A stretch of 64,000 bases of DNA, from positions 2,496,001 to 2,560,000 of the forward strand of contig CBDFKD010000002.1 in the NCBI GenBank assembly GCA_965248695.1. The letters run 5' to 3'. Below the pieces are notes generated by a model, which made no database searches, was not told the DNA's origin, and saw nothing but the letters and a program-made list of their open reading frames with translations. Shown here piece by piece: positions 1 through 64,000 of the stretch (position 1 is its first letter; each line of letters starts with the position of its first letter). The translations under genes were made by a program, and so were the position numbers. The stretch is from Acidobacteriota bacterium. GTDB lineage: Bacteria; Acidobacteriota; UBA890; WLXD01.

Positions 1-2
1 CG

Positions 3-2429
3 ATCAGCCTCGCTTCCGACTTCGATCAGTTGCGCGAGAAGTGGGTCGCGGAGCCGATGGACTACCTGACCTCGGCGCACATTCACCCCGACGGCGAGAG
101 CGTCGTGCTGACCTCGCGCGGCCGTGTGTTCGTGGCACCTACCGGCTCGGGTCGGCTCGTTCGGGCCTCGCGCCGGGAGGGCGTGCGCTATCGCGACGTC
201 GTGTTCATGCCCGATGGCGACACACTGCTCGGGCTGACGGACACCAGCGGCGAGCTCGAATTCGCCACCATCCCGGCCAACGGGGTGGGCGATGAGACGC
301 CGATCACCGACGACGGTACGGTGCTGCGCTTCCAGGGCACCCCGTCGCCGGATGGCTCCCGGGTCGCGTATCGCGACAACAACAACGATCTGTGGCTGCT
401 CGAGGTGGGTACCGGCCAGCAGCGCCTGGTGTCGACCAACCGCGAAGAGATCCGCGACGTCGCCTGGTCACCCGACAGTGGTTGGCTGACCTACGGGCAA
501 GTTGCGATGAATACGTACGCGCAGCTGTGGCTGTACGAGGTGGCAACCGGGACACGGATTCCGCTCACTTCGGACCGTGTCAACAGCTTCAGCCCGGCCT
601 TCAGTCCCGACGGGGACTGGCTGTACTTTCTGTCGGACCGCAACCTGCGCACGTCGGTCGGCAGCCCGTGGGGGCCGCGTGCTCCCGAGCCGTACTTCGA
701 CCACACGATGAAGATCTACCAGATCTCCCTGCGCGCCGGCCTGCGCTCGCCGTTCACACCAGATGACGAAATCAGCCGTGCGCTCGAGACGCCCAAGGAC
801 TCGGCGGCGGCGGACTCGTCAGACGGCGACGACGTTGAGGACTCGAGTGACCGGACCATGACCGTCGACCTCGCCGGCATCGCGCGGCGCGTCAAGGAGG
901 TGCCGGTCGAGCCCGGCAACTATTCGGGTCTGTCGGTGAACGAAGACGCTTTGTTCTGGCGGGCAGGTGAGACCGGCGGATCCGCTGGACATCTGATGGG
1001 CATGGCCGTCGGCAACGACGACCCTGAGCCCGAGCAGGTTCTCGAGGGAATCAGCAGCTATGAGATGTCGGCCAGCGGCGAGAAGCTGATGGTGCGGCGC
1101 GGTAGCGATATCTACGTCATCGATGCCGAGCCCAGCAGTGTGGGTAGCACCCTTGCCGACAGCCAGGTGGACCTCGGCGGGTGGACGTTCTCGATCGATG
1201 TCGCGGCCGACTGGCGGCAGATCTTCGTCGATGCGTGGCGTCTCGAACGCGACTATTTCTACGACCCGGGCATGCACGGGCTCGCTTGGGACGTGGTGTT
1301 GGAGAAATATCTCGAGCTCGTCGGCCGCGTCACTACTCGCGATGAGCTGAACCAGCTGATCGGCCGCGTAATCGGCGAGCTGTCGGCGTTGCACACCAGC
1401 GTTCGTGGCGGCGACACTCGCGAGGGCGAGGACGACGTCGCGGTCGCCAGCCTCGGCGCTCGCCTGGTCCGCGACCCCGGCGCCGGGGGCTACCGCATCG
1501 ACCACATCTATCAGGGTGACCCGGACTACCCTGATGAGTTGTCGCCCCTGGCGGCTCCCGAGCTGGGCATTGACGACGGCGACGTCATCGAAGCCGTCAA
1601 CGGCGTCGCCACGCTGTCCGTAGGCCACATCGGCGCGTTGCTCCGCAATCAGCAGGGTCGGCAGGTGTTGCTGCATGTCCGATCCGGGCCCGGCGGAGAT
1701 GGCCGCAATGTCATCGTCGTGCCCGCCGCCAACGAGCGCAACCTGCGCTACAGCGACTGGGAGTACACGCGGCGGTTGGAGGTCGAGGACGCGGCCGCCG
1801 GCCAGATCGGCTACGTCCATCTGCGCGCCATGGGATCCAACGACATCAACGCCTGGTATCGACAGTTCTACCCGGTTCACGATCGGCCGGGCTTGATCGT
1901 CGACGTGCGCGAGAACAACGGCGGCAACATCGACAGCGTCATCCTCGAGAAGCTGATGCGACCGGCCTGGTTTTACTGGAAGGGTCGAGTCGGTCGACCG
2001 ACCTGGAACATGCAGTACGCCTTCCGCGGGCACATGGTGGTGCTGGTGGATGAGAACACCGCCTCCGACGGTGAGGCTTTTGCCGAGGGATTCCGTCGCC
2101 TGGGAATGGGCCCGGTAATCGGCACGCGCACATGGGGCGGTGAGATCTGGCTGTCGTCGTCGAATCGACTCAGCGACGGCGGGCTGGCCCGAGCCCCGAT
2201 GGACGGCGTGTACGGCCCCGAGGGCGAGTGGCTGATCGAGCAGTGGGGCGTGGTGCCCGACATCGAGGTGATCAACCTGCCGCACGCCACTTTCAACGGT
2301 GAGGATGCCCAGCTCGACACCGCCGTCGAGTACCTGCTGCAGAAGATCGCCGAGGATCCGCGCGCGATTCCGACAGCGCCCGACTATCCGGATTTGAGCT
2401 TCGCGTACCCTCGCAATCAACAGCAGTAG
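3..2429 (+). CDS. Tricorn-like S41 protease (PD40 beta-propeller, PDZ, S41 catalytic domain); 5'-partial
   Basis: Frame is open to the window edge. Repeated SPDG/WSPDS propeller motifs, GYVHLRAM, DVRENNGGN, catalytic ASDGEAF and IGTRTWGG motifs. Confidence 0.92.
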   Translation: MSLASDFDQLREKWVAEPMDYLTSAHIHPDGESVVLTSRGRVFVAPTGSGRLVRASRREGVRYRDVVFMPDGDTLLGLTDTSGELEFATIPANGVGDETPITDDGTVLRFQGTPSPDGSRVAYRDNNNDLWLLEVGTGQQRLVSTNREEIRDVAWSPDSGWLTYGQVAMNTYAQLWLYEVATGTRIPLTSDRVNSFSPAFSPDGDWLYFLSDRNLRTSVGSPWGPRAPEPYFDHTMKIYQISLRAGLRSPFTPDDEISRALETPKDSAAADSSDGDDVEDSSDRTMTVDLAGIARRVKEVPVEPGNYSGLSVNEDALFWRAGETGGSAGHLMGMAVGNDDPEPEQVLEGISSYEMSASGEKLMVRRGSDIYVIDAEPSSVGSTLADSQVDLGGWTFSIDVAADWRQIFVDAWRLERDYFYDPGMHGLAWDVVLEKYLELVGRVTTRDELNQLIGRVIGELSALHTSVRGGDTREGEDDVAVASLGARLVRDPGAGGYRIDHIYQGDPDYPDELSPLAAPELGIDDGDVIEAVNGVATLSVGHIGALLRNQQGRQVLLHVRSGPGGDGRNVIVVPAANERNLRYSDWEYTRRLEVEDAAAGQIGYVHLRAMGSNDINAWYRQFYPVHDRPGLIVDVRENNGGNIDSVILEKLMRPAWFYWKGRVGRPTWNMQYAFRGHMVVLVDENTASDGEAFAEGFRRLGMGPVIGTRTWGGEIWLSSSNRLSDGGLARAPMDGVYGPEGEWLIEQWGVVPDIEVINLPHATFNGEDAQLDTAVEYLLQKIAEDPRAIPTAPDYPDLSFAYPRNQQQ

Positions 2430-2579
2430 CGATAGCGAGCACCTTCGCTCGAGGGTGCCGGATCACCGAGAGTCCAAAGAGCGCCACGGCAGTGAGAGCC
2501 GTGACGTACAGTATCGGGCGGAAGCCGGCCTCGCCGTTTCGCTCAGAGTGCGCTAGTCAAGGCAGAAGCAGAGAACCTT

Positions 2580-4667
2580 GTGAACACCACTCGCCTTGAT
2601 GCGCTGTTTAATCCCAGGGCCGTCGCAATCGTGGGCGCGAGCGAACGCGCCAGCTCCTGGACGCTCGAGATCTACAACAATCTCGAGAGCCTCGGATTCC
2701 GGGGCGAGATCTTTCCGGTCAACCCCAGGCGGCCGTGCGTTTGGGGCCGGGACGCCTACGAGGGCCTCGAGCAGATTCGCGACCAAGTCGATATCGCGAT
2801 CATCGCGATTCCCGCCACCGCGGCGGTCGACGCCGTAGCAGCGTGCGGCGCGGCTGGTATCCCGGCGGCAATGGTCGTTTCCAGCGGCTTCCGAGACGCA
2901 GGGAGCGAAGGCGCCAAGATCCAGGACGCGCTCGTCGCAGTCGCCAAGGCGAACAACGTCGCCGTGCTGGGACCCAACGTCGAGGGCTTCATCAACTATC
3001 GCGATCGTGTGGCGGGCTACGGGGCCGAGATGCCTCCCACCTCCAGCGTCGGCTCGATCTCGATGTTCTCCCAGAGCGGCACCGCGGCATGGACGTTCGC
3101 GCACATGGCAGGCGATCGCGGTGTCGGCCTGCGATTGGTCACAGGGGTCGGCGTTGAGGCCATCCTCGACATCGGAGACATGCTCCAGTGGGCAGCAACC
3201 GACGAGGCGACCTCCGTCGTAGCGTGTTACGTCGAGACGATTCGTGACGTCTCCAGTCTGGGCGGCGGTCTCGACGCCATGGCGCAAGCGGGCAAGCCCG
3301 TGGTGGTGTGCTGCCCGCGCGTGGTGGCTGACGCCGCGCGGCGGTCGGTGATTGCACACACGGGAGAGTTGCTGGGCGATACGACACTGCGCGACGCCTT
3401 CCTGCGTCGGCGCGGAGCAGTGGTGGTTCACGACCCCATCGCCCTTTTTGAGACTGCCCTCCTGATCGAGCGTTCCCCAGCACGCGTTCGTGGCACGGTC
3501 GCCGTGGCCATGCAGTCTGGCGGAAACTGCACACTCTTCGCCGATGCGCTCGACGAGTGCGAGGTCACCCTCGGTGAATTCAGCCGGAAGACAACGATCG
3601 CGCTGCAGGAGATTCTGCCGGACTTCGCCGAGCCCCGGAATCCGCTCGACGTAACCGGCCAGGCGGTCTTCGAGGGCGAGATCTACTGCGGCGCGATCGA
3701 TGCGTTGGCAGCGGACCCCGAAGTCGGCATCGTAGTGATCGACGTCGCGCCCAGTCGCCGCGATCCGGACGGCTCCCCGCTCAACGTGATCCTGAAGCAC
3801 GCGGGAGAGGTGCAGCGTTCGAGTGGCAAACCTGTCATCTCAGTGCTCGCAACCCCGTTCTCGTATCCCCCGCGCACGGCGGCGCTGCTAGCAGAACAAG
3901 GGGTAACCGTGCTTCAAGGCCACGCCGCGTCCGCCAACGCCATCGCTGGCTTGATAAGCAGTTCTCGACAGACGCCACCCATCTCCGGCCGCAGCGTCGA
4001 CAGGCCCGACATCTCGATCCCCTCGGGGGTCCTCGATGAGACAGAAAGCGCCCGCATCTTCGCCGCATACGACATCGAGCGGCCCCACGAGTTGGTCGCG
4101 CATACTGCCGAACAGGCGGCGGATCGCGCCGAGCAGATCGGCGGCCGTGTGGTGGTGAAGCTCGTCTGTGCCGAGGTGGCACACAAGGCGCGCGAGGGTC
4201 TGGTAAAGCTGCGGCTCGAGTCACCCTCGGAAGTCATGGTGGCGGCCCAAGAAGTGCTTGATCGCGCTCGGGAGCTCGGCACCGGTGGCAGTCTGCTTGT
4301 TCAGCAACAAGTCCCGGCAGGGCCGGAGTTCTTGCTCGGCGTGACCGTGGATCCCGCCTACGGGCCGGCGATAACGGTTCGACCCGGGGGCGTCGACGTC
4401 TCCGGTGTTTCGAAGTTCCGCATGCTTCCTCTGTGCCAGGGCGAGGCGGAGGACGTCGCTGCCGAGGCGTCGTCTCAGGCTACAGCCAAACTGTCGAATT
4501 CGGAGCTGCGAGCGCTGGCTGGGGCTGTGGATCGCTTCTCGTGGATCGGAATTGATCTCGCGGATCGGCTGCTCGAAATCGAGGCCAATCCGGTCATCAT
4601 CACGGATGGTCGCGCCGTCGCTGTGGACGCTCTGGCCGTCATGAAGGAAGAAAAAGGAGAGGACTGA
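2580..4667 (+). CDS. Acetate--CoA ligase family (ADP-forming acyl-CoA synthetase, fused CoA-binding/ligase/ATP-grasp)
   Basis: [28 protein letters not shown], phospho-His motif AHTG, NPLDVTG, and C-terminal EIEANP...AVDAL. Confidence 0.88.
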
Positions 4668-5053
4668 TGTCGAAAGAGGCAGCGCTGCGCGTGCGTATGT
4701 CGGCCCGCGATGCCCACTACGGTGGAGCCCTGGTGGCCGGCGCCAAGATGCTCGAGCTCTTCGGCGATCTGATCACCGAGCTCGCCATCCAACAGGACGG
4801 CGACGAGGGCCTGTTTCGCAGCTACGATGAAGTGGAGTTCCTCGCCCCCGTCTACAGTGGCGACTTTATCGAGGCCAAGGGCCGCATCATCAAGGTCGGC
4901 AACACCTCGCGACGTTGTGAATTCGAGGCCCACAAGGTCATCGCCGTGCGACAGGACGTAAGTGATTCTGCCGCGGATGTGCTGCAGGAACCTGTCCTCG
5001 TGTGTCGGGCCATAGGCACGACAGTGGTTCCCAAGAGCAAGAAGCGCCTCTAG
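4667..5053 (+). CDS. kal: Hotdog-fold 3-aminobutyryl-CoA / beta-alanyl-CoA ammonia-lyase (Kal/Acl family)
   Basis: RMSxxDAHYGG.LV.GA.ML.LFGD..TEL....DGDEGLF..Y..VEFLAPV..GDFIEA.G.I..VGNTSR signature. TGATG overlap with the upstream ligase. Confidence 0.82.
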
Positions 5054-5057
5054 AGGC

Positions 5058-5080
5058 CAGTGGCCTGCAACAGGCCACTG
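5058..5080 (+). terminator. Perfect 10-bp stem hairpin just after kal; possible terminator
   Basis: CAGTGGCCTG-CAA-CAGGCCACTG, 4 nt after the stop codon. No U-tract. Confidence 0.4.
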
Positions 5081-5125
5081 AGCCACACGCACGCATCGCT
5101 AGCCGCAACCTCGAGTCTCCGCTAG

Positions 5126-5150
5126 TATGCGCATATGCGCATATTTATGG
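5126..5150 (+). promoter_or_regulatory. 18-bp perfect palindrome upstream of argG; putative operator
   Basis: TATGCGCATATGCGCATA (5126-5143) is self-complementary and AT-rich against the background. It overlaps GCATATTTATG, which is loosely ARG-box-like, about 60 nt before the argG start. Confidence 0.5.
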
Positions 5151-5207
5151 TCCGCAACCGGTGGCGGCGGCTGACCCGCACACTCGAATCGATGCTGGAG
5201 ACTTGAA

Positions 5208-6413
5208 ATGAAGGTCGTGCTGGCCTATTCGGGAGGACTCGACACGTCGGTCATCCTGCGCTGGATTCAAGAGAACTATGACGGTGAGGTAATCGCCTAC
5301 ACGGGAGATGTCGGCCAAGGGCGCGAAGAGGTGGACAATGCGCGCCTGGCGGCGGAGCGCACCGGAGCGGCGGCCATCGAGATCGACGATCTGCGCGAGG
5401 AGTTCGTCACCGACTGCGTCTTTCCAGCGCTACGCGCCAACGCTGTCTACGAGTCGTACTACCTCATGGGAACTGCGCTGGCGAGGCCTGTGATCAGCCG
5501 GGGGCTAGTACGCGCGGCCGAGAAGCACGGCGCCGAGGCTATCGCGCACGGGGCCACCGGCAAGGGCAATGACCAGATCCGTTTCGAGATGGCCGCCTAC
5601 GCCCTGAAGCCCGACATCAAGATCATCGCTCCATGGCGCGAATGGAGCCTCAAGGGGCGCGCCGACCTGATCGACTACGCACGAGAACATGGCATCGACC
5701 TGTCGGCGGTGTCGAAGCCTGAATACTCGATGGACGCCAACCTCATGCACGTCTCCTATGAGGGTGGTGTGCTCGAGGACCCGTGGGCAGGCCCTCCCCC
5801 CGGCATGTTTCGCATGACGGCAGATCCCGAGGATGCCCCGGACGATCCCGAGTACGTCGAAGTGTCCTTCCAAGAAGGAGTGCCCATCGCCATCAACGGC
5901 GAGAGCCTCTCACCGGTGCCTCTGCTCGAGCGAGCCAACGAGATCGCCGGACGCCACGGCGTAGGCCGGGTGGACATCGTCGAAAACCGTTTTCTGGGCA
6001 TGAAGAGCCGTGGCGTGTATGAAACGCCCGGCATCACGCTGCTGATACACGCCCATCGCGCCATCGAGTCGATCACGCTTGACCGCGAGGTGCACCACCT
6101 GCGTGACGAGCTCGTGCCGCGTTACGCCGAGATGGTTTACAACGGCCTCTGGTTCAGCCCCGAGCGCGAAGCGCTGCAGCAATTCATGGACTCGGTGCAG
6201 GAGCGCGTGACCGGCGACGCACGCCTGAAGCTGTACAAGGGCGCCGCCACAATCGTCGGGCGGCGATCGGCAACACGGACGCTCTATGACCACGCAACCG
6301 TGACCTTCGAGGCCGACGACGTCTACGACCAGGGCGATGCGACGGGCTTCATCCGGCTGCGCGCGCTGCGATTGCGCACCCTGGGCGCGCGGCGGATCTC
6401 GGAAGGCGAATGA
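5208..6413 (+). CDS. argG: Argininosuccinate synthase
   Basis: [59 protein letters not shown]. Confidence 0.98.
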
Positions 6414-7792
6414 TGTCTCTGCTCAGGGATCGTTTCGACGGACGGCTCGGCGAGCTCATGCAGCGCTTCTCGTCATCACTGCAGCTCGATCTGCAGATGC
6501 TCGACGAGGACATACAGGGCTCGACGGCGCATGCGCAGATGCTTGGCGAGACCGGCATCATCTCGAAACTGGAATCTACAGCCCTGTGCGACGGGCTGGC
6601 ACGAGTGCGCGAAGACCTTGCATCCGGGGCCTGGGTGCCGGGCGATGAATTCGAGGACGTGCACATGGCGGTCGAGGCGCGTCTGTCGGAGATCCTCGGT
6701 GAGGTCGCAGGCAAGCTACATACGGCTCGTTCGCGCAACGATCAGGTGGCCACCGACCTGCGCCTGTGGCTAAAGACGCGTCTGCGACGACTCGATGGCG
6801 CGCTGATCAACCTGCTGCGCGTGCTCCTGGATCGGGTCGAGAGCGACGGCTCCACGCTTCTGCCCGGCTACACCCACCTGCAGCGAGGTCAACCGATCCT
6901 GTTCGGCCATCATCTGCTGGCCTACGCATGGCCCTTGTCACGCGACCTCGGCAGAGTACGCGATGCGTCGCATCGATTCGACGAGTGTCCGTTGGGAGCG
7001 TGCGCCATGGCGGGCACCTCCTTCCCGATCGACCGGCATCGCACCGCCGAGCTGCTCGGCTTCAGATTGCCCACAGAAAATGCGATGGATTCGGTGGCGG
7101 CGCGTGATCATGTTCAGGAGGTTGCCGCGGCGTGTTCGATCCTGTCCTGCAACCTCTCGCGCATGGCCGAGGAGCTCGTCCTCTGGAGCTCGACCGAGTT
7201 TGCTCTCGTACGCCTCAGCGATACCTATTCCACCGGATCGAGCATCATGCCGCAGAAGCGCAATCCCGACGCTGCCGAGCTCGTTCGCGGCAAATCGGCA
7301 TCGGTTCTCGGCTACTGCACGACTCTGCTTGCCCTGCCCCGTTCTCAACCCTTGGCGTACAACCGCGACTTGCAACAGGACCGTGGGGCGCTGTTCGCGG
7401 TCGTCGACACGACCATCGACTGCGTCCTCGTCATGACGGAAGTGTGGCGAGACCTCTCGATCGCCAGTGAGCGCTACGAAGCCGACCTCATCGGCGACCC
7501 CTGCCTGGCGACCGAGGTCGCCGACGACCTCACCCGCGGCGGTCTGCCGTTCCGTACCGCGCACAGCATCGCCGCGCGGTTGGTCCGCCGCTGCGAGAGT
7601 CAGGGCTGCGGGCTCGACGGCTTGGCCGAAGATGAGCTCGAAGCCGTCCACGCGGGGCTCGCCGAGGTGGTGTCTCGCGTCGGCTCACCACGCGATGCGG
7701 CGGAACGGCGCCGGTCACACGGCGGCTCGTCGTCGTCAGAGATAGCGCGGCAGGTCGATGTCCTGCGCAAGTTAGCCAGCGAAGGCTCCTGA
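6410..7792 (+). CDS. argH: Argininosuccinate lyase
   Basis: [54 protein letters not shown]. Overlaps the argG stop. Confidence 0.96.
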
Positions 7793-7798
7793 GTCGGG

Positions 7799-8917
7799 TC
7801 AGATCTCCAGCTGGCGGTCGCGGGCGGCGACGTTCCACCGGCCGACAATCTCTCCTCCGGCGATGACCGTCGCGTGTGCGTGCAGCGCCGACGTAGGGCA
7901 AATGTGGTTCGGTATGGCCAGCAGCTCGTCACCCGGTTCGAACTTGGCAGCGGACGCCGTTTCCAGAACGAGGTGCTCCTCGTCCTGCAGCACTTCTCTG
8001 GCGTCGGGCAGGTCGGGGAAACAGAGCCGGGTACCGGCCGGCGGATCGGAAGCAACCGCCTTGTATCCCACGTCGAGGGTCATGCGATCGGCCATCGATC
8101 GGCTGACGACGCGGGTCAGGAGCGCCGCCGCCGGCGTGAACTCGAGATCGGGAAACGCCTCGCCGTAGCCGATGTCGTTGAACACACAGGTGCCGGGGCT
8201 ACACTGGATCATCGAATCCTCGATCGAGGCGAACACCGGAAACGAACCCGTTCCGCCGGCGACGATTCGCGGCACCGGCCAGCCCCGCTTCACTACCTCG
8301 TCGCGAAGCGCAGCGACCGGCTTCCAACCAGCGAGCACCGCCGATCGACGTTCCGCCAGGGACGTCTGGTGGTTGTGTCCGTCGTACAGATGTATCCCTC
8401 CGGATGTAAGCCCCGGTGTCTCAACGATCTGCCGGTAGAGCTCAAGTGCCTGGTCGCTTTCCGCCGGAAGCCCGGTGCGGTGCTGTCCTGAGTCGATGTC
8501 CAGCAGCACTTCGACCGACTGCCCGGCCCGCTGCATGGCTGTCCCCAGCGCGGCGATCGGCTTCGGGTGATCGGCAGTGACCGAGAACGTGACATCGGGA
8601 AACGTGGCGCAAAAGGCGACCGCGCGAGCGATATTGGGGCCGACGAGACCGTAGGCGAGAAAGACATCCTTCACGCCGCAGCGGGCGAGCAGCTCGGCCT
8701 CGGCAAACGTCGCCGCCTTGTGTCGCGCGATGCCGCGAGCGAGTTGCATCGCGATCACCTCGCCCATCTTGTGCGTCTTGCAGTGCGGCCGTAGCCGGTC
8801 TGCTGAACCGGCAATCCGGATCATCCGGTCGAGGTTTTCTTCGAGAATCTCGCGAAAGACAATCAGCGCCGGCGTGAGAATCTGGCTCGGGTCTTTGATT
8901 TCGTAGCGGGATTCCAT
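7799..8917 (-). CDS. PLP-dependent D-threonine aldolase / D-serine dehydratase (DSD1-like, fold type III) family protein
   Basis: TPAL, LRPHCKTHK (PLP lysine), HLYDGH, GGTGSF, EEH, PNHICPT. Confidence 0.88.
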   Translation of the reverse strand: MESRYEIKDPSQILTPALIVFREILEENLDRMIRIAGSADRLRPHCKTHKMGEVIAMQLARGIARHKAATFAEAELLARCGVKDVFLAYGLVGPNIARAVAFCATFPDVTFSVTADHPKPIAALGTAMQRAGQSVEVLLDIDSGQHRTGLPAESDQALELYRQIVETPGLTSGGIHLYDGHNHQTSLAERRSAVLAGWKPVAALRDEVVKRGWPVPRIVAGGTGSFPVFASIEDSMIQCSPGTCVFNDIGYGEAFPDLEFTPAAALLTRVVSRSMADRMTLDVGYKAVASDPPAGTRLCFPDLPDAREVLQDEEHLVLETASAAKFEPGDELLAIPNHICPTSALHAHATVIAGGEIVGRWNVAARDRQLEI

Positions 8918-9033
8918 CTGGTGTAGCCGACGCTCTCTCTTCTGGATCTGGCCGCCGGACTACTCTACGGTGTTTCACCACCCTGCATGCTGGGCGGCGG
9001 GGTGGCGGCATAGGCAGCGAACGAGGACCGATC

Positions 9034-9315
9034 ATGACGACCGAAACTCAACAGCAGTTGGACGTACCCCAGCTAGTCCTGGAGGCCAGCGAGAGATGCC
9101 AGGATTACCTCTCGCCCACACCGCTGGAGTACTCCTTGTACCTCAGCAAGGAGATCGAGGGCGAGGTCTGGCTCAAGCTGGACTCGATGCAGATCGGGGG
9201 CGCTGGCGGTTGGGGCCTGCTCAAACACAAGGCGCGGTTCAGGGGAAAGAAGGTCGTTGCGGTCGCCTGTGGGCGAAACATCAATCTGGACGTGTTCAAG
9301 CGCATCATTGCGTAG
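9034..9315 (+). pseudogene. Threonine/serine dehydratase (PLP fold II) remnant with a large in-frame internal deletion
   Basis: The N-terminus (PTPLEYS.YLS.....EVWLKLDSMQ) joins directly to the family C-terminus (GKKVVAVACGRNI). The SFK PLP-lysine region and the core are absent. 93 aa versus about 320 expected. Confidence 0.75.
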
Positions 9316-9386
9316 GCTCCATTGGGCGGACTTGAGAAAAAGCGGATGGTCGACGCAGTTTCAGCGTCAGAGAATCCGGAGGAACT

Positions 9387-11378
9387 ATGACCAGGAGTGA
9401 GGATCGTGGTCTCGGGATGCACCGGGATATCACCCGGCGCGACTTCGTCAATGGCGTGGGGGTGGCGATCGGGGGGTCGCTAATCGCACCTGGCCGGCTG
9501 TCGGCGCGCGAGGCTATGCGCCATGCCTCCCCGGCGCAGGAGTACTATCCGCCGGCCCTCACAGGAATGCGCGGCAGCCACGCCGGTTCGTTCGAGGTCG
9601 CCCATGCGCTCCGTGACGGGCAAACCTGGACCAATGTCACCGACACGCGTGAGAGCTACGACCTCGTAGTGGTCGGCGGCGGGCTGAGCGGGTTCTCGGC
9701 GGCCTATTTCTTCCTTACCTCGGCCGGCCCCGGCGCCCGCGTGCTGGTGCTCGACAATCACGACGACTTCGGCGGCCACGCCAAGCGCAACGAGATGACG
9801 TACCGCGGCCGCACGCTGATGCTGCCCGGCGGTACGTCGTACCTCGAGTCCGTGGGCCATTACAGCGCCGTTTCCAGGACGCTTCTCGCTGCGATCGGCA
9901 TCGACATCGACAGTGCCAACGCCACCAGCACCGCGGGTAGGAGGTTCTACGGATCGCTGGGGCTCGGTAGTGCCACGTTCTTTAGCAAAGAGGTGTTCGG
10001 CGAGGATCGGCTGGTGATGGGCCGTGGCGGCCAAGCCGGTGGCCAATCTGGTGGTTGGCCGGATTGGCTCGCGCAGACCCCGATGTCATCGGAGGCGCAG
10101 CGGGACATCGCGCGGCTCTACGACGACGGGGCGAACCCGGACACCATGCCCGGGCTGTCGGATGCCGACAAGAAGGAGCGGCTGGCGCGGATCAGCTATC
10201 GAGACTTCCTCCTCGATCTGGCCAAGGTTCACGCCGACGTGATCCCGTTCTTCGACGACCGCCCGAAGGGCAGCTTCTGCGTCGGCATCGACGCCCATCC
10301 GGCGCTGTATGCATGGGCCCAGGGCTATCCCGGCTTCCAGGGGATGCACCTGGAGCCTTTCGCCCCCGTAGGCCCCCTGGCGCACATCGGCGGCGGACAA
10401 CACGGTCGCGAGAACGAGTTTGATGAACGACCGGACATCTACTTCCCCGACGGCAACGCGACGGTGGCCCGGCTCCTGGTTCGCGCCATGATCCCCGACG
10501 CGCTTCCGGGAACTTCGCTGGATGACTCGATGACGTCGCGCCTCAGGTACGACCGCATCGACCGCGACGGCTCCGACGCCCGGATTCGCCTCAACAGCAC
10601 GGTGATCTCCGCCCGGCACCTGGGCGATCCCGATGTGGCCCGCGAGGTCGAGATCACCTATGTGCGCGGCGGCAAGGCCGAGAAGGTACGGGCGGCTCAT
10701 TGTGTGATGGGTTGCTACAACCGGGTCGTCCCGCACCTGTGCCCCGAGATGTCCGACGAGCAGAAGGTGGCGCTCATGTATGGCGTCAAGATGCCGCTCG
10801 TCTCCACTAGCGTCCTCATCCGAGACTGGACGTCCTTCACCAACCTGGGCATCTCACAGGTGACCGCTCCGGGGATGTACCACAGCGGGATCAACCTCGG
10901 TCGGTCGATCCAGTTCGGCGACTACCAACCTTCCAGATCGCCTGACGACCCGATGATCGTGGAGATGTACAGGGTGCCTTGCGCTCCGGGACACCCGAAA
11001 AAGGAGCAGCACCGCATCGGGCGAGAAGATCTGTTGGCCACCACTTTCGAGACTTTCGAGCGCAATATCCGCGACCAGCTCGGTCGAATGCTGCAGGGTG
11101 GCGGCTTCGACCCGGCCCGGGACATCGAAGCGATCACCGTGAATCGCTGGCCACACGGCTACGCCTATAGCTACAACACCCTGGACGATCCGATCGAGTG
11201 GGCGCTGTTCACCCCCGACGACCGGCCGTGCGTGGTCGGGAGTCGGCGATTCGGTCGGATCTCCATCGCCAACTCCGATGCCGCTGCCTCGACCCACACC
11301 GACTCGGCCATCGACGAGGCGCATCGGGCGGCCCGCGAGCAGCTCCTCGTTCGAAGCCGTGCCCGGCGAAGAACGTAA
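9387..11378 (+). CDS. spdH: Tat-exported FAD oxidoreductase, spermidine dehydrogenase (SpdH) family
   Basis: ITRRDFVNG Tat motif, YYPPALTGMRGSH.GSFE.AH, GGGLSG, DNHDDFGGHAKRNE, FPDGNAT.AR.LV, ITVNRWPHGYAY, IANSDA. Confidence 0.8.
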   Translation: MTRSEDRGLGMHRDITRRDFVNGVGVAIGGSLIAPGRLSAREAMRHASPAQEYYPPALTGMRGSHAGSFEVAHALRDGQTWTNVTDTRESYDLVVVGGGLSGFSAAYFFLTSAGPGARVLVLDNHDDFGGHAKRNEMTYRGRTLMLPGGTSYLESVGHYSAVSRTLLAAIGIDIDSANATSTAGRRFYGSLGLGSATFFSKEVFGEDRLVMGRGGQAGGQSGGWPDWLAQTPMSSEAQRDIARLYDDGANPDTMPGLSDADKKERLARISYRDFLLDLAKVHADVIPFFDDRPKGSFCVGIDAHPALYAWAQGYPGFQGMHLEPFAPVGPLAHIGGGQHGRENEFDERPDIYFPDGNATVARLLVRAMIPDALPGTSLDDSMTSRLRYDRIDRDGSDARIRLNSTVISARHLGDPDVAREVEITYVRGGKAEKVRAAHCVMGCYNRVVPHLCPEMSDEQKVALMYGVKMPLVSTSVLIRDWTSFTNLGISQVTAPGMYHSGINLGRSIQFGDYQPSRSPDDPMIVEMYRVPCAPGHPKKEQHRIGREDLLATTFETFERNIRDQLGRMLQGGGFDPARDIEAITVNRWPHGYAYSYNTLDDPIEWALFTPDDRPCVVGSRRFGRISIANSDAAASTHTDSAIDEAHRAAREQLLVRSRARRRT

Positions 11379-11404
11379 CTCCCTCATACCAGGTGGACCC
11401 TACG

Positions 11405-12214
11405 ATGCCGTCAACTTCTCGCTTCAAGCAAGAGTCCACCCCTAACGCGCGGCGCCGCAGGCGGGCGCACCCGGCCGCGGGAGTCCTCGGTCGTGCGCTG
11501 CTTGCCGCCCTGGTTGTCGGGATACCGGCGATCGGTGTCGGCGCGCAGCAGGTGGGCGTGTTCTACCCCGACGTCCCCGGAGAGCTGTTGCTCGAGAACG
11601 AGTACGTTGTCGTGCAGAGGTTCATCATCGAGCCGGGGCAGTGGGAGGGGATTCACTCCCATCCGGGCAACCACCTCTGGGTGTTCGTCAAAGGTGGTCT
11701 AACGGCCGAACGCCGCGGTGGCCAAGAGGTGCACAGGATGACTGAGCCTTCGGAAGATGGCTCCGTCGGATGGATGGACGCCGTCGAGCTTTCCGAGCAG
11801 CACGAATCCGGCAACATCGGGGACACGCCGATTGACTTCGTCTGGATCACCCTGAAGCCCTGTGAGCCACTGGCAAACCACACCGTCGGCCTGTTTTATC
11901 CGGACATCCCGATCGAGATGCTGTTCGAGAACGAGCGCGTCGTCGTGCAGCGGTTCGTCATCGAGCCGGGGGAGTGGGAGGGAATCCACTCCCATGCGGG
12001 CAACCAGGTCTACGTTCACGTCAAGGGAGGTATCTGGGCCGGACGCATGGGCGGCCGCGAGGTCTACCGGGGGCCACCTTCGGAGGATGGCTCCGTTGGA
12101 TGGCTAGACGCCATCGAACTGTCCGAGGGGCACAATTCCGGCAACGTCGGGGACACGACGATGGATCTTGTATACGTGACCGTCAAACCGTGTCGCCCGT
12201 CAGCGGCGCCGTGA
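11405..12214 (+). CDS. Secreted tandem-cupin protein
   Basis: Signal peptide ending GVGA-QQ, then two similar cupin units, each with EN..V.V.R..IEPG.WEG.HSH and H.SGN.GDT. Start moved to the ATG at 11405 because the listed ORF overlaps spdH. Confidence 0.78.
   Translation: MPSTSRFKQESTPNARRRRRAHPAAGVLGRALLAALVVGIPAIGVGAQQVGVFYPDVPGELLLENEYVVVQRFIIEPGQWEGIHSHPGNHLWVFVKGGLTAERRGGQEVHRMTEPSEDGSVGWMDAVELSEQHESGNIGDTPIDFVWITLKPCEPLANHTVGLFYPDIPIEMLFENERVVVQRFVIEPGEWEGIHSHAGNQVYVHVKGGIWAGRMGGREVYRGPPSEDGSVGWLDAIELSEGHNSGNVGDTTMDLVYVTVKPCRPSAAP
11552..12193 (+). repeat. Intragenic tandem duplication (about 11552-11863 and 11885-12193)
   Basis: Aligned units share long stretches such as CATCGAGCCGGGG..GTGGGAGGG, CCTTCGGA.GATGGCTCCGT.GGATGG and TCCGGCAAC.TCGGGGACACG. 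Confidence 0.85.
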
Positions 12215-12229
12215 GAGCGAGGAGAGCGC

Positions 12230-13216
12230 GTGAAGATCCCCCTCGAGGAACTACGAGACCTGGCCGAACGAGCCCTTCTGAAGTACGGCTACTCGGAAGA
12301 GGAGACCCGCGTCATCCTCGAGATGCTCATGTATGCCCAAACGCGAGGCAATGATCAGGGCATTGTGAAGCTGATTGGCAAAGGGATGCCCAAACATGCC
12401 AATGCAGAGCCGCCAACCATAGAAAAAGAGACGCCCGCGACTGCGATCATCAACGCCAACCTGTCGATGGAAGCCGTTGCCATGGAACAAGCCGTGACCA
12501 TGGTGATCGACAAGGCGAAGAACATGGGCATCGCGATCGTCGGGACGCATACCGGCGACGGATCATCCGGTGCCATCGGATACTGGTCACGCAGGATTGC
12601 GGACGCTGGCCTGGTCGGTATCACCATGTCGAGCTACCCCCACGCGATGGTGCCTCCCGCCGGCTCGTTCGAGCCGCTGTTTTGTACCAACCCGATAGCG
12701 TGGGGCGTTCCTACCGACGGCGAACCGATTGTCCTGGACATGTCGTCATCGGGGATCTCGTTCTTCGGTCTGATTGAAGCGAAGACACGGGGAGTCCAGG
12801 TCGCCGAAGGGCTCGGCTATGACAAGGAGGGCCACGAGACCACAGACCCCGCCGAGATCATGGAGGGGGCGATCAGACCGTTCGACCAGGGAGTAAAGGG
12901 CGCCGGTCTGGCGTTGATGGTACAGATCATAGGCGGTGCTCTGGTTGGTGGGGATTTCTTGAACGGAAGCGATCATGACGGCAACGTCGTCATTGCGATC
13001 GACCCTGGCGCGATGATCGGAACGTCGCGATTCATCGAAGAAAGGACCAAGATCACAACGGCAATAAAGCAAGCCAAGAGACTCGATGGCGTTGAGGAGA
13101 TAATGGTCCCGGGTGAGCGCGGCGACAAGATCAGAGCCCGCGTCCTCGATAGTGGCGAGCTGGAAGTGGAAGACAATCTGCTGAACAGCCTCCGGGCTTT
13201 TGTGGAAGGCGACTGA
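12230..13216 (+). CDS. Ldh_2 family (malate/L-lactate/ureidoglycolate-like) oxidoreductase
   Basis: GAIGYW, TNPIAWGVP, IVLDMSSS, TTDP, KGAGLALMV, IAIDP, PGERG. Confidence 0.85.
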   Translation: MKIPLEELRDLAERALLKYGYSEEETRVILEMLMYAQTRGNDQGIVKLIGKGMPKHANAEPPTIEKETPATAIINANLSMEAVAMEQAVTMVIDKAKNMGIAIVGTHTGDGSSGAIGYWSRRIADAGLVGITMSSYPHAMVPPAGSFEPLFCTNPIAWGVPTDGEPIVLDMSSSGISFFGLIEAKTRGVQVAEGLGYDKEGHETTDPAEIMEGAIRPFDQGVKGAGLALMVQIIGGALVGGDFLNGSDHDGNVVIAIDPGAMIGTSRFIEERTKITTAIKQAKRLDGVEEIMVPGERGDKIRARVLDSGELEVEDNLLNSLRAFVEGD

Positions 13217-13221
13217 ACGAC

Positions 13222-13980
13222 ATGGATTTCACCGACAAGCGAGTCTTGGTTACGGGCGGCAGTCGAGGTATCGGCTTTGCGATTGCACAGGCCTTTGTTG
13301 ACGCTGGCGCGCGCGTGGCCATCAACGGCAGAACGGAGCAATCCGTGAGCGCCGCGATCGACAAGCTGGGCGCCAGTGATCGTCTGGTGGCAGCACCCGG
13401 CGATATCGGTACCGTTGCCGGCTGCGAGTCAGCGGTTGAGACGGCGAACGATGCCTTCGGCGGTCTCGATGTTCTGGTGAACAGTGCCGGTGTCGGCTCT
13501 GGCAGACCCATCGAGGAGAGCGACGAGGCGATGTGGGACGCTCACGTCGACGTCAACCTGAAGGGCACGTTCTTCTGCTGCCGTGCGGCATTGCCCGAGC
13601 TGCGCAAGTCCAACGGCAACATCGTCAACATCGCCTCCGACGCCGGCCTGATGGGGGTTCCGGGCATCGTGGTGTACTGCGCCTCCAAAGCAGGGGTCGT
13701 CAACATGTCGAAGGCGATGGCGCTGGAAGTGGCGCCAGAGGTACGGGTCAACTCCGTATGTCCCGGTTATGTCGATACCGACATGATCCGCCGCGACCAT
13801 ATAGACAAGAAAGATGACCCGGCCGCGGCGGAGCAGGGGATGATCGACTACGCGCCGATGAAGCGCATCGCAACGCCAGCCGAGATTGGCGAGGCGGTGC
13901 TGTATCTGGCCTCATCCGAGGCACGTTTCATTACTGGTGCCGCGCTAGCGATTGATGGTGGCTCGACCGCCGGCCGTTGA
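13222..13980 (+). CDS. SDR family NAD(P)-dependent oxidoreductase
   Basis: TGGSRGIG, NSAG, YCASK, VNSVCPG.VDT, ITG..LAIDGG. Confidence 0.95.
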   Translation: MDFTDKRVLVTGGSRGIGFAIAQAFVDAGARVAINGRTEQSVSAAIDKLGASDRLVAAPGDIGTVAGCESAVETANDAFGGLDVLVNSAGVGSGRPIEESDEAMWDAHVDVNLKGTFFCCRAALPELRKSNGNIVNIASDAGLMGVPGIVVYCASKAGVVNMSKAMALEVAPEVRVNSVCPGYVDTDMIRRDHIDKKDDPAAAEQGMIDYAPMKRIATPAEIGEAVLYLASSEARFITGAALAIDGGSTAGR

Positions 13981-14061
13981 GGTCCCGCCTGGCCCTCCAG
14001 CGTTGCTTGGTGCGCTCAGGAACTGGTCGATCGCTTCCCGAAGGCGCCGTCAACTGCGGGC

Positions 14062-15828
14062 TCAGAAGCTCCAGAACCGCGGTATGAAGATCACGGACAT
14101 GATCCAGAACAGGATGCTGAGCGGCACCCCGGTGCGCAGGAAGTCCGTGTACCTGTAGCCGCCCGGGTTGTAGATCATCGTGTTCGTCTGGTAGCCGACC
14201 GGGGTCGAGAACCCGGTCGAGGCGGCGAAGGTGATCGCCATCAGCAGCGGCCTCGGGTTGATGCCTGCCTGCTCGGCCGTCGAGATGGCAATCGGGGCGA
14301 GCAGCACGGCCGCGGCGTTGTTGCTCATGCAGTCGGTCATGATCGAGGTCATGAGGTACACGACGGCAAGCACGGCGACCGGGCCCATGTCTCCGACCAT
14401 GCCAACAGCGTTGTCGGCGATGAAACCCGCCGCACCGCTCTTTTGCATGGCGATGCCAAGCGGCAGGATGCCCGCCAGCAGAAAGATGACCTGCCAGTTG
14501 ATGGCACCGTAGGCCTCGTCCAGTCGCAGACAGCGAGTCAGCACCATGGCGGCGCAGCCGAGCAGCGCCGAGACCAGGATCGGCAGGATGTTGAACGCCG
14601 CCAGCCCGACGACAGCGGCGAGAATTGCCAGCACCATCGGTGCCTTGTGCTGCATCCCGGCCCCCGGTACCTCGTCTAGGACGATGAAGTCCTCGTCGCT
14701 CCGCAAAGCCCTGATCTGCGCCTCGGGGGCCTGGATCAGCAACGCGTCACCCAGACCGAGACTCACGGAGTTCAGCTTGTCGCTGATCGTCTCTCCGCGC
14801 CGCTGAACCGCGAGCACGAGGGCCTTGTAGCGGTTGCGGAAATCGAGGTCCTTGAGGGTCAGGCCGATGAGCTCCGATCCCGGCGCCACCAGCGCCTGGA
14901 CGAGTCGCATCTCCTCCGTCTGCAGTGTCGAATCCCGCAGCTTGAACTCGACGTTGAGCTCCAACCTCGCCGATTCGCGAAGGTGCATCAACTCGGCAAG
15001 CCTGCCGCGCACGAGCAGCACATCGCCCATCTCGAGCGTCTGTCGCAGCGGCGCCCAGACCGCCTTAGCAACGTGCAGCAGCCGTAGCACCGTGACGTCG
15101 TGATCCTCACCCAGGCGGCTCTCCCGCACGGTCTTGCCGATCAGCGGCGAGTTCCTGCCGACCCGCATCTCGGTGATGTACTCGCCCAGCTGATAAGCAA
15201 CGGCGAGCTCCTGAGCCTTGCGCTCAGGAAGCAGCCAGTGCCCCAGAGTCAGGAAGAAGACGACTCCGGTGGCGAAGAGAATCAGCCCCATGCGGCTGAA
15301 CTCGAACATGCTGAAGGCGCCGTAGCCGGCCTGATCGGAAATGGAGCTGACCAGCAGGTTGGTCGATGTGCCGATCAGCGTGCACACGCCACCGAACTGC
15401 GAGGCGTACGACAGCGGGATGAGCAGCCGCGAGGCAGCGATCTTGCGCCGGTTCGCCACCACCATCACCAGGGGGATGAACACCGCCACGGCCGCGGTGT
15501 TGTTGATGAAGGCCGACATCACGCCGATCGTCCCCATGATCACGACCAGGGCAGTGAAGTAGCTCTGTCCGAAGCGCACCATCAGGCGCCCGACGGCTGC
15601 CGTGGCGCCGGTCTTCTGAAGGCCGGCGCTGAGGATGAACATCGCCGCAACGGTTACCGTCGCTGGATTGCTGAAGCCGGAGACACCCTCCTCGGGCGTG
15701 ACCAGACCCAGGACCAGCAGCATCGCCAGCACCAGCAACGCCACGAAGTCGAGCGGGTACTTCTCGGAGACGAAGAGCGCGACCGCTCCGACCAGGATCC
15801 CCAGCACCAAAATCGCGTCGAAAGGCAT
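14062..15828 (-). CDS. SLC13/DASS family permease with two TrkA-C domains
   Basis: Multiple TM segments, SAFINNT, GG.CTLIGTSTNL, MSNNA, TPVGYQTN, and a central TrkA-C SPLIGKT repeat. Confidence 0.92.
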   Translation of the reverse strand: MPFDAILVLGILVGAVALFVSEKYPLDFVALLVLAMLLVLGLVTPEEGVSGFSNPATVTVAAMFILSAGLQKTGATAAVGRLMVRFGQSYFTALVVIMGTIGVMSAFINNTAAVAVFIPLVMVVANRRKIAASRLLIPLSYASQFGGVCTLIGTSTNLLVSSISDQAGYGAFSMFEFSRMGLILFATGVVFFLTLGHWLLPERKAQELAVAYQLGEYITEMRVGRNSPLIGKTVRESRLGEDHDVTVLRLLHVAKAVWAPLRQTLEMGDVLLVRGRLAELMHLRESARLELNVEFKLRDSTLQTEEMRLVQALVAPGSELIGLTLKDLDFRNRYKALVLAVQRRGETISDKLNSVSLGLGDALLIQAPEAQIRALRSDEDFIVLDEVPGAGMQHKAPMVLAILAAVVGLAAFNILPILVSALLGCAAMVLTRCLRLDEAYGAINWQVIFLLAGILPLGIAMQKSGAAGFIADNAVGMVGDMGPVAVLAVVYLMTSIMTDCMSNNAAAVLLAPIAISTAEQAGINPRPLLMAITFAASTGFSTPVGYQTNTMIYNPGGYRYTDFLRTGVPLSILFWIMSVIFIPRFWSF

Positions 15829-15884
15829 AGCGAAGTCTACCTGACGTCATCCGGACGGCAACAGAATCCGCGCCTTCGGAGGCG

Positions 15885-17138
15885 CTAACGCCGGGCGTCG
15901 GTCGCGGTCAGCGGGCTCAGGTAGTCCCTGCCGCTGATCCCCTTCTTCCTCATGGCGATGCCCGTCAGGCACTCGTCGACGACCTGCTTGGAGTTGAGCA
16001 CGGTCGTGTAACCCGAGTCGAGGAGGGGGTTGAGCTCGACGAGGTCGAAACCGACGACGTTGTTCTCGGCGCACAGGCCGCGAACGATGGGGAACACCTC
16101 GCGGGGCATGAGTCCGCCCGGCACGGGGGTGCCGGTTCCCTGGGTGAACGCCGGGTCCATGACGTCGATGTCGAACGAGATGTGCAGATAGTCCGGCCCG
16201 TCGTTGGCCTCGTCGAGAACTCGTTCCATGACGATTCCCCAGCCGTCGCGATTGATCTCGGCCATGGTGTGGTAGCGGAGGTTGTTGGCTCGCATCCACT
16301 CGAACCCGGCCTCCCCCGGCCAAGCACCCCGCAGGCCTACCTGGATGAAGTTCTGACCGAGGACGTGTCCGTCGTCGACGAGCCGTCGTATCGGCTGTGC
16401 GTGGGAGATCAAGTGGCCACGGCGAGTGTCGCCGGCGTCGTAGTGGGCATCGAAATGGATGACGCCAACGGCCTCCTTGCCGTACACGTCCGCGAGCCCG
16501 GCAACGTTGGCGAACTCGATAGAGTGATCCCCGCCGATGATGATAGGGATGGCGCCCGCCTCGGCGATCTCGCGCACCATGCGTCGAATGGGCGGCATGC
16601 TGCGCTCGACGCTCAGGTTGTCGATCGGAGCGTTGCCGTAATCCACGGCCTTCAGCTCCTCCTTCCAGCTGATCATCGTCTCCATGCTGCCGCCGCCGCG
16701 CCGCAGCGCGCGGAATGCAGTGGGTCCCTCGCCGGCGCCTCGATACCCGACCCCCATGTCGACAGGGGCTCCGATGAACGCCACCTCCACCTCGCCAGCG
16801 GTCAGGTCCTCGATCGTCCTGGCAACGGGTAGCCCGAAGAAGCTCAGGGCCGATCCGACTCCGACCGGTCCCGGCTCGCGCGGCGGATCGTCCGAGATGT
16901 CGCGATCCCTCCACACCTCGAGGTTCTCGTCATTCGGATCCAACCGGATGATCGCCGATTCGGGGTCGACTTCCGGCTCGCCCTGTTCCTCGCCTTCCGC
17001 GGCCTCGCTCTCTGTCGACTCGGCTTGGTCGGAGTCCGGCTCCGAAACGGCTTCGGCGGGATCAGCGGCCGGCTGCGGCGTGCAGGCAACCGAGAACACC
17101 AGCAACAGGATCGCGATTGCCCGCGTGAGCCGCCGCAC
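15885..17138 (-). CDS. Ureohydrolase (agmatinase/arginase family) lipoprotein
   Basis: Likely GTG start at 17138, 2 nt after the Rieske gene stop. Lipobox-like SVA-C. Metal motifs GGDHS, DAHYD, SFDIDVMDP, GTGTPVPGG, DLVELNP. Confidence 0.88.
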   Translation of the reverse strand: MRRLTRAIAILLLVFSVACTPQPAADPAEAVSEPDSDQAESTESEAAEGEEQGEPEVDPESAIIRLDPNDENLEVWRDRDISDDPPREPGPVGVGSALSFFGLPVARTIEDLTAGEVEVAFIGAPVDMGVGYRGAGEGPTAFRALRRGGGSMETMISWKEELKAVDYGNAPIDNLSVERSMPPIRRMVREIAEAGAIPIIIGGDHSIEFANVAGLADVYGKEAVGVIHFDAHYDAGDTRRGHLISHAQPIRRLVDDGHVLGQNFIQVGLRGAWPGEAGFEWMRANNLRYHTMAEINRDGWGIVMERVLDEANDGPDYLHISFDIDVMDPAFTQGTGTPVPGGLMPREVFPIVRGLCAENNVVGFDLVELNPLLDSGYTTVLNSKQVVDECLTGIAMRKKGISGRDYLSPLTATDARR

Positions 17139-17140
17139 GA

Positions 17141-18688
17141 CTAGTCGCCGGCCTGCACGACTTCCTTCATGTACCAGTCGATGAAACGGGACGGGCCGCC
17201 CTCGTGGGTGGAGTAGCGACCGGCACCGTAGGCACCCGACTCGATGCCGGCGTGGTTGTTTTCGGTGATCCAGATGTCCTCCTGGATCGTGACGTGCCAC
17301 AGCGCCTTGACGTTGTCCGGATCGTAGTCGCGACCGTCGACGGCGTCGGGGTGCACCAGCCAGACGATCTCGCAGTCGGTGAAGTTCTCCGACCGCGGCG
17401 TGAACCGAGCCACGGCGACGTGGTCGTCGTAGGTCTGCCAGTAGCCGGTCGACTCGGCGGTCGTCGTGCCGCCCGTCTCGTGCTTCCACTCCGTGATACC
17501 CGGGAGCAGGATCGACACCGCCTTGCCATCGATTGATCCGGTAACGAAGCCGGGATTGAGCAACCCGCCCATGCTGCCGTAGGCGGGCGTGTCGGCGTCG
17601 CCTTCGCCGCCCATGCCTTCACCGCCCATGCCCTCGGCACCCACATCAGCCGACGCGGAATTCCGCCGTCGACGCGCGTGCGGCGGCACCCAGGCAGCGA
17701 CCGCGGCGGCCTTGTCTGCCCGCTGCTCGGGGGTGAGGTCGTTGTCCCAGTTGTGGGTGGTTACCAACGGGGTATGCGCTGGCCCGCAGTGATAGCACTC
17801 CTTGAAATTCTCCAGCGCCAGCTTCCAGTTAGCGTTGATCGGGTAGTACTCGCGCGCCGCGACCTTGAGCTCCTCCAGGGGCCACTTCTCGCCCACGGGA
17901 CCAAGCCGGCTGGCTACGGCCGTCTCGAAGTCGGGCGGCGTGTCCGACTTCGACAGGTTGACGAAGACCTGGCCTTCGGCGACTCGCAGGTGGCAGGGCA
18001 GCAGGCCGTTGTCCGCCGGGTCGAAGTCGTCCTGCATGCCGTAGGCGTAGATGAGGCTGCCCTCGGTGTCGTAGGTCCAGGCGTGGTACGGGCACCGAAA
18101 CACGGGAGAGCTACCCGACTGCCCCAGCTGCTTGACCGACAGGCGCGGGTCATCGGGCTTCTCGTCGGCATCGTGACGGCACAGCCGTGATCCGCGATGG
18201 CGACAGACGTTGTAGAAGCCGCGGATCTCGTTGTCCTGTCCACGCACGATGAGGATCGACTCGGAGCGACCGAACTCGAAGACGTAGAAGTCACCCGGGT
18301 TCGGAATGCGGCTCGCCTGGTCGGTGTACTGCCATAGGTTCTCCGCCACGAAGGCCTCGTCGGCGTCGAAGTGCTGCGCCTCGGTGTAGTACTCGGCGGG
18401 AATGGTGGTCCCCTCTTTCCAGCCGTTCACGCTGGCCTTGCGCGGAAGCGGCGCGGTGAGGGCAGGCGCACCGCGGCCACCATAGCCAACAGGATCGTTG
18501 CGCATCTCGACACGGGCGGCGCGACCATAGGTGGTCTTCTTGGCGGCCGTCTTGGCCGGGGTCGAGCCGAACAACGACTTGGGCAGGGTCACTGCCGCCG
18601 TGCCCGCAGCGACGGAGCTGGTCGCGAAGGTTCGGCGGCTCAGCTTGGTCTCCGCACCGGTCATCTCGTCTGTGTCTCGCTTGCTCAT
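17141..18688 (-). CDS. Rieske non-heme iron oxygenase alpha subunit (GbcA/CntA/Stc2-like) with a twin-arginine signal
   Basis: CRH...CPYH Rieske ligands, NWK...ENF.ECYHC...H and QED iron ligands, N-terminal SRRTF followed by an Ala/Val-rich segment. Confidence 0.9.
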   Translation of the reverse strand: MSKRDTDEMTGAETKLSRRTFATSSVAAGTAAVTLPKSLFGSTPAKTAAKKTTYGRAARVEMRNDPVGYGGRGAPALTAPLPRKASVNGWKEGTTIPAEYYTEAQHFDADEAFVAENLWQYTDQASRIPNPGDFYVFEFGRSESILIVRGQDNEIRGFYNVCRHRGSRLCRHDADEKPDDPRLSVKQLGQSGSSPVFRCPYHAWTYDTEGSLIYAYGMQDDFDPADNGLLPCHLRVAEGQVFVNLSKSDTPPDFETAVASRLGPVGEKWPLEELKVAAREYYPINANWKLALENFKECYHCGPAHTPLVTTHNWDNDLTPEQRADKAAAVAAWVPPHARRRRNSASADVGAEGMGGEGMGGEGDADTPAYGSMGGLLNPGFVTGSIDGKAVSILLPGITEWKHETGGTTTAESTGYWQTYDDHVAVARFTPRSENFTDCEIVWLVHPDAVDGRDYDPDNVKALWHVTIQEDIWITENNHAGIESGAYGAGRYSTHEGGPSRFIDWYMKEVVQAGD

Positions 18689-18842
18689 GACGCCCTCCGT
18701 TCATCGAACTGAAACCGCAGTTCCTTCCTGCCACCCGAGCGTTATCACGAGCGCGGTGGTAATACAACGGACAGTGTGGCGTTCCGTACCACGACCATAC
18801 GCGGTTTCGAGACCCAAGCGCAGTCCCGGGAGGAGTAGAGCG

Positions 18843-20195
18843 ATGGCCAACTACGAATTCGATCGGCGGGCTTTCCTTGCCGGCTCGGCGGCATCCGCCG
18901 CGTGGGCCCTTTCCGACCGCGAGGCAGCGGCCAGCGGTGGCATCAACGCACAGGCCGTGCAGGAGGCGCTTACCCCCAGCCTGGATGGGCACCCTGGCCC
19001 ACCCTTCTCCAGAGCCGAGTACGCCGACCGACTGCGTCGCGTTCGCGAGCGCATGGCGCAGGACAACATCGACATGCTGCTGGTCACCATGCCCGAGGGC
19101 ATGTGCTACCTGCACGGTTTGCAGGTGAACTGGTACCAGCAGAACGATGGCCGGTCGCGGATGCTCAATGTGACCGCCGTGCATGTGGATCACGACAAGC
19201 TGATCCACTTCGACAGCCATGCGGAGATCATGGCGACCACATCCGTCGCCGAGGACATCCGCCCACCGGGCGGCGGCGCCCAGCGCTACGAGTCGGTGGC
19301 CAAGGAGCTGAAGGCGGCGGGCTGGCTCGAGGGTACCGTCGGGCTGGAGTTCTGGAGCTATCGTCCCAACCCGGGAAACTACGAGCGCCTGAAGGCAGTG
19401 TACGAGGGTCACGGTTGCAGGCTGGTCGACGGCTCCGACGTCTTGTCGGATGTACGGGTGCAGAAATCGCCGGCGGAGATCGCCGTGATGGAGGAGGCCG
19501 GACGGATCTGCGACCTCGGCTTGCAAGCAATCACCGACAACCTGCGCCCGGGGGTCACCAAGCTGCAGCTGTACGGGGCGATGATGCAGGCGATGGCAGA
19601 TGCGGGTGGCGAGACCGCCGGCCTGCTGCAGGGCGTCAAGGCGGGCGGCTGCAAGTTCCTGCACGGCATCTCGTCGACACGCGAGATCAAGGCAGGCGAT
19701 CACGTCGTCGCCGATATCTGCGGCGTCAAGCACCGCTACCACACCAACACCTGCCGCGGCTGGCATGTCGGCGAGCCGCCGGCAGCGCTGGTCGACATCT
19801 ACAAGCGGAACGGTCACGCCTCGCAGGTGCTGCTCGATACCGCCAAGGCCGGCACTCCGGTCGCCGAGCTCACCAGGGCGTTGCGTCGCTACTACAAGGA
19901 AGTCGGGGTGTGGGAGATGAAGCAGAAGGGCGACTTGCCCGGCTGGACCGGCGGCTACGAGCTCGGCCTCAGCTTCCCGCCTAGCTGGGTCGGCTGGCAT
20001 GGCTTCGCGGTGACCGACACCGACGTTCAGTCCACCTCCAGCCGCAGGCCCTACGAAGCGTTCCAGGAGCGCCAGATCAGCAACTACGAGAGCTTCGCGA
20101 CCGGCAGCACGGCCCTGATCGACACGTTCGTCTTCGAGCCCGACGGTGCCCGAATCCTGACGGACATTCCGGCGGAGTTGATCGTCGTTGCCTGA
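18843..20195 (+). CDS. M24-fold creatinase / ectoine-hydrolase-like amidohydrolase with Tat signal
   Basis: RBS AGGAG then ATG 18843. DRRAFL Tat motif, FSRAEYADRL..VRERM, KSPAEIA. RYHTN and GGYELG replace the metal-ligand motifs of Xaa-Pro peptidases. Confidence 0.8.
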   Translation: MANYEFDRRAFLAGSAASAAWALSDREAAASGGINAQAVQEALTPSLDGHPGPPFSRAEYADRLRRVRERMAQDNIDMLLVTMPEGMCYLHGLQVNWYQQNDGRSRMLNVTAVHVDHDKLIHFDSHAEIMATTSVAEDIRPPGGGAQRYESVAKELKAAGWLEGTVGLEFWSYRPNPGNYERLKAVYEGHGCRLVDGSDVLSDVRVQKSPAEIAVMEEAGRICDLGLQAITDNLRPGVTKLQLYGAMMQAMADAGGETAGLLQGVKAGGCKFLHGISSTREIKAGDHVVADICGVKHRYHTNTCRGWHVGEPPAALVDIYKRNGHASQVLLDTAKAGTPVAELTRALRRYYKEVGVWEMKQKGDLPGWTGGYELGLSFPPSWVGWHGFAVTDTDVQSTSSRRPYEAFQERQISNYESFATGSTALIDTFVFEPDGARILTDIPAELIVVA

Positions 20196-20212
20196 CACAA
20201 GGGCCTGACACG

Positions 20213-22417
20213 ATGTCACCCGGATCCAGACGACGTTTCGTAGGCGGGCTCGGCATGCTCGCTGGTGGTGGGCTGCTTGCCGACGGGCTGAGCGGCTGGC
20301 CAGCATATGCAGCGGGAAGCTGGCGCTCGGTCGGTGCGCAGGCCCCGTGGTCGACCGACGCGGGCAGCGTAGGGGTTTCTCCTGGGCCGTGGACGTCGCT
20401 GCCACAGATGGTGCCGGGCGTGCACCTGGAGAGCCTACGGCTGCGCATGCCGGACGGCGTTCACCTGCACGCGTTGCTCTACTTGCCCACGTCGCTGCGG
20501 GAGATGCGTCCGGTCCCGGCGCTGCTCAACACCACGCCCTACCGCAACATGCCGCGCGCCGACAGTTACCACGCGCGCCACGGCTATGCGTCGATCTACG
20601 TCGATGTCCGCGGCAGCGGCGCCTCCGAGGGGGTCCCCGAGGACGAGTATTCCGAGCAGGAGCACCGCGATACGGCGGCGATCATCGACTGGCTCTCCAA
20701 GCAAGCCTGGTGCAACGGCAACGTCGGCATGCACGGGGTGTCGTATTCGGCCATCAACTCGGTGTGGGTGGCGGCCGACGTGCAGCCGCCAGCGCTCAAG
20801 GCGATCTTCGTGCGCGCCGGTCACGATGCCCGCTACACCGACGACATCCACTTTCCCGGCGGCGCGATGCTGATGGTCGACAACTCCTGGGCCATCGGCA
20901 TGGTCGGCAGCAACGTCATGCCCGGCGCCCCGGACTACCCGCTTTACAACGAGGCCTCGATGGACCGCTGGGAGACACCCCCGTGGCTCATGGGGTTCCT
21001 GCGCCATCAGCGCTACGGCCCCTACTGGGAACGTGCCTCTCTCGCACCGCGCTACGAGCGACTGCAGACACCGACCTTCGTCGCCGGCGGTTACCTCGAC
21101 ATCTACCAGAACTTCGTGATGCGCATCATGCGCAACTCGCCCGCGATCAGCCGCGGCGTGCTCGGGCCCTGGCACCACGGCCTGGTACCGGGGCCGCAGA
21201 TGGACTGGGACGCCATGCAGGTGCGCTGGTTCGATCGCTGGCTCAAGGGCATCGACAACGGCGTCGATCGCGAGCCGCGCGCGTCATTCTTCATGCCTCG
21301 CTGGCAGTCGCAGTCGTTCCGCTACATCGATGACGTGCCCGGCGAGTGGCGCCATCTCGACGCCTGGCCCGACTCCGCCTTCGAGCCCCCGGAACGTCTT
21401 TACTTGCGGCCCGAACCGGAAACGCCGGTCGCGGCGGCGCTCGCGGCCGAGCCCGCACCGGGCCGCGGCGGGCGTCTCGACGAGCAATCGGGCGACGCAT
21501 CGGCCCTGCAGCTGCGCTACTACCCGGCGACCGGTGGATGGGGCCAGTCGTTCGGCCCCACTACAAGCGAGGGCTACTACGGCATCGACCACCGCGCCGA
21601 GGACACCTACGGGCTGAGCTTCGACACCGCGCCGCTGCGCCAGCCACTGGAGATTCTCGGCTTCGCGCGCGCCCGGCTGTTCGTATCTTCGACCGCCCCG
21701 GTCGCCACCTGGATCGTGCGCCTCAACGACGTCGCTCCGGACGGCTCCTCGTACATGGTGTCGCGCGGCTACCTGAACGGCACCCACCGCGACTCGCACA
21801 GCGAGCCGAAACCGCTCGTGCACGGCGAGGTGTACGAGATCGAGGTGGAGATGTGGTGCGTCGGCCACACCTTCGAGCCCGGGCATCGTGTGAGGGTCGT
21901 TGTCACCAACGCCGACTTCCCGGTGATCTGGCCTTCCCCCGCGAAGATGACGACCACGCTCCATACCGGCGGCGACCGTCCATCGTACGTCGAGCTGCCA
22001 GCGCTCACAGCGTCAGGCTACGGAGAGTCGGAGCTGCGACTCATGGACGCGGACGATCCTCGGCGGTCGACGCGTGACAACGTGCAGGCCTACCAGCGCA
22101 CGCACGACGTAGCCTCGGGCGAACACACTGCCTACTTCGAGCTCGGGAACGTGCTGCAGCCGGGCGAGACGTCGACTCGCGGGATGGACCGGATCTGGTG
22201 CAGAGTCGACGAGAACGACCCCGCCGTCGCCTCGGTGCGGTTCGAGGGCACCAGCAGCGGGCAGGCCGGAGGACGCCGGGTGGACGCGCGGGCCGAGGGG
22301 ACGCTTTCCAGCGACGCGCAGGCCTTCACGCTCGACGTCGAGTGCACCCTGCTCGACAACGACGAGGTGGTGCGCAGTCGGCGCTGGCAGGACCGGGTGC
22401 CGCGCGACGGCGTCTAG
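20213..22417 (+). CDS. CocE/NonD family (S15) serine hydrolase, Tat-like signal
   Basis: SRRRF N-terminus, TPY, DVRGSGASEG, WCNGNVGMHGVSY nucleophile, GPWHH, PepX_C-like C-terminal domain. Confidence 0.9.
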   Translation: MSPGSRRRFVGGLGMLAGGGLLADGLSGWPAYAAGSWRSVGAQAPWSTDAGSVGVSPGPWTSLPQMVPGVHLESLRLRMPDGVHLHALLYLPTSLREMRPVPALLNTTPYRNMPRADSYHARHGYASIYVDVRGSGASEGVPEDEYSEQEHRDTAAIIDWLSKQAWCNGNVGMHGVSYSAINSVWVAADVQPPALKAIFVRAGHDARYTDDIHFPGGAMLMVDNSWAIGMVGSNVMPGAPDYPLYNEASMDRWETPPWLMGFLRHQRYGPYWERASLAPRYERLQTPTFVAGGYLDIYQNFVMRIMRNSPAISRGVLGPWHHGLVPGPQMDWDAMQVRWFDRWLKGIDNGVDREPRASFFMPRWQSQSFRYIDDVPGEWRHLDAWPDSAFEPPERLYLRPEPETPVAAALAAEPAPGRGGRLDEQSGDASALQLRYYPATGGWGQSFGPTTSEGYYGIDHRAEDTYGLSFDTAPLRQPLEILGFARARLFVSSTAPVATWIVRLNDVAPDGSSYMVSRGYLNGTHRDSHSEPKPLVHGEVYEIEVEMWCVGHTFEPGHRVRVVVTNADFPVIWPSPAKMTTTLHTGGDRPSYVELPALTASGYGESELRLMDADDPRRSTRDNVQAYQRTHDVASGEHTAYFELGNVLQPGETSTRGMDRIWCRVDENDPAVASVRFEGTSSGQAGGRRVDARAEGTLSSDAQAFTLDVECTLLDNDEVVRSRRWQDRVPRDGV

Positions 22418-22504
22418 CCCTTGACGGTCACGCCGATCGGCATCTAGCCTGCCTCCGTGAGCGGCAAACTCCGACGCCACTTTCTTCTGTCAGGAGAGCG
22501 CATC

Positions 22505-23875
22505 ATGGGCACCGAATCGGCACGCGCGCGACATCCACGGCTATGGGGGACGTCGCTGCTAGCGCTCCTCGCCCTGCTGACTTTCAGCGGCAACGCTGTC
22601 TCGATGCAGCAGTCTGGCGCACCGACATCAGCTGGCGGAAACGCCGTCTCCTTCACCCGCGACGTGGCGCCGATCCTGCAGCAGAACTGTCAGATCTGCC
22701 ATCGGCCAGGCTCGGTCGGACCGATGTCGCTGCTTACCTACGATGAGGCCAAGAGCTACGCGCCAATGATCAAGGCGCAGGTGGCCACCCGGGCAATGCC
22801 TCCCTATCACCTCGACACTCAGGTCGGGATCCAAGCAATCAAGGGCGACTGGCGGCTGAGCAAGCAGCAGATCGAGACGATCGTCGGCTGGGTGGACAGC
22901 GGTATGGCGATGGGAGACATCGCCGACATGCCGCCCCCGATGGAATGGCCCGAGGCCCAGAGGTGGCAGCTCGAGGACCAGCTGGGCAAGCCGGATCACG
23001 TGATCGAGTCACGTCCCTACGACGTGCCGGCCGAAGGGGGCGACATTTGGTGGCGTCCGCGAGTAGAGACGGGGCTCAACACCGACCGGCTGATTCGGGC
23101 CTTCGAAATCCGCCCTTCCTTCCCCGCCGGGCGGCAGGTCGTGCACCACGCCATCCCCAGGCTCTTGACCCCCAACGCGGATGGCGAGTGGGTCCGGACG
23201 GCAATGCTGTCGGAATACGCCATGGGCAAGGTCGGCGAAATCATCCCGCAGGACGCGGCCCGGCTGCTGCCGGTGAACTCGCTGATCGAATGGGACGTGC
23301 ACTACTACCCGATGGGCTACGAGATCGAGGACGATCAGATCGAGCTCGGCCTCTGGCTCTACCCGGAGGGCTACGAGCCGGAATACATGCAAGACCTGGA
23401 CATGTATCGCCTGCAAGGCGACATCGCCCTGGCACCCGGCGGAACCGCAATGACCCAGGGTTTCCACCGCTGGGATCATCCGGTTCGGATCGACAGCTTC
23501 CAGCCCCACGGGCACGTACATCTTCATGCCAAATCCATGCGGGCGATCTATCCGGACGGCTCCGAGGAGCTGTTGAGCATGGTGACCAACTTCAACGCGC
23601 GATGGCACCACAGCTATATCTATGAGGACGGCGTCGCTCCGCTGCTGCCCACCGGTACCGTGCTGGTGATCACCGCCTGGTACGACAACACCGAGAACAA
23701 CCCCCTGAATCCCGATCCGGAAGTCTGGTACGCACGCGGCGCCCGCACGACCGACGAGATGTCGCATGCTTGGCTGGCGGTAACCCACCTGGATGAAGCG
23801 GGCTACGAAGAGCTGGCGGCCGAGAGGAAAGCGAAGTCAGAGGTTGCGGCTGAAGACAGTGACGACGGGAGCTGA
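22505..23875 (+). CDS. Secreted c-type heme + PHM/DBH-like dicopper monooxygenase homolog (paralog 1)
   Basis: RBS AGGAG then ATG 22505. Signal peptide, FTRDVAPILQQNCQICH, AMPP, then VVHH, VHYY, PHGH and DEM in PHM copper-ligand order. Confidence 0.78.
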   Translation: MGTESARARHPRLWGTSLLALLALLTFSGNAVSMQQSGAPTSAGGNAVSFTRDVAPILQQNCQICHRPGSVGPMSLLTYDEAKSYAPMIKAQVATRAMPPYHLDTQVGIQAIKGDWRLSKQQIETIVGWVDSGMAMGDIADMPPPMEWPEAQRWQLEDQLGKPDHVIESRPYDVPAEGGDIWWRPRVETGLNTDRLIRAFEIRPSFPAGRQVVHHAIPRLLTPNADGEWVRTAMLSEYAMGKVGEIIPQDAARLLPVNSLIEWDVHYYPMGYEIEDDQIELGLWLYPEGYEPEYMQDLDMYRLQGDIALAPGGTAMTQGFHRWDHPVRIDSFQPHGHVHLHAKSMRAIYPDGSEELLSMVTNFNARWHHSYIYEDGVAPLLPTGTVLVITAWYDNTENNPLNPDPEVWYARGARTTDEMSHAWLAVTHLDEAGYEELAAERKAKSEVAAEDSDDGS

Positions 23876-23917
23876 CTCGCTCGCTCCGAGATCGCCTTTG
23901 ACCGAAGGAACCAGACG

Positions 23918-24799
23918 ATGAAGGGTCGCTCGCTCCTCACCAGTCTTTGCTTGGCGCTCATCGTCATCCTGAGCCCGGCGTCCGCCGAGGCACAGCAGGT
24001 GCAGCGGCTACCTCTGGCGCCGATACCACCGACAGGCGAGCCGGTAGCGCCGTTCTTCGAAGGCTGGTATGCCAACTCCGACGGCACCTTCACCTTCTCG
24101 TTCGGGTACTTCAACTTGAACATGGAGGAGGTGCTCGAGATCCCCATCGGGCCGGACAATTTCGTCGAGCCTGCCGAGTTCGACGGTGGGCAGCCGACCC
24201 ACTTCCCGGTCGATCCGCGTCGGGACAGGGGCGTATTCACGGTCACCGTGCCCGCGTCGTATCGAGACGGGAAGCAGCGGGTTGTGTGGACCATCCGTGC
24301 CAACGGCGTGGAGTATTCGGTGCCGGGAAGGGTGGGCATCGAGGCTCTTCAGCTCGACTACGGACCGCGAGGCATGGGGTCTGTTCCACCGCGATTACGA
24401 CTAGACCCGGATGGGCCCGAGGGTCAGCATCCGACCGGCGTCCGGCTGATGCAGCCCCAGGTGGCAAAGGTGGGAGCCCCGCTGGCGTTGACCGTATGGG
24501 CCAGCGAGGTCTCGGAACGGTTCGACCACGACCTCGCCAACCGGGACGGTGTAGCGGTGACGCTCACCTGGTTCAAGCATCAGGGACCCGCCGGCGCGGT
24601 CCTGTTCGAGGATCAGGTGATCGTGCTGGAGGAAGGGGAAGGCGAAGCGATCACGACGGCGACGTTCAGCGAGGCCGGCGAGTACGTGCTTCGGGTCCGG
24701 GTGGACAACTGGACCGCCAACGATAGTAGCTCCGGCGATCAATGTTGCTGGACGAATGGATACGTTCCGGTGTCCGTTTCAGGAGGCGGGATGCCATGA
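23918..24799 (+). CDS. Secreted hypothetical protein (Ig/PKD-like C-terminus, vicinal Cys-Cys)
   Basis: Signal peptide ending AEA-QQ, PFFEGWY.N.DG, GQPTHF, FSEAGEYVLRV, QCCWTN. ATGA overlap with the downstream PQQ gene. Confidence 0.8.
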   Translation: MKGRSLLTSLCLALIVILSPASAEAQQVQRLPLAPIPPTGEPVAPFFEGWYANSDGTFTFSFGYFNLNMEEVLEIPIGPDNFVEPAEFDGGQPTHFPVDPRRDRGVFTVTVPASYRDGKQRVVWTIRANGVEYSVPGRVGIEALQLDYGPRGMGSVPPRLRLDPDGPEGQHPTGVRLMQPQVAKVGAPLALTVWASEVSERFDHDLANRDGVAVTLTWFKHQGPAGAVLFEDQVIVLEEGEGEAITTATFSEAGEYVLRVRVDNWTANDSSSGDQCCWTNGYVPVSVSGGGMP

Positions 24800-26847
24800 G
24801 GAGACCGAAGCTGATGCCGACGATCCAACGCTCCAAATCGACGTGGACGAAACCCGCGATGTGCGCGGCAAGCGTGATCGCCCTGTGCCTGCTGTCGATG
24901 CCGGCCGTCGGACAGAACGGTGCGCCCGGCGCCGGCCCGGAAGGCTCGGGTACGGAGAACGGTGAATGGCATCACTGGGGCGGCGACACGGCCAGCACGC
25001 GCTACTCGCCGCTGGATCAGATCGACGCCGACAACTTCGAGGATCTCGAGGTCGCCTGGGTCTGGCGCGGCGACAACTTCGGTCCCTCGGTCGACAACAT
25101 CATGCGCTCCACTCCCACCTATGTGAACGGCGTGCTCTACACCGTCGCCGGCCAGCGCCGCACCGTCGTCGCCGTCGACCCGGCCACCGGCGAGACGCTG
25201 TGGACCTACCGCGAGCCCTTCACACCGCGCTGGGAACGCTCGATGCGGAAGAACTACGGCAAGGGCGTCGGCTACGCCAACATCGATCGCCGCGGCGTGA
25301 TCTACATGATCTCGCCGGGCTTCTTCCTCCATGCGCTCGACGCGGTCACCGGTAAGCCGATCGAGCAGTTCGGCAACGAGGGTACGGTCGACCTGCTGGC
25401 CGACTTCGGCTACGAGTACGACGCCTACGAGGGGCTTCCCAACGACATCGGCTACATCACCAACTCGTCGCCGCCCATGGTGGTCAACGACGTGGTCGTC
25501 GTCGGCAACTCGCACGAACAAGGCTACCACCAGTCCCGGCGCGAGAACGTACCCGGCAACGTGCTGGCGTACGACGCGCGCTCCGGCGAGCACCTGTGGA
25601 AGTTCAACGTCATCCCCCGGCCAGGTGAGTTCGGTCACGACACCTGGGACAACGACGCCTGGTCGTACGTCGGCAACGTCTCGGCGTGGGCGCCGATGGC
25701 GGCCGACCCCGAGCTTGGGCTGGTGTACTTCGTCACCGACCCGCCGACCAACGACTACTATGGCGGGCACCATCCAGGCGACAATCTCTTCGCCACCAGC
25801 ATCATCGCCGTCGACATCAAGACGGGCGAGCGCCGCTGGCACTTCCAGACCGTTCACCACGACATCTGGAACTACGACAACCCCACCGCACCGATCCTGG
25901 CCGACATTACCGTCGATGGCAGAAAGATCCCGGCGCTGGTGCAGACCACCAAGCAGAGCTTCGCCTACGTGCTCAACCGTGAGACCGGCGAGCCGGTGTG
26001 GCCGATCGAGGAGCGCCCGACGCCGGCGTCGAAGATCCCCGGCGAGAAGACCTCACCGACACAGCCCTTCCCGACCAGGCCGGCTCCCTACGAGATGCAG
26101 GGTGTCACCGTCGACGACCTGATCGACTTCACCCCGGAGCTGCGGCAAGAAGCGATCGCGCTGCTCAGCGAGTTCGAGATGGGTCCGCTCTTCCTGCCTC
26201 CGCTGCACCGCGACAACGACCTGGGCTTCAAGACCTCGTTGACCTGCCCCGGTGGGGGCGGCGGCACCAACATCCCCGGAGGCGCAGCCCTCGACCCGGA
26301 GACGCAGATTCTCTACGTCGAATCAGCCAAGACCTGTTCCTCGAATTTGCTGATTCCCGGCGTCGAGGCAGACGCCCAGTATCCCAACCCGATCGGTAAG
26401 ACGATCATGGCGTGGGCCAGCGGGCCGGGACAGGGGCCGGGCCGAGTACAGGGATTGTCCTATCTCAAGCCTCCCTACGGTCGAATCACCGCCATCGATC
26501 TGAACACCGGCGAGCACCTGTGGTGGATCCCGAACGGCGATACACCCAACTCGGTCACCCACCACCCGGCGCTGCAGGGTCTCGACATCCCCAACACCGG
26601 CAAGCCATCGCACGCCACCAAGGTGGTCACCAAGACGCTGTTGATCTACGCCGAGGGCCGTCGCGGTGAGGCGCTGATGCACGCGGTCGACAAGCGTACC
26701 GGCGAGCGGCTCGGCACGGTGGACATCCCGGCGCAAAGCAACAGCGCGCCGATGACCTACATGCACGAGGGCAAGCAGTACATCGTGCTGCCCATCGGCG
26801 GGCCGACGCATTCCGGTTCACTGGCCGCAATGGCCTTGCCGAACTAG
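24796..26847 (+). CDS. PQQ-binding beta-propeller dehydrogenase, glucose/quinate dehydrogenase-like (soluble, exported)
   Basis: RBS AGGAGG then ATG 24796. EWHHWGGD..STRYSPLDQI, PTNDYYGGH.PGDNLF, HFQTVHHDIW, KPPYGRITAIDL.TG, PMTY...GKQY. Confidence 0.88.
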   Translation: MRRPKLMPTIQRSKSTWTKPAMCAASVIALCLLSMPAVGQNGAPGAGPEGSGTENGEWHHWGGDTASTRYSPLDQIDADNFEDLEVAWVWRGDNFGPSVDNIMRSTPTYVNGVLYTVAGQRRTVVAVDPATGETLWTYREPFTPRWERSMRKNYGKGVGYANIDRRGVIYMISPGFFLHALDAVTGKPIEQFGNEGTVDLLADFGYEYDAYEGLPNDIGYITNSSPPMVVNDVVVVGNSHEQGYHQSRRENVPGNVLAYDARSGEHLWKFNVIPRPGEFGHDTWDNDAWSYVGNVSAWAPMAADPELGLVYFVTDPPTNDYYGGHHPGDNLFATSIIAVDIKTGERRWHFQTVHHDIWNYDNPTAPILADITVDGRKIPALVQTTKQSFAYVLNRETGEPVWPIEERPTPASKIPGEKTSPTQPFPTRPAPYEMQGVTVDDLIDFTPELRQEAIALLSEFEMGPLFLPPLHRDNDLGFKTSLTCPGGGGGTNIPGGAALDPETQILYVESAKTCSSNLLIPGVEADAQYPNPIGKTIMAWASGPGQGPGRVQGLSYLKPPYGRITAIDLNTGEHLWWIPNGDTPNSVTHHPALQGLDIPNTGKPSHATKVVTKTLLIYAEGRRGEALMHAVDKRTGERLGTVDIPAQSNSAPMTYMHEGKQYIVLPIGGPTHSGSLAAMALPN

Positions 26848-27020
26848 GGATCTCGCTGCGCGACGCGTCGCTCGATCAGTCGGACCGAATGGTCATCGAC
26901 GGGCCCTCGTAGCCCCAGACGGGACCACCCGCAACCTCAGCAGCACTGCGGGGTAGGTCGTGGATGACTCGTCCGTCGACCGGACAATTGAGCGACGACG
27001 GCGGACGCTAGAGAACGAGC

Positions 27021-29027
27021 TCAGTGTCCTTCTTGCCGCTCCCACGGAGTCCAGTCGATGCCCATGACGTACTTCTGCATCCACTGGATCTCTTCGACGT
27101 CGCGTGCGCGCTGGTGCCTCGGCTCGCGGAACCCGTGCGGCTCGCGCGGGAAGCTCACGTAGCGAACCGGCGCTTTGCCGATGTCCTTCAGCGCCGTGAA
27201 GAACATCATGCTCTGCTGGGGAGTGCTCACCAGGTCGCTCTCACCGTGCAAAAGGAGCGTCGCGGTGGTGACGTTGTTCGCGTACCAGAGCGACGAGGCC
27301 CGCCGCCAGTCTTCCGGGTTGGTCCAATGGGCGCCACCGATGTAGTGGTGCCGGAGATCGTAGCTGAGGCCCGGTCCGGTTTCCGCCGTCCAGCTTCCGA
27401 CCATGGCACCCAGGGACGCCGCCTTGAAGCGGTCCGTGTGGGTGATGACCCAGCTGCCGAGGATCCCGCCCCAGCTCCAACCGCGTAGCCCCAGCCGGTC
27501 GGGATCGACGCGGCGCTCGTCGATCAGGTAGTCGACGCCGGTCATCACATCGTCGTATTCGCCGCCACCGACGTCGCCCATGAGCGCGGTCAGCAAATCG
27601 TCGCCGTAGCTGTCGCTACCGCGGATGTTGGGCCCGAACGACGCGTACCCGAGGCCAGCGAACACATGGAAGTCGGACCGGAACTCGTTGGCAAAGTGAC
27701 CCGGTGGACCACCATGGATATCGAGTATGAGCGGTAGACGTGCGCCCTCCTGGGCGTCGGCGGGACGATAGAGGACTCCCTCGATCTCCATCCCGTCCTC
27801 GCTCGCCCAACCTACGATCTCCGCCTCCGCGAGCCGGATCTCCTCGTCGATCCACGGATTGGCGTTGGTCAGTCGAACAGGCTCGAAGTCCGCCGTCGAG
27901 GAAGCGTACAGATCCGTCGGTGTCTGGAAGTCGTTGAACGAGTACACCATCCGCCGTTGGTCGGCGGAGAAATCGAGCGCGCGAAGCGTACCGGCAACGC
28001 TGGTTACATCGGTGACCTGGCCGGTAGCGATGTCGATTCGGTGCAGGTTGCTGTTGGTACGGCGGGTCTCGCCGAACAAGAGGCTCTTACCGTCAGGAGC
28101 CCACGTGAGGCCCGAGATCTGACCCTGCTGCTGGCCTTCCAGCTTTCGCTTCTCACCTGTGTCGACGTTCATCACCCACACGAAGCCGTGGGTCAGATCG
28201 AACTCGTCGTCTGTAGGCGCGTGGAACGCAATTGTCGTCGCCTCCGGGGCCCACCGGGCGCTCTGCTCGGGCGCGTTGTTGTCTGTCAGACGAACCAGCT
28301 GCCCGCTTCCGGTGTCGAGCCGATATAGCTCCGACAGATGGAAGTAGTTGTCGGCATCTTGTCGCGTTGCCGAGAAAACGACTCGTCTACCGTCGGCCGT
28401 TACGTCGAAGCCATCGACGATGAGCTCCTCATCCGTGAGGCGTGCCGCGCGCCTGGATGAGAGGTCGAACACCCAGAGATTGCGCCAGCTGGCCTCCTGT
28501 CGGCCATTCGGACCCTCGCGGACGTAAAACGCGTCGGCGCCCCTGTCGTACTCCTCCTGTTCCTCACGACTTCTCACTTCGTCGGCGGTGAAGAACATCT
28601 GCTGCGCATCGGCGGTCCATCGATAGGCGACGACGCCCGCCTCATGATCCGTCAGCTGCTGCGCCTCGCCGCCGGTGAGGCTGATCCGGAATACCTGCTC
28701 GCTGCCGTCGACCGACCTCAGGAACGACAGGTGCTCACCGTCCGGAACGAACTGGAAAGCGCTGCCGCCTGCATCGCCGATGAATTCCTTCGCCTCTCCG
28801 CCGTCCGCGGCAATGAGATAGTGCCGTAGCCTTCGACGATTCTGCTCCCAGTCGAGCTCTGACTTGGAGAAGAAGACCCGGCTGCCGTCGTGCGACATGC
28901 GTACGTTCTGCAGGCGAACCATGTTCAACGCGTCGTCCACGGTCATCGGACGGCGCCCGACATCCTGTGCGAGAAGGCTCGCGCCGGTGAGCGAGCCGAC
29001 AGTCGCCGCGAGGATCAGTTTCTTCAA
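27021..29027 (-). CDS. S9 family (prolyl oligopeptidase / dipeptidyl-peptidase) serine peptidase, secreted
   Basis: Probable TTG start at 29027 with RBS GGAG. Signal peptide, PD40 repeats, HGGP, GWSWGG, LLHGESD, FPREPHG. Confidence 0.92.
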   Translation of the reverse strand: MKKLILAATVGSLTGASLLAQDVGRRPMTVDDALNMVRLQNVRMSHDGSRVFFSKSELDWEQNRRRLRHYLIAADGGEAKEFIGDAGGSAFQFVPDGEHLSFLRSVDGSEQVFRISLTGGEAQQLTDHEAGVVAYRWTADAQQMFFTADEVRSREEQEEYDRGADAFYVREGPNGRQEASWRNLWVFDLSSRRAARLTDEELIVDGFDVTADGRRVVFSATRQDADNYFHLSELYRLDTGSGQLVRLTDNNAPEQSARWAPEATTIAFHAPTDDEFDLTHGFVWVMNVDTGEKRKLEGQQQGQISGLTWAPDGKSLLFGETRRTNSNLHRIDIATGQVTDVTSVAGTLRALDFSADQRRMVYSFNDFQTPTDLYASSTADFEPVRLTNANPWIDEEIRLAEAEIVGWASEDGMEIEGVLYRPADAQEGARLPLILDIHGGPPGHFANEFRSDFHVFAGLGYASFGPNIRGSDSYGDDLLTALMGDVGGGEYDDVMTGVDYLIDERRVDPDRLGLRGWSWGGILGSWVITHTDRFKAASLGAMVGSWTAETGPGLSYDLRHHYIGGAHWTNPEDWRRASSLWYANNVTTATLLLHGESDLVSTPQQSMMFFTALKDIGKAPVRYVSFPREPHGFREPRHQRARDVEEIQWMQKYVMGIDWTPWERQEGH

Positions 29028-29153
29028 CGGCCTACTCCCTTTGTCGCGAAGGCTATCACCGCAGCGCGGCACAGCGCGGGTGGCAGCACGGCACCGCGGG
29101 CTGGCGGCCCAGGGAGCGTGGCATGGAGGCCGGCCGACTCTAGCTAGGGCGAC

Positions 29154-30282
29154 TCAGGACTCGGCATCGAGGGTCTCGAACGCCCAACCGAGCAGCCGCT
29201 CGATGGTCCGCCAGTCGGCGTTCTCCCGGCGCATGTGGGACCCGGTGATCGCATACAGGACGTGGCGACCTCTGGCGGTCTCGCCGTAGCCGACGGCGGA
29301 CCCCATGCCCATGTCACTGCCGCCCTTGCCTCCCCAGTAGGCAAGCGGCACGTTGATGGCGGCGCGGTCGACGGCGTTGTCGCCGCGGGCCAGCGTTTTC
29401 CGCAGCTGAGTGTCCCAGCGGTCCGATAGGCCGTTGTCGAAGAAGAGGTGATGAAGAAACGTCACCAGCTCAAGGGGAGAGGCCACGTTGTCGATGTCGT
29501 CGAGAATCGCGAAGCTGGCCGGCTGATCGTAGTTGGCAAAGTCGTAGAAAACATCGACTGCTCGCTCGATCTCCTGACGAGAGAACCGCGCGCCTCCTTG
29601 ACGGAGTTCCTCGGCGACCTCGACCTGCTCGGAGCGCGGCAGCGCGGCGAAAGCGGCGGCCGCGTTCGGCAGATCGTCGGCTGGGAAGTTCCCTGGCAAC
29701 AAACCCGAGAGCCCGAGCCAGAACTCTCGCGTCGGCAGCACGATACGAACTTTGTGGAGCCCGAGCTCAGTGAGCCTCTGCGACGGCACTCCAAGCCCAA
29801 CAAGCTTGAACAGCACGTCGGTGGAGGTGTTGTGGCTGCGGGTGATCATGCGCTTGACGAGCTGGGCGACCTTCATGCGCTTCGGCACGCGCCCCCCGTC
29901 GAGTGAGTAGCTCGACTGCGGGATCTCGATTCGCTCGTTCCAGTCCAATGACCCCGCGTCGAGCTGGCGCATCACCTCCAGCAACACGAAGAGCTTGAAC
30001 GAGCTTGCCAGGGGATGGGACGCCGACTCGTTGTGGCGAAGAACCCGCAGGGGCTCGAACGCGTCGGCGCCCGGATCAACGGTCACGGCATAGAAACCAA
30101 TGCGGCCGCTGAAATCGTCGACGAAGGGGACTGCCTGCTGCGACCCCCCCCTGGTAGAGCCCCGCGGGTGCCTCAGGCCCGTACGTCGCCGCTCCTATTG
30201 GCACCGCGGTCATCGACAGCGCCAGCAGCAACGCCAGCGACATCATCGGAAAACCGGGCGCGGGGCCGCGTCGGTCCAGCAT
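29154..30282 (-). pseudogene. Class A beta-lactamase-like serine hydrolase, frameshifted at a G8 tract
   Basis: SSFK, SHN and KGG motifs in the downstream frame. The signal peptide from ATG 30282 (RBS GAGGTG) is in a different frame. Removing one G from the run at 30144-30151 gives YQGGSQQAVPFVDDFSGRIGFYAVTVDP. Confidence 0.75.
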
Positions 30283-30454
30283 TCTCACCTCGAGGTTCGT
30301 GCGCCGCGGGGTCAATCGATCCGGGCAGCTGGAAGACCGGACCGTGAGTCTGACACAAGCTACAGCGCGGCCTTCCTTCGACCTATATGCGCAGAAACGG
30401 CGTCGACTAGCTCATCGGGTCCGACGACGGCAAAGCACTCGCCCGCCGCGGCGG

Positions 30455-30830
30455 CTAGCGCTGAACGAACGCACCCGTATCCGGAAACTCGTCGGTGGCG
30501 GCAGCGTACGTGAACGGCGGCACCCTCACCCAGCTTCGGCCGGCAGTTCCGCCTATCTGCTTAGCCATTGCGGCGGGTACGACGGCACGAATCGCATCGT
30601 ACGGGAGCCGAACCTCGACCGCACCGTTGATCGCGACTTCTATTCCGGTCAGTTCTGTCAAACGACCAGTCCTGTTCTCCTCGAAGTACCAGAGTGTATG
30701 TCTGCCGTCGGTCGTGATCCCGACCTGCAGGTCCCGGGCTGCGAAACCCGAGCAGATCGATGTCGAGCCAGAAGGCCCACGTGTCGGCAGACGGTGCGGT
30801 GGCGGTCTCGATGACAACAAGCAGCTCTTC
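30455..30830 (-). pseudogene. Probable 5'-truncated, frameshifted remnant of an uncharacterized beta-rich protein
   Basis: Protein-like EELLVVIETATAPSADTWAFWLDIDLLG continues after a 1-nt shift (about 30750) as FAARDLQVGITTDGRHTLWYFEE...VEVRLPY. An in-frame stop lies immediately upstream and there is no start codon. Confidence 0.35.
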
Positions 30831-30933
30831 GAGTCAAGGCCCGAAACTGCTATCCCCCGCCCGGTGGGGGTCTGTACCGGGTCAACGCGACAACCAGCTC
30901 TCCCCCAACGGGTTGTCTCCCTCGCGGTCGCAG

Positions 30934-31386
30934 CTAGTCGAGCAGTTGCAGGCGCAAGCCGGCGAAGCGCCGGAAACCACGGTCGAAGGTGGTCAACACC
31001 ATGTTCTCGGCGATCGCGAAGGCCGCCAGATAGGCGTCTGTCCACAGGCCGGGTGAGCCCAGGCTCGCTTCAGTCGCTGTTCGCAGGATCTGTTCGAGCC
31101 CTTGCGGCTCATCTGCGAAGTGCACCGGCGCCTGATCAAGTAGCGCCTCGTAGTCGCTCCATGCCTGCAGCGGGTCACGTACTGACGACCCCATGACCGC
31201 GCCATTGGTCAGCAGCCGCAACAGTCCGAGCTGCGTCAAGCGGCAGAAGTGAACCGTGTCGCCCCGGGGGAGCACCTGATGTCGCCACCAGGCAATCGCT
31301 GCTTCATGATGCGGATGGGGCTGGAGTACGGTCGCGAGCCACAGGTTCACGTCAGCGAGAATCGGGCGGGGGGGAGATGCGCTCAA
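30934..31386 (-). CDS. vapC: PIN-domain VapC toxin
   Basis: ILADVNLWLA...HPHH, TQLGLLRLLTN, WTDAYLAAFA, TFDRGF. Probable TTG start overlapping the antitoxin gene. Confidence 0.9.
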   Translation of the reverse strand: MSASPPRPILADVNLWLATVLQPHPHHEAAIAWWRHQVLPRGDTVHFCRLTQLGLLRLLTNGAVMGSSVRDPLQAWSDYEALLDQAPVHFADEPQGLEQILRTATEASLGSPGLWTDAYLAAFAIAENMVLTTFDRGFRRFAGLRLQLLD

Positions 31387-31663
31387 GCTCCTCCTTCTCC
31401 AGGATCTCGTGTAGATGCTCGGGCGTAAGGTCTCGCAGGTCCGGGCCACCCGGCCCCTGGATCAGAGGAAAGACACAATCCTCGGCCAGCCGCTGAGCAC
31501 CGCGATCGCCGTACTCCGGCGCCCGTTCCGCGAGATGCATCCGGCCGTCGAGGGCAGCGCGCAGGGACTCCGAAACGAAGTCCTTGAGCTTCATGCCGCG
31601 CAACGCGGCCTCGGACTTGGCTCGTCTGAGCAGCCCCTCCGGCAGATCGATGGTCGTTCGCAT
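31352..31663 (-). CDS. vapB: Ribbon-helix-helix antitoxin (VapB-like)
   Basis: MRTTIDLPEGLLRRAKSEAALRGMKLKDFVSESLR RHH N-terminus, directly upstream of and overlapping the PIN gene. Confidence 0.85.
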   Translation of the reverse strand: MRTTIDLPEGLLRRAKSEAALRGMKLKDFVSESLRAALDGRMHLAERAPEYGDRGAQRLAEDCVFPLIQGPGGPDLRDLTPEHLHEILEKEELERISPPPDSR

Positions 31664-31698
31664 GGGAGCATTTTGATGCATTTGATGTTTTGATGCAA
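31664..31698 (-). promoter_or_regulatory. Leaderless sigma70-type promoter and repeat operator of vapBC
   Basis: Minus strand reads TTGCAT-17 nt-CAAAAT-6 nt-ATG, with three CATCAAA direct repeats across it and no RBS. Confidence 0.7.
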
Positions 31699-31736
31699 CC
31701 TCGCAAGAGGACGCACGAAAGCTGCACGCTCGCGGG

Positions 31737-32657
31737 TCAACGGTCCTTGAACTTCCGATCGGGCAGTCCTCGCACGCCGTCGGGAACGACCTGATAGACG
31801 CCGCCCGCCTCGGGCGTTCGGGCCAGCTCTTCATCGTTCATCTGTTGCCGCGCCGACGTGATGTACAGCTGGTCGAGGTCAGGTCCGCCAAAGGCCACGC
31901 AGGTCGGGTTCTTCGCCGGCACGGCAATCTCACGATCGATGCTGCCCTGTGGTGTGTAGCGTCGCACTATGGCGCCACGCCACTCGGCATTCCACAGGCA
32001 TCCGTCTGCGTCTATGACGGAACCGTCTGGGAACCCCTGGTTCGCGTCGAAACGGACGAACTCACGGATGTTCGCCACGCTGGCTTCGTCGGCGTCGTAA
32101 TCACACTGCATGATGCGTCGCTCGCGCGTATCGCAGTAGTACATCGTCGTTCCGTCCGGGCTGAAACAGATGCTGTTGGAGGTAACGACCGCGCCCAGGC
32201 CCAGGCGGCGTAGGCCCCGTTGCCAGGAGAACTGATAGAAGGCTCCGAGCGGCGCCTTCTCGCGAACTTCGTTGAGCGTCCCGAAGACGAAGTTGCCGGA
32301 GCGGTCAGTGCGACCGTCGTTCACGCGCGTCGAAGGCTGGGAGCCTTCGACGGAAACGAGCGGTGTGATAGCCAGAGTTTCAGCCCCACCCGGTACTTCT
32401 GCGTCTCGAGCCGCATCGATATCGGCGAGGCAGAGCTGCTTCGCGAGCCCGAGCAGCAGCTTGCCGGATTCGCACAGGGCGAACGAGCCGAGTCGATCGG
32501 GTAGCGACCAGGTGCGTGCGCTATCCGCCCCGTGCGCATGCATCCACAGCTGCGATTCCTGGATATCCGTCCACAGCAACGCGTGCCGGCCCTCGCACCA
32601 CGTGATGCCTTCGCCGAGGGTGCATCGCGCGTCCACCCACAGGGTCGCCGTCTTCAA
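31737..32657 (-). CDS. SMP-30/gluconolactonase/LRE family protein
   Basis: LGEG.TW, LLWTDI, RVNDGRTD..G, SNSICFSPDG, PDGSVIDADGCLWNA, PTCVAFGG..L..LYITSA. Confidence 0.93.
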   Translation of the reverse strand: MKTATLWVDARCTLGEGITWCEGRHALLWTDIQESQLWMHAHGADSARTWSLPDRLGSFALCESGKLLLGLAKQLCLADIDAARDAEVPGGAETLAITPLVSVEGSQPSTRVNDGRTDRSGNFVFGTLNEVREKAPLGAFYQFSWQRGLRRLGLGAVVTSNSICFSPDGTTMYYCDTRERRIMQCDYDADEASVANIREFVRFDANQGFPDGSVIDADGCLWNAEWRGAIVRRYTPQGSIDREIAVPAKNPTCVAFGGPDLDQLYITSARQQMNDEELARTPEAGGVYQVVPDGVRGLPDRKFKDR

Positions 32658-32664
32658 GTCGCGG

Positions 32665-34368
32665 TCATCCGGCGATCGAGTCCCAGTTCTCCACTAGGTG
32701 ATCGGCGGCGCGCCAGGCGAGCGCCTGTACGGTGAGCGTCGGGTTGCGCGCACCACTGGTGCCCATGACGGAGGCTCCGAGCACGCCGAGATTGGGCGCC
32801 TCGTGTGAAAAGCCCCAGCGGTCGACGACGTTGGTCGCAGGGTTGTCGCCCATGCGCGTGCCGCCGTAGGCGTGATCCGTCGGCCCCATAGTGCCGAGCG
32901 AGCGCCGGGAGACCTCCACCGCGCCCGCCTCCATGTACCACTGCTCCATCTTGTCCAGCAGGAAGCTGTGGAGCTTGTTCTCGTTGTCCTTGAAATCCGC
33001 CGTGATACGACACACCGGATCGCCGAGAGGATCCTTCACGGTGGGATGCAGATCGAGGTAGTTGTCCTCGTACGGCAGCGTCGTCGCCTGGATGAAGGGC
33101 CGGTTGGAGCGGTCGGCGTTCTCGCTGACGAACGACTTCCATGCGGAGCCCCAGCGCGGCGCGCGCCCGAACGTGCTCATGCCGGCAGCGCTGATCGGCT
33201 TGCGCTCGGTGTGTACCCACAGGTTGCCGCCACCAATGAAATCCAGCTCGTCGTGGTCGAAGTTGTCATCGGCCCAGTCGTCGATCGCCACCCCCTGTGC
33301 CGGCAGGCCATACCAGGTGTTGAGATCGCGCGGAAAGAGCGCCTCGACGCCGGAGAACATGGCGTGGCTCATGTAATGCCTGCCGACCTGACCGCCATTG
33401 TTCGACAGACCGTGCGGATACTTGGCCGACTTCGACATCAGCAGAAGCCGTACGTTCTCGTAGGTGAAGCTGGCTACCAGCACCACCGACGCCGGCTGGA
33501 AGTAGGTCTCGCCGTCCTTGAGGTAGTGAACGCCGCGAGCGCGCCCGTCGTCAGATTCGGCGATTCGCAGCACATGAGCCCGCGGCACGACCTGCAGGTT
33601 CCCGGTGTCGATTGCCCTGGGAATGGTCGTTACCGCGGTCGAGTTCTTGGCGCTGACGTGACAACCACCGCGGCTACAGAAACCGTGATAAACGCAGGCC
33701 GACCGGTCCTGGTACGGCTGTGAGTTGATCGCCGCCGGGCCCGGGAAGGGGTGCCAATCGAGCCCTCGCGCCGCACCCGACATGAGCTCGGTGAAGCCCG
33801 TGCCCCGAAGTGGTGGCATCGGAAACTCACGCCGGCGCGGCCCCTCGAAGATGTTGCCGCCCTCGTCCAGCTCGCCGTTGACGTTGCCGGCCTTGCCCGA
33901 GACCCCGATCTCGTACTCGACGCGGTCGTAATAAGGCTCGAGCTCCTCCAGCCCGAACGGCCAGTCCTCCACGGTAGAGCCCGCCGGGATGCGCCCGGCA
34001 CCGTAGCGCCGAGTGGTCTCTCTCACAACCTTGAAGTCCCACGGGTTGAGACGCCAGCTCTGCGCCCAGTAATGAAGCGAAGTGCCGCCGACGGCGTTCA
34101 TCATCGGGTGGACGGAGTACCGCGGCGACTCGGGTGCCGTGGCGCTCGAACGGTGCACCGGAACCTCGCGGTTCGCCTTCTGCACCGCGCGTGGCCAACC
34201 GCGCCGGTGCTGTAGCTCGTCGGGGGCGAAGTCGGACGGACCCATCCAGTCTCCGGCTTCCAGCCCGATGACTTCGAGCCCGGCCTCTGCCAGCGGCAGG
34301 GCGGCCACACCGCCGACGGCGCCGAGGCCGACGATGACCACGTCGGTCTTCTTCAGCTCAACGGCCAC
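32665..34368 (-). CDS. GMC-family FAD oxidoreductase (gluconate 2-dehydrogenase large-subunit-like)
   Basis: DVVIVGLGAVGG, GGTSLHY, CVYHGFC..GGC, ENVRLLL.S, HAYGGTRMG, NPTLT.QALAW. GTG start at about 34368 (or 34374) overlaps the small-subunit stop. Confidence 0.9.
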   Translation of the reverse strand: MAVELKKTDVVIVGLGAVGGVAALPLAEAGLEVIGLEAGDWMGPSDFAPDELQHRRGWPRAVQKANREVPVHRSSATAPESPRYSVHPMMNAVGGTSLHYWAQSWRLNPWDFKVVRETTRRYGAGRIPAGSTVEDWPFGLEELEPYYDRVEYEIGVSGKAGNVNGELDEGGNIFEGPRRREFPMPPLRGTGFTELMSGAARGLDWHPFPGPAAINSQPYQDRSACVYHGFCSRGGCHVSAKNSTAVTTIPRAIDTGNLQVVPRAHVLRIAESDDGRARGVHYLKDGETYFQPASVVLVASFTYENVRLLLMSKSAKYPHGLSNNGGQVGRHYMSHAMFSGVEALFPRDLNTWYGLPAQGVAIDDWADDNFDHDELDFIGGGNLWVHTERKPISAAGMSTFGRAPRWGSAWKSFVSENADRSNRPFIQATTLPYEDNYLDLHPTVKDPLGDPVCRITADFKDNENKLHSFLLDKMEQWYMEAGAVEVSRRSLGTMGPTDHAYGGTRMGDNPATNVVDRWGFSHEAPNLGVLGASVMGTSGARNPTLTVQALAWRAADHLVENWDSIAG

Positions 34369-35035
34369 GGCCACCGCCCGGGGTAGAAAACGCCCGATAG
34401 TCGTATGCTGAACGCCCACTCGACTCCACACCCACGTCCATTTGCTGCTGCGACTCGGTAACCACGACTCGCACACCCGGGTAACCGATCAACTCCCAGC
34501 CGACCAGATCGCGATTGCCGCCATAGTGTGGGTCGCAGAAGGTCCCCTCGATGGTGTGTGACCGGAGCAGCCCGAAGAACTCTCCCGAGCTCGTATCGAA
34601 GCCCGTGGCGTTATCCCCCTCCATGTCACGCAGAACATCGTCCTGATCGTCGGCCGACAGCCGGGCGAAGCGCGCGCCGCGCGTGGCCTCGGCGAACCTG
34701 TCCACCGCTGCCAGACCCGCCGAGTACGCGCCCCGATGCGTCGCCAGGGCGCCGGAGAGGCCGCGGTCGATGTAGCGGGCGGCGCCCGCTTCGGTAGCGC
34801 CGGGGCCGTTTTCGTCAGTGGGTATCAGGCGCGCTACGATCGCCTCGAGTACGTCAGACTCCGCTGCGGTGAGGGTTTCGAAGGCGCCCTGGGTACGCTC
34901 GGAGCTCTCGATCGATGCCAGCGCCGGCACCGGCAACGTCGCCGTCGCCCCGACGATTCCGGCACGCTTCAGCAGCTCGCGTCGCGACACCCCTCGGCCG
35001 GCGGCGAGCGCCCGGATGAACTCCCTGATCCTCAT
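34358..35035 (-). CDS. Gluconate 2-dehydrogenase subunit 3 family (Tat small subunit)
   Basis: SRRELLK Tat motif, RLIP.DE.GPGA.EAGA..YID, EGTFCDP.YGGN....GW.LIGYPG. Confidence 0.9.
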   Translation of the reverse strand: MRIREFIRALAAGRGVSRRELLKRAGIVGATATLPVPALASIESSERTQGAFETLTAAESDVLEAIVARLIPTDENGPGATEAGAARYIDRGLSGALATHRGAYSAGLAAVDRFAEATRGARFARLSADDQDDVLRDMEGDNATGFDTSSGEFFGLLRSHTIEGTFCDPHYGGNRDLVGWELIGYPGVRVVVTESQQQMDVGVESSGRSAYDYRAFSTPGGGRGR

Positions 35036-35096
35036 CGACGTTTCTCCGGCTCCAGTCCTGCCCTCGCTTCCTTCCCGTCAGTCTCGCGCTCGAGCG

Positions 35097-35792
35097 TCAG
35101 TGGTCCCCGTGCGCCGCTGCGATGCGCTCGAGACGAAGCTGCTCGCCCACCCAAACAGCGGTGACCTCGACCTGCTGGCCGGCGTGCGCCCTGAGCTCCT
35201 CCTCGAAGTCTCCGGCGTTGACGAAACCGATAACCGTCGTGTGATTCCGTAGTTGGACGATCAGCGCGAGGTCCCCGGCAGCCTGCACCCTGCGGAGTAC
35301 CCACGCGGCTGGATCAGGCTCATCCTCGGACGGCGCCAGCTCGACGCGATGCCCGATCAACCCCTGACGTGAGGTACGAAACTCCTCGGGTCGGTTGTAC
35401 ATCAGGGACCCGCCCTGCCTGAAACCGTTCACCTCTTGGGTGCCCAGCGGGCTGACGACGGTTCCGCTCAGCAGATCGCCGTCGAGCTCGAGGTCGTAGT
35501 CGTAGGCGCCGAAGCCGAAGCTGATGTCGGCACCGTCGAGACGCAAACCGTCGACCGGAAGAAAGGTGTCGCGCACGGTGGTGAGCTCTCCATTGAGCGA
35601 CCCGTCGGACTCCTCCAATCGCAGCAGCACGGTGCGAATCCGGCCGGTGGCGCGCTGGCTCTGCTCGCCGAACTTCAGGTTCCAGATCCCGACGGGGTCC
35701 TGCTCGACGACCGGAGCACACCCAACGCCGGTGCCGATAGCGAGCGCGAACCCGATTGCGAGCGCCAGACAGCGAGCGTTGTGATTCATCAT
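35097..35792 (-). CDS. Hypothetical lipoprotein (copy 2)
   Basis: Lipobox-like GVG-C, DPVG.WNLKFG. Clearly paralogous to 37049-37813. Confidence 0.82.
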   Translation of the reverse strand: MMNHNARCLALAIGFALAIGTGVGCAPVVEQDPVGIWNLKFGEQSQRATGRIRTVLLRLEESDGSLNGELTTVRDTFLPVDGLRLDGADISFGFGAYDYDLELDGDLLSGTVVSPLGTQEVNGFRQGGSLMYNRPEEFRTSRQGLIGHRVELAPSEDEPDPAAWVLRRVQAAGDLALIVQLRNHTTVIGFVNAGDFEEELRAHAGQQVEVTAVWVGEQLRLERIAAAHGDH

Positions 35793-35804
35793 TCCGGCAC
35801 GAAC

Positions 35805-37049
35805 CTAACTGGCGCCACTGTCGGTAATATCACCCTCGTAGGAGGGAATGACCGGCTCGTCCAGCTTGTATCGATAGTGGATCCACCCCTCCATCATCTC
35901 GTCGCGCGAATCCATACCCCAGATGACCTTCAAGTTGGGGTTCGGATTCCAGGGGTTGTTCTCCGAGTTGTCGAAGTGCGAGGTGACACGAAGCTTCGAG
36001 CCGCTGGACAGCTTCGTCGGATTCGCCAGCACGTAGGCGATCTGCCAGTACATGTTGTATTGCGGCACGAACAACAGGGTTTCCTCGCGCCCATCGGGGT
36101 GGATTGCCTGGAACTTCATGTCCTTGCCGCGATAGTGCATGTGCGGGGTCATGAGCAAGAGCTCGACCTCCTCGTCGAACTCCGTCTCCGCCACGCTCTC
36201 GTAGTTGGGTTCGTGCGGCGGGATCTCGAAGCTCTGGTCGGTGACCAGGCTGCCGCGGATCTCGTACTCGATCGGGTTCCGGGCCAGCCAGACGCCAACC
36301 TTGGTGCGATCGACCTGTTCCTCGCCGTTGGGGTGGTAGTGCATCTCGACACGAAACTCTGATCCGACCGGCAGCCGATGCGCGCTCCCGTCCGGGAACA
36401 GATCCGGCTGTCTGCCCGGCACCGCCAGGGCAAGTCCGTCCCAGGTGCCGTCGGGCCAGTAGGCATCGACGTTGATGTGATGCACCACCCTGGAATTGCC
36501 GCGTGCCTCGATCGCCCGAATCCAGATGTCCTCTGTGTGGGTCGTGGAGGTCATCACGTGGTGGATGATGTCCGGCCCGGACGCCGGCACGACGAAGTCC
36601 TCCTCCAGCTCGAAGATGTAGTCGGGGGGCCCGAGCTCGGAATCGAGCGCCCAGCCAGTCGGGAACGTCGGCGGCGTGAACGTGCCGCTCCCACGGGGTG
36701 TCCCGGCTTCGACCCAATCGACGAGTGTGCCGATCTCGTCGTCTGTGAGCCGCCGCTCGTTGGCGAAGTGGCCGTACTGCGGATCCGCATGCCACGGGGG
36801 CATGATGCGCTCGCGGACCACCATGCGTATCGACCGAGCCCACGGAACGACGTCGTCGTAGGTCAACAGCGACATGGGCGATACCTCGCCCGGCCGGTGG
36901 CAACCCATGCAGTTGACCGCCATCAACGGCGCCACGTCGTCGGTCCAGGTCGGGGTGCGTTCCTGCGGCGGCGCGCCGGCAGCCGGGACCGTGCTCCAGG
37001 CGCCGATCAACACCAGGGACGCCGCGGCGACGATCAGAGCTTTCCTCAT
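35805..37049 (-). CDS. Secreted c-type heme + PHM/DBH-like dicopper monooxygenase homolog (paralog 2)
   Basis: ATG 37049 overlaps the upstream stop (TGATG). Signal peptide, CMGCH, IMPPW, VVHH, MHYH, PHMH, DEM. Confidence 0.8.
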   Translation of the reverse strand: MRKALIVAAASLVLIGAWSTVPAAGAPPQERTPTWTDDVAPLMAVNCMGCHRPGEVSPMSLLTYDDVVPWARSIRMVVRERIMPPWHADPQYGHFANERRLTDDEIGTLVDWVEAGTPRGSGTFTPPTFPTGWALDSELGPPDYIFELEEDFVVPASGPDIIHHVMTSTTHTEDIWIRAIEARGNSRVVHHINVDAYWPDGTWDGLALAVPGRQPDLFPDGSAHRLPVGSEFRVEMHYHPNGEEQVDRTKVGVWLARNPIEYEIRGSLVTDQSFEIPPHEPNYESVAETEFDEEVELLLMTPHMHYRGKDMKFQAIHPDGREETLLFVPQYNMYWQIAYVLANPTKLSSGSKLRVTSHFDNSENNPWNPNPNLKVIWGMDSRDEMMEGWIHYRYKLDEPVIPSYEGDITDSGAS

Positions 37050-37813
37050 CAGTTGTCGCTCTCCGGTGCAGCTGGGGCGATTCTCTCCAAACGCAGCTCT
37101 TCCCCCTCCCAGACTGCCGTGATGTCGACCCGCTGCCCGGCGTGGGCTCTGAGCTGTTCTTCGAAATCCGCCGCGTTGACGAAGGGAACAGCGGTCCTGT
37201 AGTTCCTCAGAAAAACGATGAACGCCAGGTCCCGCGGCGACTGGACGCGGCTGAGCACCCATGCCGCCGGATCGGGCTCGTCGTCGGGCGGCGCAAGATC
37301 GACTCGATGGCCGATGACCCCATCCCGCGACGTTCGGAACTCCTCCGGGCGGTTGTACATCAGCGTCTCGACCTGCCGGCGGCCGTTGACCTGCTCGGTG
37401 CCACGCGGGCTGACGACGCTCCCGGCCATGAGATCACCATCGATGACGAGGTCGTATGCGTAGGCGCCGAAGGCGAAGCTGACTGTGTTTCCCTCGACGA
37501 GGAAGTCGTCGACGGGGAGAAACCGGTCGCGGATCGACGTCAGCTCAGCGACGAGCGCTCCGTCGACCTCCTCCACCTTCAGCAGCGAGGTCGGAATCCT
37601 GCCGGTCGAAGCCTGGCTCTGATCGCCGAATTTCAGGTTCCAGACACCGACCGGATCCGGCGCGGCCTCCGTGCTGCAACCGGAGACCGGGATCAGGAAG
37701 CCGAGCGCCAGGAGCACGCCAGAAGCTCCGAGCTTCGGTGAGGCACGCGTCGCCCCGGAGTCCCGACGGCCACGTGGCGACAGCCGGGTTCGGCAACCGC
37801 GGATCCAGGACAC
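37049..37813 (-). CDS. Hypothetical lipoprotein (copy 1)
   Basis: GTG start overlaps the upstream stop (TAGTG). VSG-C lipobox. Shares LMYNRPEEFRTSR, DEPDPAAWVL and LRAHAGQ with 35097-35792. Confidence 0.82.
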   Translation of the reverse strand: MSWIRGCRTRLSPRGRRDSGATRASPKLGASGVLLALGFLIPVSGCSTEAAPDPVGVWNLKFGDQSQASTGRIPTSLLKVEEVDGALVAELTSIRDRFLPVDDFLVEGNTVSFAFGAYAYDLVIDGDLMAGSVVSPRGTEQVNGRRQVETLMYNRPEEFRTSRDGVIGHRVDLAPPDDEPDPAAWVLSRVQSPRDLAFIVFLRNYRTAVPFVNAADFEEQLRAHAGQRVDITAVWEGEELRLERIAPAAPESDN

Positions 37814-39063
37814 TAGCGGGCGCCGCCGTCAGTGGTGAGCTCGTCGTAGGCCGGAATGATCGGATTGGCCAGCTTGCGGCGATAGTGCAGCCACCCCTCG
37901 AACATCTCGTCGCGCGAATCCATGCCGTAGATCACCCGCACGTTGGGGTTCGGGTTCCAGGGGTTGTTCGCTGAGTTGTCGAAGTGCCCGATCGTCCGCA
38001 GCTTGGCCCCCTTGGGCAGGTGAATCGGCTCCGCCAGCTTGTAGACCATCTGCCAGTAGATGTTGTAGTGCGGCACATATAGCAGGGTCTCCTCCCGACC
38101 GTCGGGATGAACCAGCTGGAACATGAAGTCCGTGCCGCGATAGTGCATGTGCGGGTTCAAGACCAGCAGATCGGCCTCCTCCTCCTCGAACACCTTTTCC
38201 GCCCTGTGTTCGTAGTTGGGCTCGTGCGGCGGGATCTCGAAGGTCTGGTCGCTGACCAGGTCGCCGATCACCTGGTACTCGACCCGAGATCGGGCCAGCC
38301 AGACGCCGACGCGGGTGCGATTCGTCTGCGGCTCACCGTTGGGGTGGTAGTGCATCGTCAGCCGCAGCTGTGCTCCGGCCGGAAACAGTATGGCGTTGCC
38401 GTCCGGGAAGAAATCTGGCGGCTTCCCGGGAAGATCGATCCCCAGCAGAGCTCGGCTTTCGTCCGGATGCTCGGCCATGATGTCGATGTGGTGGACGATG
38501 CGCGAATTGCCCCTCGCCTCAAGCCCGCGCAACCAGATGTCCTCGGTGTGGGTGGTGGAGATGTAGACGTGCTGGTAGATGTCCGGGCCGTCGGCCGGCA
38601 TCTGCCACTCCTCGTCCATCTCGAAGACGTAGTCGGGCGGCCCTTCAGAGGCGGCAAGGGACCAGTCCCCGTCCGCATACGTCGGCGTGGTGAACGAGCC
38701 GTCACCCCGCGGAGTCCCGGCCTCGATCCACGCCATCATGGTCCCGATCTCGTCGTCGGTGAGCCGGCGATCGTTGACGAAATGTCCCCACTGCGGATCG
38801 GCGTGCCACGGCGGCATGATGCGCTCGCTCACGACCATCCGGATCGACCGTGCCCAGGGCACCACGTCGTCGTAGGACAGCAACGACATGGGGGCTACCT
38901 GTCCGGGTCGGTGGCAACTCATGCAGTTGGCAGCCATGAGAGGGCCGATGTCGTCGGTCCAGGTAGGCACGCCTTCCTGCGGCATAGAGCCCGAAGCCGG
39001 GAGCGTTGTCCAGCCGCCGATCAGGAGCAGGGAAACGGCGGCGACCAGTAGAGCTTTTCTCAT
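37813..39063 (-). CDS. Secreted c-type heme + PHM/DBH-like dicopper monooxygenase homolog (paralog 3)
   Basis: ATG 39063 (MRKALL...). CMSCH, IMPPW, IVHH, MHYH, PHMH, DEM. Confidence 0.8.
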   Translation of the reverse strand: MRKALLVAAVSLLLIGGWTTLPASGSMPQEGVPTWTDDIGPLMAANCMSCHRPGQVAPMSLLSYDDVVPWARSIRMVVSERIMPPWHADPQWGHFVNDRRLTDDEIGTMMAWIEAGTPRGDGSFTTPTYADGDWSLAASEGPPDYVFEMDEEWQMPADGPDIYQHVYISTTHTEDIWLRGLEARGNSRIVHHIDIMAEHPDESRALLGIDLPGKPPDFFPDGNAILFPAGAQLRLTMHYHPNGEPQTNRTRVGVWLARSRVEYQVIGDLVSDQTFEIPPHEPNYEHRAEKVFEEEEADLLVLNPHMHYRGTDFMFQLVHPDGREETLLYVPHYNIYWQMVYKLAEPIHLPKGAKLRTIGHFDNSANNPWNPNPNVRVIYGMDSRDEMFEGWLHYRRKLANPIIPAYDELTTDGGAR

Positions 39064-39175
39064 CGAGATCCTCCGGCGCGGTGCCCAGTTCGCGAGCCTG
39101 GCTATCGAAACACGGCGTTTCCTCGTAGTCCACAGACAGGTGGAGGAACGAGCGCTACTGTGCTCCAATCTGGCC

Positions 39176-39985
39176 ATGTTCCGCACCCGACACCATCGTC
39201 GCGGATGGGCAGCGCCCGTCGCCGGCATGCTACTCGCCGCCACGGCCACGAACGTCGCGGCCCAGGCCCACAGCAATCCGTTCAACGGCCTGGGTGATGT
39301 TGCCGTCGGCGAAAACCTGTTCCTAGTTCATTGCGGCAGGTGCCACGGCTACGACGCGACGGGCGGTCGGGGGCCCGATCTGACGACCGGCCGGATCCTG
39401 GCGCGCGGCGATGAGGGTCTGTTCCAGGTCGTCGCCGAGGGAATCCCCGGCACCGAGATGCCGCCGATCCATCGCACCGGATCGGACAAGTCGGTCTGGC
39501 AGCTGGTGGCGTACCTGCAAGCGCTGAACCGGGCGCCGGAGGACATCATGCTGCCCGGCGATCCGTCGGCGGGTGAGGCCGTCTATCGCGGCAAGGGTGC
39601 TTGCGAGAGTTGCCACATGGTCGAGGGCGCCGGGGGCCGGCTGGGGCCCGACCTCACCAATGTCGGCGAGCGACGCGCACCGGAAGCCCTGATGGCCGAC
39701 CTGCTGCGGCCACACTCGGAGGTCCAACCGCGCTGGTGGTCGATGCGCGTCACCCACGAGGATGGCACGCAGGTCGAGGGGCTGCGCATGAACGAGGATT
39801 CCTATTCCGTGCGCATCATCGACGGCGACGAGAACCTGTGGTCGTTCGCGAAGCGTGACCTGCGCCAGAGCGAGCGCATCGAGACGTCCACCATGCCGAG
39901 CTACGAAGGGGAGCTCACGCCGGCAGAAGTCGACAATCTCGTGGCCTTCCTGTATTCGCTGCGACGGACGGAGAGACGACCATGA
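39176..39985 (+). CDS. Di-heme c-type cytochrome with putative heme-binding (Pirellula/Verrucomicrobium-type) domain
   Basis: Signal peptide, CGRCH...GIPGTEMP and CESCH...GPDLT...STMP. ATGA overlap with the PQQ dehydrogenase. Confidence 0.88.
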   Translation: MFRTRHHRRGWAAPVAGMLLAATATNVAAQAHSNPFNGLGDVAVGENLFLVHCGRCHGYDATGGRGPDLTTGRILARGDEGLFQVVAEGIPGTEMPPIHRTGSDKSVWQLVAYLQALNRAPEDIMLPGDPSAGEAVYRGKGACESCHMVEGAGGRLGPDLTNVGERRAPEALMADLLRPHSEVQPRWWSMRVTHEDGTQVEGLRMNEDSYSVRIIDGDENLWSFAKRDLRQSERIETSTMPSYEGELTPAEVDNLVAFLYSLRRTERRP

Positions 39986-41682
39986 GACCGCGCGCGCTGG
40001 CCGCCCTGGTCGCCATCACTGTGATCACCGCCCCGGGGATCGCCGTACCGGCGGTCGCCAGCCATGCGCGCCCAAAGGCGCAGGCGGTGGAGCAACAGGC
40101 GGCGGCGGCGGCAGCGGCGACGTCGACGTCGACCCCGGCGTTCTCCCCGGTGAGCTACGACCGATTGGTCAACGCCGCCGAGGAGCCCGGCAACTGGCTC
40201 ATGTACTCGGGGCAGTACAGCAGTCAACGATACAGTCGCCTGGACCAGGTCCGACGGGACAACGCGACTCGGCTGCGACTGAGATGGGTGCACCAGCTGA
40301 GCACCCTCGACCGTGCCGAGACGACGCCGCTCGTCGTCGACGGCGTCATGTACGTGACCGAGTCACCGAGCACCGTGATCGCGCTGGATGCGGCGACCGG
40401 CCGACAGTTCTGGCGCTACGAGCACGACGTTCCCGCCGGTGTCCCCTACTGCTGCGGACGAAACAATCGCGGCGTGGCGATCCTGGGTGATCGGCTGTTC
40501 CTGAGCACGCTCGATGCTCATCTCGTGGCACTCGACGCCAAGACCGGCAACGTGATCTGGAACACCGAGGTAATCGATCAGGCGGCCGGCTACAGCAAGA
40601 CGGCGGCGCCGCTGGTGGTCAAGAACCTCGTGGTGACCGGCATCGCCGGCGGCGACTACGGAATTCGTGGCTTCATCGATGCCTATGACGCAAGTAGCGG
40701 GGAGCGCGTCTGGCGCGTCTACACGATCCCGGCATCCGGCGAGCCCGGCAACAACACCTGGGAGGGTGACTCCTGGAAAACGGGGGGCGCGGCAACGTGG
40801 GTGACGGGCTCCTTCGACCCGGAGCTCAACCTCATCTACTGGGGTACCGGTAACCCCGGCCCGGACTTCAACGGCGAGGAGCGGGAGGGCGACAACCTGT
40901 ACTCGAACTGCGTCCTGGCGCTCGACGCCGACACCGGCGAGATGCGCTGGTACTTCCAGTTCACTCCACATGATGTCTGGGACTGGGACGCGGCCCAGAT
41001 CCCCGTTCTGGTCGACGCCGAATTCGATGGCCGACCGCGCAAGCTGATGCTGTGGGCAAACCGCAACGCGTTCTTCTACGTGCTCGACCGCGAGACCGGC
41101 GAATTCTTGCTCGGACAGCCCTTTGCCAGGCAGACCTGGGCAGAACGCATCGACGACACCGGCCGGCCGATCTTCCGTCCCGGCATCATGCCGAGCGCCG
41201 AAGGCACCGTCGTGTCACCACCGGTCGAGGACGCCGCCAACTGGTGGTCGACAACATACAGCCCCAAGACCGGCCTGCTGTACGTCATGACACACGACGC
41301 CGAGGAGCGCTTCTTCATCCGCGACGACGAGTATGTCCCCGGCGAGCTGTTCGAGGGCGGCAGTTGGGCGCGGACGATGCCGATCGATAGCTACGTTGCT
41401 GCCGTGCGGGCGATCGTCCCGCAGACCGGTGAGCGAAAGTGGGAGCACCGCGTGCAGCCAAGGGGCCGAACCGGATTGCTATCGACCGCGGGCGACCTGG
41501 TGTTCGGCGGCACCATCGACGGGTACATCTTCGCGCTGGACGCGAGCACCGGCGACGATCTATGGCACATGAATGTCGGCGGGAGCGTGTACGCCGCGCC
41601 GATCACCTATCTCGCCGGCGACGACCAGTACGTGACGATCGCAGCCGGCAACGACATCTTCACCTTCGGGCTCGAGCCGTAG
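39982..41682 (+). CDS. PQQ-dependent dehydrogenase, methanol/ethanol family
   Basis: NWLMYSG.Y..QRYS.LDQ, ETTPLVVDGVMY, vicinal CCGRNNRG, YWGTGNP, GDNLYS, TPHDVWDWD. Confidence 0.92.
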   Translation: MRPRALAALVAITVITAPGIAVPAVASHARPKAQAVEQQAAAAAAATSTSTPAFSPVSYDRLVNAAEEPGNWLMYSGQYSSQRYSRLDQVRRDNATRLRLRWVHQLSTLDRAETTPLVVDGVMYVTESPSTVIALDAATGRQFWRYEHDVPAGVPYCCGRNNRGVAILGDRLFLSTLDAHLVALDAKTGNVIWNTEVIDQAAGYSKTAAPLVVKNLVVTGIAGGDYGIRGFIDAYDASSGERVWRVYTIPASGEPGNNTWEGDSWKTGGAATWVTGSFDPELNLIYWGTGNPGPDFNGEEREGDNLYSNCVLALDADTGEMRWYFQFTPHDVWDWDAAQIPVLVDAEFDGRPRKLMLWANRNAFFYVLDRETGEFLLGQPFARQTWAERIDDTGRPIFRPGIMPSAEGTVVSPPVEDAANWWSTTYSPKTGLLYVMTHDAEERFFIRDDEYVPGELFEGGSWARTMPIDSYVAAVRAIVPQTGERKWEHRVQPRGRTGLLSTAGDLVFGGTIDGYIFALDASTGDDLWHMNVGGSVYAAPITYLAGDDQYVTIAAGNDIFTFGLEP

Positions 41683-41691
41683 AAGCGCTCA

Positions 41692-42768
41692 TTACATTCC
41701 CCCGTCGAGCACCTCGTACGCGCGCTCGACCTCGGGCAACCGGGCCCCGATCTCCGCGAGCCGGGGGAATACTCCCGCGTGGCCGCGCAGATCCACCCGA
41801 TCGGCGGCTTCCTGCGCGGAAACGCCCTGCTCGTGCAACGCGGCAGTGCTCGTCCAGAAGTCGCGCAGGTATGCCTGCCACTGATCGATCATCTCGAGGT
41901 CGTGGATGGCACGCCCGTGCGCCGGCAGCATGACGTCGAACTCCAGCGCCTTGAACCGCTCCAGGGTGTCGGCCCACTCCCCGGCGTAGGCGTCGCCCAT
42001 CCACGGGAGCCCCTCGGTGAGCAGATCCCCGGTTATCAGAACCCGTTCATCGGGGAGGTAGACCACGATGTCTCCCCCGGTGTGGCCGCGCCCGAGAAAC
42101 TGCAGCTGGATCTCGCGTCCACCGCGGTGCAGCGTCATCCGATCGGTCATCGTCAAGTTCGGCGGAGTCGGGACGACCGAGTCCATCGCCAGCTTCGTGT
42201 TGCGCAGGACTTCGAGCTGGTGACGCGCGTCCCCAGCTCCATCGGCCTCCTCTATGGCAGCCAGCTCGGCTTCGAGCGCCTCGATTCGTCCCGGCATGAA
42301 CCCGGCAAAGTAGTCCAGTGTCCGTCCCCGATTCGAGTCTCCCGCGAGCACCGCCTGACGGGTGAACTCGTGGCCGATGATCTCCACGTCGTCGCCGTAA
42401 ATCTCGTTGCCGTGCAGATGGTCGAAGTGGAAGTGCGTGTTGACGACGTAGCGCACCGGCTTGTCGGTGATCGCCTTCAGCTCGCCCAGCAGGGCCCACG
42501 CTGCGGCCGGAGAAACGTGCGACTCCACCAGCAGCACGTCGCTTTCGTTGACCACGACTACGGCGTTGCACCACGCACCCAGATTCCCCGTTTCGACGGC
42601 CAAGTAGATGTCGTCCGAGATCGGAACGAACTCGAAGGCTGCACCCTCGTAATCGGAGCCGGCGGGTGGCGTTGCGTCTGCGGGTGGAGATTCGGGTACC
42701 GGCGGCGGCGAACAGGCCGCCGGCAGCGCGACGAGGAGGATCGAGAGCAACACCGCGCGTCTGACCAT
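41692..42768 (-). CDS. MBL-fold metallo-hydrolase lipoprotein (cyclase-like)
   Basis: RBS GGAGG then ATG 42768. PAA-C lipobox, NTHFHFDH, GHTGGD, ITGD, PAHG. Confidence 0.9.
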   Translation of the reverse strand: MVRRAVLLSILLVALPAACSPPPVPESPPADATPPAGSDYEGAAFEFVPISDDIYLAVETGNLGAWCNAVVVVNESDVLLVESHVSPAAAWALLGELKAITDKPVRYVVNTHFHFDHLHGNEIYGDDVEIIGHEFTRQAVLAGDSNRGRTLDYFAGFMPGRIEALEAELAAIEEADGAGDARHQLEVLRNTKLAMDSVVPTPPNLTMTDRMTLHRGGREIQLQFLGRGHTGGDIVVYLPDERVLITGDLLTEGLPWMGDAYAGEWADTLERFKALEFDVMLPAHGRAIHDLEMIDQWQAYLRDFWTSTAALHEQGVSAQEAADRVDLRGHAGVFPRLAEIGARLPEVERAYEVLDGGM

Positions 42769-42933
42769 CTCCACCTCCGTCCCTGAAAGTCTTCCGGACC
42801 GTCTGCCACATCGACACGGACGGGCCACGGTACTGGTCGCAGCGGATCCGGGTCAACGGGCGTCGACCGCACCGGTCCGCCCCCAACATCGGCGGCTTCT
42901 CTCTAGTTGTCCATCGGTACTAGCTGATATGTC

Positions 42934-42942
42934 TGTTATTAT
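42934..42942 (+). promoter_or_regulatory. Putative extended -10 promoter for the AbiE-like operon
   Basis: TGtTATTAT in an AT-rich patch, 8 nt before the ATG at 42951, with no RBS (near-leaderless). Confidence 0.4.
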
Positions 42943-42950
42943 TCTATGAA

Positions 42951-43457
42951 ATGAGTGTTTTTGACCTCCAAGAGTCACTGAAACGGGCCGAACGGCGGCT
43001 GGGAAGCGCTCCGACCTCCCGCAAGCCAAGGCGAGATCGGGGTAGATCGCGGCTCGCCCCGGCGGTGCTCGCCAAGCTGGAGGAGTTGCTGGCGGGGCAA
43101 GAACGCCCGGCGGTGCGGACGATCATGCGGGCTCTGGGCGACCATTGCCAGGCCCTGGGCCTGCGCCCGCCAGCCCGGGCGACGATCTACCAGTCGATGG
43201 CGCGCATCCCGGCGCGTAGCTACGCAATCGACGATCTGCCAGCGGCAGCCCGGGAGACGCTCTACAACCTGCCCGGCGCCGGACACGTGCCGGGGCACCA
43301 GCTCGTCTTCTACTGCCTCAACTACGGCGGACTCAAGGCGGTGAGCTTCGCCGCCGGTATGCCCTGGCTGGCGCTCTACCAGGCCGCGCGGCTGCCGGGA
43401 TGGCGGTCACGGAGCCAGGGACTTCTCGCGGCGATCCGCCGCGTCCGCGGCATCTAG
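42951..43457 (+). CDS. Putative antitoxin/regulator with transposase-like (TnsB/TniA/Mu) DNA-binding N-terminus
   Basis: RRDRGRSRL...RPAVRTI.R.L..HC.ALGLRPPARATIY resembles the helical DNA-binding region of TniA/TnsB. No DDE domain. Upstream of the AbiEii gene. Confidence 0.6.
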   Translation: MSVFDLQESLKRAERRLGSAPTSRKPRRDRGRSRLAPAVLAKLEELLAGQERPAVRTIMRALGDHCQALGLRPPARATIYQSMARIPARSYAIDDLPAAARETLYNLPGAGHVPGHQLVFYCLNYGGLKAVSFAAGMPWLALYQAARLPGWRSRSQGLLAAIRRVRGI

Positions 43458-43729
43458 CAGGCCGTGGTGGAAGTGTGGCGGGCCTGGCGACAGGGCCTTG
43501 CGAGGTGGAGGCAAGGAGAGAGGAGGAGGCGATGGTTACCCCATCGTTGACGACGAACGACACAGCATTACGCGCGCAACCCCCTGTCGCCCAAAGGGTT
43601 GCGGCGATTTGGGGCCATCTGCGGCGTTGGCCCTCCTCGACGATGGCTAGGGCATCGGCTGCGTCAGGCCGCCTCACATCTGGCCCCAACTCGTCGCAAC
43701 CAGACCCGCCACACTTCCACCACGGCCTG
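43458..43729. mobile_element. 272-bp MITE with 30-bp terminal inverted repeats and CTAG target duplication
   Basis: Left end CAGGCCGTGGTGGAAGTGTGGCGGGCCTGG (43458-43487) matches the reverse complement of 43700-43729 at 29/30. CTAG flanks both sides (43454-43457, 43730-43733). No transposase. Confidence 0.88.
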
Positions 43730-43737
43730 CTAGCCCG

Positions 43738-44418
43738 ATGAGCCCCTATCGACCTGAGCAGGTCATTCCGCAGCAACTCCGCAAGATCGTCGAGCCGATC
43801 CCGTACTGGTTCGTGATCGGCGGCCATGCCGTTCGTTGCCTGTGTCCGTACCGACCTACGCGTGACGTCGACTTCGGAGTCCGGGAGGCCAGCTCGATCG
43901 ATGCGCTTGTCGAGGAGCTGCAGCGGAGCGGCGACACCGAGATTCTCGAACGCGGCGACGACACGGTCCACTTGCGATGGGACGGCATCGACGTGTCGAT
44001 CTTCTTGCTCGAGGGGATCGCCAGCTTTACCGAAGAGCGCCGTCTGAGCGTCGAGGGCATCCTGGCTACGAAGCTCCATGCCATCATCGATCGCGGCACG
44101 CGGAGGGATTTCTTCGATCTCTACGTCACCTTGCAGGACCAGCAGCTCGGGATCGCCGAGTGCCTCCGTGCGCTCCGCACCGTCTACCAGCAGGACATCA
44201 ACGACTCCCTGGTGCTGCGGGCGCTGACATATTTCCACGACGCCGATCGGGAAGCTCCGATCCCCGGCGAAGGCGAACGCGACTGGGAGCAGGTGCAGGA
44301 CTTCTTCCTGTCGCGCGTCGGTCAGCTCCTGGTGCCACCCGCAGTCCTGCTGGAGATCCAGCGGCTGCGGATCGATGTCAGCGAGGGCGAAGAGCCGACG
44401 ATCAGATCGTCCGGTTGA
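43738..44418 (+). CDS. abiEii: AbiEii/AbiGii-family nucleotidyltransferase toxin (type IV TA)
   Basis: IGGHAV...RPTRDVDF NTase motif and KLHAIIDRGTRRDFFDLY. Confidence 0.85.
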   Translation: MSPYRPEQVIPQQLRKIVEPIPYWFVIGGHAVRCLCPYRPTRDVDFGVREASSIDALVEELQRSGDTEILERGDDTVHLRWDGIDVSIFLLEGIASFTEERRLSVEGILATKLHAIIDRGTRRDFFDLYVTLQDQQLGIAECLRALRTVYQQDINDSLVLRALTYFHDADREAPIPGEGERDWEQVQDFFLSRVGQLLVPPAVLLEIQRLRIDVSEGEEPTIRSSG

Positions 44419-44443
44419 GGCGCGTCCAGCAGAGGCTCGGAAG

Positions 44444-45967
44444 TCAGGCGGTGCCCACGAGCTCTTTCATGTACCACTCGACGAAGCTCGACGGGCCACC
44501 TTCGGCGCGCGTATACACGCCGGCGCCATAGCCGCCGGAACGGACGCCGGCGTGATTGTTTTCCACTACCCAGATGTCTTCCTGGATGGTGACGTGCCAC
44601 AGCGCCTTCACCGCCTCCGTGTCGTAGTCGCGACCCTCTACGGCGTCGGGATGCACTAGCCACATGAGCTCACAGTCGGTGAACTCGGCGTCCCGCGGCG
44701 TGAACCGAGCGATACCGATGTGGTCGTCGTAGCACTGGGCGTAGAAGGAGTAGAAGCGCGTGCCGGAGATGCGCGTGCCGTAGGTCCACTCCTTGATGTT
44801 GGGTAGCAACGGCGCCACGGGCTTGCCGTCGAGCGAGCCGGTCTTGAAGCCCGGGTTGAGGTTGCCGCCCATGCTCGACTCGTACTCCGACGCGCCGCCC
44901 ATACCGGCCTCGTCGGAGATCACGCGCTTGCCCTCCGGGGTCACCCAAGCGGCCACCTGAGTGTTGCGTTCGGCGCGCTGCTCCGACGTCATCTCGGCGT
45001 CCCAGTTGTGCGTCGTGACCAGCGATTTGTGCGACGGACCGCAGTGGTAGCACTCCTGGAAGTTCTCCAGCGCCAGCTTCCAGTTCGCATGGATGGCGTA
45101 GGTGTCGCGCACCGCTACCTTGAGATCGGCGGTGCCGTAGTACTGCAACACCGGACGGATGTCGTTGCCGACCTGCTCCTCGAAGTCCGGTGGCTCGTCG
45201 GCAGACAGGTGCACGAAGATGTTGCCCTCGGCAATCTTCAGGTGGCAGGGGACAAGCCCGTTGGCGGCCGGATCGAAGTCGTCCTGCATGCCGTAGGCGT
45301 AGATCAGCGCGCCATCCGTGTCGTACGTCCAGGCGTGGTACGGGCAACGGAACACCGGGCTGCTGCCGCTCTCGCCCAGTTGCTTCACCGACAGCCGTGG
45401 GTCACTCGGGACGGTGTCGGCGTCGTGGCGGCACAACCTAGAGCCACGGTGCCGACAGACGTTATGGAAAGCGTTGATGTCACCGGCCTGGTTGCGCACC
45501 ACGATGACGCTCTCGTTGCGCCCGAACTGATAGACGAAGTAGTCGCCGGCGTTCGGAATGCGGCTGACGTGATCGGCGAACATCCACTGGTTTTCTTTGA
45601 GGAACGCCTCGTCGCGCTCGTAGTTCTCCTGACCGACGTAGTACTCGGCCGGAATCGTCGTGCCGGGCTGCCAGCCGCTGGCGTACCGCTTGGCCGTCGC
45701 GGGCGTGGGCGCAACGATCGATTCCGCTCCGCTGCCGCCATAGCCCACGGCCTTCGGCGGCGGTGCGATCCGATGGGCGACCGGCTTCTTCGTAGCAGTG
45801 GCCGCGTTGGTCGCGGCACGAGGCTTCGTCAACGCCTCGGCGCGGACGGCGCCAGGAAGCGCGACCGCTGCGGCGCCGGCGGCGACAGACGACTTCGCGA
45901 AGTCGCGACGACTGACCTTGTTTGCCTCTGCCTCGTTGCTGCCGTTCTTGTGCCCGCCGTCGCTCAT
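44444..45967 (-). CDS. Rieske non-heme iron oxygenase alpha subunit with twin-arginine signal (paralog of 17141-18688)
   Basis: RBS AGGAG then ATG 45967. SRRDFAK + AAGAAAVALPGAVRA, CRH...CPYH, ENFQECYHC...H, QEDIW. Confidence 0.9.
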   Translation of the reverse strand: MSDGGHKNGSNEAEANKVSRRDFAKSSVAAGAAAVALPGAVRAEALTKPRAATNAATATKKPVAHRIAPPPKAVGYGGSGAESIVAPTPATAKRYASGWQPGTTIPAEYYVGQENYERDEAFLKENQWMFADHVSRIPNAGDYFVYQFGRNESVIVVRNQAGDINAFHNVCRHRGSRLCRHDADTVPSDPRLSVKQLGESGSSPVFRCPYHAWTYDTDGALIYAYGMQDDFDPAANGLVPCHLKIAEGNIFVHLSADEPPDFEEQVGNDIRPVLQYYGTADLKVAVRDTYAIHANWKLALENFQECYHCGPSHKSLVTTHNWDAEMTSEQRAERNTQVAAWVTPEGKRVISDEAGMGGASEYESSMGGNLNPGFKTGSLDGKPVAPLLPNIKEWTYGTRISGTRFYSFYAQCYDDHIGIARFTPRDAEFTDCELMWLVHPDAVEGRDYDTEAVKALWHVTIQEDIWVVENNHAGVRSGGYGAGVYTRAEGGPSSFVEWYMKELVGTA

Positions 45968-46052
45968 CTCGTCTCCTGCCTGTCTACTGTGCACGTTGCC
46001 GATGGACCGAATACTAGTATGCGGGTACCGCTTCCGGGCCTGGACCTCGAGA

Positions 46053-46940
46053 TCATCTGCCATCGTGCCGTCGATGGCTCATGGTCTCCCGCTGCAGGAT
46101 GTACAGCCCGCTACCCACGATAACGACCGAGCCGGTAACCACGGCGGCGTCGGGCAGGTCGCCCCAGATGGCGAACCCGAACAGGATGCCCCAGAACAGG
46201 CCGGTGTAGTCGAACGGCGCCAGCACCGCGGCGGGCGCCAGCCGATATGCCTGGGCCAGCGTCATCAGAACTCCGACGGTGAGCAGCCCCAGCGCCATCA
46301 GCAACGCCAGATCGGTCGCCGTCGGCGTGATCCATTGCGCTGGCATGAAGAACGCCGTGACCGCCGCCGCACCGAGTATGTCGAACATTACGATCGCCAG
46401 GTTGCTCTCGGTCCGGCTGAGCGCGCGCTGGCTCAGCATCAGCAGCGAATGAAAGACCGCCGCGCCCAGGGCGAACCCGGCGCCGGAGCTGAGAACGCCG
46501 CTGCCCGGGCGCACGATCAGCAGCACCCCGACAAAGCCGACGAGCACGGCTCCCCAGCGGTGAACGCCGACACGCTCGCCGAGCAACGGACCCGACAGGG
46601 CGGCGACGAAAAGCGGCCCCGCAAAGGTGACCGCGATGGCATCGGCGAGCTCCATCTGCGCCACCGCCAGCATGAAGCACACCATGCTCCCGATACTCAA
46701 CAGCGACCGGCCGAGCCGCAGCGGCAGACGACGCGTTCGCAGGCTAGCCCAGCCGGTCGTGTAGCGGGAGAAAACCGCCAGGAGCAACGCCGCGAGCACG
46801 AACCGTATGAACGCGATCTGCAGGAGCGGATAGTTCGGAACCAGCCACTTCAGCAGCGCATCGGTCAGGGTGAGCTGCAGCATGCCGAACGCCACCCAGT
46901 CGATTCCGACGCGGGTTTGCCATTGCTCGGCGGTGGTCAT
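46053..46940 (-). CDS. DMT/EamA family transporter
   Basis: About 10 hydrophobic segments, LLGERVG..RW.AV..GF.GVLLIVRPG, A.A..LAPF.Y. Confidence 0.92.
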   Translation of the reverse strand: MTTAEQWQTRVGIDWVAFGMLQLTLTDALLKWLVPNYPLLQIAFIRFVLAALLLAVFSRYTTGWASLRTRRLPLRLGRSLLSIGSMVCFMLAVAQMELADAIAVTFAGPLFVAALSGPLLGERVGVHRWGAVLVGFVGVLLIVRPGSGVLSSGAGFALGAAVFHSLLMLSQRALSRTESNLAIVMFDILGAAAVTAFFMPAQWITPTATDLALLMALGLLTVGVLMTLAQAYRLAPAAVLAPFDYTGLFWGILFGFAIWGDLPDAAVVTGSVVIVGSGLYILQRETMSHRRHDGR

Positions 46941-47014
46941 GGGCGACGATGGTAGCGCTCAGTCCGCTGCTCCACGGCTGCTCGGCGTGAGGCCCGTCCA
47001 AGAAGAGCGAACAC

Positions 47015-48043
47015 TCAGGGCCATCGCAGATCCACCACCACACCACCGTGATCGCTGGGGAAGACGCGGTCCGCCTGGGGAATAGACGCGTTCTCGAGCA
47101 CCAGCGGGATGACCGTTGCAGCTACCGGCTGCAGTCGCGCCGCGCCCGCCGTCTGAAGAACATAGAGCCGATCGATGCGATCGGCGGTCTCGGGTTGCTC
47201 GGCGGTGCCACGCAGGAGCGGTGACCAGGTGATGCCGGGAGACTGAACCGGGTCCGGATACAGCTGGCGAAAGGCGTCGGCGAACCCAGCGTCCGACATG
47301 GCTCGACTGACGGGAAGATCGAGCGGCCGGCGAAAACGAAAGACCTTGGCCGCGTCGGCGGTCCAGTCCAGGTGCGAGGGCGAGTTCCAATCGCCACCGA
47401 CAAGCAGCGGGACGTCCCCGTTGGTGTGCCCCATCCGGTTCAGGTGCTCGATCAGCGCCGTCGCCTGTCGAAACCGGCCGGAGCGCTCCGTCTCGTCCAG
47501 CAGCAGCGACTCGTCGGATACAGCCGGCTCGTCACGCAGGTGATACGGGGCGTACGCCGCCGAGTCGATCCAGATCGAGTAGGCGACGAACGCGCGACCC
47601 AGATCATCCACCACCCGCGCACCGACGCCATGCCAGTCTTCGTGGAAGAAGGTCTGATCGATCTCCAGCCGAGTCAGCACGCACAGGTGCCGGCTGTCGC
47701 CTTGCCAAGCGTTCCACCCCAGCTCTGCAGCCAGCCAGCGACCGAGCGTCGCTCGATCGCCATCGATTTCGTAGCTCTCCTGGAGCAGCACGATATCGGG
47801 TCGCACGGCGCGAATCACAGCGAGCGTTTTCTCCGGACCATCGGTGAAGTTGGTGGCGCCGTACTGGACGTTCCACACCAGCACTCGAAGATCGCCACGG
47901 CGAGGGACCTCTACGAGCTCCCTTACTGCGGCATCTGACTGAATGATGGGCTCACCGAACAGAGCCGCCGTACCCGCCGTCAGAGCGAGCATGCCCGCGA
48001 GCAGGATCTTCGTTCGGTTGGTCGTCGTCGCAGTTGCTCTCAT
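47015..48043 (-). CDS. Secreted endonuclease/exonuclease/phosphatase (EEP) family protein
   Basis: Signal peptide, VWNV, DIVLLQE, GDWNSPSHLDW, RIDRLY, PSDH. Confidence 0.88.
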   Translation of the reverse strand: MRATATTTNRTKILLAGMLALTAGTAALFGEPIIQSDAAVRELVEVPRRGDLRVLVWNVQYGATNFTDGPEKTLAVIRAVRPDIVLLQESYEIDGDRATLGRWLAAELGWNAWQGDSRHLCVLTRLEIDQTFFHEDWHGVGARVVDDLGRAFVAYSIWIDSAAYAPYHLRDEPAVSDESLLLDETERSGRFRQATALIEHLNRMGHTNGDVPLLVGGDWNSPSHLDWTADAAKVFRFRRPLDLPVSRAMSDAGFADAFRQLYPDPVQSPGITWSPLLRGTAEQPETADRIDRLYVLQTAGAARLQPVAATVIPLVLENASIPQADRVFPSDHGGVVVDLRWP

Positions 48044-48243
48044 CGAAAACCCTCGGCTCCGCCGCCCGTCACCCTGGAAGGTCCAGAGCGTCGGCGTCTC
48101 CGGCACCTCGCGTATCTGTCAGCCGGATGTTCATTGGTCGAGCTCGATGCAGAGGGAGGCGTCGAGGGACGTCTGGCTCGTGGTCAGCGGCCCCGGCGTG
48201 AAGAGCGCCTTGTCCTTCCAACCGGGAAGCCGATGTCGCTCGG

Positions 48244-49581
48244 TCATGGACGCTCACTCTGCAACGCGTCGGGGTGGCCTGGCGGCAAGTAATTCCAGCG
48301 CGCGGTGAGGAGGGCGGCACCGATCCACGCGAGGATCACGAACAGGTAGAAAAGTTGGTCCCAGCCGTATGCTTCGGTGACGTAGGCGACGAGGAACGGA
48401 GAGCATAGCTGGCCAAATGAGCCGACGCCGTTGATCACGCCGGCGGCCTTGCCGGCATGTGCGGCGCTGCCGACATCCTGAGCCGCGGCCCCCGACATCA
48501 GCGTGTCGGGGCCATAGGTGAGAACGCCGATGGCGGCAATCCACAGGGCTACGGACAGACGGCCACCGCTCGCTGCCAGCGGCTGTAGCAGACAGACGAA
48601 ACCAAGGCCCCAAAGCATGACCGCGCCCACCGGGAATCGTCGGGAGCCCAGGAGGCGATCGGATACATAGCCGGCAATGACGGCGCCGGCAAACCCAGCC
48701 AGCTGGTAGAGCGCCGAAGTGTAGCCCGCTTCGCCAGCCTCGTAGCCGATGCGCTCGGTCATGTAGAGAGGGAGCCAGAAGAGAAACGAGTAGCGCGTCA
48801 TCTTCAGGAAGAAGTACATCGCGGCAATGGGCCAGATACCGGGATCCGAGAGCATTGCGGCGAGCGCCTGGAGTGTCCCTGCTTTCGCCGGGCGATTGTC
48901 GGTCCGTGGCGGCGCGCTCGGGATCGGCGCGCCAGCAGCCACCACCGCGCTCACCACGAGGTCCGGCACACCGGCATCGGATGGGGTGTTGCGGCTGCCG
49001 AGCATGTAGATGAACGCGATCAACAACAGCAGTAGCGCCGGGACCCAGAAGGCGCGTCGCCATTGCCACTGCTGCAGAACACTGGCGTTGACCGCCCAGA
49101 AGGTTGCGAATACGGTCGCGAACGCGGCACCGAGCACGTAGCTCGTTCCCCACCAGGCCATCACCACCCCGCGCTCACGCCGTCGAAACCAGGGCGTCAT
49201 GTTCTTGATCAGTCCCGGCCACCCGGTGGATTGGCCGACGCCGTTGAGACCTCCGAGAACGGCGAACGCCAGCAACGACGCCGAGAAGCCCATGAGCAGA
49301 TTGCTCAGCACCGACACGCAAAGCCCGAGGCTGACGACCAATCGCGGGCCGTAGCGATCCACCCAGGCACCGCTGGCGAACTGGCCCAGCGCATACAGCA
49401 GGCTATAGAGCGTGATGACCGTGGCGAAGTCGAACTTGGTGTAGCCCAGGTCCGCGGCCATCAGCGGCATCGCGACGCTGAAGTTCAGCCGGCAGAAGTA
49501 GAAGCCGGCGTATGCCAGCCATGTGGCGGCGAAGACCCGCCTGCGCCAGGTCTTCTGTTCGCGGGTGAGAGCGGAGGTCAG
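48244..49581 (-). CDS. MFS organophosphate:Pi antiporter family (GlpT/UhpT-like) transporter; apparent CTG start
   Basis: The frame extends upstream of the listed ORF through TM1 (WLAYAGFYFCRLNFSVAMP) to a CTG overlapping the phnX stop. Also QSTGWPG, WF.R.ERG, RYSFLFWLP, AAGVING.GS.G. Confidence 0.85.
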   Translation of the reverse strand: MTSALTREQKTWRRRVFAATWLAYAGFYFCRLNFSVAMPLMAADLGYTKFDFATVITLYSLLYALGQFASGAWVDRYGPRLVVSLGLCVSVLSNLLMGFSASLLAFAVLGGLNGVGQSTGWPGLIKNMTPWFRRRERGVVMAWWGTSYVLGAAFATVFATFWAVNASVLQQWQWRRAFWVPALLLLLIAFIYMLGSRNTPSDAGVPDLVVSAVVAAGAPIPSAPPRTDNRPAKAGTLQALAAMLSDPGIWPIAAMYFFLKMTRYSFLFWLPLYMTERIGYEAGEAGYTSALYQLAGFAGAVIAGYVSDRLLGSRRFPVGAVMLWGLGFVCLLQPLAASGGRLSVALWIAAIGVLTYGPDTLMSGAAAQDVGSAAHAGKAAGVINGVGSFGQLCSPFLVAYVTEAYGWDQLFYLFVILAWIGAALLTARWNYLPPGHPDALQSERP

Positions 49582-50408
49582 GGCTTTTCACCGCGCGTCA
49601 GTCGCGCCTCGATCTCGTCCAGGATCGGTGCGACGTCGGCGATTCCGTCCACCACATAGTGCGCCCCCGCCTGCGCCATGCGGTGATACGCATCGGCAAG
49701 GCGCTGGTCGCGAACGCCAGGCTCCAGTGAGTCGACCTCTGCCTCGGTCAGGCCGATCTCATTGCCGGTCTTGGCCAGGCCAATGGTCCACATCCCGGCG
49801 TTGAGACCCTCGAATATGTCTGGCAGCGTGTCGCCGATCTTGACGATCGCCTCCATCGGATAGACCTGCAGATCGAGAGCGTTCTTCAGGCACATCCAGG
49901 GATGGGGGCGTGCGGCCGGCACATCGGTTGCACAGACCGTGACGTCCGGCTCGTAGCCGCGTTTCTTGGCCTCAGACAGGAGCAGATCCATCATCTCGCC
50001 CGTATACCCGGTCGTTGATCCGATCTTCAGGCCACGCTCCCGGAAAGACGTAACGGCATCGACGGTACCGGGAATCAGATCCGCATAGTCGGCCAGACAG
50101 TCCATCTGCAGCGGGATGAACTGCTGAAACATGGCCTCGACGTCATCATCGGTCGGGGCGCGCCCGTGGACCTGCTCCCACACGGCGCGCACGTCGTCCA
50201 TTCGCGAGATCGCCTCTATGTGGACCTTCTTGTGGGCGCCCATCGGAATCCGCGCTTGCCCGATCGTGATCGGCACCTGCTGGCGCTTGAAGACCTCCAC
50301 GAACACCACCGCAGGGGCATAGCAGCCGTAGTCCAAGGTGGTGCCGGCCCAATCGAGGATGACGGCTTTCAAGCTGCCTCGGTAGGATCGTTGGAAGTAG
50401 AAATCCAC
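49578..50408 (-). CDS. phnX: Phosphonoacetaldehyde hydrolase (phosphonatase)
   Basis: AVILDWAGTT.DYG..AP, R.PMG.HKK.HI (Schiff-base Lys), GSTTGY, RP.PWM, KIGDT..DI.EGLNAGMW, GNE.GL, AGAHYV.D. Confidence 0.95.
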   Translation of the reverse strand: MDFYFQRSYRGSLKAVILDWAGTTLDYGCYAPAVVFVEVFKRQQVPITIGQARIPMGAHKKVHIEAISRMDDVRAVWEQVHGRAPTDDDVEAMFQQFIPLQMDCLADYADLIPGTVDAVTSFRERGLKIGSTTGYTGEMMDLLLSEAKKRGYEPDVTVCATDVPAARPHPWMCLKNALDLQVYPMEAIVKIGDTLPDIFEGLNAGMWTIGLAKTGNEIGLTEAEVDSLEPGVRDQRLADAYHRMAQAGAHYVVDGIADVAPILDEIEARLTRGEKP

Positions 50409-50528
50409 CAGTGTCCGTCCTGACTCCGTTCCGATACGTGTGTGGAGCAGCCAGAGTACCGGAGACGGCGAGGGCGGACCACGAGACCGCGTCCGCTCGG
50501 GCGCTGGCTTCAACCAGACCGGCGCGCC

Positions 50529-51185
50529 CTACCCGAAATCTACCGCAGCGCGTGCCCGCAGAGCCCTGATCAGGGCCGCCCGGGAACCGGCATCAATTCG
50601 GAGCTCGCGGGCCTGCAAGAACGGGCGGCTCAGCGTTCCGCGCATGACGCCCTCCTCGGCGTGCGGCTGCTCGGGGGCTATCGCGTGTCCGAGCTCGTGC
50701 ACCACCACGCGTGCGAGGGCGCGGGCCGTGGCGCGATTGTAGCGCACGGCGCGTGGCGCGCCGAGATTCCGATAGGCGTCGATTACGCGAAAGATCCTGC
50801 CGGGAAACACGATGACGCGCGGAGGACGAGACCCGGGGACCACCCTGCCCATCCCTCGACGCTTCACGCCCCAGTCGGTCGGCGGCCTGCCCGAGAACAC
50901 CACGAGAAACCCGTCAGCGACGATTGCCTGCCAGGCGTAGCGGCCACTATCAAAGCCCAGCCGCCGCTCGCGATGCCAGGTAGCGCGGATATCGGCGGCG
51001 GCGAAAGTAGAGACCACCTCCTCGCCGATCGCCCGCAGGAAATCGTCGCCGAAGCCGAAGCGGTCGGACACGACGAGGCGGATAGACTCGTTCCGAACTT
51101 CCGCTGGCACCTGTGCTGTTCCGCCAGCCTGCCCGGCACCGGCAATTTGCAGCGCCGCCATCATCATCGCAGCCTTCGAGGGCAT
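50529..51185 (-). CDS. Hypothetical protein with HExxH zinc-metallopeptidase-like motif
   Basis: ALARVVVHELGHAI....H...GVM (metzincin-like, with Met-turn). Confidence 0.65.
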   Translation of the reverse strand: MPSKAAMMMAALQIAGAGQAGGTAQVPAEVRNESIRLVVSDRFGFGDDFLRAIGEEVVSTFAAADIRATWHRERRLGFDSGRYAWQAIVADGFLVVFSGRPPTDWGVKRRGMGRVVPGSRPPRVIVFPGRIFRVIDAYRNLGAPRAVRYNRATARALARVVVHELGHAIAPEQPHAEEGVMRGTLSRPFLQARELRIDAGSRAALIRALRARAAVDFG

Positions 51186-51440
51186 ACGGGGCCTCTCACT
51201 TGGGGAGATCAGGGCGGAGAGAGACCCGGCGACTTCGTCGCGCCGCGACGATCACGCGATGACAGGCGGCGTCGCGGCGGAACGATTATGCCGCGAGAGG
51301 CAGCACAGCTCACCCTCTCCAGGCCGACCCCCCGCAGAAATCATGATGCTTGACAGAGGCTGCGCCGCCCCGAACCATGGCGCCCTTCAGAAGCGACGAC
51401 AACGGCGTCAGAAGTCCCATGTGCCCCGCGGGCGCGCCGG

Positions 51441-52827
51441 TCACTGCAGCAGCTTCTGCATCTCGTCGTCGTAGCCGGTCATCTCCCAGCGGATCAGCGA
51501 TACCGGGATGACACCGGCGGCGTAGAAATCGTCCATGAAGTCACTGAGGACGAAGTCGTCGCCCAGCTGCTGGGCGCGATCTGGCCTGCTGCGGGCGCTC
51601 GTCGAGGTAGCCGGCGTGCATGAGCAGCTCCTCGAGGGCGAAGGCCAGCCCCTCCAGGCGGGCAACGGCCATGTCGTACGGACCTTCATGCTCGCGCGCG
51701 CCACGGATCGGCCGGTCGTCGTTCCAGGCGCGCAACAAATCGAAGTGGTGGCCCACCATCTCGTGAGTCTCCTCCATGAGGGACTCGCGGTGGGAGAAGT
51801 TGAAGAAGTAGTCGTGATGATCGGGCCACGGTCGCCCGGTCGCTCGCAGGCGACCCTGCCGGTACTCGTCGACGACAATGTGATCCTGGACGGTGAAGAT
51901 CTCCTTGTCGGCTATGAAGCTCATGACGCGCTCGATCGAATCGAGCACGCTGCGCCGGTACTCCTGCGCCGAGCCCACCGGCGTTAGCGGAGGATCCAGG
52001 CGGTTGCGATTCTCCTCGAGCTTCTGGAAGGTAATGACGCGGTTGTCCTCGAGATGGACCAAGGTGCGCACCTCTTCCCAGGTGTACGGAAAGAGGTATA
52101 CGTTCTTCATCAGCCAGTCGTAGTTGGCAACTCCGACACTCGCCGGTGCGGTCATCGCGCCCAGGTTCTGCTCCAGCCAGCGCAGATAGTCGGAGCCTGC
52201 GTCCCGCGCCGCTCGGGCGTCCGACACCAGCTCCGAGTGATGGTCCGCCAGCCGGGCCGCGAGTCCATCGAACGTATCGCCGTTCTCTCGCAGCTGATGG
52301 ATGGCCAGGATCGCCAGGTCGCCGGGGATCGCTGATAGGCGGCCGCCCCCCAGGTTCTTCCTGGCCTGCTCGTGACGCTCAGGGATCGCCCGCAACTCGG
52401 CTTGCAGCTGGCGCCGACGATCCTCCGAAAGCGGCATCTCCGGCACCCGCCTCTCCGAGAACCTGCCGGATCTGGCGATGTAGAACGCCGGATCGCGAAA
52501 CCACGGGCGCAGAACCCGAAGCTGAAACTCGAGCCCGTTCATCTCGGCGCGCACCAGGTGGTAGTCGACTTGATCGGACACCGGCCACTCGCCGACGTCG
52601 ATCGCCGCCAGGCGACGCTGGTACTCGCGCAGCTCGCCGAGCTTGTCTTGCATCGCCTCTGGGTAGCTTGCCGGGTCGCCGCCGTATTCCTGCTCCGAGA
52701 ACTCGCGGAACTCCTCGAAGAGGCTCAGGAGCTCATCGGTGCGGGTGCCTGACTGGGCCACCGCTACTTGCCCGGCCCAGGCCAGGAGACACACGGCCAA
52801 CGCGAGCTTCCCCTTGCCCCTGCTCAT
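51441..52827 (-). pseudogene. DUF885-like secreted protein with frameshift and probable internal deletion near the C-terminus
   Basis: Signal peptide, LRPW.RDPAFY, HEMVGH, EGLAFALEE. After YLDERP (about 51590) the family-type C-terminus DRAQQLGDDF.L.DFMD.F.AAG.IP.SLIRWEMTG is in another frame. Confidence 0.7.
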
Positions 52828-52909
52828 TCGGGCACCGGCAACATGAGCCTCGCGTGAATCGGGCTCATTCGCCCGCGGCCATGATCGCTCTCCGCCTGCA
52901 GAACCGCGA

Positions 52910-54775
52910 TCACTCGATCACCGGCAACACCACATGCGACGGGTACTGCGCCGAGTGGTGCAGCGTCTGCTGCGCCACCACCCACTCGGTCTCGTCGTAG
53001 TTGTTGCCACCGGTGTTCAGGTTGCGATCGAAGCGCGGGAAGCTGGAGCTGGAGACCTCCAGGCGCACTCGATGCCCAGGCCCGAAGTAGTTGCCCGTTG
53101 CGTGTAGGTCGAGGCGGATCTCATACACCTCGTCGTCCTGCATCCAGACATTGCGGTCGAACCCCTCGCGGTAGCGCATGCGCTGGGCGCCCTCCTGCAC
53201 GTTGTACGCCGTGCCGTCCGGATACACGTCCACCAGCTTTGCCATGAAGTCGGTGTCCTTGGCCGACGAAGCGACATAGAGCACAACTTCGAGCCGCCCG
53301 GTGACCTCGATACCCTCCTCCAGTGGAGCTGAGGTGTAGACCAGCACGTCGTTGCGCATCTCGGTCTCGGACTGATCGTAGGCTCCCGCACCGGTGTCCA
53401 TCCCGGTGCAACAGGCCTGACCGCCTATCGAGGGCACCGGGGTGCCGGGATCGTAGACGTAGCGATCGGGCGGCTGCTCGCCGGGCGCCGACCACGACAG
53501 GGCGCCGTCACCGTAGCGGCTGTTGGCCCGCCCGTCGCTATGCAAGTACAGGCTTCGCGCCGTCATGTTCGGCAGCGGCCACTCATCGGCGCTGCGCCAC
53601 TCATTCTTGCCCATCAGGTAATACTGCACCTTGGGCATATCGGTGATGCCGTTGTCGTCGTCCTTGAGCCAGCGCGCGTACCAGCGCAGGTAAATGTCCA
53701 TGAAGTCGCGCCGCGCATCGCCGAGGTCGCGCTCACCGACGATCGTGTTCTCGGTCGCCCGGGCCCAGCCGCAATGTGTTGTCGGGCCGATGATCACGAA
53801 CTGATTGTCGCGCGCTCGCTCGCTGACGGCGTTGTCCTGAAACAGGTTGAAGAGCTCGAACGTCTCGGCGACGCCGTAGTCGTACCAGGAGTCGAAGAAG
53901 ATGGCGGGAACATCGAAGCGGTCGCTCTCGTCGACCCAATCGAGCTCGTGGAAGTACTCCGCCTCGGGGTTGTTGGAGACGAAGTCCACGTAGTCGGTCG
54001 GCGGCGCCCCGGACTTCTTCAGGATATCGACGATCGGCAAAGTGCCGAGCAACGAATGGTGGTCGCTCTGGCGACGCTCCGGCGTCGAACGGAACAGCTG
54101 TGCGGCATCGGAGTTGAACCACTCCTGTCGATCCACCCCCTCGGGCGGCCCGTAGTAGATCTTGGTGCCGCTACCGGAAAACCAACCGGCCGTCTGGGCC
54201 AGCTCGAACACGCCACCGTCATACGACACCCATGGACGACCGTGCGCGTAGTAGCCAGTGGTCGAGGCCATCGGCATGGCCGCGACGTGGTTCGGATGCC
54301 GGGTCGCTGCCAGCACAACCTGCACGTCGCCGAGATAGGAACAGCCGTAGGTCGCGACTCTCTGATTCGACCACGGCTGTTCCGATAACCAGGTCACTGT
54401 GTCGTGCGCGTCGGTGCGGTCACCGGTCGATGGCTTGTAGCGACCCTCCGACTCGAAACGGCCGCGCATGTCCTGAATGGCTACCGCGTATCCCTCTTTC
54501 ACGAACGCCGACACCATCCCGCTGCCGCCGTTCTTGCCATAAGGCGTGCGAATCAGGATCGTGGGGAGATCTTCCCTGGGACCCTCCGGGAAGTACACGT
54601 CGGTCGACAGCCCGGCACCGTCTCGCATCAGCACCATGTTGCTGCGTTCTTTCTCGATTGGAACGTCTGAGTCCTGTCGACGGCCCTGGCCCTGGCCAAC
54701 CGCGCCGCCTGGAGCCGAGAGGCAAAGAATCAGAATCGCGCTAGATAGAACGAACAACCGGCGGCCGAGGCCCAT
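52910..54775 (-). CDS. CocE/NonD family serine hydrolase, secreted
   Basis: MRDG..LSTDVYFP, IRTPYGK, QDMRGRFESEG, WSNQRV..YGCSYLG, SWYD, GPTTHC, SSSFPRFDRNLNTG. Confidence 0.93.
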   Translation of the reverse strand: MGLGRRLFVLSSAILILCLSAPGGAVGQGQGRRQDSDVPIEKERSNMVLMRDGAGLSTDVYFPEGPREDLPTILIRTPYGKNGGSGMVSAFVKEGYAVAIQDMRGRFESEGRYKPSTGDRTDAHDTVTWLSEQPWSNQRVATYGCSYLGDVQVVLAATRHPNHVAAMPMASTTGYYAHGRPWVSYDGGVFELAQTAGWFSGSGTKIYYGPPEGVDRQEWFNSDAAQLFRSTPERRQSDHHSLLGTLPIVDILKKSGAPPTDYVDFVSNNPEAEYFHELDWVDESDRFDVPAIFFDSWYDYGVAETFELFNLFQDNAVSERARDNQFVIIGPTTHCGWARATENTIVGERDLGDARRDFMDIYLRWYARWLKDDDNGITDMPKVQYYLMGKNEWRSADEWPLPNMTARSLYLHSDGRANSRYGDGALSWSAPGEQPPDRYVYDPGTPVPSIGGQACCTGMDTGAGAYDQSETEMRNDVLVYTSAPLEEGIEVTGRLEVVLYVASSAKDTDFMAKLVDVYPDGTAYNVQEGAQRMRYREGFDRNVWMQDDEVYEIRLDLHATGNYFGPGHRVRLEVSSSSFPRFDRNLNTGGNNYDETEWVVAQQTLHHSAQYPSHVVLPVIE

Positions 54776-54854
54776 ACAACACGCTCCCTGTCTCGATCGT
54801 GATTTCGTCTGCGGAAGATCGTGGGGACTATAACCACAAGCGGACGCAACGACG

Positions 54855-57800
54855 CTACTGTGCCCAGGCTTCGTTCCAGTCGATCCCGTTGTAGTCATCA
54901 AGCTCCCAGTAGAACCTCGTCCGGGGCCGGTCGTAGTTGCCGATCTCGTTCATGCTCAGCGAGTCGTACAGGCGACCGTTGACCATCGAGTAGCGCACCG
55001 TATTGGTGTTCTCGATGTCCTCCAGCGGGTTGGCGTCCAGCACGATCAGGTCGGCCAGCTTGCCTTCTTCGAGGCTACCGATTTGGGCGTCGAGGCCGAG
55101 CGTCTTGGCCCCGTTGAGCGTTGCGGTGCGCAGCACCCGGTGATTCGACATTCCGCCTTGCGCCAGCAGCCACATTTCCCAGTGCAGCGCCAGGCCGGCA
55201 ACCTCGCCGTGTGATCCCGCGTTGATCAACACGCCGGCGTCGTCGAGCTTCTTCATCGAGCGAGACACAGCGCGGAATCCGATGTCCCAGAGCTCGTCGG
55301 CAACGTGTACGGTCGTCATTCCCCGCACATGCGGCGGCGCCGCCCCGGGGGTCTCGAGGGGGCTGTAGCCCGAGGTCACCGTTTGAACGTAGGTCCTTAC
55401 CTTCGGGTCGTCCCAGGCGCGGCGGGTCTGATAGATGAAGTTCTCGCCAAACAGCTCGCCGAAGCCGACCACGAGGGTCGGCGTGTGAGCCACCTGGCTG
55501 TGGGCGAACAGCTGCACCAGGTCGTCGTAGTAGTTGGCGATCGGAAAGTTGTGCTCCACGGCAACGTGACCATCGAGCACCATGGACACGTTGTTGTAGA
55601 AGTGACTCTCGCCCTCGATGTCGACCGTGATCCCGGCTTCGCGACCCGCTCTGACGAGCTGCTGACGCTGGCTGCGCATGGGCTGCTTATAGCTCTTGAC
55701 GATCGTGCCGCCGAGGGCGGTCTTGCGCGCCATGACAACCTGAGCGTCCGCGAAGCTGCTGATGGGCTCGAAGACAAAGTCGCGCTTCTGTGAGCGGCCG
55801 TAGACGACGCTTCCCACGTTGATCGCGCGCGGGCCGACGGTGATGCCGGCCAGATTCATCTCGTTGATCGCGTACGCCGGCAGATCCGTCGAGTATGGAT
55901 CGAAGTTGGTGGTCACCCCGAAGGCGAGTGCCGCGTACCGCTCGGGTTGTTTCTGCGGCATGCTGTCGGCCGGCGGATAGCAGCAATCGATGTGGCCGTG
56001 CATGTCGATCAGACCGGGCATGATGGTCTTGCCGCTGACGTCGATGAGCGTCGCGCCATCAGGGATCGCGATCTCGTTGCGGTCGCCAACCGCCGCGATT
56101 CGGTTCCCCTCGACGACGACAACGCCGTTCTCGATGACCTCCTCACCACGCATGGTGATAACGCGGGCGTTGATCAGGGCCACCGTGCCTTCGGGGGCAT
56201 CGGCAGGTACGACCAGGCCGATCGATGCAATCGCCTCGGTCGGCTCCGCGTCGCCGCCGAACACCTCGGCGACCGTGGCGCGGTACAGAGCAGATCCCAG
56301 TGTCCAGTGCACGGATTCCGAGTCGGCGCTCCAGGCGAGGTTGTAGCCGCCGTAGTCCGTCAATGCGGCGACGGGAACGGCGTCGCCGTCGGGGCTGACC
56401 TGCAGCGGAGCTCCCGCTTCCCGATATGGCATGACGTAGTACTGCTTGTGGTAGCTGAACCCCAACCAGCGGTGATCGGGGCTCAGCGTCATCTCGAGCA
56501 CATCGGTTCCGGAGGCGTGCGCGCGGATGTCGAACCCGTCCAAATTGCTGCTCTCGAGTCGGCCGACACGCGTCGCGGTGGAGTAGAAGCCGCCGCCGCC
56601 GCCTTCGGAGCTGATATAGGAGTAGAAGACGCGCTCGCCATCGGGTGAGAACTTGGGAGCGAGACCGCGCTCGACGACGAAGTGGGTGTCGCGCTCAGCG
56701 ATCGAGACCCAGTGGATCCCCGGCTTGGCGCGATAGCCCCCCATGTGCTTGCTGGGTGCCTCGATTCGATACACGAGGCGCTGCCCATCCGCCGAGAACG
56801 CCGGTTGTCGAATCACGCCACTGCTGTTGGCGATAGGGGCGGCGGCGCCGCCGCTGGTAGAGATCACCTTCAGCCTGCTGCCGCGCTCGTCGTCCCACTC
56901 CACGAAGGCAATCGAGCTGCCATCCGGCGAATACACCGGCTCCGCCTCGAATACCGAAGAGTCCGTGAGGCGCTCCGGCGCCCCTCCGGGCAGCCTCTTC
57001 CGCCACAGTCGTCCCAAGGCGTTGAAAACGACGGTGTTCCCGTCCGGCGACGGCGCCAGGTGACGAATCGCCCGCACCGTGACCTTCTCCGGTGCCAGGT
57101 CGGTGGCGAAGCGCGCCGTCTGGGTAATGCGGTGATGGGCAGTGACTCGGAAGGGGATCTCCGCGCTCGTCGCGTTATCCATGTCGATCTTCAGCAGCTT
57201 GCCCTTGCCCCAGATCGCCACGTGACGGTTGTCGGGAAACCAGTCGAACCCCGGGTAGTAGGCACTCTGCTGCATGAAATCCGCCCGCGCGTCCCGGTCG
57301 AGATCGTCATAGACAGGTCGCTGCCGACCGCTTTCGGTGTTGAGCTCGAAAAGCACGGTCTTCGCCTTGACTCGGCGGATAAAGGCCACTCGCTTGCCAT
57401 CCGGCGACACCTGCGGAGTCGTCGCGCCACCGAGACCACGCAGCACCTCTTCCGTGGCACCGCTACTCAGGTTCCTGCGCTTTACGGCGAAGCCGGCGTG
57501 ATTGGCATCCACAAAAATGCTCGGGCTGTCGACGCGTTCCGTGTAGTAGAGGAACTTCCCATCGTCCGAGAGCTCCGCCTCGTGGACGTCTCTCTGATTT
57601 GCCGGAGTCTCGACCAGGATGCGACCACTGCCGCCGCCGAGGTGAAAGAGCCGTATCTCCGAGGCTCGCACCTTCGGGAACGTCCCGTACCGCTTGGCGG
57701 CGGCGACATATTGGCCGCCGGGATCCCAGGCAGGACCCGTGAGCACGTCCGTGGTCTCGTTCGTTATCTGTTGTGCGGCGGAACCGTCCGCTTCAGAGAC

Positions 57801-58160
57801 CCAGATGTTGTCGCTGCCGTTTGCATCACTGAGGTAGAGGATCTTGCTTCCGTCCGGGCCGTAGCTCGGCATGATCTGCATCGCCGGTCCGCCATGCACC
57901 AGCGTCGCGTCGCCGCCAGCGGCAGGAATGCTGTAGATATCGCCCAACAGGTCAAAGAGAATCGCTCCGCCGCCGGGATGAACGTCGACGCTCATCCACG
58001 TACCCTCCGTGAGGGTGAACTCCGCGTCGATGTACGGCTGACCGGTATCCGTCACGTCCCAATCCCCGTCGTCGACGAGGGACATCGACGTGAAGAGGAT
58101 CAGAGCTGATCCGACAAAGCTCCGAACCACGGTTCTGTTGAGGGCGATCGGGCGGCGCAT
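54855..58160 (-). CDS. Amidohydrolase family protein with N-terminal PD40/TolB-like beta-propellers
   Basis: EGTWMSVDV.P.G, repeated SPDG, MPGLIDMHGH, KSY.QP.R.QRQ, HWEMW...QGGM, GSLEEGKLADL. Confidence 0.92.
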   Translation of the reverse strand: MRRPIALNRTVVRSFVGSALILFTSMSLVDDGDWDVTDTGQPYIDAEFTLTEGTWMSVDVHPGGGAILFDLLGDIYSIPAAGGDATLVHGGPAMQIMPSYGPDGSKILYLSDANGSDNIWVSEADGSAAQQITNETTDVLTGPAWDPGGQYVAAAKRYGTFPKVRASEIRLFHLGGGSGRILVETPANQRDVHEAELSDDGKFLYYTERVDSPSIFVDANHAGFAVKRRNLSSGATEEVLRGLGGATTPQVSPDGKRVAFIRRVKAKTVLFELNTESGRQRPVYDDLDRDARADFMQQSAYYPGFDWFPDNRHVAIWGKGKLLKIDMDNATSAEIPFRVTAHHRITQTARFATDLAPEKVTVRAIRHLAPSPDGNTVVFNALGRLWRKRLPGGAPERLTDSSVFEAEPVYSPDGSSIAFVEWDDERGSRLKVISTSGGAAAPIANSSGVIRQPAFSADGQRLVYRIEAPSKHMGGYRAKPGIHWVSIAERDTHFVVERGLAPKFSPDGERVFYSYISSEGGGGGFYSTATRVGRLESSNLDGFDIRAHASGTDVLEMTLSPDHRWLGFSYHKQYYVMPYREAGAPLQVSPDGDAVPVAALTDYGGYNLAWSADSESVHWTLGSALYRATVAEVFGGDAEPTEAIASIGLVVPADAPEGTVALINARVITMRGEEVIENGVVVVEGNRIAAVGDRNEIAIPDGATLIDVSGKTIMPGLIDMHGHIDCCYPPADSMPQKQPERYAALAFGVTTNFDPYSTDLPAYAINEMNLAGITVGPRAINVGSVVYGRSQKRDFVFEPISSFADAQVVMARKTALGGTIVKSYKQPMRSQRQQLVRAGREAGITVDIEGESHFYNNVSMVLDGHVAVEHNFPIANYYDDLVQLFAHSQVAHTPTLVVGFGELFGENFIYQTRRAWDDPKVRTYVQTVTSGYSPLETPGAAPPHVRGMTTVHVADELWDIGFRAVSRSMKKLDDAGVLINAGSHGEVAGLALHWEMWLLAQGGMSNHRVLRTATLNGAKTLGLDAQIGSLEEGKLADLIVLDANPLEDIENTNTVRYSMVNGRLYDSLSMNEIGNYDRPRTRFYWELDDYNGIDWNEAWAQ

Positions 58161-58207
58161 GGCTTCTCCCTGGCTAGGCGGGCAGATAGTCCGAACAGCT
58201 TAGCTGT

Positions 58208-60610
58208 CTACCCGTCGCGCAGGGCCGCTACCGGATCGATCTGAGTAGCCCGTCGGGCCGGCAGCCACGCCGCCAGCGCGCCAACCAGTACGGCAGCTGC
58301 GACAACCACGCCATAGGTGAACGGGTCAGTCGGCTGCACGTCGAACAGCAACTGCCCCAGGAGTCTCGTCGCGCCCAACGCCCCCAGAACACCGATGGCC
58401 GCGCCGACCAGCACCACGACCAGCGCCTGACGGACGATCATCGTAACCGTCGCTACCGAGTCAGCTCCCAGGGCCATGCGCACACCGATCTCGGTGGTGC
58501 GCTGCGACACCGAGTAGGCAACGATCCCGTAGGTACCGATCACGGCGAGAATTGCGGCACACAGCGCGAGGCCGGTAAGCAGGGCGGTATTGAACCGTGG
58601 CTGGGCCACCGACTCCCATAGCAGGTCGGAAAGCGCCGCTACCCTGGACGGCGCCAGCTGGGGATCCACGTCGGCGATCACATCGCCGACGGCCGACGAG
58701 ATGGCGTCCGTAGTGAGATCGGACCGCACGACAAGATGCATCTCGTAGGTCGCAATCCGGCCGTATGGAAGAAACACCTCCGACTCGTACTTGGATTGCA
58801 GTCCGCTGTGGTGGACATCGGCGACCACGCCGATGACCTCGATCTCTCCCAGCGAAGCCACGCGCAACGATTTGCCGACTGGATCGGCGTCGCCGAAGAA
58901 TCGATCGACGGTGGTCTCATTGACGATCGCCACGGGTCGATCGCTGGTGGGATCGAGCCGGTCGAAGCCGCGCCCGCGGACAATCTCCATCCCCATGGCA
59001 CTGAAGTAGCCGGGTACGACAAGGCGGAAGTCTGCGTTGGGCCGTGCCGTGGGCGACAGCGTGTCCAGGTCCACGACGGTGAACTCCATCTCGAATCCCA
59101 GGCCCACGTCGCTCATTGGTAGATCTGAGGCTGCGCCAGCCACGTCGACTCCCGGCAGCTCACTCAGGCGGTCGACGAGTCGCTGGTAGAACGGGAGCCA
59201 TTCGGCGCGCCCGTAGCGCTGGGTTGGCACCTTGACGGCCACCGAGACCACGCCATCGGTCTGGAAACCGGGATCGACATCGCTTAGTCGCGCGAAGCTG
59301 CGAATCATCAGCCCGGCACCGACCAGCAGCACGATCGCCAAGGCAACCTCTACAACAACCATCAGCTCCCGCAGCCGGCGCCCAGCGACTGTCCCACCGC
59401 CGGAAGCCCCGGTCGGCTTGAGCAGTTCATTCAAGTCGGGTGACATACTCCGCCGCGCCGGCAGCAGGCCGAACAAGATGGTGGCGGCGATCGAAAGGCC
59501 CGTCGCGAACATGAGCACCCCGCCATCCAGACCGATCGCCTCCCCGCGCGGAACGCCGCCGGGCATCACGGCACGGAGCAGCGACATACCCCAGAAGGCC
59601 AGCAGTACGCCCGATGCGCCGCCGACCAGCCCGAGGACCAGGGTCTCGGCCAGCGACCGCTTGCAGAGATCGCTTGTTCTGGCACCGAGAGCGGCGCGCA
59701 CGGCAAACTCCCTACCAGCCGCCACCGATCGCGCCACCAGGACATTGGCAATGTTGGCGCAGGCGATGAGCAACACCAGAAAGACGGCGCCAAGCAGCAC
59801 CCACAGAGTGGTGGCCAGATCGCCGAGCAGCTCCTCACGTAGCGGGCGGGCCGTTATCCCCCAACCGTCGTTGGTGTCGGGGAACTCCAGCGCCAGCTGA
59901 TCGGCGATCGCGGTGATCTCGGCCCGTGCCGCATCGATCGTCGTGCCGTCGTCGAGCCGGGCAATCGAGTCGAACATCCGATGGTCGCGGTCGAGCAACA
60001 CAGCGTTGCTGATTGCCATCGGGAAGTACATCTCGACCTCGGCATCGCCGGGCGGAAACTGGAATCCCGGCTCCGTAATCCCGACGACCGTACGCGGTTG
60101 ATCGTCGACCTCGATCGTGGTGCCCACGAGCGACGGGTCGGCGCCGAAGCGCCGTGTCCAGGAGGCGTGCGTCAGCACCACCTTCTTGTCGCCTCCGGGC
60201 TGCTCGTCCTCGTCGGTGAACAGCTGCCCAACGGCAGGCCGCGTCCGCAGCACACTGAAGAGTCGGGGCGTGACGGTATAGCTGCCGACGCGGACGGGGC
60301 GCTCCAGGTCGGTCAGCGTCGACCCGATGGACCGGTAGAGGGCAATCTGCCCATCGAAGCCCTCGGCTCCGTCGCGCAAGTACCGGTAGTCCGCCGGCGA
60401 CAAGCGGAAGATGTCACCCTCGGCTCCGCTGGTAGTCCAGAGCACCACGACGCGATCGTCGTCGGGATACAGCGGACGCAGCAACACGCTGTTGACGACG
60501 CTGAAGATCGCGGTGTTGGCGCCGATCGCGATCGCTAAGGTCACGAGTACCACCACCGTCGGACCCGGCGTGCTCAGAAGCGAGCGTAAGGCCGCCCTAA
60601 GGTTGTCCAT
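58208..60610 (-). CDS. Acidobacterial duplicated orphan ABC permease (ADOP; MacB/FtsX duplication)
   Basis: TLA.AIGANTAIFSVV..VLLRPL, LLIACANIAN, RE.AVRAALGA, Y.VSQRT.EIGVRMALGA, PARRA..IDP..ALR. Confidence 0.93.
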   Translation of the reverse strand: MDNLRAALRSLLSTPGPTVVVLVTLAIAIGANTAIFSVVNSVLLRPLYPDDDRVVVLWTTSGAEGDIFRLSPADYRYLRDGAEGFDGQIALYRSIGSTLTDLERPVRVGSYTVTPRLFSVLRTRPAVGQLFTDEDEQPGGDKKVVLTHASWTRRFGADPSLVGTTIEVDDQPRTVVGITEPGFQFPPGDAEVEMYFPMAISNAVLLDRDHRMFDSIARLDDGTTIDAARAEITAIADQLALEFPDTNDGWGITARPLREELLGDLATTLWVLLGAVFLVLLIACANIANVLVARSVAAGREFAVRAALGARTSDLCKRSLAETLVLGLVGGASGVLLAFWGMSLLRAVMPGGVPRGEAIGLDGGVLMFATGLSIAATILFGLLPARRSMSPDLNELLKPTGASGGGTVAGRRLRELMVVVEVALAIVLLVGAGLMIRSFARLSDVDPGFQTDGVVSVAVKVPTQRYGRAEWLPFYQRLVDRLSELPGVDVAGAASDLPMSDVGLGFEMEFTVVDLDTLSPTARPNADFRLVVPGYFSAMGMEIVRGRGFDRLDPTSDRPVAIVNETTVDRFFGDADPVGKSLRVASLGEIEVIGVVADVHHSGLQSKYESEVFLPYGRIATYEMHLVVRSDLTTDAISSAVGDVIADVDPQLAPSRVAALSDLLWESVAQPRFNTALLTGLALCAAILAVIGTYGIVAYSVSQRTTEIGVRMALGADSVATVTMIVRQALVVVLVGAAIGVLGALGATRLLGQLLFDVQPTDPFTYGVVVAAAVLVGALAAWLPARRATQIDPVAALRDG

Positions 60611-60812
60611 GAAGATTTGTCCTCGGCGGGGAGCTAGTGGCCTGTATCAGGGGAATCGATAGCGCCGCAGATGGGATTTGCGGGCGAGATCAAGGCGCGG
60701 CGAGGATGGCGATGCCGCGGCGCATCGTCGACGAGTCGCAACGCGGAGATCGCCCGCAACTGCCCGTCTGTCCGCAGGATGGCGGCGAAATCGATTCCCC
60801 TGTTACAGGCCA

Positions 60813-61187
60813 CTAGTGTGGCAAGCTCTGGTCGCGGCGCTCCAGAATCCAGTCGTGGAATCGAGCCTGCTGATCTGGCCGCAACAGCGCCGCGATCTCC
60901 GTATGCACGTCGCGCATTGCACTCTGAACCTCGGGACGAAGCTGCTCCCACATGCTCTGCACGATCTGCTGGCGCTCGGCCATGATGGCGTGAATCTGCT
61001 CCGTCTGCCGCTCGTCCAGATCGAGGGCCTGGCGCAGGTCGGTCAGGGCAGCCTCGTGCTCATCAGCCGCCGACAACGCGCCGTGCAGCTGGATCGAATG
61101 ATGACGCTCGACGGCCATTCCGGCGACACCACCGGCAGTGAATACGAACAGCAAAACGAGCCCGGCACGAACCCGCGGCGCGATCAC
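60813..61187 (-). CDS. Spy/CpxP/ZraP-like periplasmic helical protein with N-terminal membrane anchor
   Basis: LVLLFVFTAGGVAG TM segment, L.LDERQTEQIHAIM and LRPDQQARF (LTxxQ-like repeats). Confidence 0.75.
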   Translation of the reverse strand: MIAPRVRAGLVLLFVFTAGGVAGMAVERHHSIQLHGALSAADEHEAALTDLRQALDLDERQTEQIHAIMAERQQIVQSMWEQLRPEVQSAMRDVHTEIAALLRPDQQARFHDWILERRDQSLPH

Positions 61188-61570
61188 TGCCGCACCGCGC
61201 GATCGGGCAACGGTTCATCGAGCACCGCGTCATCAGCCGCCGGCGGAAACTGCACCAGCAATGCGTCGACGGTGGGCGGCTGCGGACCGCCGATGAACGT
61301 CCCGGGGACCTCGCTCGGGTCGAGCGCGCGCTCGATGTGGACGAGGGCAAACGAGGGTTCCGGCACCGGCAGCGCCAGCCACAGAACCAACGTGGCGGCC
61401 GCCGACGCAGCGACTAGCCACGGTGCGCCCTGGGCGAGCACGCCGTACCAGACGTCTTGCGCCGAGACGTACCCGGCAAGCGGGCCGGCCGCATCCTGGC
61501 GTGCCTTGGCCGCCAGTGTGTCCCAGTATTCGGGGTCCTGGGGCAGCTCTGATTTCGGCAGCTCAGCCAT
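61184..61570 (-). CDS. Putative anti-sigma membrane protein
   Basis: ATG 61570 overlaps the sigma factor stop (TGATG). P.DPEYWD.LAAK followed by a single TM segment. Confidence 0.65.
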   Translation of the reverse strand: MAELPKSELPQDPEYWDTLAAKARQDAAGPLAGYVSAQDVWYGVLAQGAPWLVAASAAATLVLWLALPVPEPSFALVHIERALDPSEVPGTFIGGPQPPTVDALLVQFPPAADDAVLDEPLPDRAVRQ

Positions 61571-62124
61571 CACCGGAGCATACCTCGCTGCGGGTCCATG
61601 ACGACCTGCAGCTGCTTGCGGGCGCGGTGCAGATGAGTCCGGACCGTTCCCTCGGCGATGCCGAGCATGCGCGCAGCTTCCACGCTCGTGAAGCCCTCGA
61701 TCTCGCACAAACGGACACACGCCTGCTGCATCGGGGCAAGCGCCTCGATGGCGCGCCCGGCATCACCGGTGGCGACGGGATCCACCTCGATACGCGCTGG
61801 CGGCTCGGTTTCCAGAAGCGTGAGTGGCGCCAGGGCAGCGCGTCGACCGTCCTTGCTGATCGCGGTGCGCGCCACGTTACGGACGATGGCGTAGAACCAG
61901 GCGCTGAACGGGCGGCGGTCGTCGTAATCGGCCAGGGAGCGTACGGCGCGGTGGAACGCGTCCTGCACGACGTCCTCGGCATCCTCGACGCATCGCGCGT
62001 ACTGCCAGGCGAGCACCATGGCGGGGCGCAGATAGCGCCGGGCGAGGGCGTCATAGGCGACGGCATCGCCGCACTTGGCCGCCCGCGCCAGGTCCTCACC
62101 GGTACGCTCGCCTGCATCGCTCAT
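61570..62124 (-). CDS. ECF RNA polymerase sigma factor
   Basis: DAEDVVQDAF, FSAWFYAIVRN, EGFT..EAA..LG..EGTVRTHLHRARK. Confidence 0.95.
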   Translation of the reverse strand: MSDAGERTGEDLARAAKCGDAVAYDALARRYLRPAMVLAWQYARCVEDAEDVVQDAFHRAVRSLADYDDRRPFSAWFYAIVRNVARTAISKDGRRAALAPLTLLETEPPARIEVDPVATGDAGRAIEALAPMQQACVRLCEIEGFTSVEAARMLGIAEGTVRTHLHRARKQLQVVMDPQRGMLR

Positions 62125-62176
62125 GGCTCCGTCCCGGGAGCATACGTCAGCGGCTCCCAGGACCCGGCCAAATCCG

Positions 62177-62548
62177 TCAGTGTTGCTCGGCGCCGTGATG
62201 CGGCTCTGCCGACATGGAACTGCCCATCGCCTCGTGGATCATCTTGCCGAGCTTTTGCTGCTGCTCGGGCGTCAACTCGGCAGCGATGACCCCGTGGAGT
62301 CGATGCAGCTCCTGCATGGCTGCAAACGCCTGCGTGAACGGAGCGGTAATCGCCTCCCGCTGGTCGGCGGTGAGCTCGAGGTGCTTGGCGATCTCGTCGA
62401 AATGGGCTTGCGGGTCGTCGGCCGTACCGTGCTGTCCATGACCATGTTGGGCCTCGGCCACCAGACCGCCCGGATGCATGGCTCCGACTGCCAGTGCCAG
62501 TACGGCGATCAGCATCCCGGTCATCAACGCGCGGTGCAGTGTCCTCAT
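62177..62548 (-). CDS. Secreted His-rich Spy/CpxP-like protein
   Basis: RBS GGAG then ATG 62548. Signal ending AEA-Q, HGHGQHG, LELTADQ and LTPEQQ motifs. Confidence 0.75.
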   Translation of the reverse strand: MRTLHRALMTGMLIAVLALAVGAMHPGGLVAEAQHGHGQHGTADDPQAHFDEIAKHLELTADQREAITAPFTQAFAAMQELHRLHGVIAAELTPEQQQKLGKMIHEAMGSSMSAEPHHGAEQH

Positions 62549-62722
62549 CGGTGTCTCTCCCGTTGCCTGCGTGTAGGTGCCGGTCCCGTCAGATCGGGAC
62601 ACGCTTCACCAACCTGTACTCGCCAAACCGGCGAACCGTTGACACGCGCGTCGCGCCGGCGTCGAAACTGAGATCCTGAGGCCCCTCCGCTGCGGCGGAG
62701 CCGGCCCACGTCGCGCGGCTGA

Positions 62723-63037
62723 CTAGGCCGTGGCTGCGCCGGCGTGGAACCGTGTCGGGGTGGCGATCACGATCTGGTACTCGGCGTAGTAGCGGTCCTT
62801 GCCGCGTTGCTGCGCGGCCACGTGCTCAGGATGCGTCCGCCAGGCGGTCTGGGATTCCTCGGAGTCGAAGATCACGATGCTGAGGCGCTCACCATCCGCA
62901 CCGCTATAGGGCGCAATCGAGACAAACCCCGGCATATCGCGGGCCAGACCGTAAATATGCGCCAGATCATCCTCGTACTCCGCCAGGCCGGCGGCACCGA
63001 GATCGTCACGCAGACGGCTCCAGAACAACGTGACCAC
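62723..63037 (-). CDS. Antibiotic biosynthesis monooxygenase (ABM) domain protein
   Basis: GTG 63037 with RBS AAGGA. MPGF.S......DGE.LS...F.SEE...AWR.HPEH..AQ.RG...YY..Y. Confidence 0.85.
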   Translation of the reverse strand: MVTLFWSRLRDDLGAAGLAEYEDDLAHIYGLARDMPGFVSIAPYSGADGERLSIVIFDSEESQTAWRTHPEHVAAQQRGKDRYYAEYQIVIATPTRFHAGAATA

Positions 63038-63267
63038 ATGTTCCTTGCTAATCACGGGCGGTCCAACCAAGGGCGGCTCCTCCGGGTGGGGCGCAGCGGC
63101 GCCGTTCGGCAAGAGTCTAGATGACCACCGCGCTATCGCGTGCGCCGCAGCGGCACAGTGGATCTCGGCTCCCACGTTGAAAGCTGCCCAAGCAAACCAG
63201 AACGCCGTGGATGCTAGGTTACGGGGTCGAGTCACTTGCGCGACAGCTGTCGCGGAACCGAGGTCGC

Positions 63268-64000
63268 ATGCACCTATCTCGATGTCGCCGGCTCCTGGTA
63301 CCGGCCACGAGCCTGTTGATGCTGCTGGTGCCAGGTCTACAGGACGAGGCGCGGGCCGGTGGGTGGACGCTGTCGCGCGGCACCACCTGGCTGCGAACCG
63401 GATTCATGGTGCAGATCACCGACGAGCGCTACTTCATCGACGGCAGCCGGATTCCGTACTTCTTCGAGGGCCACAATCAGACGCTGGCCGCCTTTGTCGA
63501 TCTCCGCCACGGCATCACGGATCGCCTCGAGGCCGCCGTCCAGCTGCCGTTCTTCGGCATCTCGTTCGACGATCTCGCCGCCGAGCGCAACACCACTGGC
63601 ATTGGCGATCTACGTCTGGGGCTGCGCTACAACCTGTTGCCGGGGCCCGTGGTGGCTACCGTCGGGGCAACGGTCAAGTTCCCCACCGGCGAGTTCGTCA
63701 ACGACGCCGAGATCGTGCCCGTAGGCGAGGGCCAGTACGACTTCGAGGTGACCGCCGAGGTGGCCCGCTCGCTGTGGCCGCGTCCGGGCTACGTCACCGC
63801 TCTGATCGGCTACCGGTGGCGCACGCCGAACGCCGAAACCGGCATCCATCACGGCGACGAGGTGCTCTGGAGCTTCGAGGCGGGCTACGGAGTGCTCCCG
63901 GGAGTCATGCTCAAGGCTCTGATTCGAGGCCTGCACGGTCTCGAGACCACTAGCTTCGGGCTAGCGTTGCCCTCGCTCGAGCGTCGCGTGGTCTACCTCG
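63268..64000 (+). CDS. Outer-membrane beta-barrel of the COG4313/SphA ('MetA-pathway of phenol degradation') type; 3'-partial
   Basis: Not in the ORF track because it has no stop in the window. Manual translation from ATG 63268 (RBS GAGGT) gives a signal peptide ending EARA-GGW, HGITDRLE, GIGDLRLGLRY, VKFPTG, GEGQYD. Confidence 0.75.
   Translation, partial: MHLSRCRRLLVPATSLLMLLVPGLQDEARAGGWTLSRGTTWLRTGFMVQITDERYFIDGSRIPYFFEGHNQTLAAFVDLRHGITDRLEAAVQLPFFGISFDDLAAERNTTGIGDLRLGLRYNLLPGPVVATVGATVKFPTGEFVNDAEIVPVGEGQYDFEVTAEVARSLWPRPGYVTALIGYRWRTPNAETGIHHGDEVLWSFEAGYGVLPGVMLKALIRGLHGLETTSFGLALPSLERRVVYL

Follow-up and report, generated by a model that had tools for sequence, protein, structure and literature searches.

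A long-spacer clade of Rieske oxygenases with putative Tat signals is linked to SpdH-like flavocytochromes and small cytochromes c

Characterised Rieske oxygenases are, to our knowledge, all cytoplasmic or stromal, and they are classed by their NAD(P)H-reductase/ferredoxin chain. Two paralogous Rieske oxygenase genes, A and B, in the window (the whole stretch of 64,000 nucleotides analysed here) begin with a Tat-like N-terminus, which raises the question of where such enzymes would work and what would reduce them. The original prediction favoured an extracytoplasmic Rieske oxygenase with a non-canonical electron donor. At the level of sequence, this reading is supported by a conserved signal, by the co-occurrence of that signal with an insertion in the Rieske domain, and by the lack of a linked reductase. 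The genes and their ligand regions are as follows.

17141..18688, (-) strand: paralog A, putative Tat-signal Rieske monooxygenase alpha subunit, 515 aa (ORF, Pfam, model)
18083..18205, (-) strand: Rieske ligands of A, C162-x-H164...C199-x-x-H202, with a clade-specific 17-residue insertion (sequence)
17774..17800, (-) strand: ECYHCGPAH of A, bridging Glu and two mononuclear-iron His ligands (sequence)
44444..45967, (-) strand: paralog B, putative Tat-signal Rieske monooxygenase, 507 aa (ORF, Pfam, alignment)
45335..45457, (-) strand: Rieske ligands of B with a 34-residue spacer (sequence)

A and B are 59% identical. The start of B was set at the ATG that matches the N-termini of homologs; a longer ORF, up to 46063, is unsupported by homologs. 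In a Pfam scan, both proteins match the Rieske domain (PF00355; A 44.6 bits, B 50.3 bits, cut-off 20.3) and Ring_hydroxyl_A (PF00848; 96.6 and 105.7 bits, above the curated cut-off). All Rieske and mononuclear-iron ligands, ECYHC included, had been said to be kept, and they are present in both paralogs: the Rieske ligands C162/H164 and C199/H202 of A are invariant in a 26-row alignment, those of B run from C171 onward, and the motif ECYHCGPxH occurs in both. Residues E297, H300 and H305 are also invariant in the 26-row alignment, and E470/D471 are conserved at 90% or more. From alignment position, we infer that D471 is the Asp ligand of the mononuclear iron.

The nearest solved structures are Stc2, 3n0q (an uncharacterised protein) and CntA, i.e., the quaternary-amine group of Rieske monooxygenases. 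The best structural match of the A model (residues 86-515, pLDDT 92.6) is Stc2 (PDB 3vca; Z 40.9, rmsd 2.7 Å, 372 residues), on which the modelled catalytic domain superposes. Taken together, Stc2 (3vca, 4qup) and 3n0q match at Z 40.9 and 40.2, with rmsd 2.7-3.0 Å over 372-378 aligned residues and 32% identity, and they share with A and B the fold, the domain order, the Rieske/Fe ligands and ECYHC. We take the Glu at the bridging position of E-C-Y-H-C to mark the quaternary-amine group (Stc2, GbcA, CntA). Also as in Stc2 and 3n0q, no beta-subunit gene lies near A or B, which fits the homotrimeric alpha3 type. Unlike these two proteins, A and B carry a putative 45-residue signal, a 40-residue variable N-terminal linker, 17 extra residues between the two pairs of Rieske ligands and a disordered segment rich in Met and Gly, and no reductase gene is linked to them. 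CntA (PDB 6y8j) is a structural match at Z 32-34 and 27-28% identity and also has Glu, not Asp, ahead of the first iron His, at the bridging position of the group; CntA is cytoplasmic and works with the CntB reductase. GbcA (NF058607) is the best NCBIfam match for both paralogs, but their scores (A 219 bits, B 231 bits) against a cut-off of 670 mean that they are not equivalogs. In contrast to GbcA with its reductase GbcB, no GbcB-type FNR/Fer2 reductase is linked to A or B.

The N-terminus of A reads KLSRRTFATSSVAAGTAAVTLP and that of B KVSRRDFAKSSVAAGAAAVALPGAVRA/EA. Each contains a putative signal.

18554..18688, (-) strand: putative Tat signal of A, residues 1-45, with SRRTF, 17 uncharged residues and a possible TPA/K cleavage site (sequence)
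45839..45967, (-) strand: putative Tat signal of B, residues 1-43, with SRRDFAK, an h-region and a VRA/E cleavage site (sequence)

The Tat motif consensus is S/T-R-R-x-F-L-K, and the n-regions of the two proteins carry similar RR motifs (SRRTFA in A and SRRDFAK in B), followed by uncharged stretches of 17 and 16 residues, respectively. No clear AxA cleavage site was found in the N-terminus of A. The Tat-like signal originally read in both paralogs is visible as RR and an uncharged stretch, although curated Tat profile HMMs (PF10518 and TIGR01409) give no match for A and leave B below threshold (19.8 vs 22.7 bits and 9.2 vs 16.7 bits, respectively). The possibility raised earlier that most close homologs lack the signal is contradicted: among the matches listed, 110 of the 120 closest homologs have [STND]RRx[FLY] and then an uncharged stretch, whose median length across 111 homologs is 16 residues (range, 10-27). 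Of the other 10 among these 120, seven have their start within the signal, a sign that the genes were called too short; three of the 120 start only in the mature protein and possibly have no signal. R18 and R19 do not vary among the 26 aligned homologs, an RR N-terminus is present in 17 of the 18 paralogs of this Rieske oxygenase type that the genome of this bacterium carries, and the same genome has two TatC genes (PF00902; 215 and 161 bits). This pattern is consistent with Tat export of A and B.

Alternatively, the N-terminus could be a vestigial or non-export Tat-like motif, such as the chaperone-binding or proofreading tag that NarG carries, on a cytoplasmic enzyme served by a generic ferredoxin/reductase encoded elsewhere. 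The weak HMM scores would fit such a tag, as would the cytoplasmic location of all characterised relatives known to us. Yet the full signal architecture (RR n-region, uncharged stretch, often AxA) is kept down to 42% identity, while the linker that follows it is variable. Several adjacent genes also have export signals of their own, of Tat type in the SpdH-like, M24 and S15 proteins and of lipoprotein type in the arginase-like protein and the cytochrome c described below.

The search for a classical reductase bears on both readings. The original prediction had seen no ferredoxin or reductase in the window, and both of our scans of it came back empty: in 45 ORFs, Pfam at E ≤ 1e-5 detected neither Fer2 nor FNR nor Pyr_redox_2, and coding-like frames, scanned for motifs, contained none of the 4Fe-4S, plant-type Fer2 or rubredoxin kind. 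Ring_hydroxyl_B, Fer2 and FNR were likewise absent when the 45 ORFs of the window were pooled with 102 ORFs neighbouring the paralogs. The whole genome (5.9 Mb) has one PF00175 (FNR-type) domain for 18 paralogs, located 178 kb from the nearest of them, and none of its 14 Fer2 matches is adjacent to a paralog. Consistent linkage to a cytoplasmic reductase elsewhere, which would have spoken for conventional electron supply, was thus not observed in this genome. The genome search covered FNR-type and Fer2 domains, and a ferredoxin reductase of the glutathione-reductase type would suit the cytoplasmic reading; given the single FNR-type domain and the conserved signal architecture, we regard that reading as improbable and continue with export as the preferred one.

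The second peculiarity of A and B is the distance between their Rieske ligand pairs. The spacer between CxH and CxxH, reported at the outset as 34 residues containing DPRLSVKQLG, is exactly 34 in both paralogs, and it is 34 or 35 in all 120 closest homologs among the matches listed. The usual length, put earlier at about 15-17 residues, holds as well, with 118 of 150 representatives having spacers of 16-20 residues. Relatives with these 16-20-residue spacers are without the N-terminal extension, and spacers of at least 34 residues go with the signal. In a tree built after removing the inter-ligand columns and the N-termini, the long-spacer group forms one side of a single branch (SH-aLRT 100), so that signal and insertion, checked for co-occurrence, are found together and mark one branch. 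The 120 closest homologs among the matches listed are separate 90%-identity clusters from metagenomes, and a survey of the phylum gives a count of at least 5 of 201 genomes, the first look having been stricter. The long-spacer, signal-bearing Rieske oxygenases are a previously undescribed branch; no description of exported Rieske oxygenases was found in the literature covered, which did not extend to subscription journals. A 1556-aa open frame around one homolog was considered as a fusion and rejected, because GC3 profiles identified it as a high-GC artefact upstream of a normal Tat-signal gene.

The 17 inserted residues of A align as a gap in 3n0q and 3vca. Within the insertion, S184, V185, Q187, G192, F197 and R198 are invariant in the 26-row alignment. 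A model of A from a 141-row alignment has the insertion as an ordered loop (pLDDT 90-98), and the disordered loop suggested by the 26-row alignment (pLDDT <50) was dropped on that basis.

The genes around A and B include several that encode exported or redox proteins.

9387..11378, (+) strand: SpdH-like FAD/heme b dehydrogenase with a putative ITRRDFVNG Tat signal (PDB 7d9j, E 2e-132)
15885..17027, (-) strand: arginase/agmatinase-family hydrolase directly downstream of A, lipoprotein-type N-terminus LLLVFSVAC (Pfam Arginase, 241 bits; start codon not fixed)
18840..20195, (+) strand: M24/creatinase-N family hydrolase divergent from A, Tat-like N-terminus DRRAFLAGSAA (Pfam), below the Tat HMM thresholds (14.5 and 15.9 bits)
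20213..22417, (+) strand: S15 (CocE/NonD) hydrolase, Tat-like N-terminus SRRRFVGG...AYA (Pfam)
22448..23875, (+) strand, stop-to-stop frame: predicted exported protein of ~450 aa, a single CxxCH (CQICH), no match to a Pfam family (motif scan)
38876..39985, (+) strand: dihaem cytochrome c, 4.5 kb from B (Pfam Cytochrome_CBB3 and Cytochrom_C)
46053..46958, (-) strand: EamA-family transporter, encoded on the strand of B and immediately upstream of it (Pfam)

The redox proteins of the window that were absent from the original prediction are the SpdH-like flavocytochrome at 9387..11378, four CxxCH proteins and two PQQ dehydrogenases.

The flavocytochrome at 9387..11378 is the nearest SpdH-like gene to A, at a distance of 5.8 kb, and is a candidate electron source for it. 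It has His at the positions aligned with His54 and His562 of SpDH, and its signal scores above the TIGR01409 cut-off (17.4 vs 16.7 bits). There is no SpdH-like gene within 33 kb of B. Across the genome, 7 of the 18 paralogs have an SpdH-like gene no more than 500 bp away; the number rises to 10 at 3 kb and to 12 at 10 kb, and none of 2,000 random placements reached these proximity counts. The genome holds 26 SpdH-like genes, most of them with RRDF signals; a motif scan found both heme-ligand motifs in 21 of the 26, and a 22nd has one motif in each of two ORF pieces. The SpdH-like neighbours of the paralogs match PDB 7d9f (E 1e-141), and the neighbour family as a whole matches SpdH of Pseudomonas aeruginosa (PDB 7d9f-7d9j) over the full length (E 1e-132 to 1e-141), sharing the RRDF N-terminus and the two heme His positions. 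It differs from that protein in being at most about 45% identical and in having 26 paralogs. According to the available text of its description (PMC12564564), the FAD of SpDH hands electrons on to a heme b exposed at the surface (His54, His562) that works at ~ -0.14 V vs Ag/AgCl, the acceptors named for SpDH are cytochrome c and dyes, in vitro, and the enzyme is likened to cellobiose dehydrogenase; no oxygenase partner for SpdH is given in that text (PMC12564564). A complex prediction for one adjacent pair, the oxygenase at C2:5612320-5613651 (residues 52-444) and the SpdH-like protein at C2:5613689-5615620 (residues 52-644), scored 0.00 and speaks neither for nor against an interaction.

A second candidate heme partner appears in foreign Tat-type loci, 27 of which were compared; five of these belong to one MAG close to the genome studied here and are therefore not independent of it. 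SpdH-like genes are present in 10 of the 27 loci and small class I cytochromes c in 12, of which 11 adjoin the oxygenase gene: in eight loci, on eight separate contigs, the cytochrome gene comes next downstream in the same orientation, and in three it is convergent, within ~130 nt. One or both heme partners occur in 21 of the 27 loci; four of the six loci with neither are short. PF13442 scored above its cut-off in all five small cytochromes tested. The adjacent cytochrome c has a lipoprotein-type N-terminus, and a conserved Met-Pro motif in the small cytochromes suggests a His/Met-ligated heme of high potential. Foreign loci usually contain one of the two, flavocytochrome or cytochrome c, rather than both. 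The two flank the oxygenase gene only in locus L125, where the genes are arranged as flavoprotein, oxygenase, cytochrome c; in L126, the flavocytochrome is present only at a distance. This linkage of putatively exported Rieske oxygenases to SpdH-like flavocytochromes and small cytochromes c is new here.

The same linkage could have another cause. Both families have many members in this genome (18 and 26 copies) and work on amines; their proximity could therefore mean a shared pathway rather than electron transfer, with the flavocytochrome and the cytochrome c merely pathway or regulon neighbours of an exported oxygenase whose donor is a quinol-linked membrane protein, another periplasmic carrier or H2O2 through the peroxide shunt. 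The partial linkage among the 18 paralogs, including the isolation of B, agrees with this, and other exported catabolic enzymes cluster there too (amidohydrolases, PQQ dehydrogenases, sulfatases). Ordinary cytochromes c had moreover been doubted as donors for being too oxidising. That doubt loses weight with the eight foreign loci in which the gene for a class I cytochrome c immediately follows that of the oxygenase on the same strand. A mismatch in redox potential with ordinary cytochromes c speaks for the pathway-neighbour explanation. What a pathway-neighbour explanation hardly accounts for is the recurrence, on the same strand, of a monoheme cytochrome c without a catalytic role of its own, and the tendency of loci toward one heme partner or the other. 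We therefore consider it rather unlikely.

From the sequence features, conservation and gene linkage established here, we infer the place of work, electron donor, loop function and substrate type of these enzymes as follows. The enzyme would fold and take up [2Fe-2S] and Fe in the cytoplasm and would then be exported by Tat to the periplasm. Because the periplasm is without NAD(P)H, heme proteins located there would supply the two electrons that each turnover consumes. One candidate donor is the SpdH-like flavocytochrome b, an amine dehydrogenase that would pass electrons from FAD to a surface heme b; the other, as an alternative or in addition, is the small class I cytochrome c, which could be charged by periplasmic dehydrogenases or the respiratory chain. 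In known Rieske oxygenases, redox partners dock at the cluster end of the Rieske domain. The conserved insertion of 17-27 residues, which would lie at this end, may be an adaptation to the new donor, acting as a docking loop and possibly raising the cluster potential. Classical oxygenase Rieske centres lie at ~ -150 mV; the potential of the SpDH heme, as given in the available text of its description, is well above that, so a raised Rieske potential would be a precondition for transfer. These enzymes probably scavenge methylated, guanidino or polyamine-type nitrogen compounds in the periplasm through oxidative N-demethylation or C-N cleavage, since this fits both the enzyme family and the exported hydrolases nearby (arginase-like, creatinase-like, amidohydrolases, S15). 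In its boldest form, the model would be self-fuelling: the aldehyde set free by oxidative N-dealkylation would be oxidised by a PQQ or flavin dehydrogenase encoded nearby, and two electrons would return via heme to the oxygenase. Such a system would be a bacterial counterpart to the fungal pair of cellobiose dehydrogenase and lytic polysaccharide monooxygenase discussed below.

The electrons might also run in the opposite direction, from an oxidised substrate via the Rieske centre to cytochrome c, in the manner of the arsenite oxidase Rieske subunit. The Rieske proteins of bc1 and arsenite oxidase (AioB) have a Tat-exported [2Fe-2S] domain and heme redox partners, and they donate electrons to cytochromes, as the known Tat-exported Rieske proteins do; the pairing of our oxygenases with a probably high-potential class I cytochrome c would suit such a flow. 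Unlike A and B, which we propose to receive electrons, bc1 and AioB Rieske proteins are small subunits that serve electron transfer and have no catalytic domain with a mononuclear iron. The invariance of the O2-activating mononuclear-iron ligands and the bridging Glu, together with the superposition of the modelled catalytic domain on Stc2, argues for an oxygenase, and we know of no precedent for substrate-to-cytochrome electron flow in the Rieske oxygenase fold. We find this direction highly improbable.

Reduction of the oxygenase by heme proteins thus remains our preferred reading. A and B fall into one distinct clade of Rieske monooxygenases, of single origin and similar to Stc2, GbcA and CntA, and on balance its members are more likely than not periplasmic and fed by heme proteins. 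The more specific proposal, a new NAD(P)H-free class of periplasmic Rieske oxygenases in which a loop-reshaped [2Fe-2S] cluster is reduced by an SpdH-like flavocytochrome b or a class I cytochrome c, we put forward tentatively, at somewhat short of even chances. A functional analogy is that of fungal cellobiose dehydrogenase and lytic polysaccharide monooxygenase, in which a monooxygenase outside the cytoplasm needs no NAD(P)H because a secreted FAD/heme b flavocytochrome supplies it with electrons from the oxidation of a substrate. It is an analogy only: the folds are unrelated, copper stands in place of Rieske/Fe, and coupling in our case is suggested by gene linkage alone. If the proposal is true, an exported clade with heme donors would form a new class in the Rieske oxygenase scheme, a Rieske/Fe catalytic unit would run on cytochrome-level electrons, and SpdH-type flavocytochromes would gain a candidate physiological acceptor. 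An NAD(P)H-free oxygenase driven by a direct-electron-transfer flavocytochrome would then also be attractive for biocatalysis. In ecological terms, the family suggests that methylated amines, guanidino compounds or polyamines are scavenged oxidatively in the periplasm.

For the genome studied here, a single recurrent cytochrome family beside its 18 paralogs was considered and rejected, as a CxxCH ORF lies within 4 kb of only five of them (four loci) and these ORFs belong to several unrelated families. The small cytochrome c of the foreign loci has five homologs in this genome, none of them near an oxygenase gene, and one of the five overlaps the end of an SpdH-like gene.

The prediction of two Rieske oxygenase ORFs with Tat-like N-termini holds at the coordinates given, and both lie on the minus strand of the window, which has a G+C content of 65%:

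17141-18688, minus strand, ORF of 515 aa (paralog A)
44444-45967, minus strand, ORF of 507 aa (paralog B)

In both proteins, a Rieske domain is combined with the alpha-subunit catalytic domain of ring-hydroxylating oxygenases, each over its Pfam cut-off, and the two share the spacer of 34 residues between the CxH and CxxH ligand pairs as well as an ECYHCGPxH motif in the catalytic domain. Their N-termini read MSKRDTDEMTGAETKLSRRTFATSSVAAGTAAVTLPKSLFGSTPA (A) and MSDGGHKNGSNEAEANKVSRRDFAKSSVAAGAAAVALPGAVRAEA (B). Because they score only 219 (A) and 231 (B) bits against their top NCBIfam model, glycine betaine monooxygenase GbcA (cut-off, 670 bits), we regard them as relatives and not as equivalogs of GbcA.

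Residues 86-515 of A, its mature part, were modeled from 141 aligned sequences at a mean pLDDT of 92.6. Its closest superposition is with stachydrine demethylase Stc2 (3vca; Z = 40.9, rmsd = 2.7 Å, 372 residues, 32% identity), followed by the uncharacterized protein 3n0q (Z = 40.2) and carnitine monooxygenase CntA (Z = 32-34), and Foldseek gives a concordant result. A and B resemble the Stc2/GbcA/CntA group in fold, ligands, and nearest relatives but differ from it in having no linked NAD(P)H reductase and in scoring below the GbcA equivalog cut-off. Their ligand spacing, too, is not the one usual for Rieske oxygenases. When aligned with 3n0q and 3vca, the sequence has 17 extra residues between the ligand pairs, opposite a gap. 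The model renders this insertion as an ordered, mostly irregular loop (pLDDT means of 90-98 over 10-residue blocks), which had low confidence when modeled from a shallower alignment. From its place in the sequence, it follows that the loop should lie next to the cluster. The sole region of the model under pLDDT 50 is a Met/Gly-rich stretch (model residues 261-272). It falls in a disordered segment (A residues about 337-371; window 17576-17680) that carries GMGG-type repeats and separates the iron motif from the C-terminal sheet. Of the 120 Tat-type homologs, 87 have such a segment, compared with 4 of the 38 relatives with short spacers. In periplasmic proteins, loops rich in Met often bind Cu(I).

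The signal and the insertion are conserved together. Among the 120 closest database homologs of A (48-90% identity), the spacer has 34 residues in 117 and 35 residues in 3, and the motif [STND]RRx[FLY] with an uncharged run after it (median length, 16 residues) occurs in 110; the pattern scan had matched 111, of which P0050 was discounted as a false match on inspection. Seven of the 10 RR-negative homologs start within the signal, which indicates truncated gene calls, while P0019, P0027, and P0084 start in the mature part and may or may not lack the signal. Among the 150 best matches in a library clustered at 50% identity, spacers of 16-20 residues are found in 118. These short-spacer proteins (31-45% identity, mostly about 370-440 aa) begin to match at about residue 85-95 of A, and the N-terminal extension is therefore absent from them. 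The RR pattern occurs in 5 of the 118, with a hydrophobic stretch after it in none of the 5 on inspection. All representatives among the 150 best matches that have a 34-44-residue spacer and an intact N-terminus carry the RR signal. In a tree of 95 proteins, for which N-termini were trimmed and inter-ligand columns taken out, all 50 long-spacer rows are on one side of one branch (SH-aLRT = 100). Given this grouping, signal and insertion mark one clade, and their co-occurrence across homologs, proposed as a check in the original prediction, holds in both the counts and the tree. In a 26-sequence alignment of the clade, which has a mean column identity of 50%, R18 and R19, the insertion positions S184, V185, Q187, G192, F197, and R198, all cluster ligands, and E297, H300, and H305 are invariant in all 26 sequences.

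A has no match to the Tat-signal profiles PF10518 and TIGR01409, and B is under the cut-off of both (19.8 bits versus 22.7 and 9.2 bits versus 16.7, respectively). TIGR01409 is cleared (17.4 bits; cut-off, 16.7) by a neighbor in the window, an FAD/heme b dehydrogenase resembling spermidine dehydrogenase SpdH (SpDH), and the genome has two TatC genes. We base the case for export on the conserved architecture of the signal as a whole and on the kinds of genes nearby, and we consider it quite probable that the paralogs are exported. A cytoplasmic oxygenase with a vestigial Tat-like tag is improbable.

The genome (5.89 Mb, two contigs) encodes 18 long-spacer paralogs, 17 of them with an RR N-terminus. 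A paralog among transposase genes (rve, Mutator) on contig C2 (C2:2817746-2819152; locus L032) keeps the h-region and lacks RR (…GAGHSAVVGYTAAAIGLP…). Another (C2:3037319-3038890, minus strand; L034:5598-8836) has one in-frame TGA between halves that otherwise look intact (394 and 244 bits) and may reflect recent loss of function, a sequencing error, or read-through. Four further ORFs have short-spacer (16-18 residues) Rieske motifs without a signal, three of them oxygenase-sized and one of 168 aa. A VanA-like oxygenase lies in two ORFs at L030:2777-3820 (minus strand; Rieske, 202 aa, and VanA_C, 145 aa), probably through a frameshift. At an E value of ≤1e-60, the family is found in at least 5 of 201 sampled genomes of the phylum, four of the same genus and one other. 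No classical reductase accompanies the paralogs: the lone FNR-type NAD_binding_1 domain of the genome is 178 kb from the nearest paralog, and none of the 14 Fer2 matches in the genome adjoins one, in agreement with the original prediction, which saw no reductase or ferredoxin in the window.

The oxygenase genes are linked to two kinds of exported heme proteins. The first is a protein of 655-712 aa that recurs next to paralogs and matches SpdH over its full length (PDB 7d9f-7d9j; E = 1e-132 to 1e-141). The majority of the 26 SpdH-like genes in the genome start with a canonical (I/V)TRRDF signal. A motif scan found both heme-ligand motifs (SpDH His54 and His562) in 21 of the 26, and a 22nd gene is in two ORF pieces with one motif in each. 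An SpdH-like gene is within 500 bp of 7, within 3 kb of 10, and within 10 kb of 12 of the 18 paralogs, and none of 2,000 random placements matched any of these counts. The nearest one is 5.8 kb from A (window 9387-11378) and 33 kb from B. According to a report on SpDH (PMC12564564), electrons go from FAD to a surface-exposed heme b, the enzyme reduces cytochrome c or dyes in vitro, and its direct electron transfer to an electrode starts from about −0.14 V versus Ag/AgCl.

The second kind emerged from clustering of all flanking ORFs at 27 foreign loci with a Tat-type oxygenase (12 on genome contigs, 1 from assembly G038, and 14 on metagenome contigs), 5 of which belong to one MAG nearly identical to the window's own genome and hence cannot count as independent of it. 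Of the 27 loci, 12 encode a small exported cytochrome c of the monoheme type: immediately 3′ of the oxygenase gene and co-oriented with it, with an overlap or a gap of up to about 40 nt, in eight (L121, L123, L124, L125, L127, L129, L130, and L133), convergent within about 130 nt in three (L046, L048, and L134), and 7 kb from the oxygenase in L122. All five members tested clear Pfam Cytochrome_CBB3. In most of these proteins, the signal is of the lipoprotein or Sec type, and a conserved Met-Pro may supply the sixth ligand. An SpdH-like gene is within the available flank in 10 of the 27 loci and adjoins the oxygenase gene in L044, L045, L108, L125, and L132; in L125, the genes for flavoprotein (7003-9048), oxygenase (9086-10552), and cytochrome c (10522-11097) are consecutive. 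One or both partners are found in 21 of the 27 loci and neither in 6 (L043, L047, L050, L051, L128, and L198), 4 of which have little flank. Of the five members of this cytochrome family in the window's own genome, none is encoded near an oxygenase gene. At C2:5251520-5254133, one homolog and an SpdH-like gene share a strand and overlap at the 3′ end of the latter, suggesting that the flavocytochrome, too, has the cytochrome as a partner.

Because no role other than donor readily suggests itself for a cytochrome c encoded immediately 3′ of an electron-consuming oxygenase, we favor a heme protein as the electron donor. The folded oxygenase would be exported via Tat, its Rieske center would be reduced by the heme protein, and the inserted loop would adapt the docking surface, and perhaps also the potential, to this donor. 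As a whole, this reading of exported Rieske oxygenases reduced by heme proteins, with a loop fitted to the donor, is in our judgment somewhat favored. An exported oxygenase that uses another donor or a peroxide shunt is possible but rather unlikely. Rieske centers of classical oxygenases are near −150 mV, and a thermodynamic objection to heme donors stands, as the SpDH heme and His/Met cytochromes c are far more positive. A Rieske center of raised potential would be workable, since the overall oxygenation is strongly downhill. We consider reversed electron flow, to cytochrome c, highly improbable. A full-text literature search, with subscription journals outside its reach, found no description of exported Rieske oxygenases.

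The genes flanking A encode an arginase-family protein whose N-terminus is of the lipoprotein type and two hydrolases, M24/creatinase-N and S15, with RR-type N-termini; an exported CxxCH protein without a known family is also encoded close by. B comes after an EamA transporter gene and is 4.5 kb from a dihaem cytochrome c, with PQQ dehydrogenases close; the latter also recur in the flanking-ORF clustering (10 members from 8 sources). Other paralogs adjoin amidohydrolases, a formamidase-family protein, a DAO flavoprotein, a GcvT-like protein, and a peptide transporter. These neighbors point to nitrogen-rich small molecules as candidate substrates. The exported CxxCH family (about 430-540 aa, one N-terminal CxxCH, no Pfam match) has 10 paralogs in the genome (E = 1e-32 or better), including those in the window:

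22448-23875, plus strand, exported CxxCH protein
35805-37433, minus strand, exported CxxCH protein
37813-39327, minus strand, exported CxxCH protein

A GMC oxidoreductase and a gluconate 2-dehydrogenase subunit 3 (window 32665-35077, minus strand) form a further periplasm-facing dehydrogenase set. An AbiEii-type nucleotidyltransferase toxin domain (43651-44418, plus strand) and a PIN-domain protein (30934-31461, minus strand) likely represent toxin-antitoxin modules between the catabolic genes.

Follow-up and report, generated by a model that had tools for sequence, protein, structure and literature searches.

Copper monooxygenases of the PHM/DBH type are known almost only from animals, and ascorbate is their electron supply. 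A second described arrangement is that of CDH and LPMO, in which a dehydrogenase supplies an extracytoplasmic copper monooxygenase with electrons by way of a haem. Among the dehydrogenases, gluconate 2-dehydrogenase, fructose dehydrogenase and FAD-glucose dehydrogenase combine a GMC large subunit with a small subunit that carries a Tat signal, and gluconate-2-dehydrogenase-type GMC enzymes normally have a tri-haem cytochrome subunit as well. Hydroxylation yields alcohols, and alcohols are the substrates of PQQ alcohol dehydrogenases. Furthermore, pMMO has been proposed to obtain its electrons from the PQQ methanol dehydrogenase via a c-type cytochrome, with the same dehydrogenase oxidizing the product of hydroxylation (PMC6288188, PMC4658805).

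In this study, a locus from an Acidobacteriota bacterium was compared with these systems. The predicted proteins of two of its genes, E and G, are predicted to have the two-domain beta-sandwich fold common to PHM, DBH and tyramine beta-monooxygenase, with the HH...H and HxH motifs at matching positions, a Met that would complete the HxH...M pattern and about 15-17% identity to PHM. However, this family is bacterial and exported, carries an N-terminal haem c instead of depending on ascorbate and has a dedicated partner. The likeness to CDH/LPMO is one of logic and is an analogy only, since the core here is PHM-like and lacks the LPMO histidine-brace fold, the haem is of the c type and sits on the monooxygenase rather than on the dehydrogenase, there is no fused flavocytochrome, and the GMC enzyme is of another, Tat-small-subunit type whose linkage is not conserved. 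The cytochrome H and PQQ dehydrogenase I form the same kind of pair as MxaF/cL, XoxF/XoxG and PedE-PedH/PedF, translationally coupled and co-occurring at every locus examined, although H differs in binding two haems and in having a TIGR02603 domain besides. Finally, pMMO resembles the loop considered below in its proposed electron route and differs as an integral membrane enzyme of unrelated fold, whereas the monooxygenase here is predicted to be soluble or lipid-anchored and to carry its own haem.

Layout of the locus

The window, i.e. the whole stretch of 64 000 nucleotides that was analysed, contains the following genes at this locus.

31737-32657, minus strand: SMP-30/gluconolactonase, gene A (PF08450, E = 5e-73, 246 bits), 7 nt past B
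32665 to ~34368, minus strand: GMC-family FAD dehydrogenase large subunit, gene B (GMC_oxred_N and GMC_oxred_C), overlapping the end of C; the ORF reaches 34476, with a likely start near 34368
34358-35035, minus strand: Tat-signal small subunit, gene C (Gluconate_2-dh3; PF13618, E = 2e-30, 106 bits), 61 nt past D
35097-35792, minus strand: partner (lipo)protein, gene D, 231 aa in two domains, 12 nt past E; lipobox GVGC, less canonical
35805-37049, minus strand: monooxygenase, gene E, 414 aa; its ATG shares 1 nt with the stop of F
37049-37813, minus strand: partner lipoprotein, gene F; canonical lipobox VSGC; start uncertain, the ORF opening at the stop of G
37813-39063, minus strand: monooxygenase, gene G, 416 aa from MRKALLV; Sec signal, CMSCH haem c domain and PHM/DBH-like dicopper core
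39176-39985, plus strand: di-haem cytochrome c, gene H (CGRCH and CESCH; Cytochrome_CBB3, Cytochrom_C; TIGR02603, 99.7 bits)
39982-41682, plus strand: PQQ-dependent alcohol dehydrogenase of the methanol/ethanol family, gene I (PF01011; TIGR03075 at 563.5 bits, above its cut-off of 480)
41692-42828, minus strand: metallo-beta-lactamase-fold protein, SoxH-like (PF00753; TIGR04559, 109.8 bits, below the cut-off of 280)

The starts of H and G diverge across 112 nt, and I begins within the last 4 nt of H; within the genus, the SoxH-like gene is syntenic with I. The minus-strand run of seven genes and the divergent cytochrome/PQQ pair described in an earlier note on this DNA were both borne out by the ORFs and by Pfam and NCBIfam matches.

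The locus could be read as a single pathway, in which the GMC and PQQ enzymes oxidize a sugar or alcohol and so deliver electrons to the fused haem, lactone product is removed by the lactonase, and the lipoproteins serve as anchors or copper chaperones. In its favour, the genes of the same-strand run are closely spaced (-11 to 61 nt apart, with no terminator-like site between them), and synteny of the cluster extends to three congeners. The evidence given below makes this reading improbable. We prefer, with a probability of about 50%, the reading that the region consists of juxtaposed, separately conserved envelope redox modules rather than one fixed seven- to nine-gene system, with a haem-copper monooxygenase fed by the PQQ/cytochrome arm. 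Four modules can be distinguished: monooxygenase with partner, present twice in tandem; the PQQ dehydrogenase with its di-haem cytochrome c; the GMC dehydrogenase with its Tat small subunit; and the lactonase.

The haem-copper monooxygenases

The proteins E and G are 66% identical, and in both a CxxCH haem c domain is fused to a PHM/DBH-fold core; E has an N-terminal hydrophobic signal. In a set of 42 sequences with 38-89% identity, the invariant columns include the haem c site C47/C50/H51, M83 of the haem domain, the CuH-type ligands H190/H191/H237 and the CuM-type H303-M-H305 and E384-M385 of E, so that all six putative copper-ligand positions are kept, while M59 of the haem domain is conserved in at least 90%; a conserved axial ligand for the haem is thus available. 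When profiles were compared with the PDB, the HH, H and HxH motifs of E aligned to the PHM/DBH ligands. The HMM alignment of the family ends short of the distal Met of PHM; from the spacing and the PHM sequence, M385 is the candidate equivalent of this CuM ligand. The AlphaFold2 model of E (pLDDT 87.9, pTM 0.83) gave PHM (2.7e-14) and DBH (1.4e-13) as its top Foldseek matches in the PDB, with probability 1.00 and TM (target) of 0.54-0.65; the matches listed comprise 26 PHM entries plus DBH, with E = 2.7e-14 to 4.6e-10.

The assignment to PHM/DBH comes from this profile and fold evidence, since the Pfam scores are below threshold: Cu2_monoox_C (PF03712) scores 22.4 and 22.2 bits on E and G, just under the 23-bit gathering score, and PF01082 (Cu2_monooxygen) gave no match on either in the Pfam search. 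Cytochrome_CBB3 scores 18.1 bits on G, below its cut-off of 27, and a single-sequence search of the PDB with the monooxygenase returned no matches. The description of these genes as haem c plus PHM/DBH-type dicopper proteins, made previously from the sequence, is upheld by the ligand invariance, the fold and the profile alignment.

The activity predicted for E and G is copper binding and O2-dependent hydroxylation. PHM-like copper sites might instead serve oxidase or peroxidase chemistry or copper handling, as the redoxin (AhpC/TSA) domains fused to many relatives and the sub-threshold Pfam scores of the copper domains would allow; however, none of the presumed PHM-type ligands varies in the family, and O2-dependent hydroxylation is the only known chemistry for this fold and ligand set. 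We therefore regard a non-hydroxylase role as highly improbable.

Of 8000 candidates scored, at least 2489 are relatives, and the databases give them no names beyond 'cytochrome c', 'redoxin domain-containing protein' and 'hypothetical protein'. Our literature search found no published study of a haem c-PHM/DBH fusion family. The domains fused in 99 longer relatives are redoxin, PD40/DPPIV-type propellers, TPR and hydrolases, with no PQQ or GMC domain fused to the monooxygenase among them.

The partner proteins

The partners F and D are 61% identical, and F has no Pfam or NCBIfam match. In the close subfamily, a partner gene lies downstream of the monooxygenase in all eight cases with downstream sequence, and in three metagenome sequences (P0008, P0028 and P0030) the two are a single fused protein. 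Modelling of the monooxygenase with its lipoprotein, a check suggested earlier, gave a score of 0.73 for the E-D complex (median of three runs), compared with 0.00 for the best control; 58 of 80 solved complexes attain a score of 0.73, as do two of 110 mismatched pairs. The runs share at least 71% of contacts, with partner pLDDT of at least 81, and in the model the partner packs on the haem domain and the CuM-side domain of the monooxygenase. These results indicate that D is probably a bound subunit of E.

The N-terminal domain of D is weakly FABP/lipocalin-like, and the lipobox Cys is not kept in all relatives. There is no conserved Cys or Met in the partner alignment, which makes a role as copper chaperone unlikely; that suggestion, part of the single-pathway reading, gives way to the appearance of a bound subunit.

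The PQQ dehydrogenase and its cytochrome

An H homolog adjoins all five close PQQ paralogs of this genome and the PQQ gene at 26 of 26 outside-genus loci; H is the dedicated partner of PQQ dehydrogenase I. Pairs resembling H/I (PQQ proteins 52-67% identical) stand beside monooxygenase family members at eight foreign loci, six divergent as here and two collinear. Seen from the PQQ gene, however, the link is rare, which weighs against a fixed system: no monooxygenase lies within 1.5 kb of the 26 closest outside-genus cytochrome/PQQ pairs, and only one of the five pairs of this genome has a family member within that distance.

The linkage recurs when viewed from the monooxygenase. At 160 foreign monooxygenase loci, 16 PQQ-type genes occur in the 410 kb within 1.5 kb and five in the 1393 kb between 1.5 and 10 kb, or 3.9 versus 0.36 per 100 kb, an 11-fold excess. 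A PQQ-type gene lies within 3 kb of 23 of 115 scorable family genes, with no PQQ neighbour for the other 92 (~80%). On the tree, the linkage requires at least ten state changes and appears in about ten separate clades and in several gene orders; many PQQ-linked loci are kin, so that the counts overstate independence. In this genome, PQQ-type neighbours are found at three of nine monooxygenase loci compared with 0.38 expected (P = 0.005). The proposed gene-neighbourhood check therefore returned a linkage above chance for the PQQ genes. Furthermore, in the window clade the cytochrome c of the PQQ neighbour is a protein of its own, and in all three cases tested from other clades (L043, L061 and L073) it is fused to the enzyme; a neighbour that usually brings its own c-type haem fits a haem-to-haem relay.

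A second, paralogous module lies in the window at 22457-26847 on the plus strand.

22457-23875, plus strand: monooxygenase
23918-24799, plus strand: partner X, 293 aa
24742-26847, plus strand: PQQ dehydrogenase, 701 aa

The trio recurs in a different gene order at C2:3051717-3056072 (X 42% and PQQ 50% identical), and X adjoins four of four distant paralogs. Peptidases M24, S15 and S9 flank the second module. At another locus, L048 of Thermoanaerobaculia, an extra PQQ enzyme, a Zn-ADH and a hydrolase are present.

The linkage might also be non-specific, with exported enzymes that depend on c-type cytochromes clustering in 'periplasmic redox islands' and the monooxygenase using the general cytochrome c pool. 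Each module mostly occurs alone, and both PQQ-type genes (28 in this genome) and monooxygenase paralogs (ten here, with tandem arrays of up to six seen) are numerous, as such clustering would predict. However, the excess of PQQ genes is concentrated in the first 1.5 kb relative to 1.5-10 kb, the link survives different gene orders across about ten clades, and the monooxygenase/X/PQQ set is kept in two rearranged copies in this genome, so we consider this explanation rather unlikely.

Alternatively, the two enzymes may be coupled through a pathway: the monooxygenase would hydroxylate a substrate, possibly a peptide or hydrophobic compound, and the PQQ dehydrogenase would oxidize the new hydroxyl, the return of electrons being secondary or additional. 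The recurrent PQQ association and the action of these dehydrogenases on alcohols are consistent with this, as are the peptidases around the second module, the family fusions to PD40/DPPIV-type propellers, hydrolases or peptidases and the additional enzymes at L048. However, the PQQ neighbours fall into three types that are only distantly related to one another (26-34% identity to I), so that one product common to all of them is less likely, and a relay would account just as well for the cytochrome that accompanies the PQQ enzyme or is fused to it. We consider pathway coupling fairly unlikely.

The supply of PQQ weighs against the modular reading that we prefer. PqqC (TIGR02111) has no match in the genome, which is 96% complete, the same profile being silent in control genomes too, and the best PqqE (TIGR02109) score is 61.5 bits against a cut-off of 381, so that PQQ would need to be scavenged.

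The GMC pair and the lactonase

The small subunit C has the twin-arginine motif SRRELLK. A GMC gene and a Gluconate_2-dh3 small subunit are paired at three places in this genome; orthologs of B with 60-78% identity occur in other families of the phylum, and the small subunit was detected beside 12 of the 14 outside-genus orthologs. No GMC gene lies within 5 kb of the 160 foreign monooxygenase loci (one lies at 6 kb), and the flanks of all 14 outside-genus GMC orthologs are free of monooxygenase and partner genes. The GMC gene and its small subunit thus make up a two-gene module of their own, whose position beside the monooxygenase is specific to the genus.

Both findings weigh against the single-pathway reading and do not bear out the GMC enzyme as part of a conserved monooxygenase system. 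In this genome, a GMC gene does lie within 3 kb of two of nine monooxygenase loci compared with 0.08 expected (P = 0.002), which favours that reading; however, the second of these GMC genes lacks both a signal peptide and a Tat partner. The earlier note had also remarked that the tri-haem cytochrome is missing. The absence stands, as the window GMC operon contains no cytochrome gene, but it is normal for this ortholog group: unlike in the three-subunit FAD dehydrogenases, no cytochrome c subunit gene adjoins the pair, and none of the 14 outside-genus orthologs has a CxxCH ORF within 1.5 kb.

In the lactonase A, the domain already starts at residue 14, and the earliest start available to the gene is 7 nt past the stop of B, which leaves no room for a signal peptide. 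The gene stands beside the GMC gene only in G000 and G275; of the three congeners with the cluster, two (G118 and G069) did not show it there. These features suggest that the lactonase is probably cytoplasmic, unrelated and outside any conserved unit, and they argue against its proposed role in clearing a lactone product. In sum, the idea of a dehydrogenase-fuelled monooxygenase is partly supported: the PQQ/cytochrome arm finds support in its recurrent linkage, and the GMC arm, with a linkage confined to the genus, does not.

Proposed mechanism

In the modular reading, the core of the locus is a tandem-duplicated two-gene unit composed of an exported cytochrome c-PHM/DBH-type two-copper monooxygenase and its dedicated partner (lipo)protein. 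The built-in haem c would replace ascorbate and pass single electrons to the CuH site, while the CuM site would activate O2 and a C-H bond of the substrate would be hydroxylated; the partner may help to anchor the enzyme or to present the substrate. The electrons would most likely come from periplasmic c-type cytochromes. Cytochrome H and PQQ alcohol dehydrogenase I are the best candidate feeder, because such neighbours recur across the family, and the GMC/Tat pair, too, may feed electrons into the cytochrome pool. The analysis shows which genes are present, the fold, the constancy of the ligand positions, the fusion with the partner and the linkage figures; we infer every electron-transfer step, the use of O2 and the substrate alike.

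A more speculative extension, which we consider doubtful, is a soluble, self-fuelling periplasmic loop in which the monooxygenase and its lipocalin-like partner would hydroxylate a substrate and the quinoproteins would oxidize the product and return electrons via their own c-type haems.

Implications

Judged from sequence, this is a large bacterial family of the PHM/DBH type, with a built-in cytochrome c that would take the place of ascorbate and a partner that is probably bound. The recurrent PQQ dehydrogenases with their cytochrome c provide a concrete candidate electron donor and a starting point for the substrate search, and the window locus holds all of the candidate parts side by side. 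It is equally important that the GMC dehydrogenase and the lactonase are the non-conserved parts of the nine-gene picture. If true, the self-fuelling loop would offer a soluble parallel to the direct coupling debated for pMMO and methanol dehydrogenase, and would let bacteria without ascorbate run PHM-type chemistry.

Gene content and organization

The gene content listed in an earlier note was borne out by an open reading frame (ORF) map and by Pfam and NCBIfam scans, which give the following assignments.

Genes of the cluster, by window position, with the supporting source
31737-32657, minus strand: A, SMP-30/gluconolactonase-family protein (Pfam)
32665 to about 34368, minus strand: B, GMC flavoprotein (Pfam)
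34358-35035, minus strand: C, Gluconate_2-dh3 small subunit with a twin-arginine motif (Pfam)
35097-35792, minus strand: D, partner protein (ORF map)
35805-37049, minus strand: E, monooxygenase (ORF map)
37049-37813, minus strand: F, partner protein (ORF map)
37813-39063, minus strand: G, monooxygenase (ORF map)
39176-39985, plus strand: H, di-haem cytochrome c
39982-41682, plus strand: I, PQQ dehydrogenase (TIGR03075, 563.5 bits against a cut-off of 480)
41692-42828, minus strand: SoxH-like metallo-beta-lactamase gene, next after I

Successive junctions in the minus-strand series G/F/E/D/C/B/A measure -1, -1, 12, 61, about -11 and 7 nt, while the starts of G and H, on opposite strands, are 112 nt apart and H overlaps I by 4 nt. 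An uninformative promoter and terminator scan returned no promoter-like and three terminator-like sites, fewer than in shuffled sequences, and placed no terminator-like site between the minus-strand genes. Three congeners (G069, G118 and G275) show synteny with the cluster as a whole. Just past the metallo-beta-lactamase gene, the ORF at 43738-44418 encodes an AbiEii nucleotidyltransferase toxin domain (PF08843, 46.5 bits), and two minus-strand genes for Rieske ring-hydroxylating oxygenase alpha subunits (17141-18688 and 44444-46063) have the redox clusters between them.

Identity of the monooxygenases

The Cu2_monoox_C family of Pfam matches E and G only marginally (22.4 and 22.2 bits, where the cut-off is 23), and a single-sequence search of the PDB with the monooxygenase gave no match. 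Relatives are numerous, with at least 2489 at E <= 0.001 among 8000 candidates scored. In an alignment of 42 family members, 38-89% identical to E, the haem c attachment residues C47, C50 and H51 (E numbering) are invariant, as are M83-P-P-W, H190-H191, H237, H303-M-H305 and E384-M385. The profile of this alignment matches DBH (2.9e-6) and PHM (1e-5), with its HH, H and HxH motifs aligned to established copper ligands in each enzyme; the aligned stretch stops short of the distal Met ligand, with which M385 is tentatively equated from its spacing. A confident AlphaFold model of E (pLDDT 87.9, pTM 0.83) found 26 listed PHM entries together with DBH as its best structural matches in the PDB (E 2.7e-14 to 4.6e-10). 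Because the profile, the invariant residues and the fold concur, E and G are predicted to be exported cytochrome c domains fused to two-copper cores of the PHM/DBH type; the core shows the fold and the His ligand positions of these enzymes, with M385 as a putative Met ligand, although it misses the Pfam thresholds.

Tandem arrays of four to six cytochrome-fused paralogs occur in Blastocatellia and other Acidobacteriota (L015, L019, L020, L026, L054, L064 and L082). Redoxin fusions are common among the longer relatives; a 929-aa paralog of the same genome (G000:C2:1330068-1332857; positions 5068-7857 of locus L283) carries an AhpC/TSA redoxin domain before the cytochrome and copper part.

The partner proteins

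Partner D shares 61% identity with partner F, and neither matched a Pfam or NCBIfam family. Partners of this type adjoin all eight close-subfamily monooxygenase loci having downstream sequence, namely four in the same genome together with L014, L116, L117 and L118. They were found beside this closest subfamily only: iterated HMM searches never reached beyond those eight loci, and among 201 sampled genomes of the phylum such partners are confined to the genus of the window. Three metagenome proteins (P0008, P0028 and P0030; 617-650 aa) are monooxygenase-partner fusions.

Structural modelling of a monooxygenase with its lipoprotein, as the earlier note had suggested, gave 0.73 for E with D (median of three runs), whereas none of the three controls scored above 0.00; among reference pairs, 58 of 80 solved complexes and two of 110 mismatched pairs reach 0.73. 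The runs share at least 71% of contacts, with a partner pLDDT of at least 81. The predicted interface comprises the haem-domain helix 69-87 and loops 366-383 of E, next to M385, and residues 72-78, 94-97 and 115-116 of D. The model thus supports binding of D to E, as distinct from demonstrating it, and the partner is read as a bound subunit, possibly with a role in anchoring or substrate presentation.

The proposal that these lipoproteins are copper chaperones was rejected, as the alignment of the partner family contains no conserved Cys or Met and the structural look-alikes are weak. The N-terminal domain weakly resembles FABP/lipocalin (Foldseek E about 1e-3, TM 0.4-0.5), and the look-alikes in the ESM Atlas (lipocalin-like, NlpE) reach only 0.76-0.79, under the useful level.

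A different partner protein of 280-290 aa, termed X here, adjoins all four more distant monooxygenase paralogs of the same genome. An apparent extension of the partner family to Terriglobia loci through a BLAST-linked cluster was discarded, the alignment and Pfam identifying those proteins as unrelated members of the ThuA family. In Terriglobia-type loci a ThuA-family gene (PF06283, checked on L027) lies directly downstream of the monooxygenase, and in eight non-ThuA loci the downstream gene belongs to a cluster of proteins of about 700-980 aa, the two checked (L164 and L053) being hydantoinase/oxoprolinase A. Loci with one or the other type of downstream gene include L022, L023, L027, L029, L130, L131, L135 and L145.

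Linkage to PQQ enzymes and cytochromes

Recurrence of the neighbouring genes was examined in 160 foreign family loci (80 from genomes and 80 from metagenomes), sampled among the matches listed and searched with the window proteins (tblastn, E <= 1e-5). PQQ-type genes were present in 16 of the sampled loci and homologs of cytochrome H in nine. Across the 160 loci, 16 PQQ genes lay less than 1.5 kb from the monooxygenase in 410 kb (3.9 per 100 kb), versus five at 1.5-10.5 kb in 1393 kb (0.36 per 100 kb). Of the nine monooxygenase loci in the genome itself, three lie no more than 3 kb from a PQQ-type gene, where 0.38 would be expected (P = 0.005, 20,000 placements). The PQQ/cytochrome link is real as a statistical signal, and linkage to PQQ-type genes exceeds chance.

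After removal of five genes without a recognisable haem motif from the 209 extracted, 115 of the remaining 204 could be scored (the other 89 had too little flank); a PQQ-type gene lay within 3 kb of 23, and none within that distance of the other 92. On a FastTree phylogeny the positives require at least ten state changes and form ten separate all-positive groups. Tight coupling did not fare as well. Many of the positive loci are kin. The cytochrome/PQQ pair is a module of its own, being paired in all five close paralogs of the same genome and in 26 of 26 loci outside the genus, and in none of those 26 was a monooxygenase found within 1.5 kb. No PQQ or GMC domain is fused to the monooxygenase in the 99 longer family members.

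The arrangement also varies. A divergent cytochrome-PQQ pair is seen in the genus of the window and in a Thermoanaerobaculia/Holophagales clade (L021, L048, L066, L074, L076 and L085, matching by position six genomes of a single genus). L077 has the arrangement cytochrome-PQQ-monooxygenase and L143 the arrangement monooxygenase-cytochrome-PQQ. In a further clade a PQQ-like gene lies directly upstream in six loci; in the two checked, L043 and L061, it carries a fused cytochrome c, and in the PQQ enzyme of L073 the cytochrome c domain is internal. At two of the three PQQ-linked loci of the same genome, a monooxygenase, X and a PQQ enzyme of 650-700 aa form a trio; the two copies differ by rearrangement, and one lies within the window (22457-26847).

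The genome contains 28 PQQ-type beta-propeller genes. It gave no match to PqqC, in a search that was positive in no control genome, and none to PqqE above the cut-off; PQQ would therefore come from outside the cell, and the organism may scavenge it. The translation of I at 40990-41010 contains a vicinal Cys-Cys and a D-W-D motif, the latter presumably where lanthanide-dependent XoxF/PedH-type enzymes have D-x-D.

The GMC and lactonase genes

In the 160 sampled foreign loci, the nearest 5 kb around the monooxygenase contained no GMC, small-subunit or lactonase homolog, and a single GMC gene was found, at 6 kb. Orthologs of the GMC enzyme (about 60-75% identity) are present in 14 genomes from other families of the phylum, 12 of them with the small subunit, and the 1.5-kb flanks of these 14 contain no partner or monooxygenase. 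Nor do these flanks contain a CxxCH ORF, so that the lack of a cytochrome subunit, pointed out in the earlier note, is normal for the ortholog group.

Among the genome and its three congeners, the lactonase adjoins the GMC gene only in the former and in G275. It has no signal peptide (ORF map and Pfam) and so would not act in the periplasm; it is probably cytoplasmic. Of the nine monooxygenase loci in the genome, two lie no more than 3 kb from a GMC gene, where 0.08 would be expected (P = 0.002). The second GMC protein (C2:1.33 Mb) has neither a signal peptide nor a Tat (PF13618) partner and its gene is followed by a GFO/IDH/MocA gene; this adjacency was judged coincidental although two of nine exceeds chance. 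Overall, the GMC/lactonase portion of the proposed system lacks support.

Discussion

The monooxygenase family and its partner subunit form the solid part of these findings. No published study of bacterial cytochrome-c-fused PHM-like enzymes was found in a search made largely outside subscription journals, and a term search of PMC5900883 turned up none. In its working the catalytic core is likened to PHM/DBH, and the likeness to CDH/LPMO is one of analogy only; the direct coupling proposed between pMMO and PQQ methanol dehydrogenase (PMC6288188, PMC4658805) offers a closer one.

On the reading with the most support, the monooxygenase is a haem-wired, PHM-like enzyme that forms a complex with its partner. 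Its haem c domain would receive electrons from periplasmic c-type cytochromes and hand them to CuH, with O2-dependent hydroxylation taking place at CuM. The PQQ enzyme that recurs beside it, whose cytochrome c is either separate or fused, would most likely feed it electrons, consume what it hydroxylates, or do both. Peptides and hydrophobic alcohols or alkanes are candidate substrates, as suggested by the lipocalin-like partner together with the PD40 and peptidase contexts. Among the 99 longer family members there are fusions to PD40/DPPIV-type propellers and hydrolases. The second module of the window, the monooxygenase-X-PQQ trio, is flanked just upstream on the same strand by M24 (18531-20195) and S15 X-Pro dipeptidyl peptidase (20213-22417) genes and on the opposite strand by an S9 prolyl oligopeptidase gene (27021-29072). 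These fusions and peptidase neighbours hint that the substrates may be peptides.
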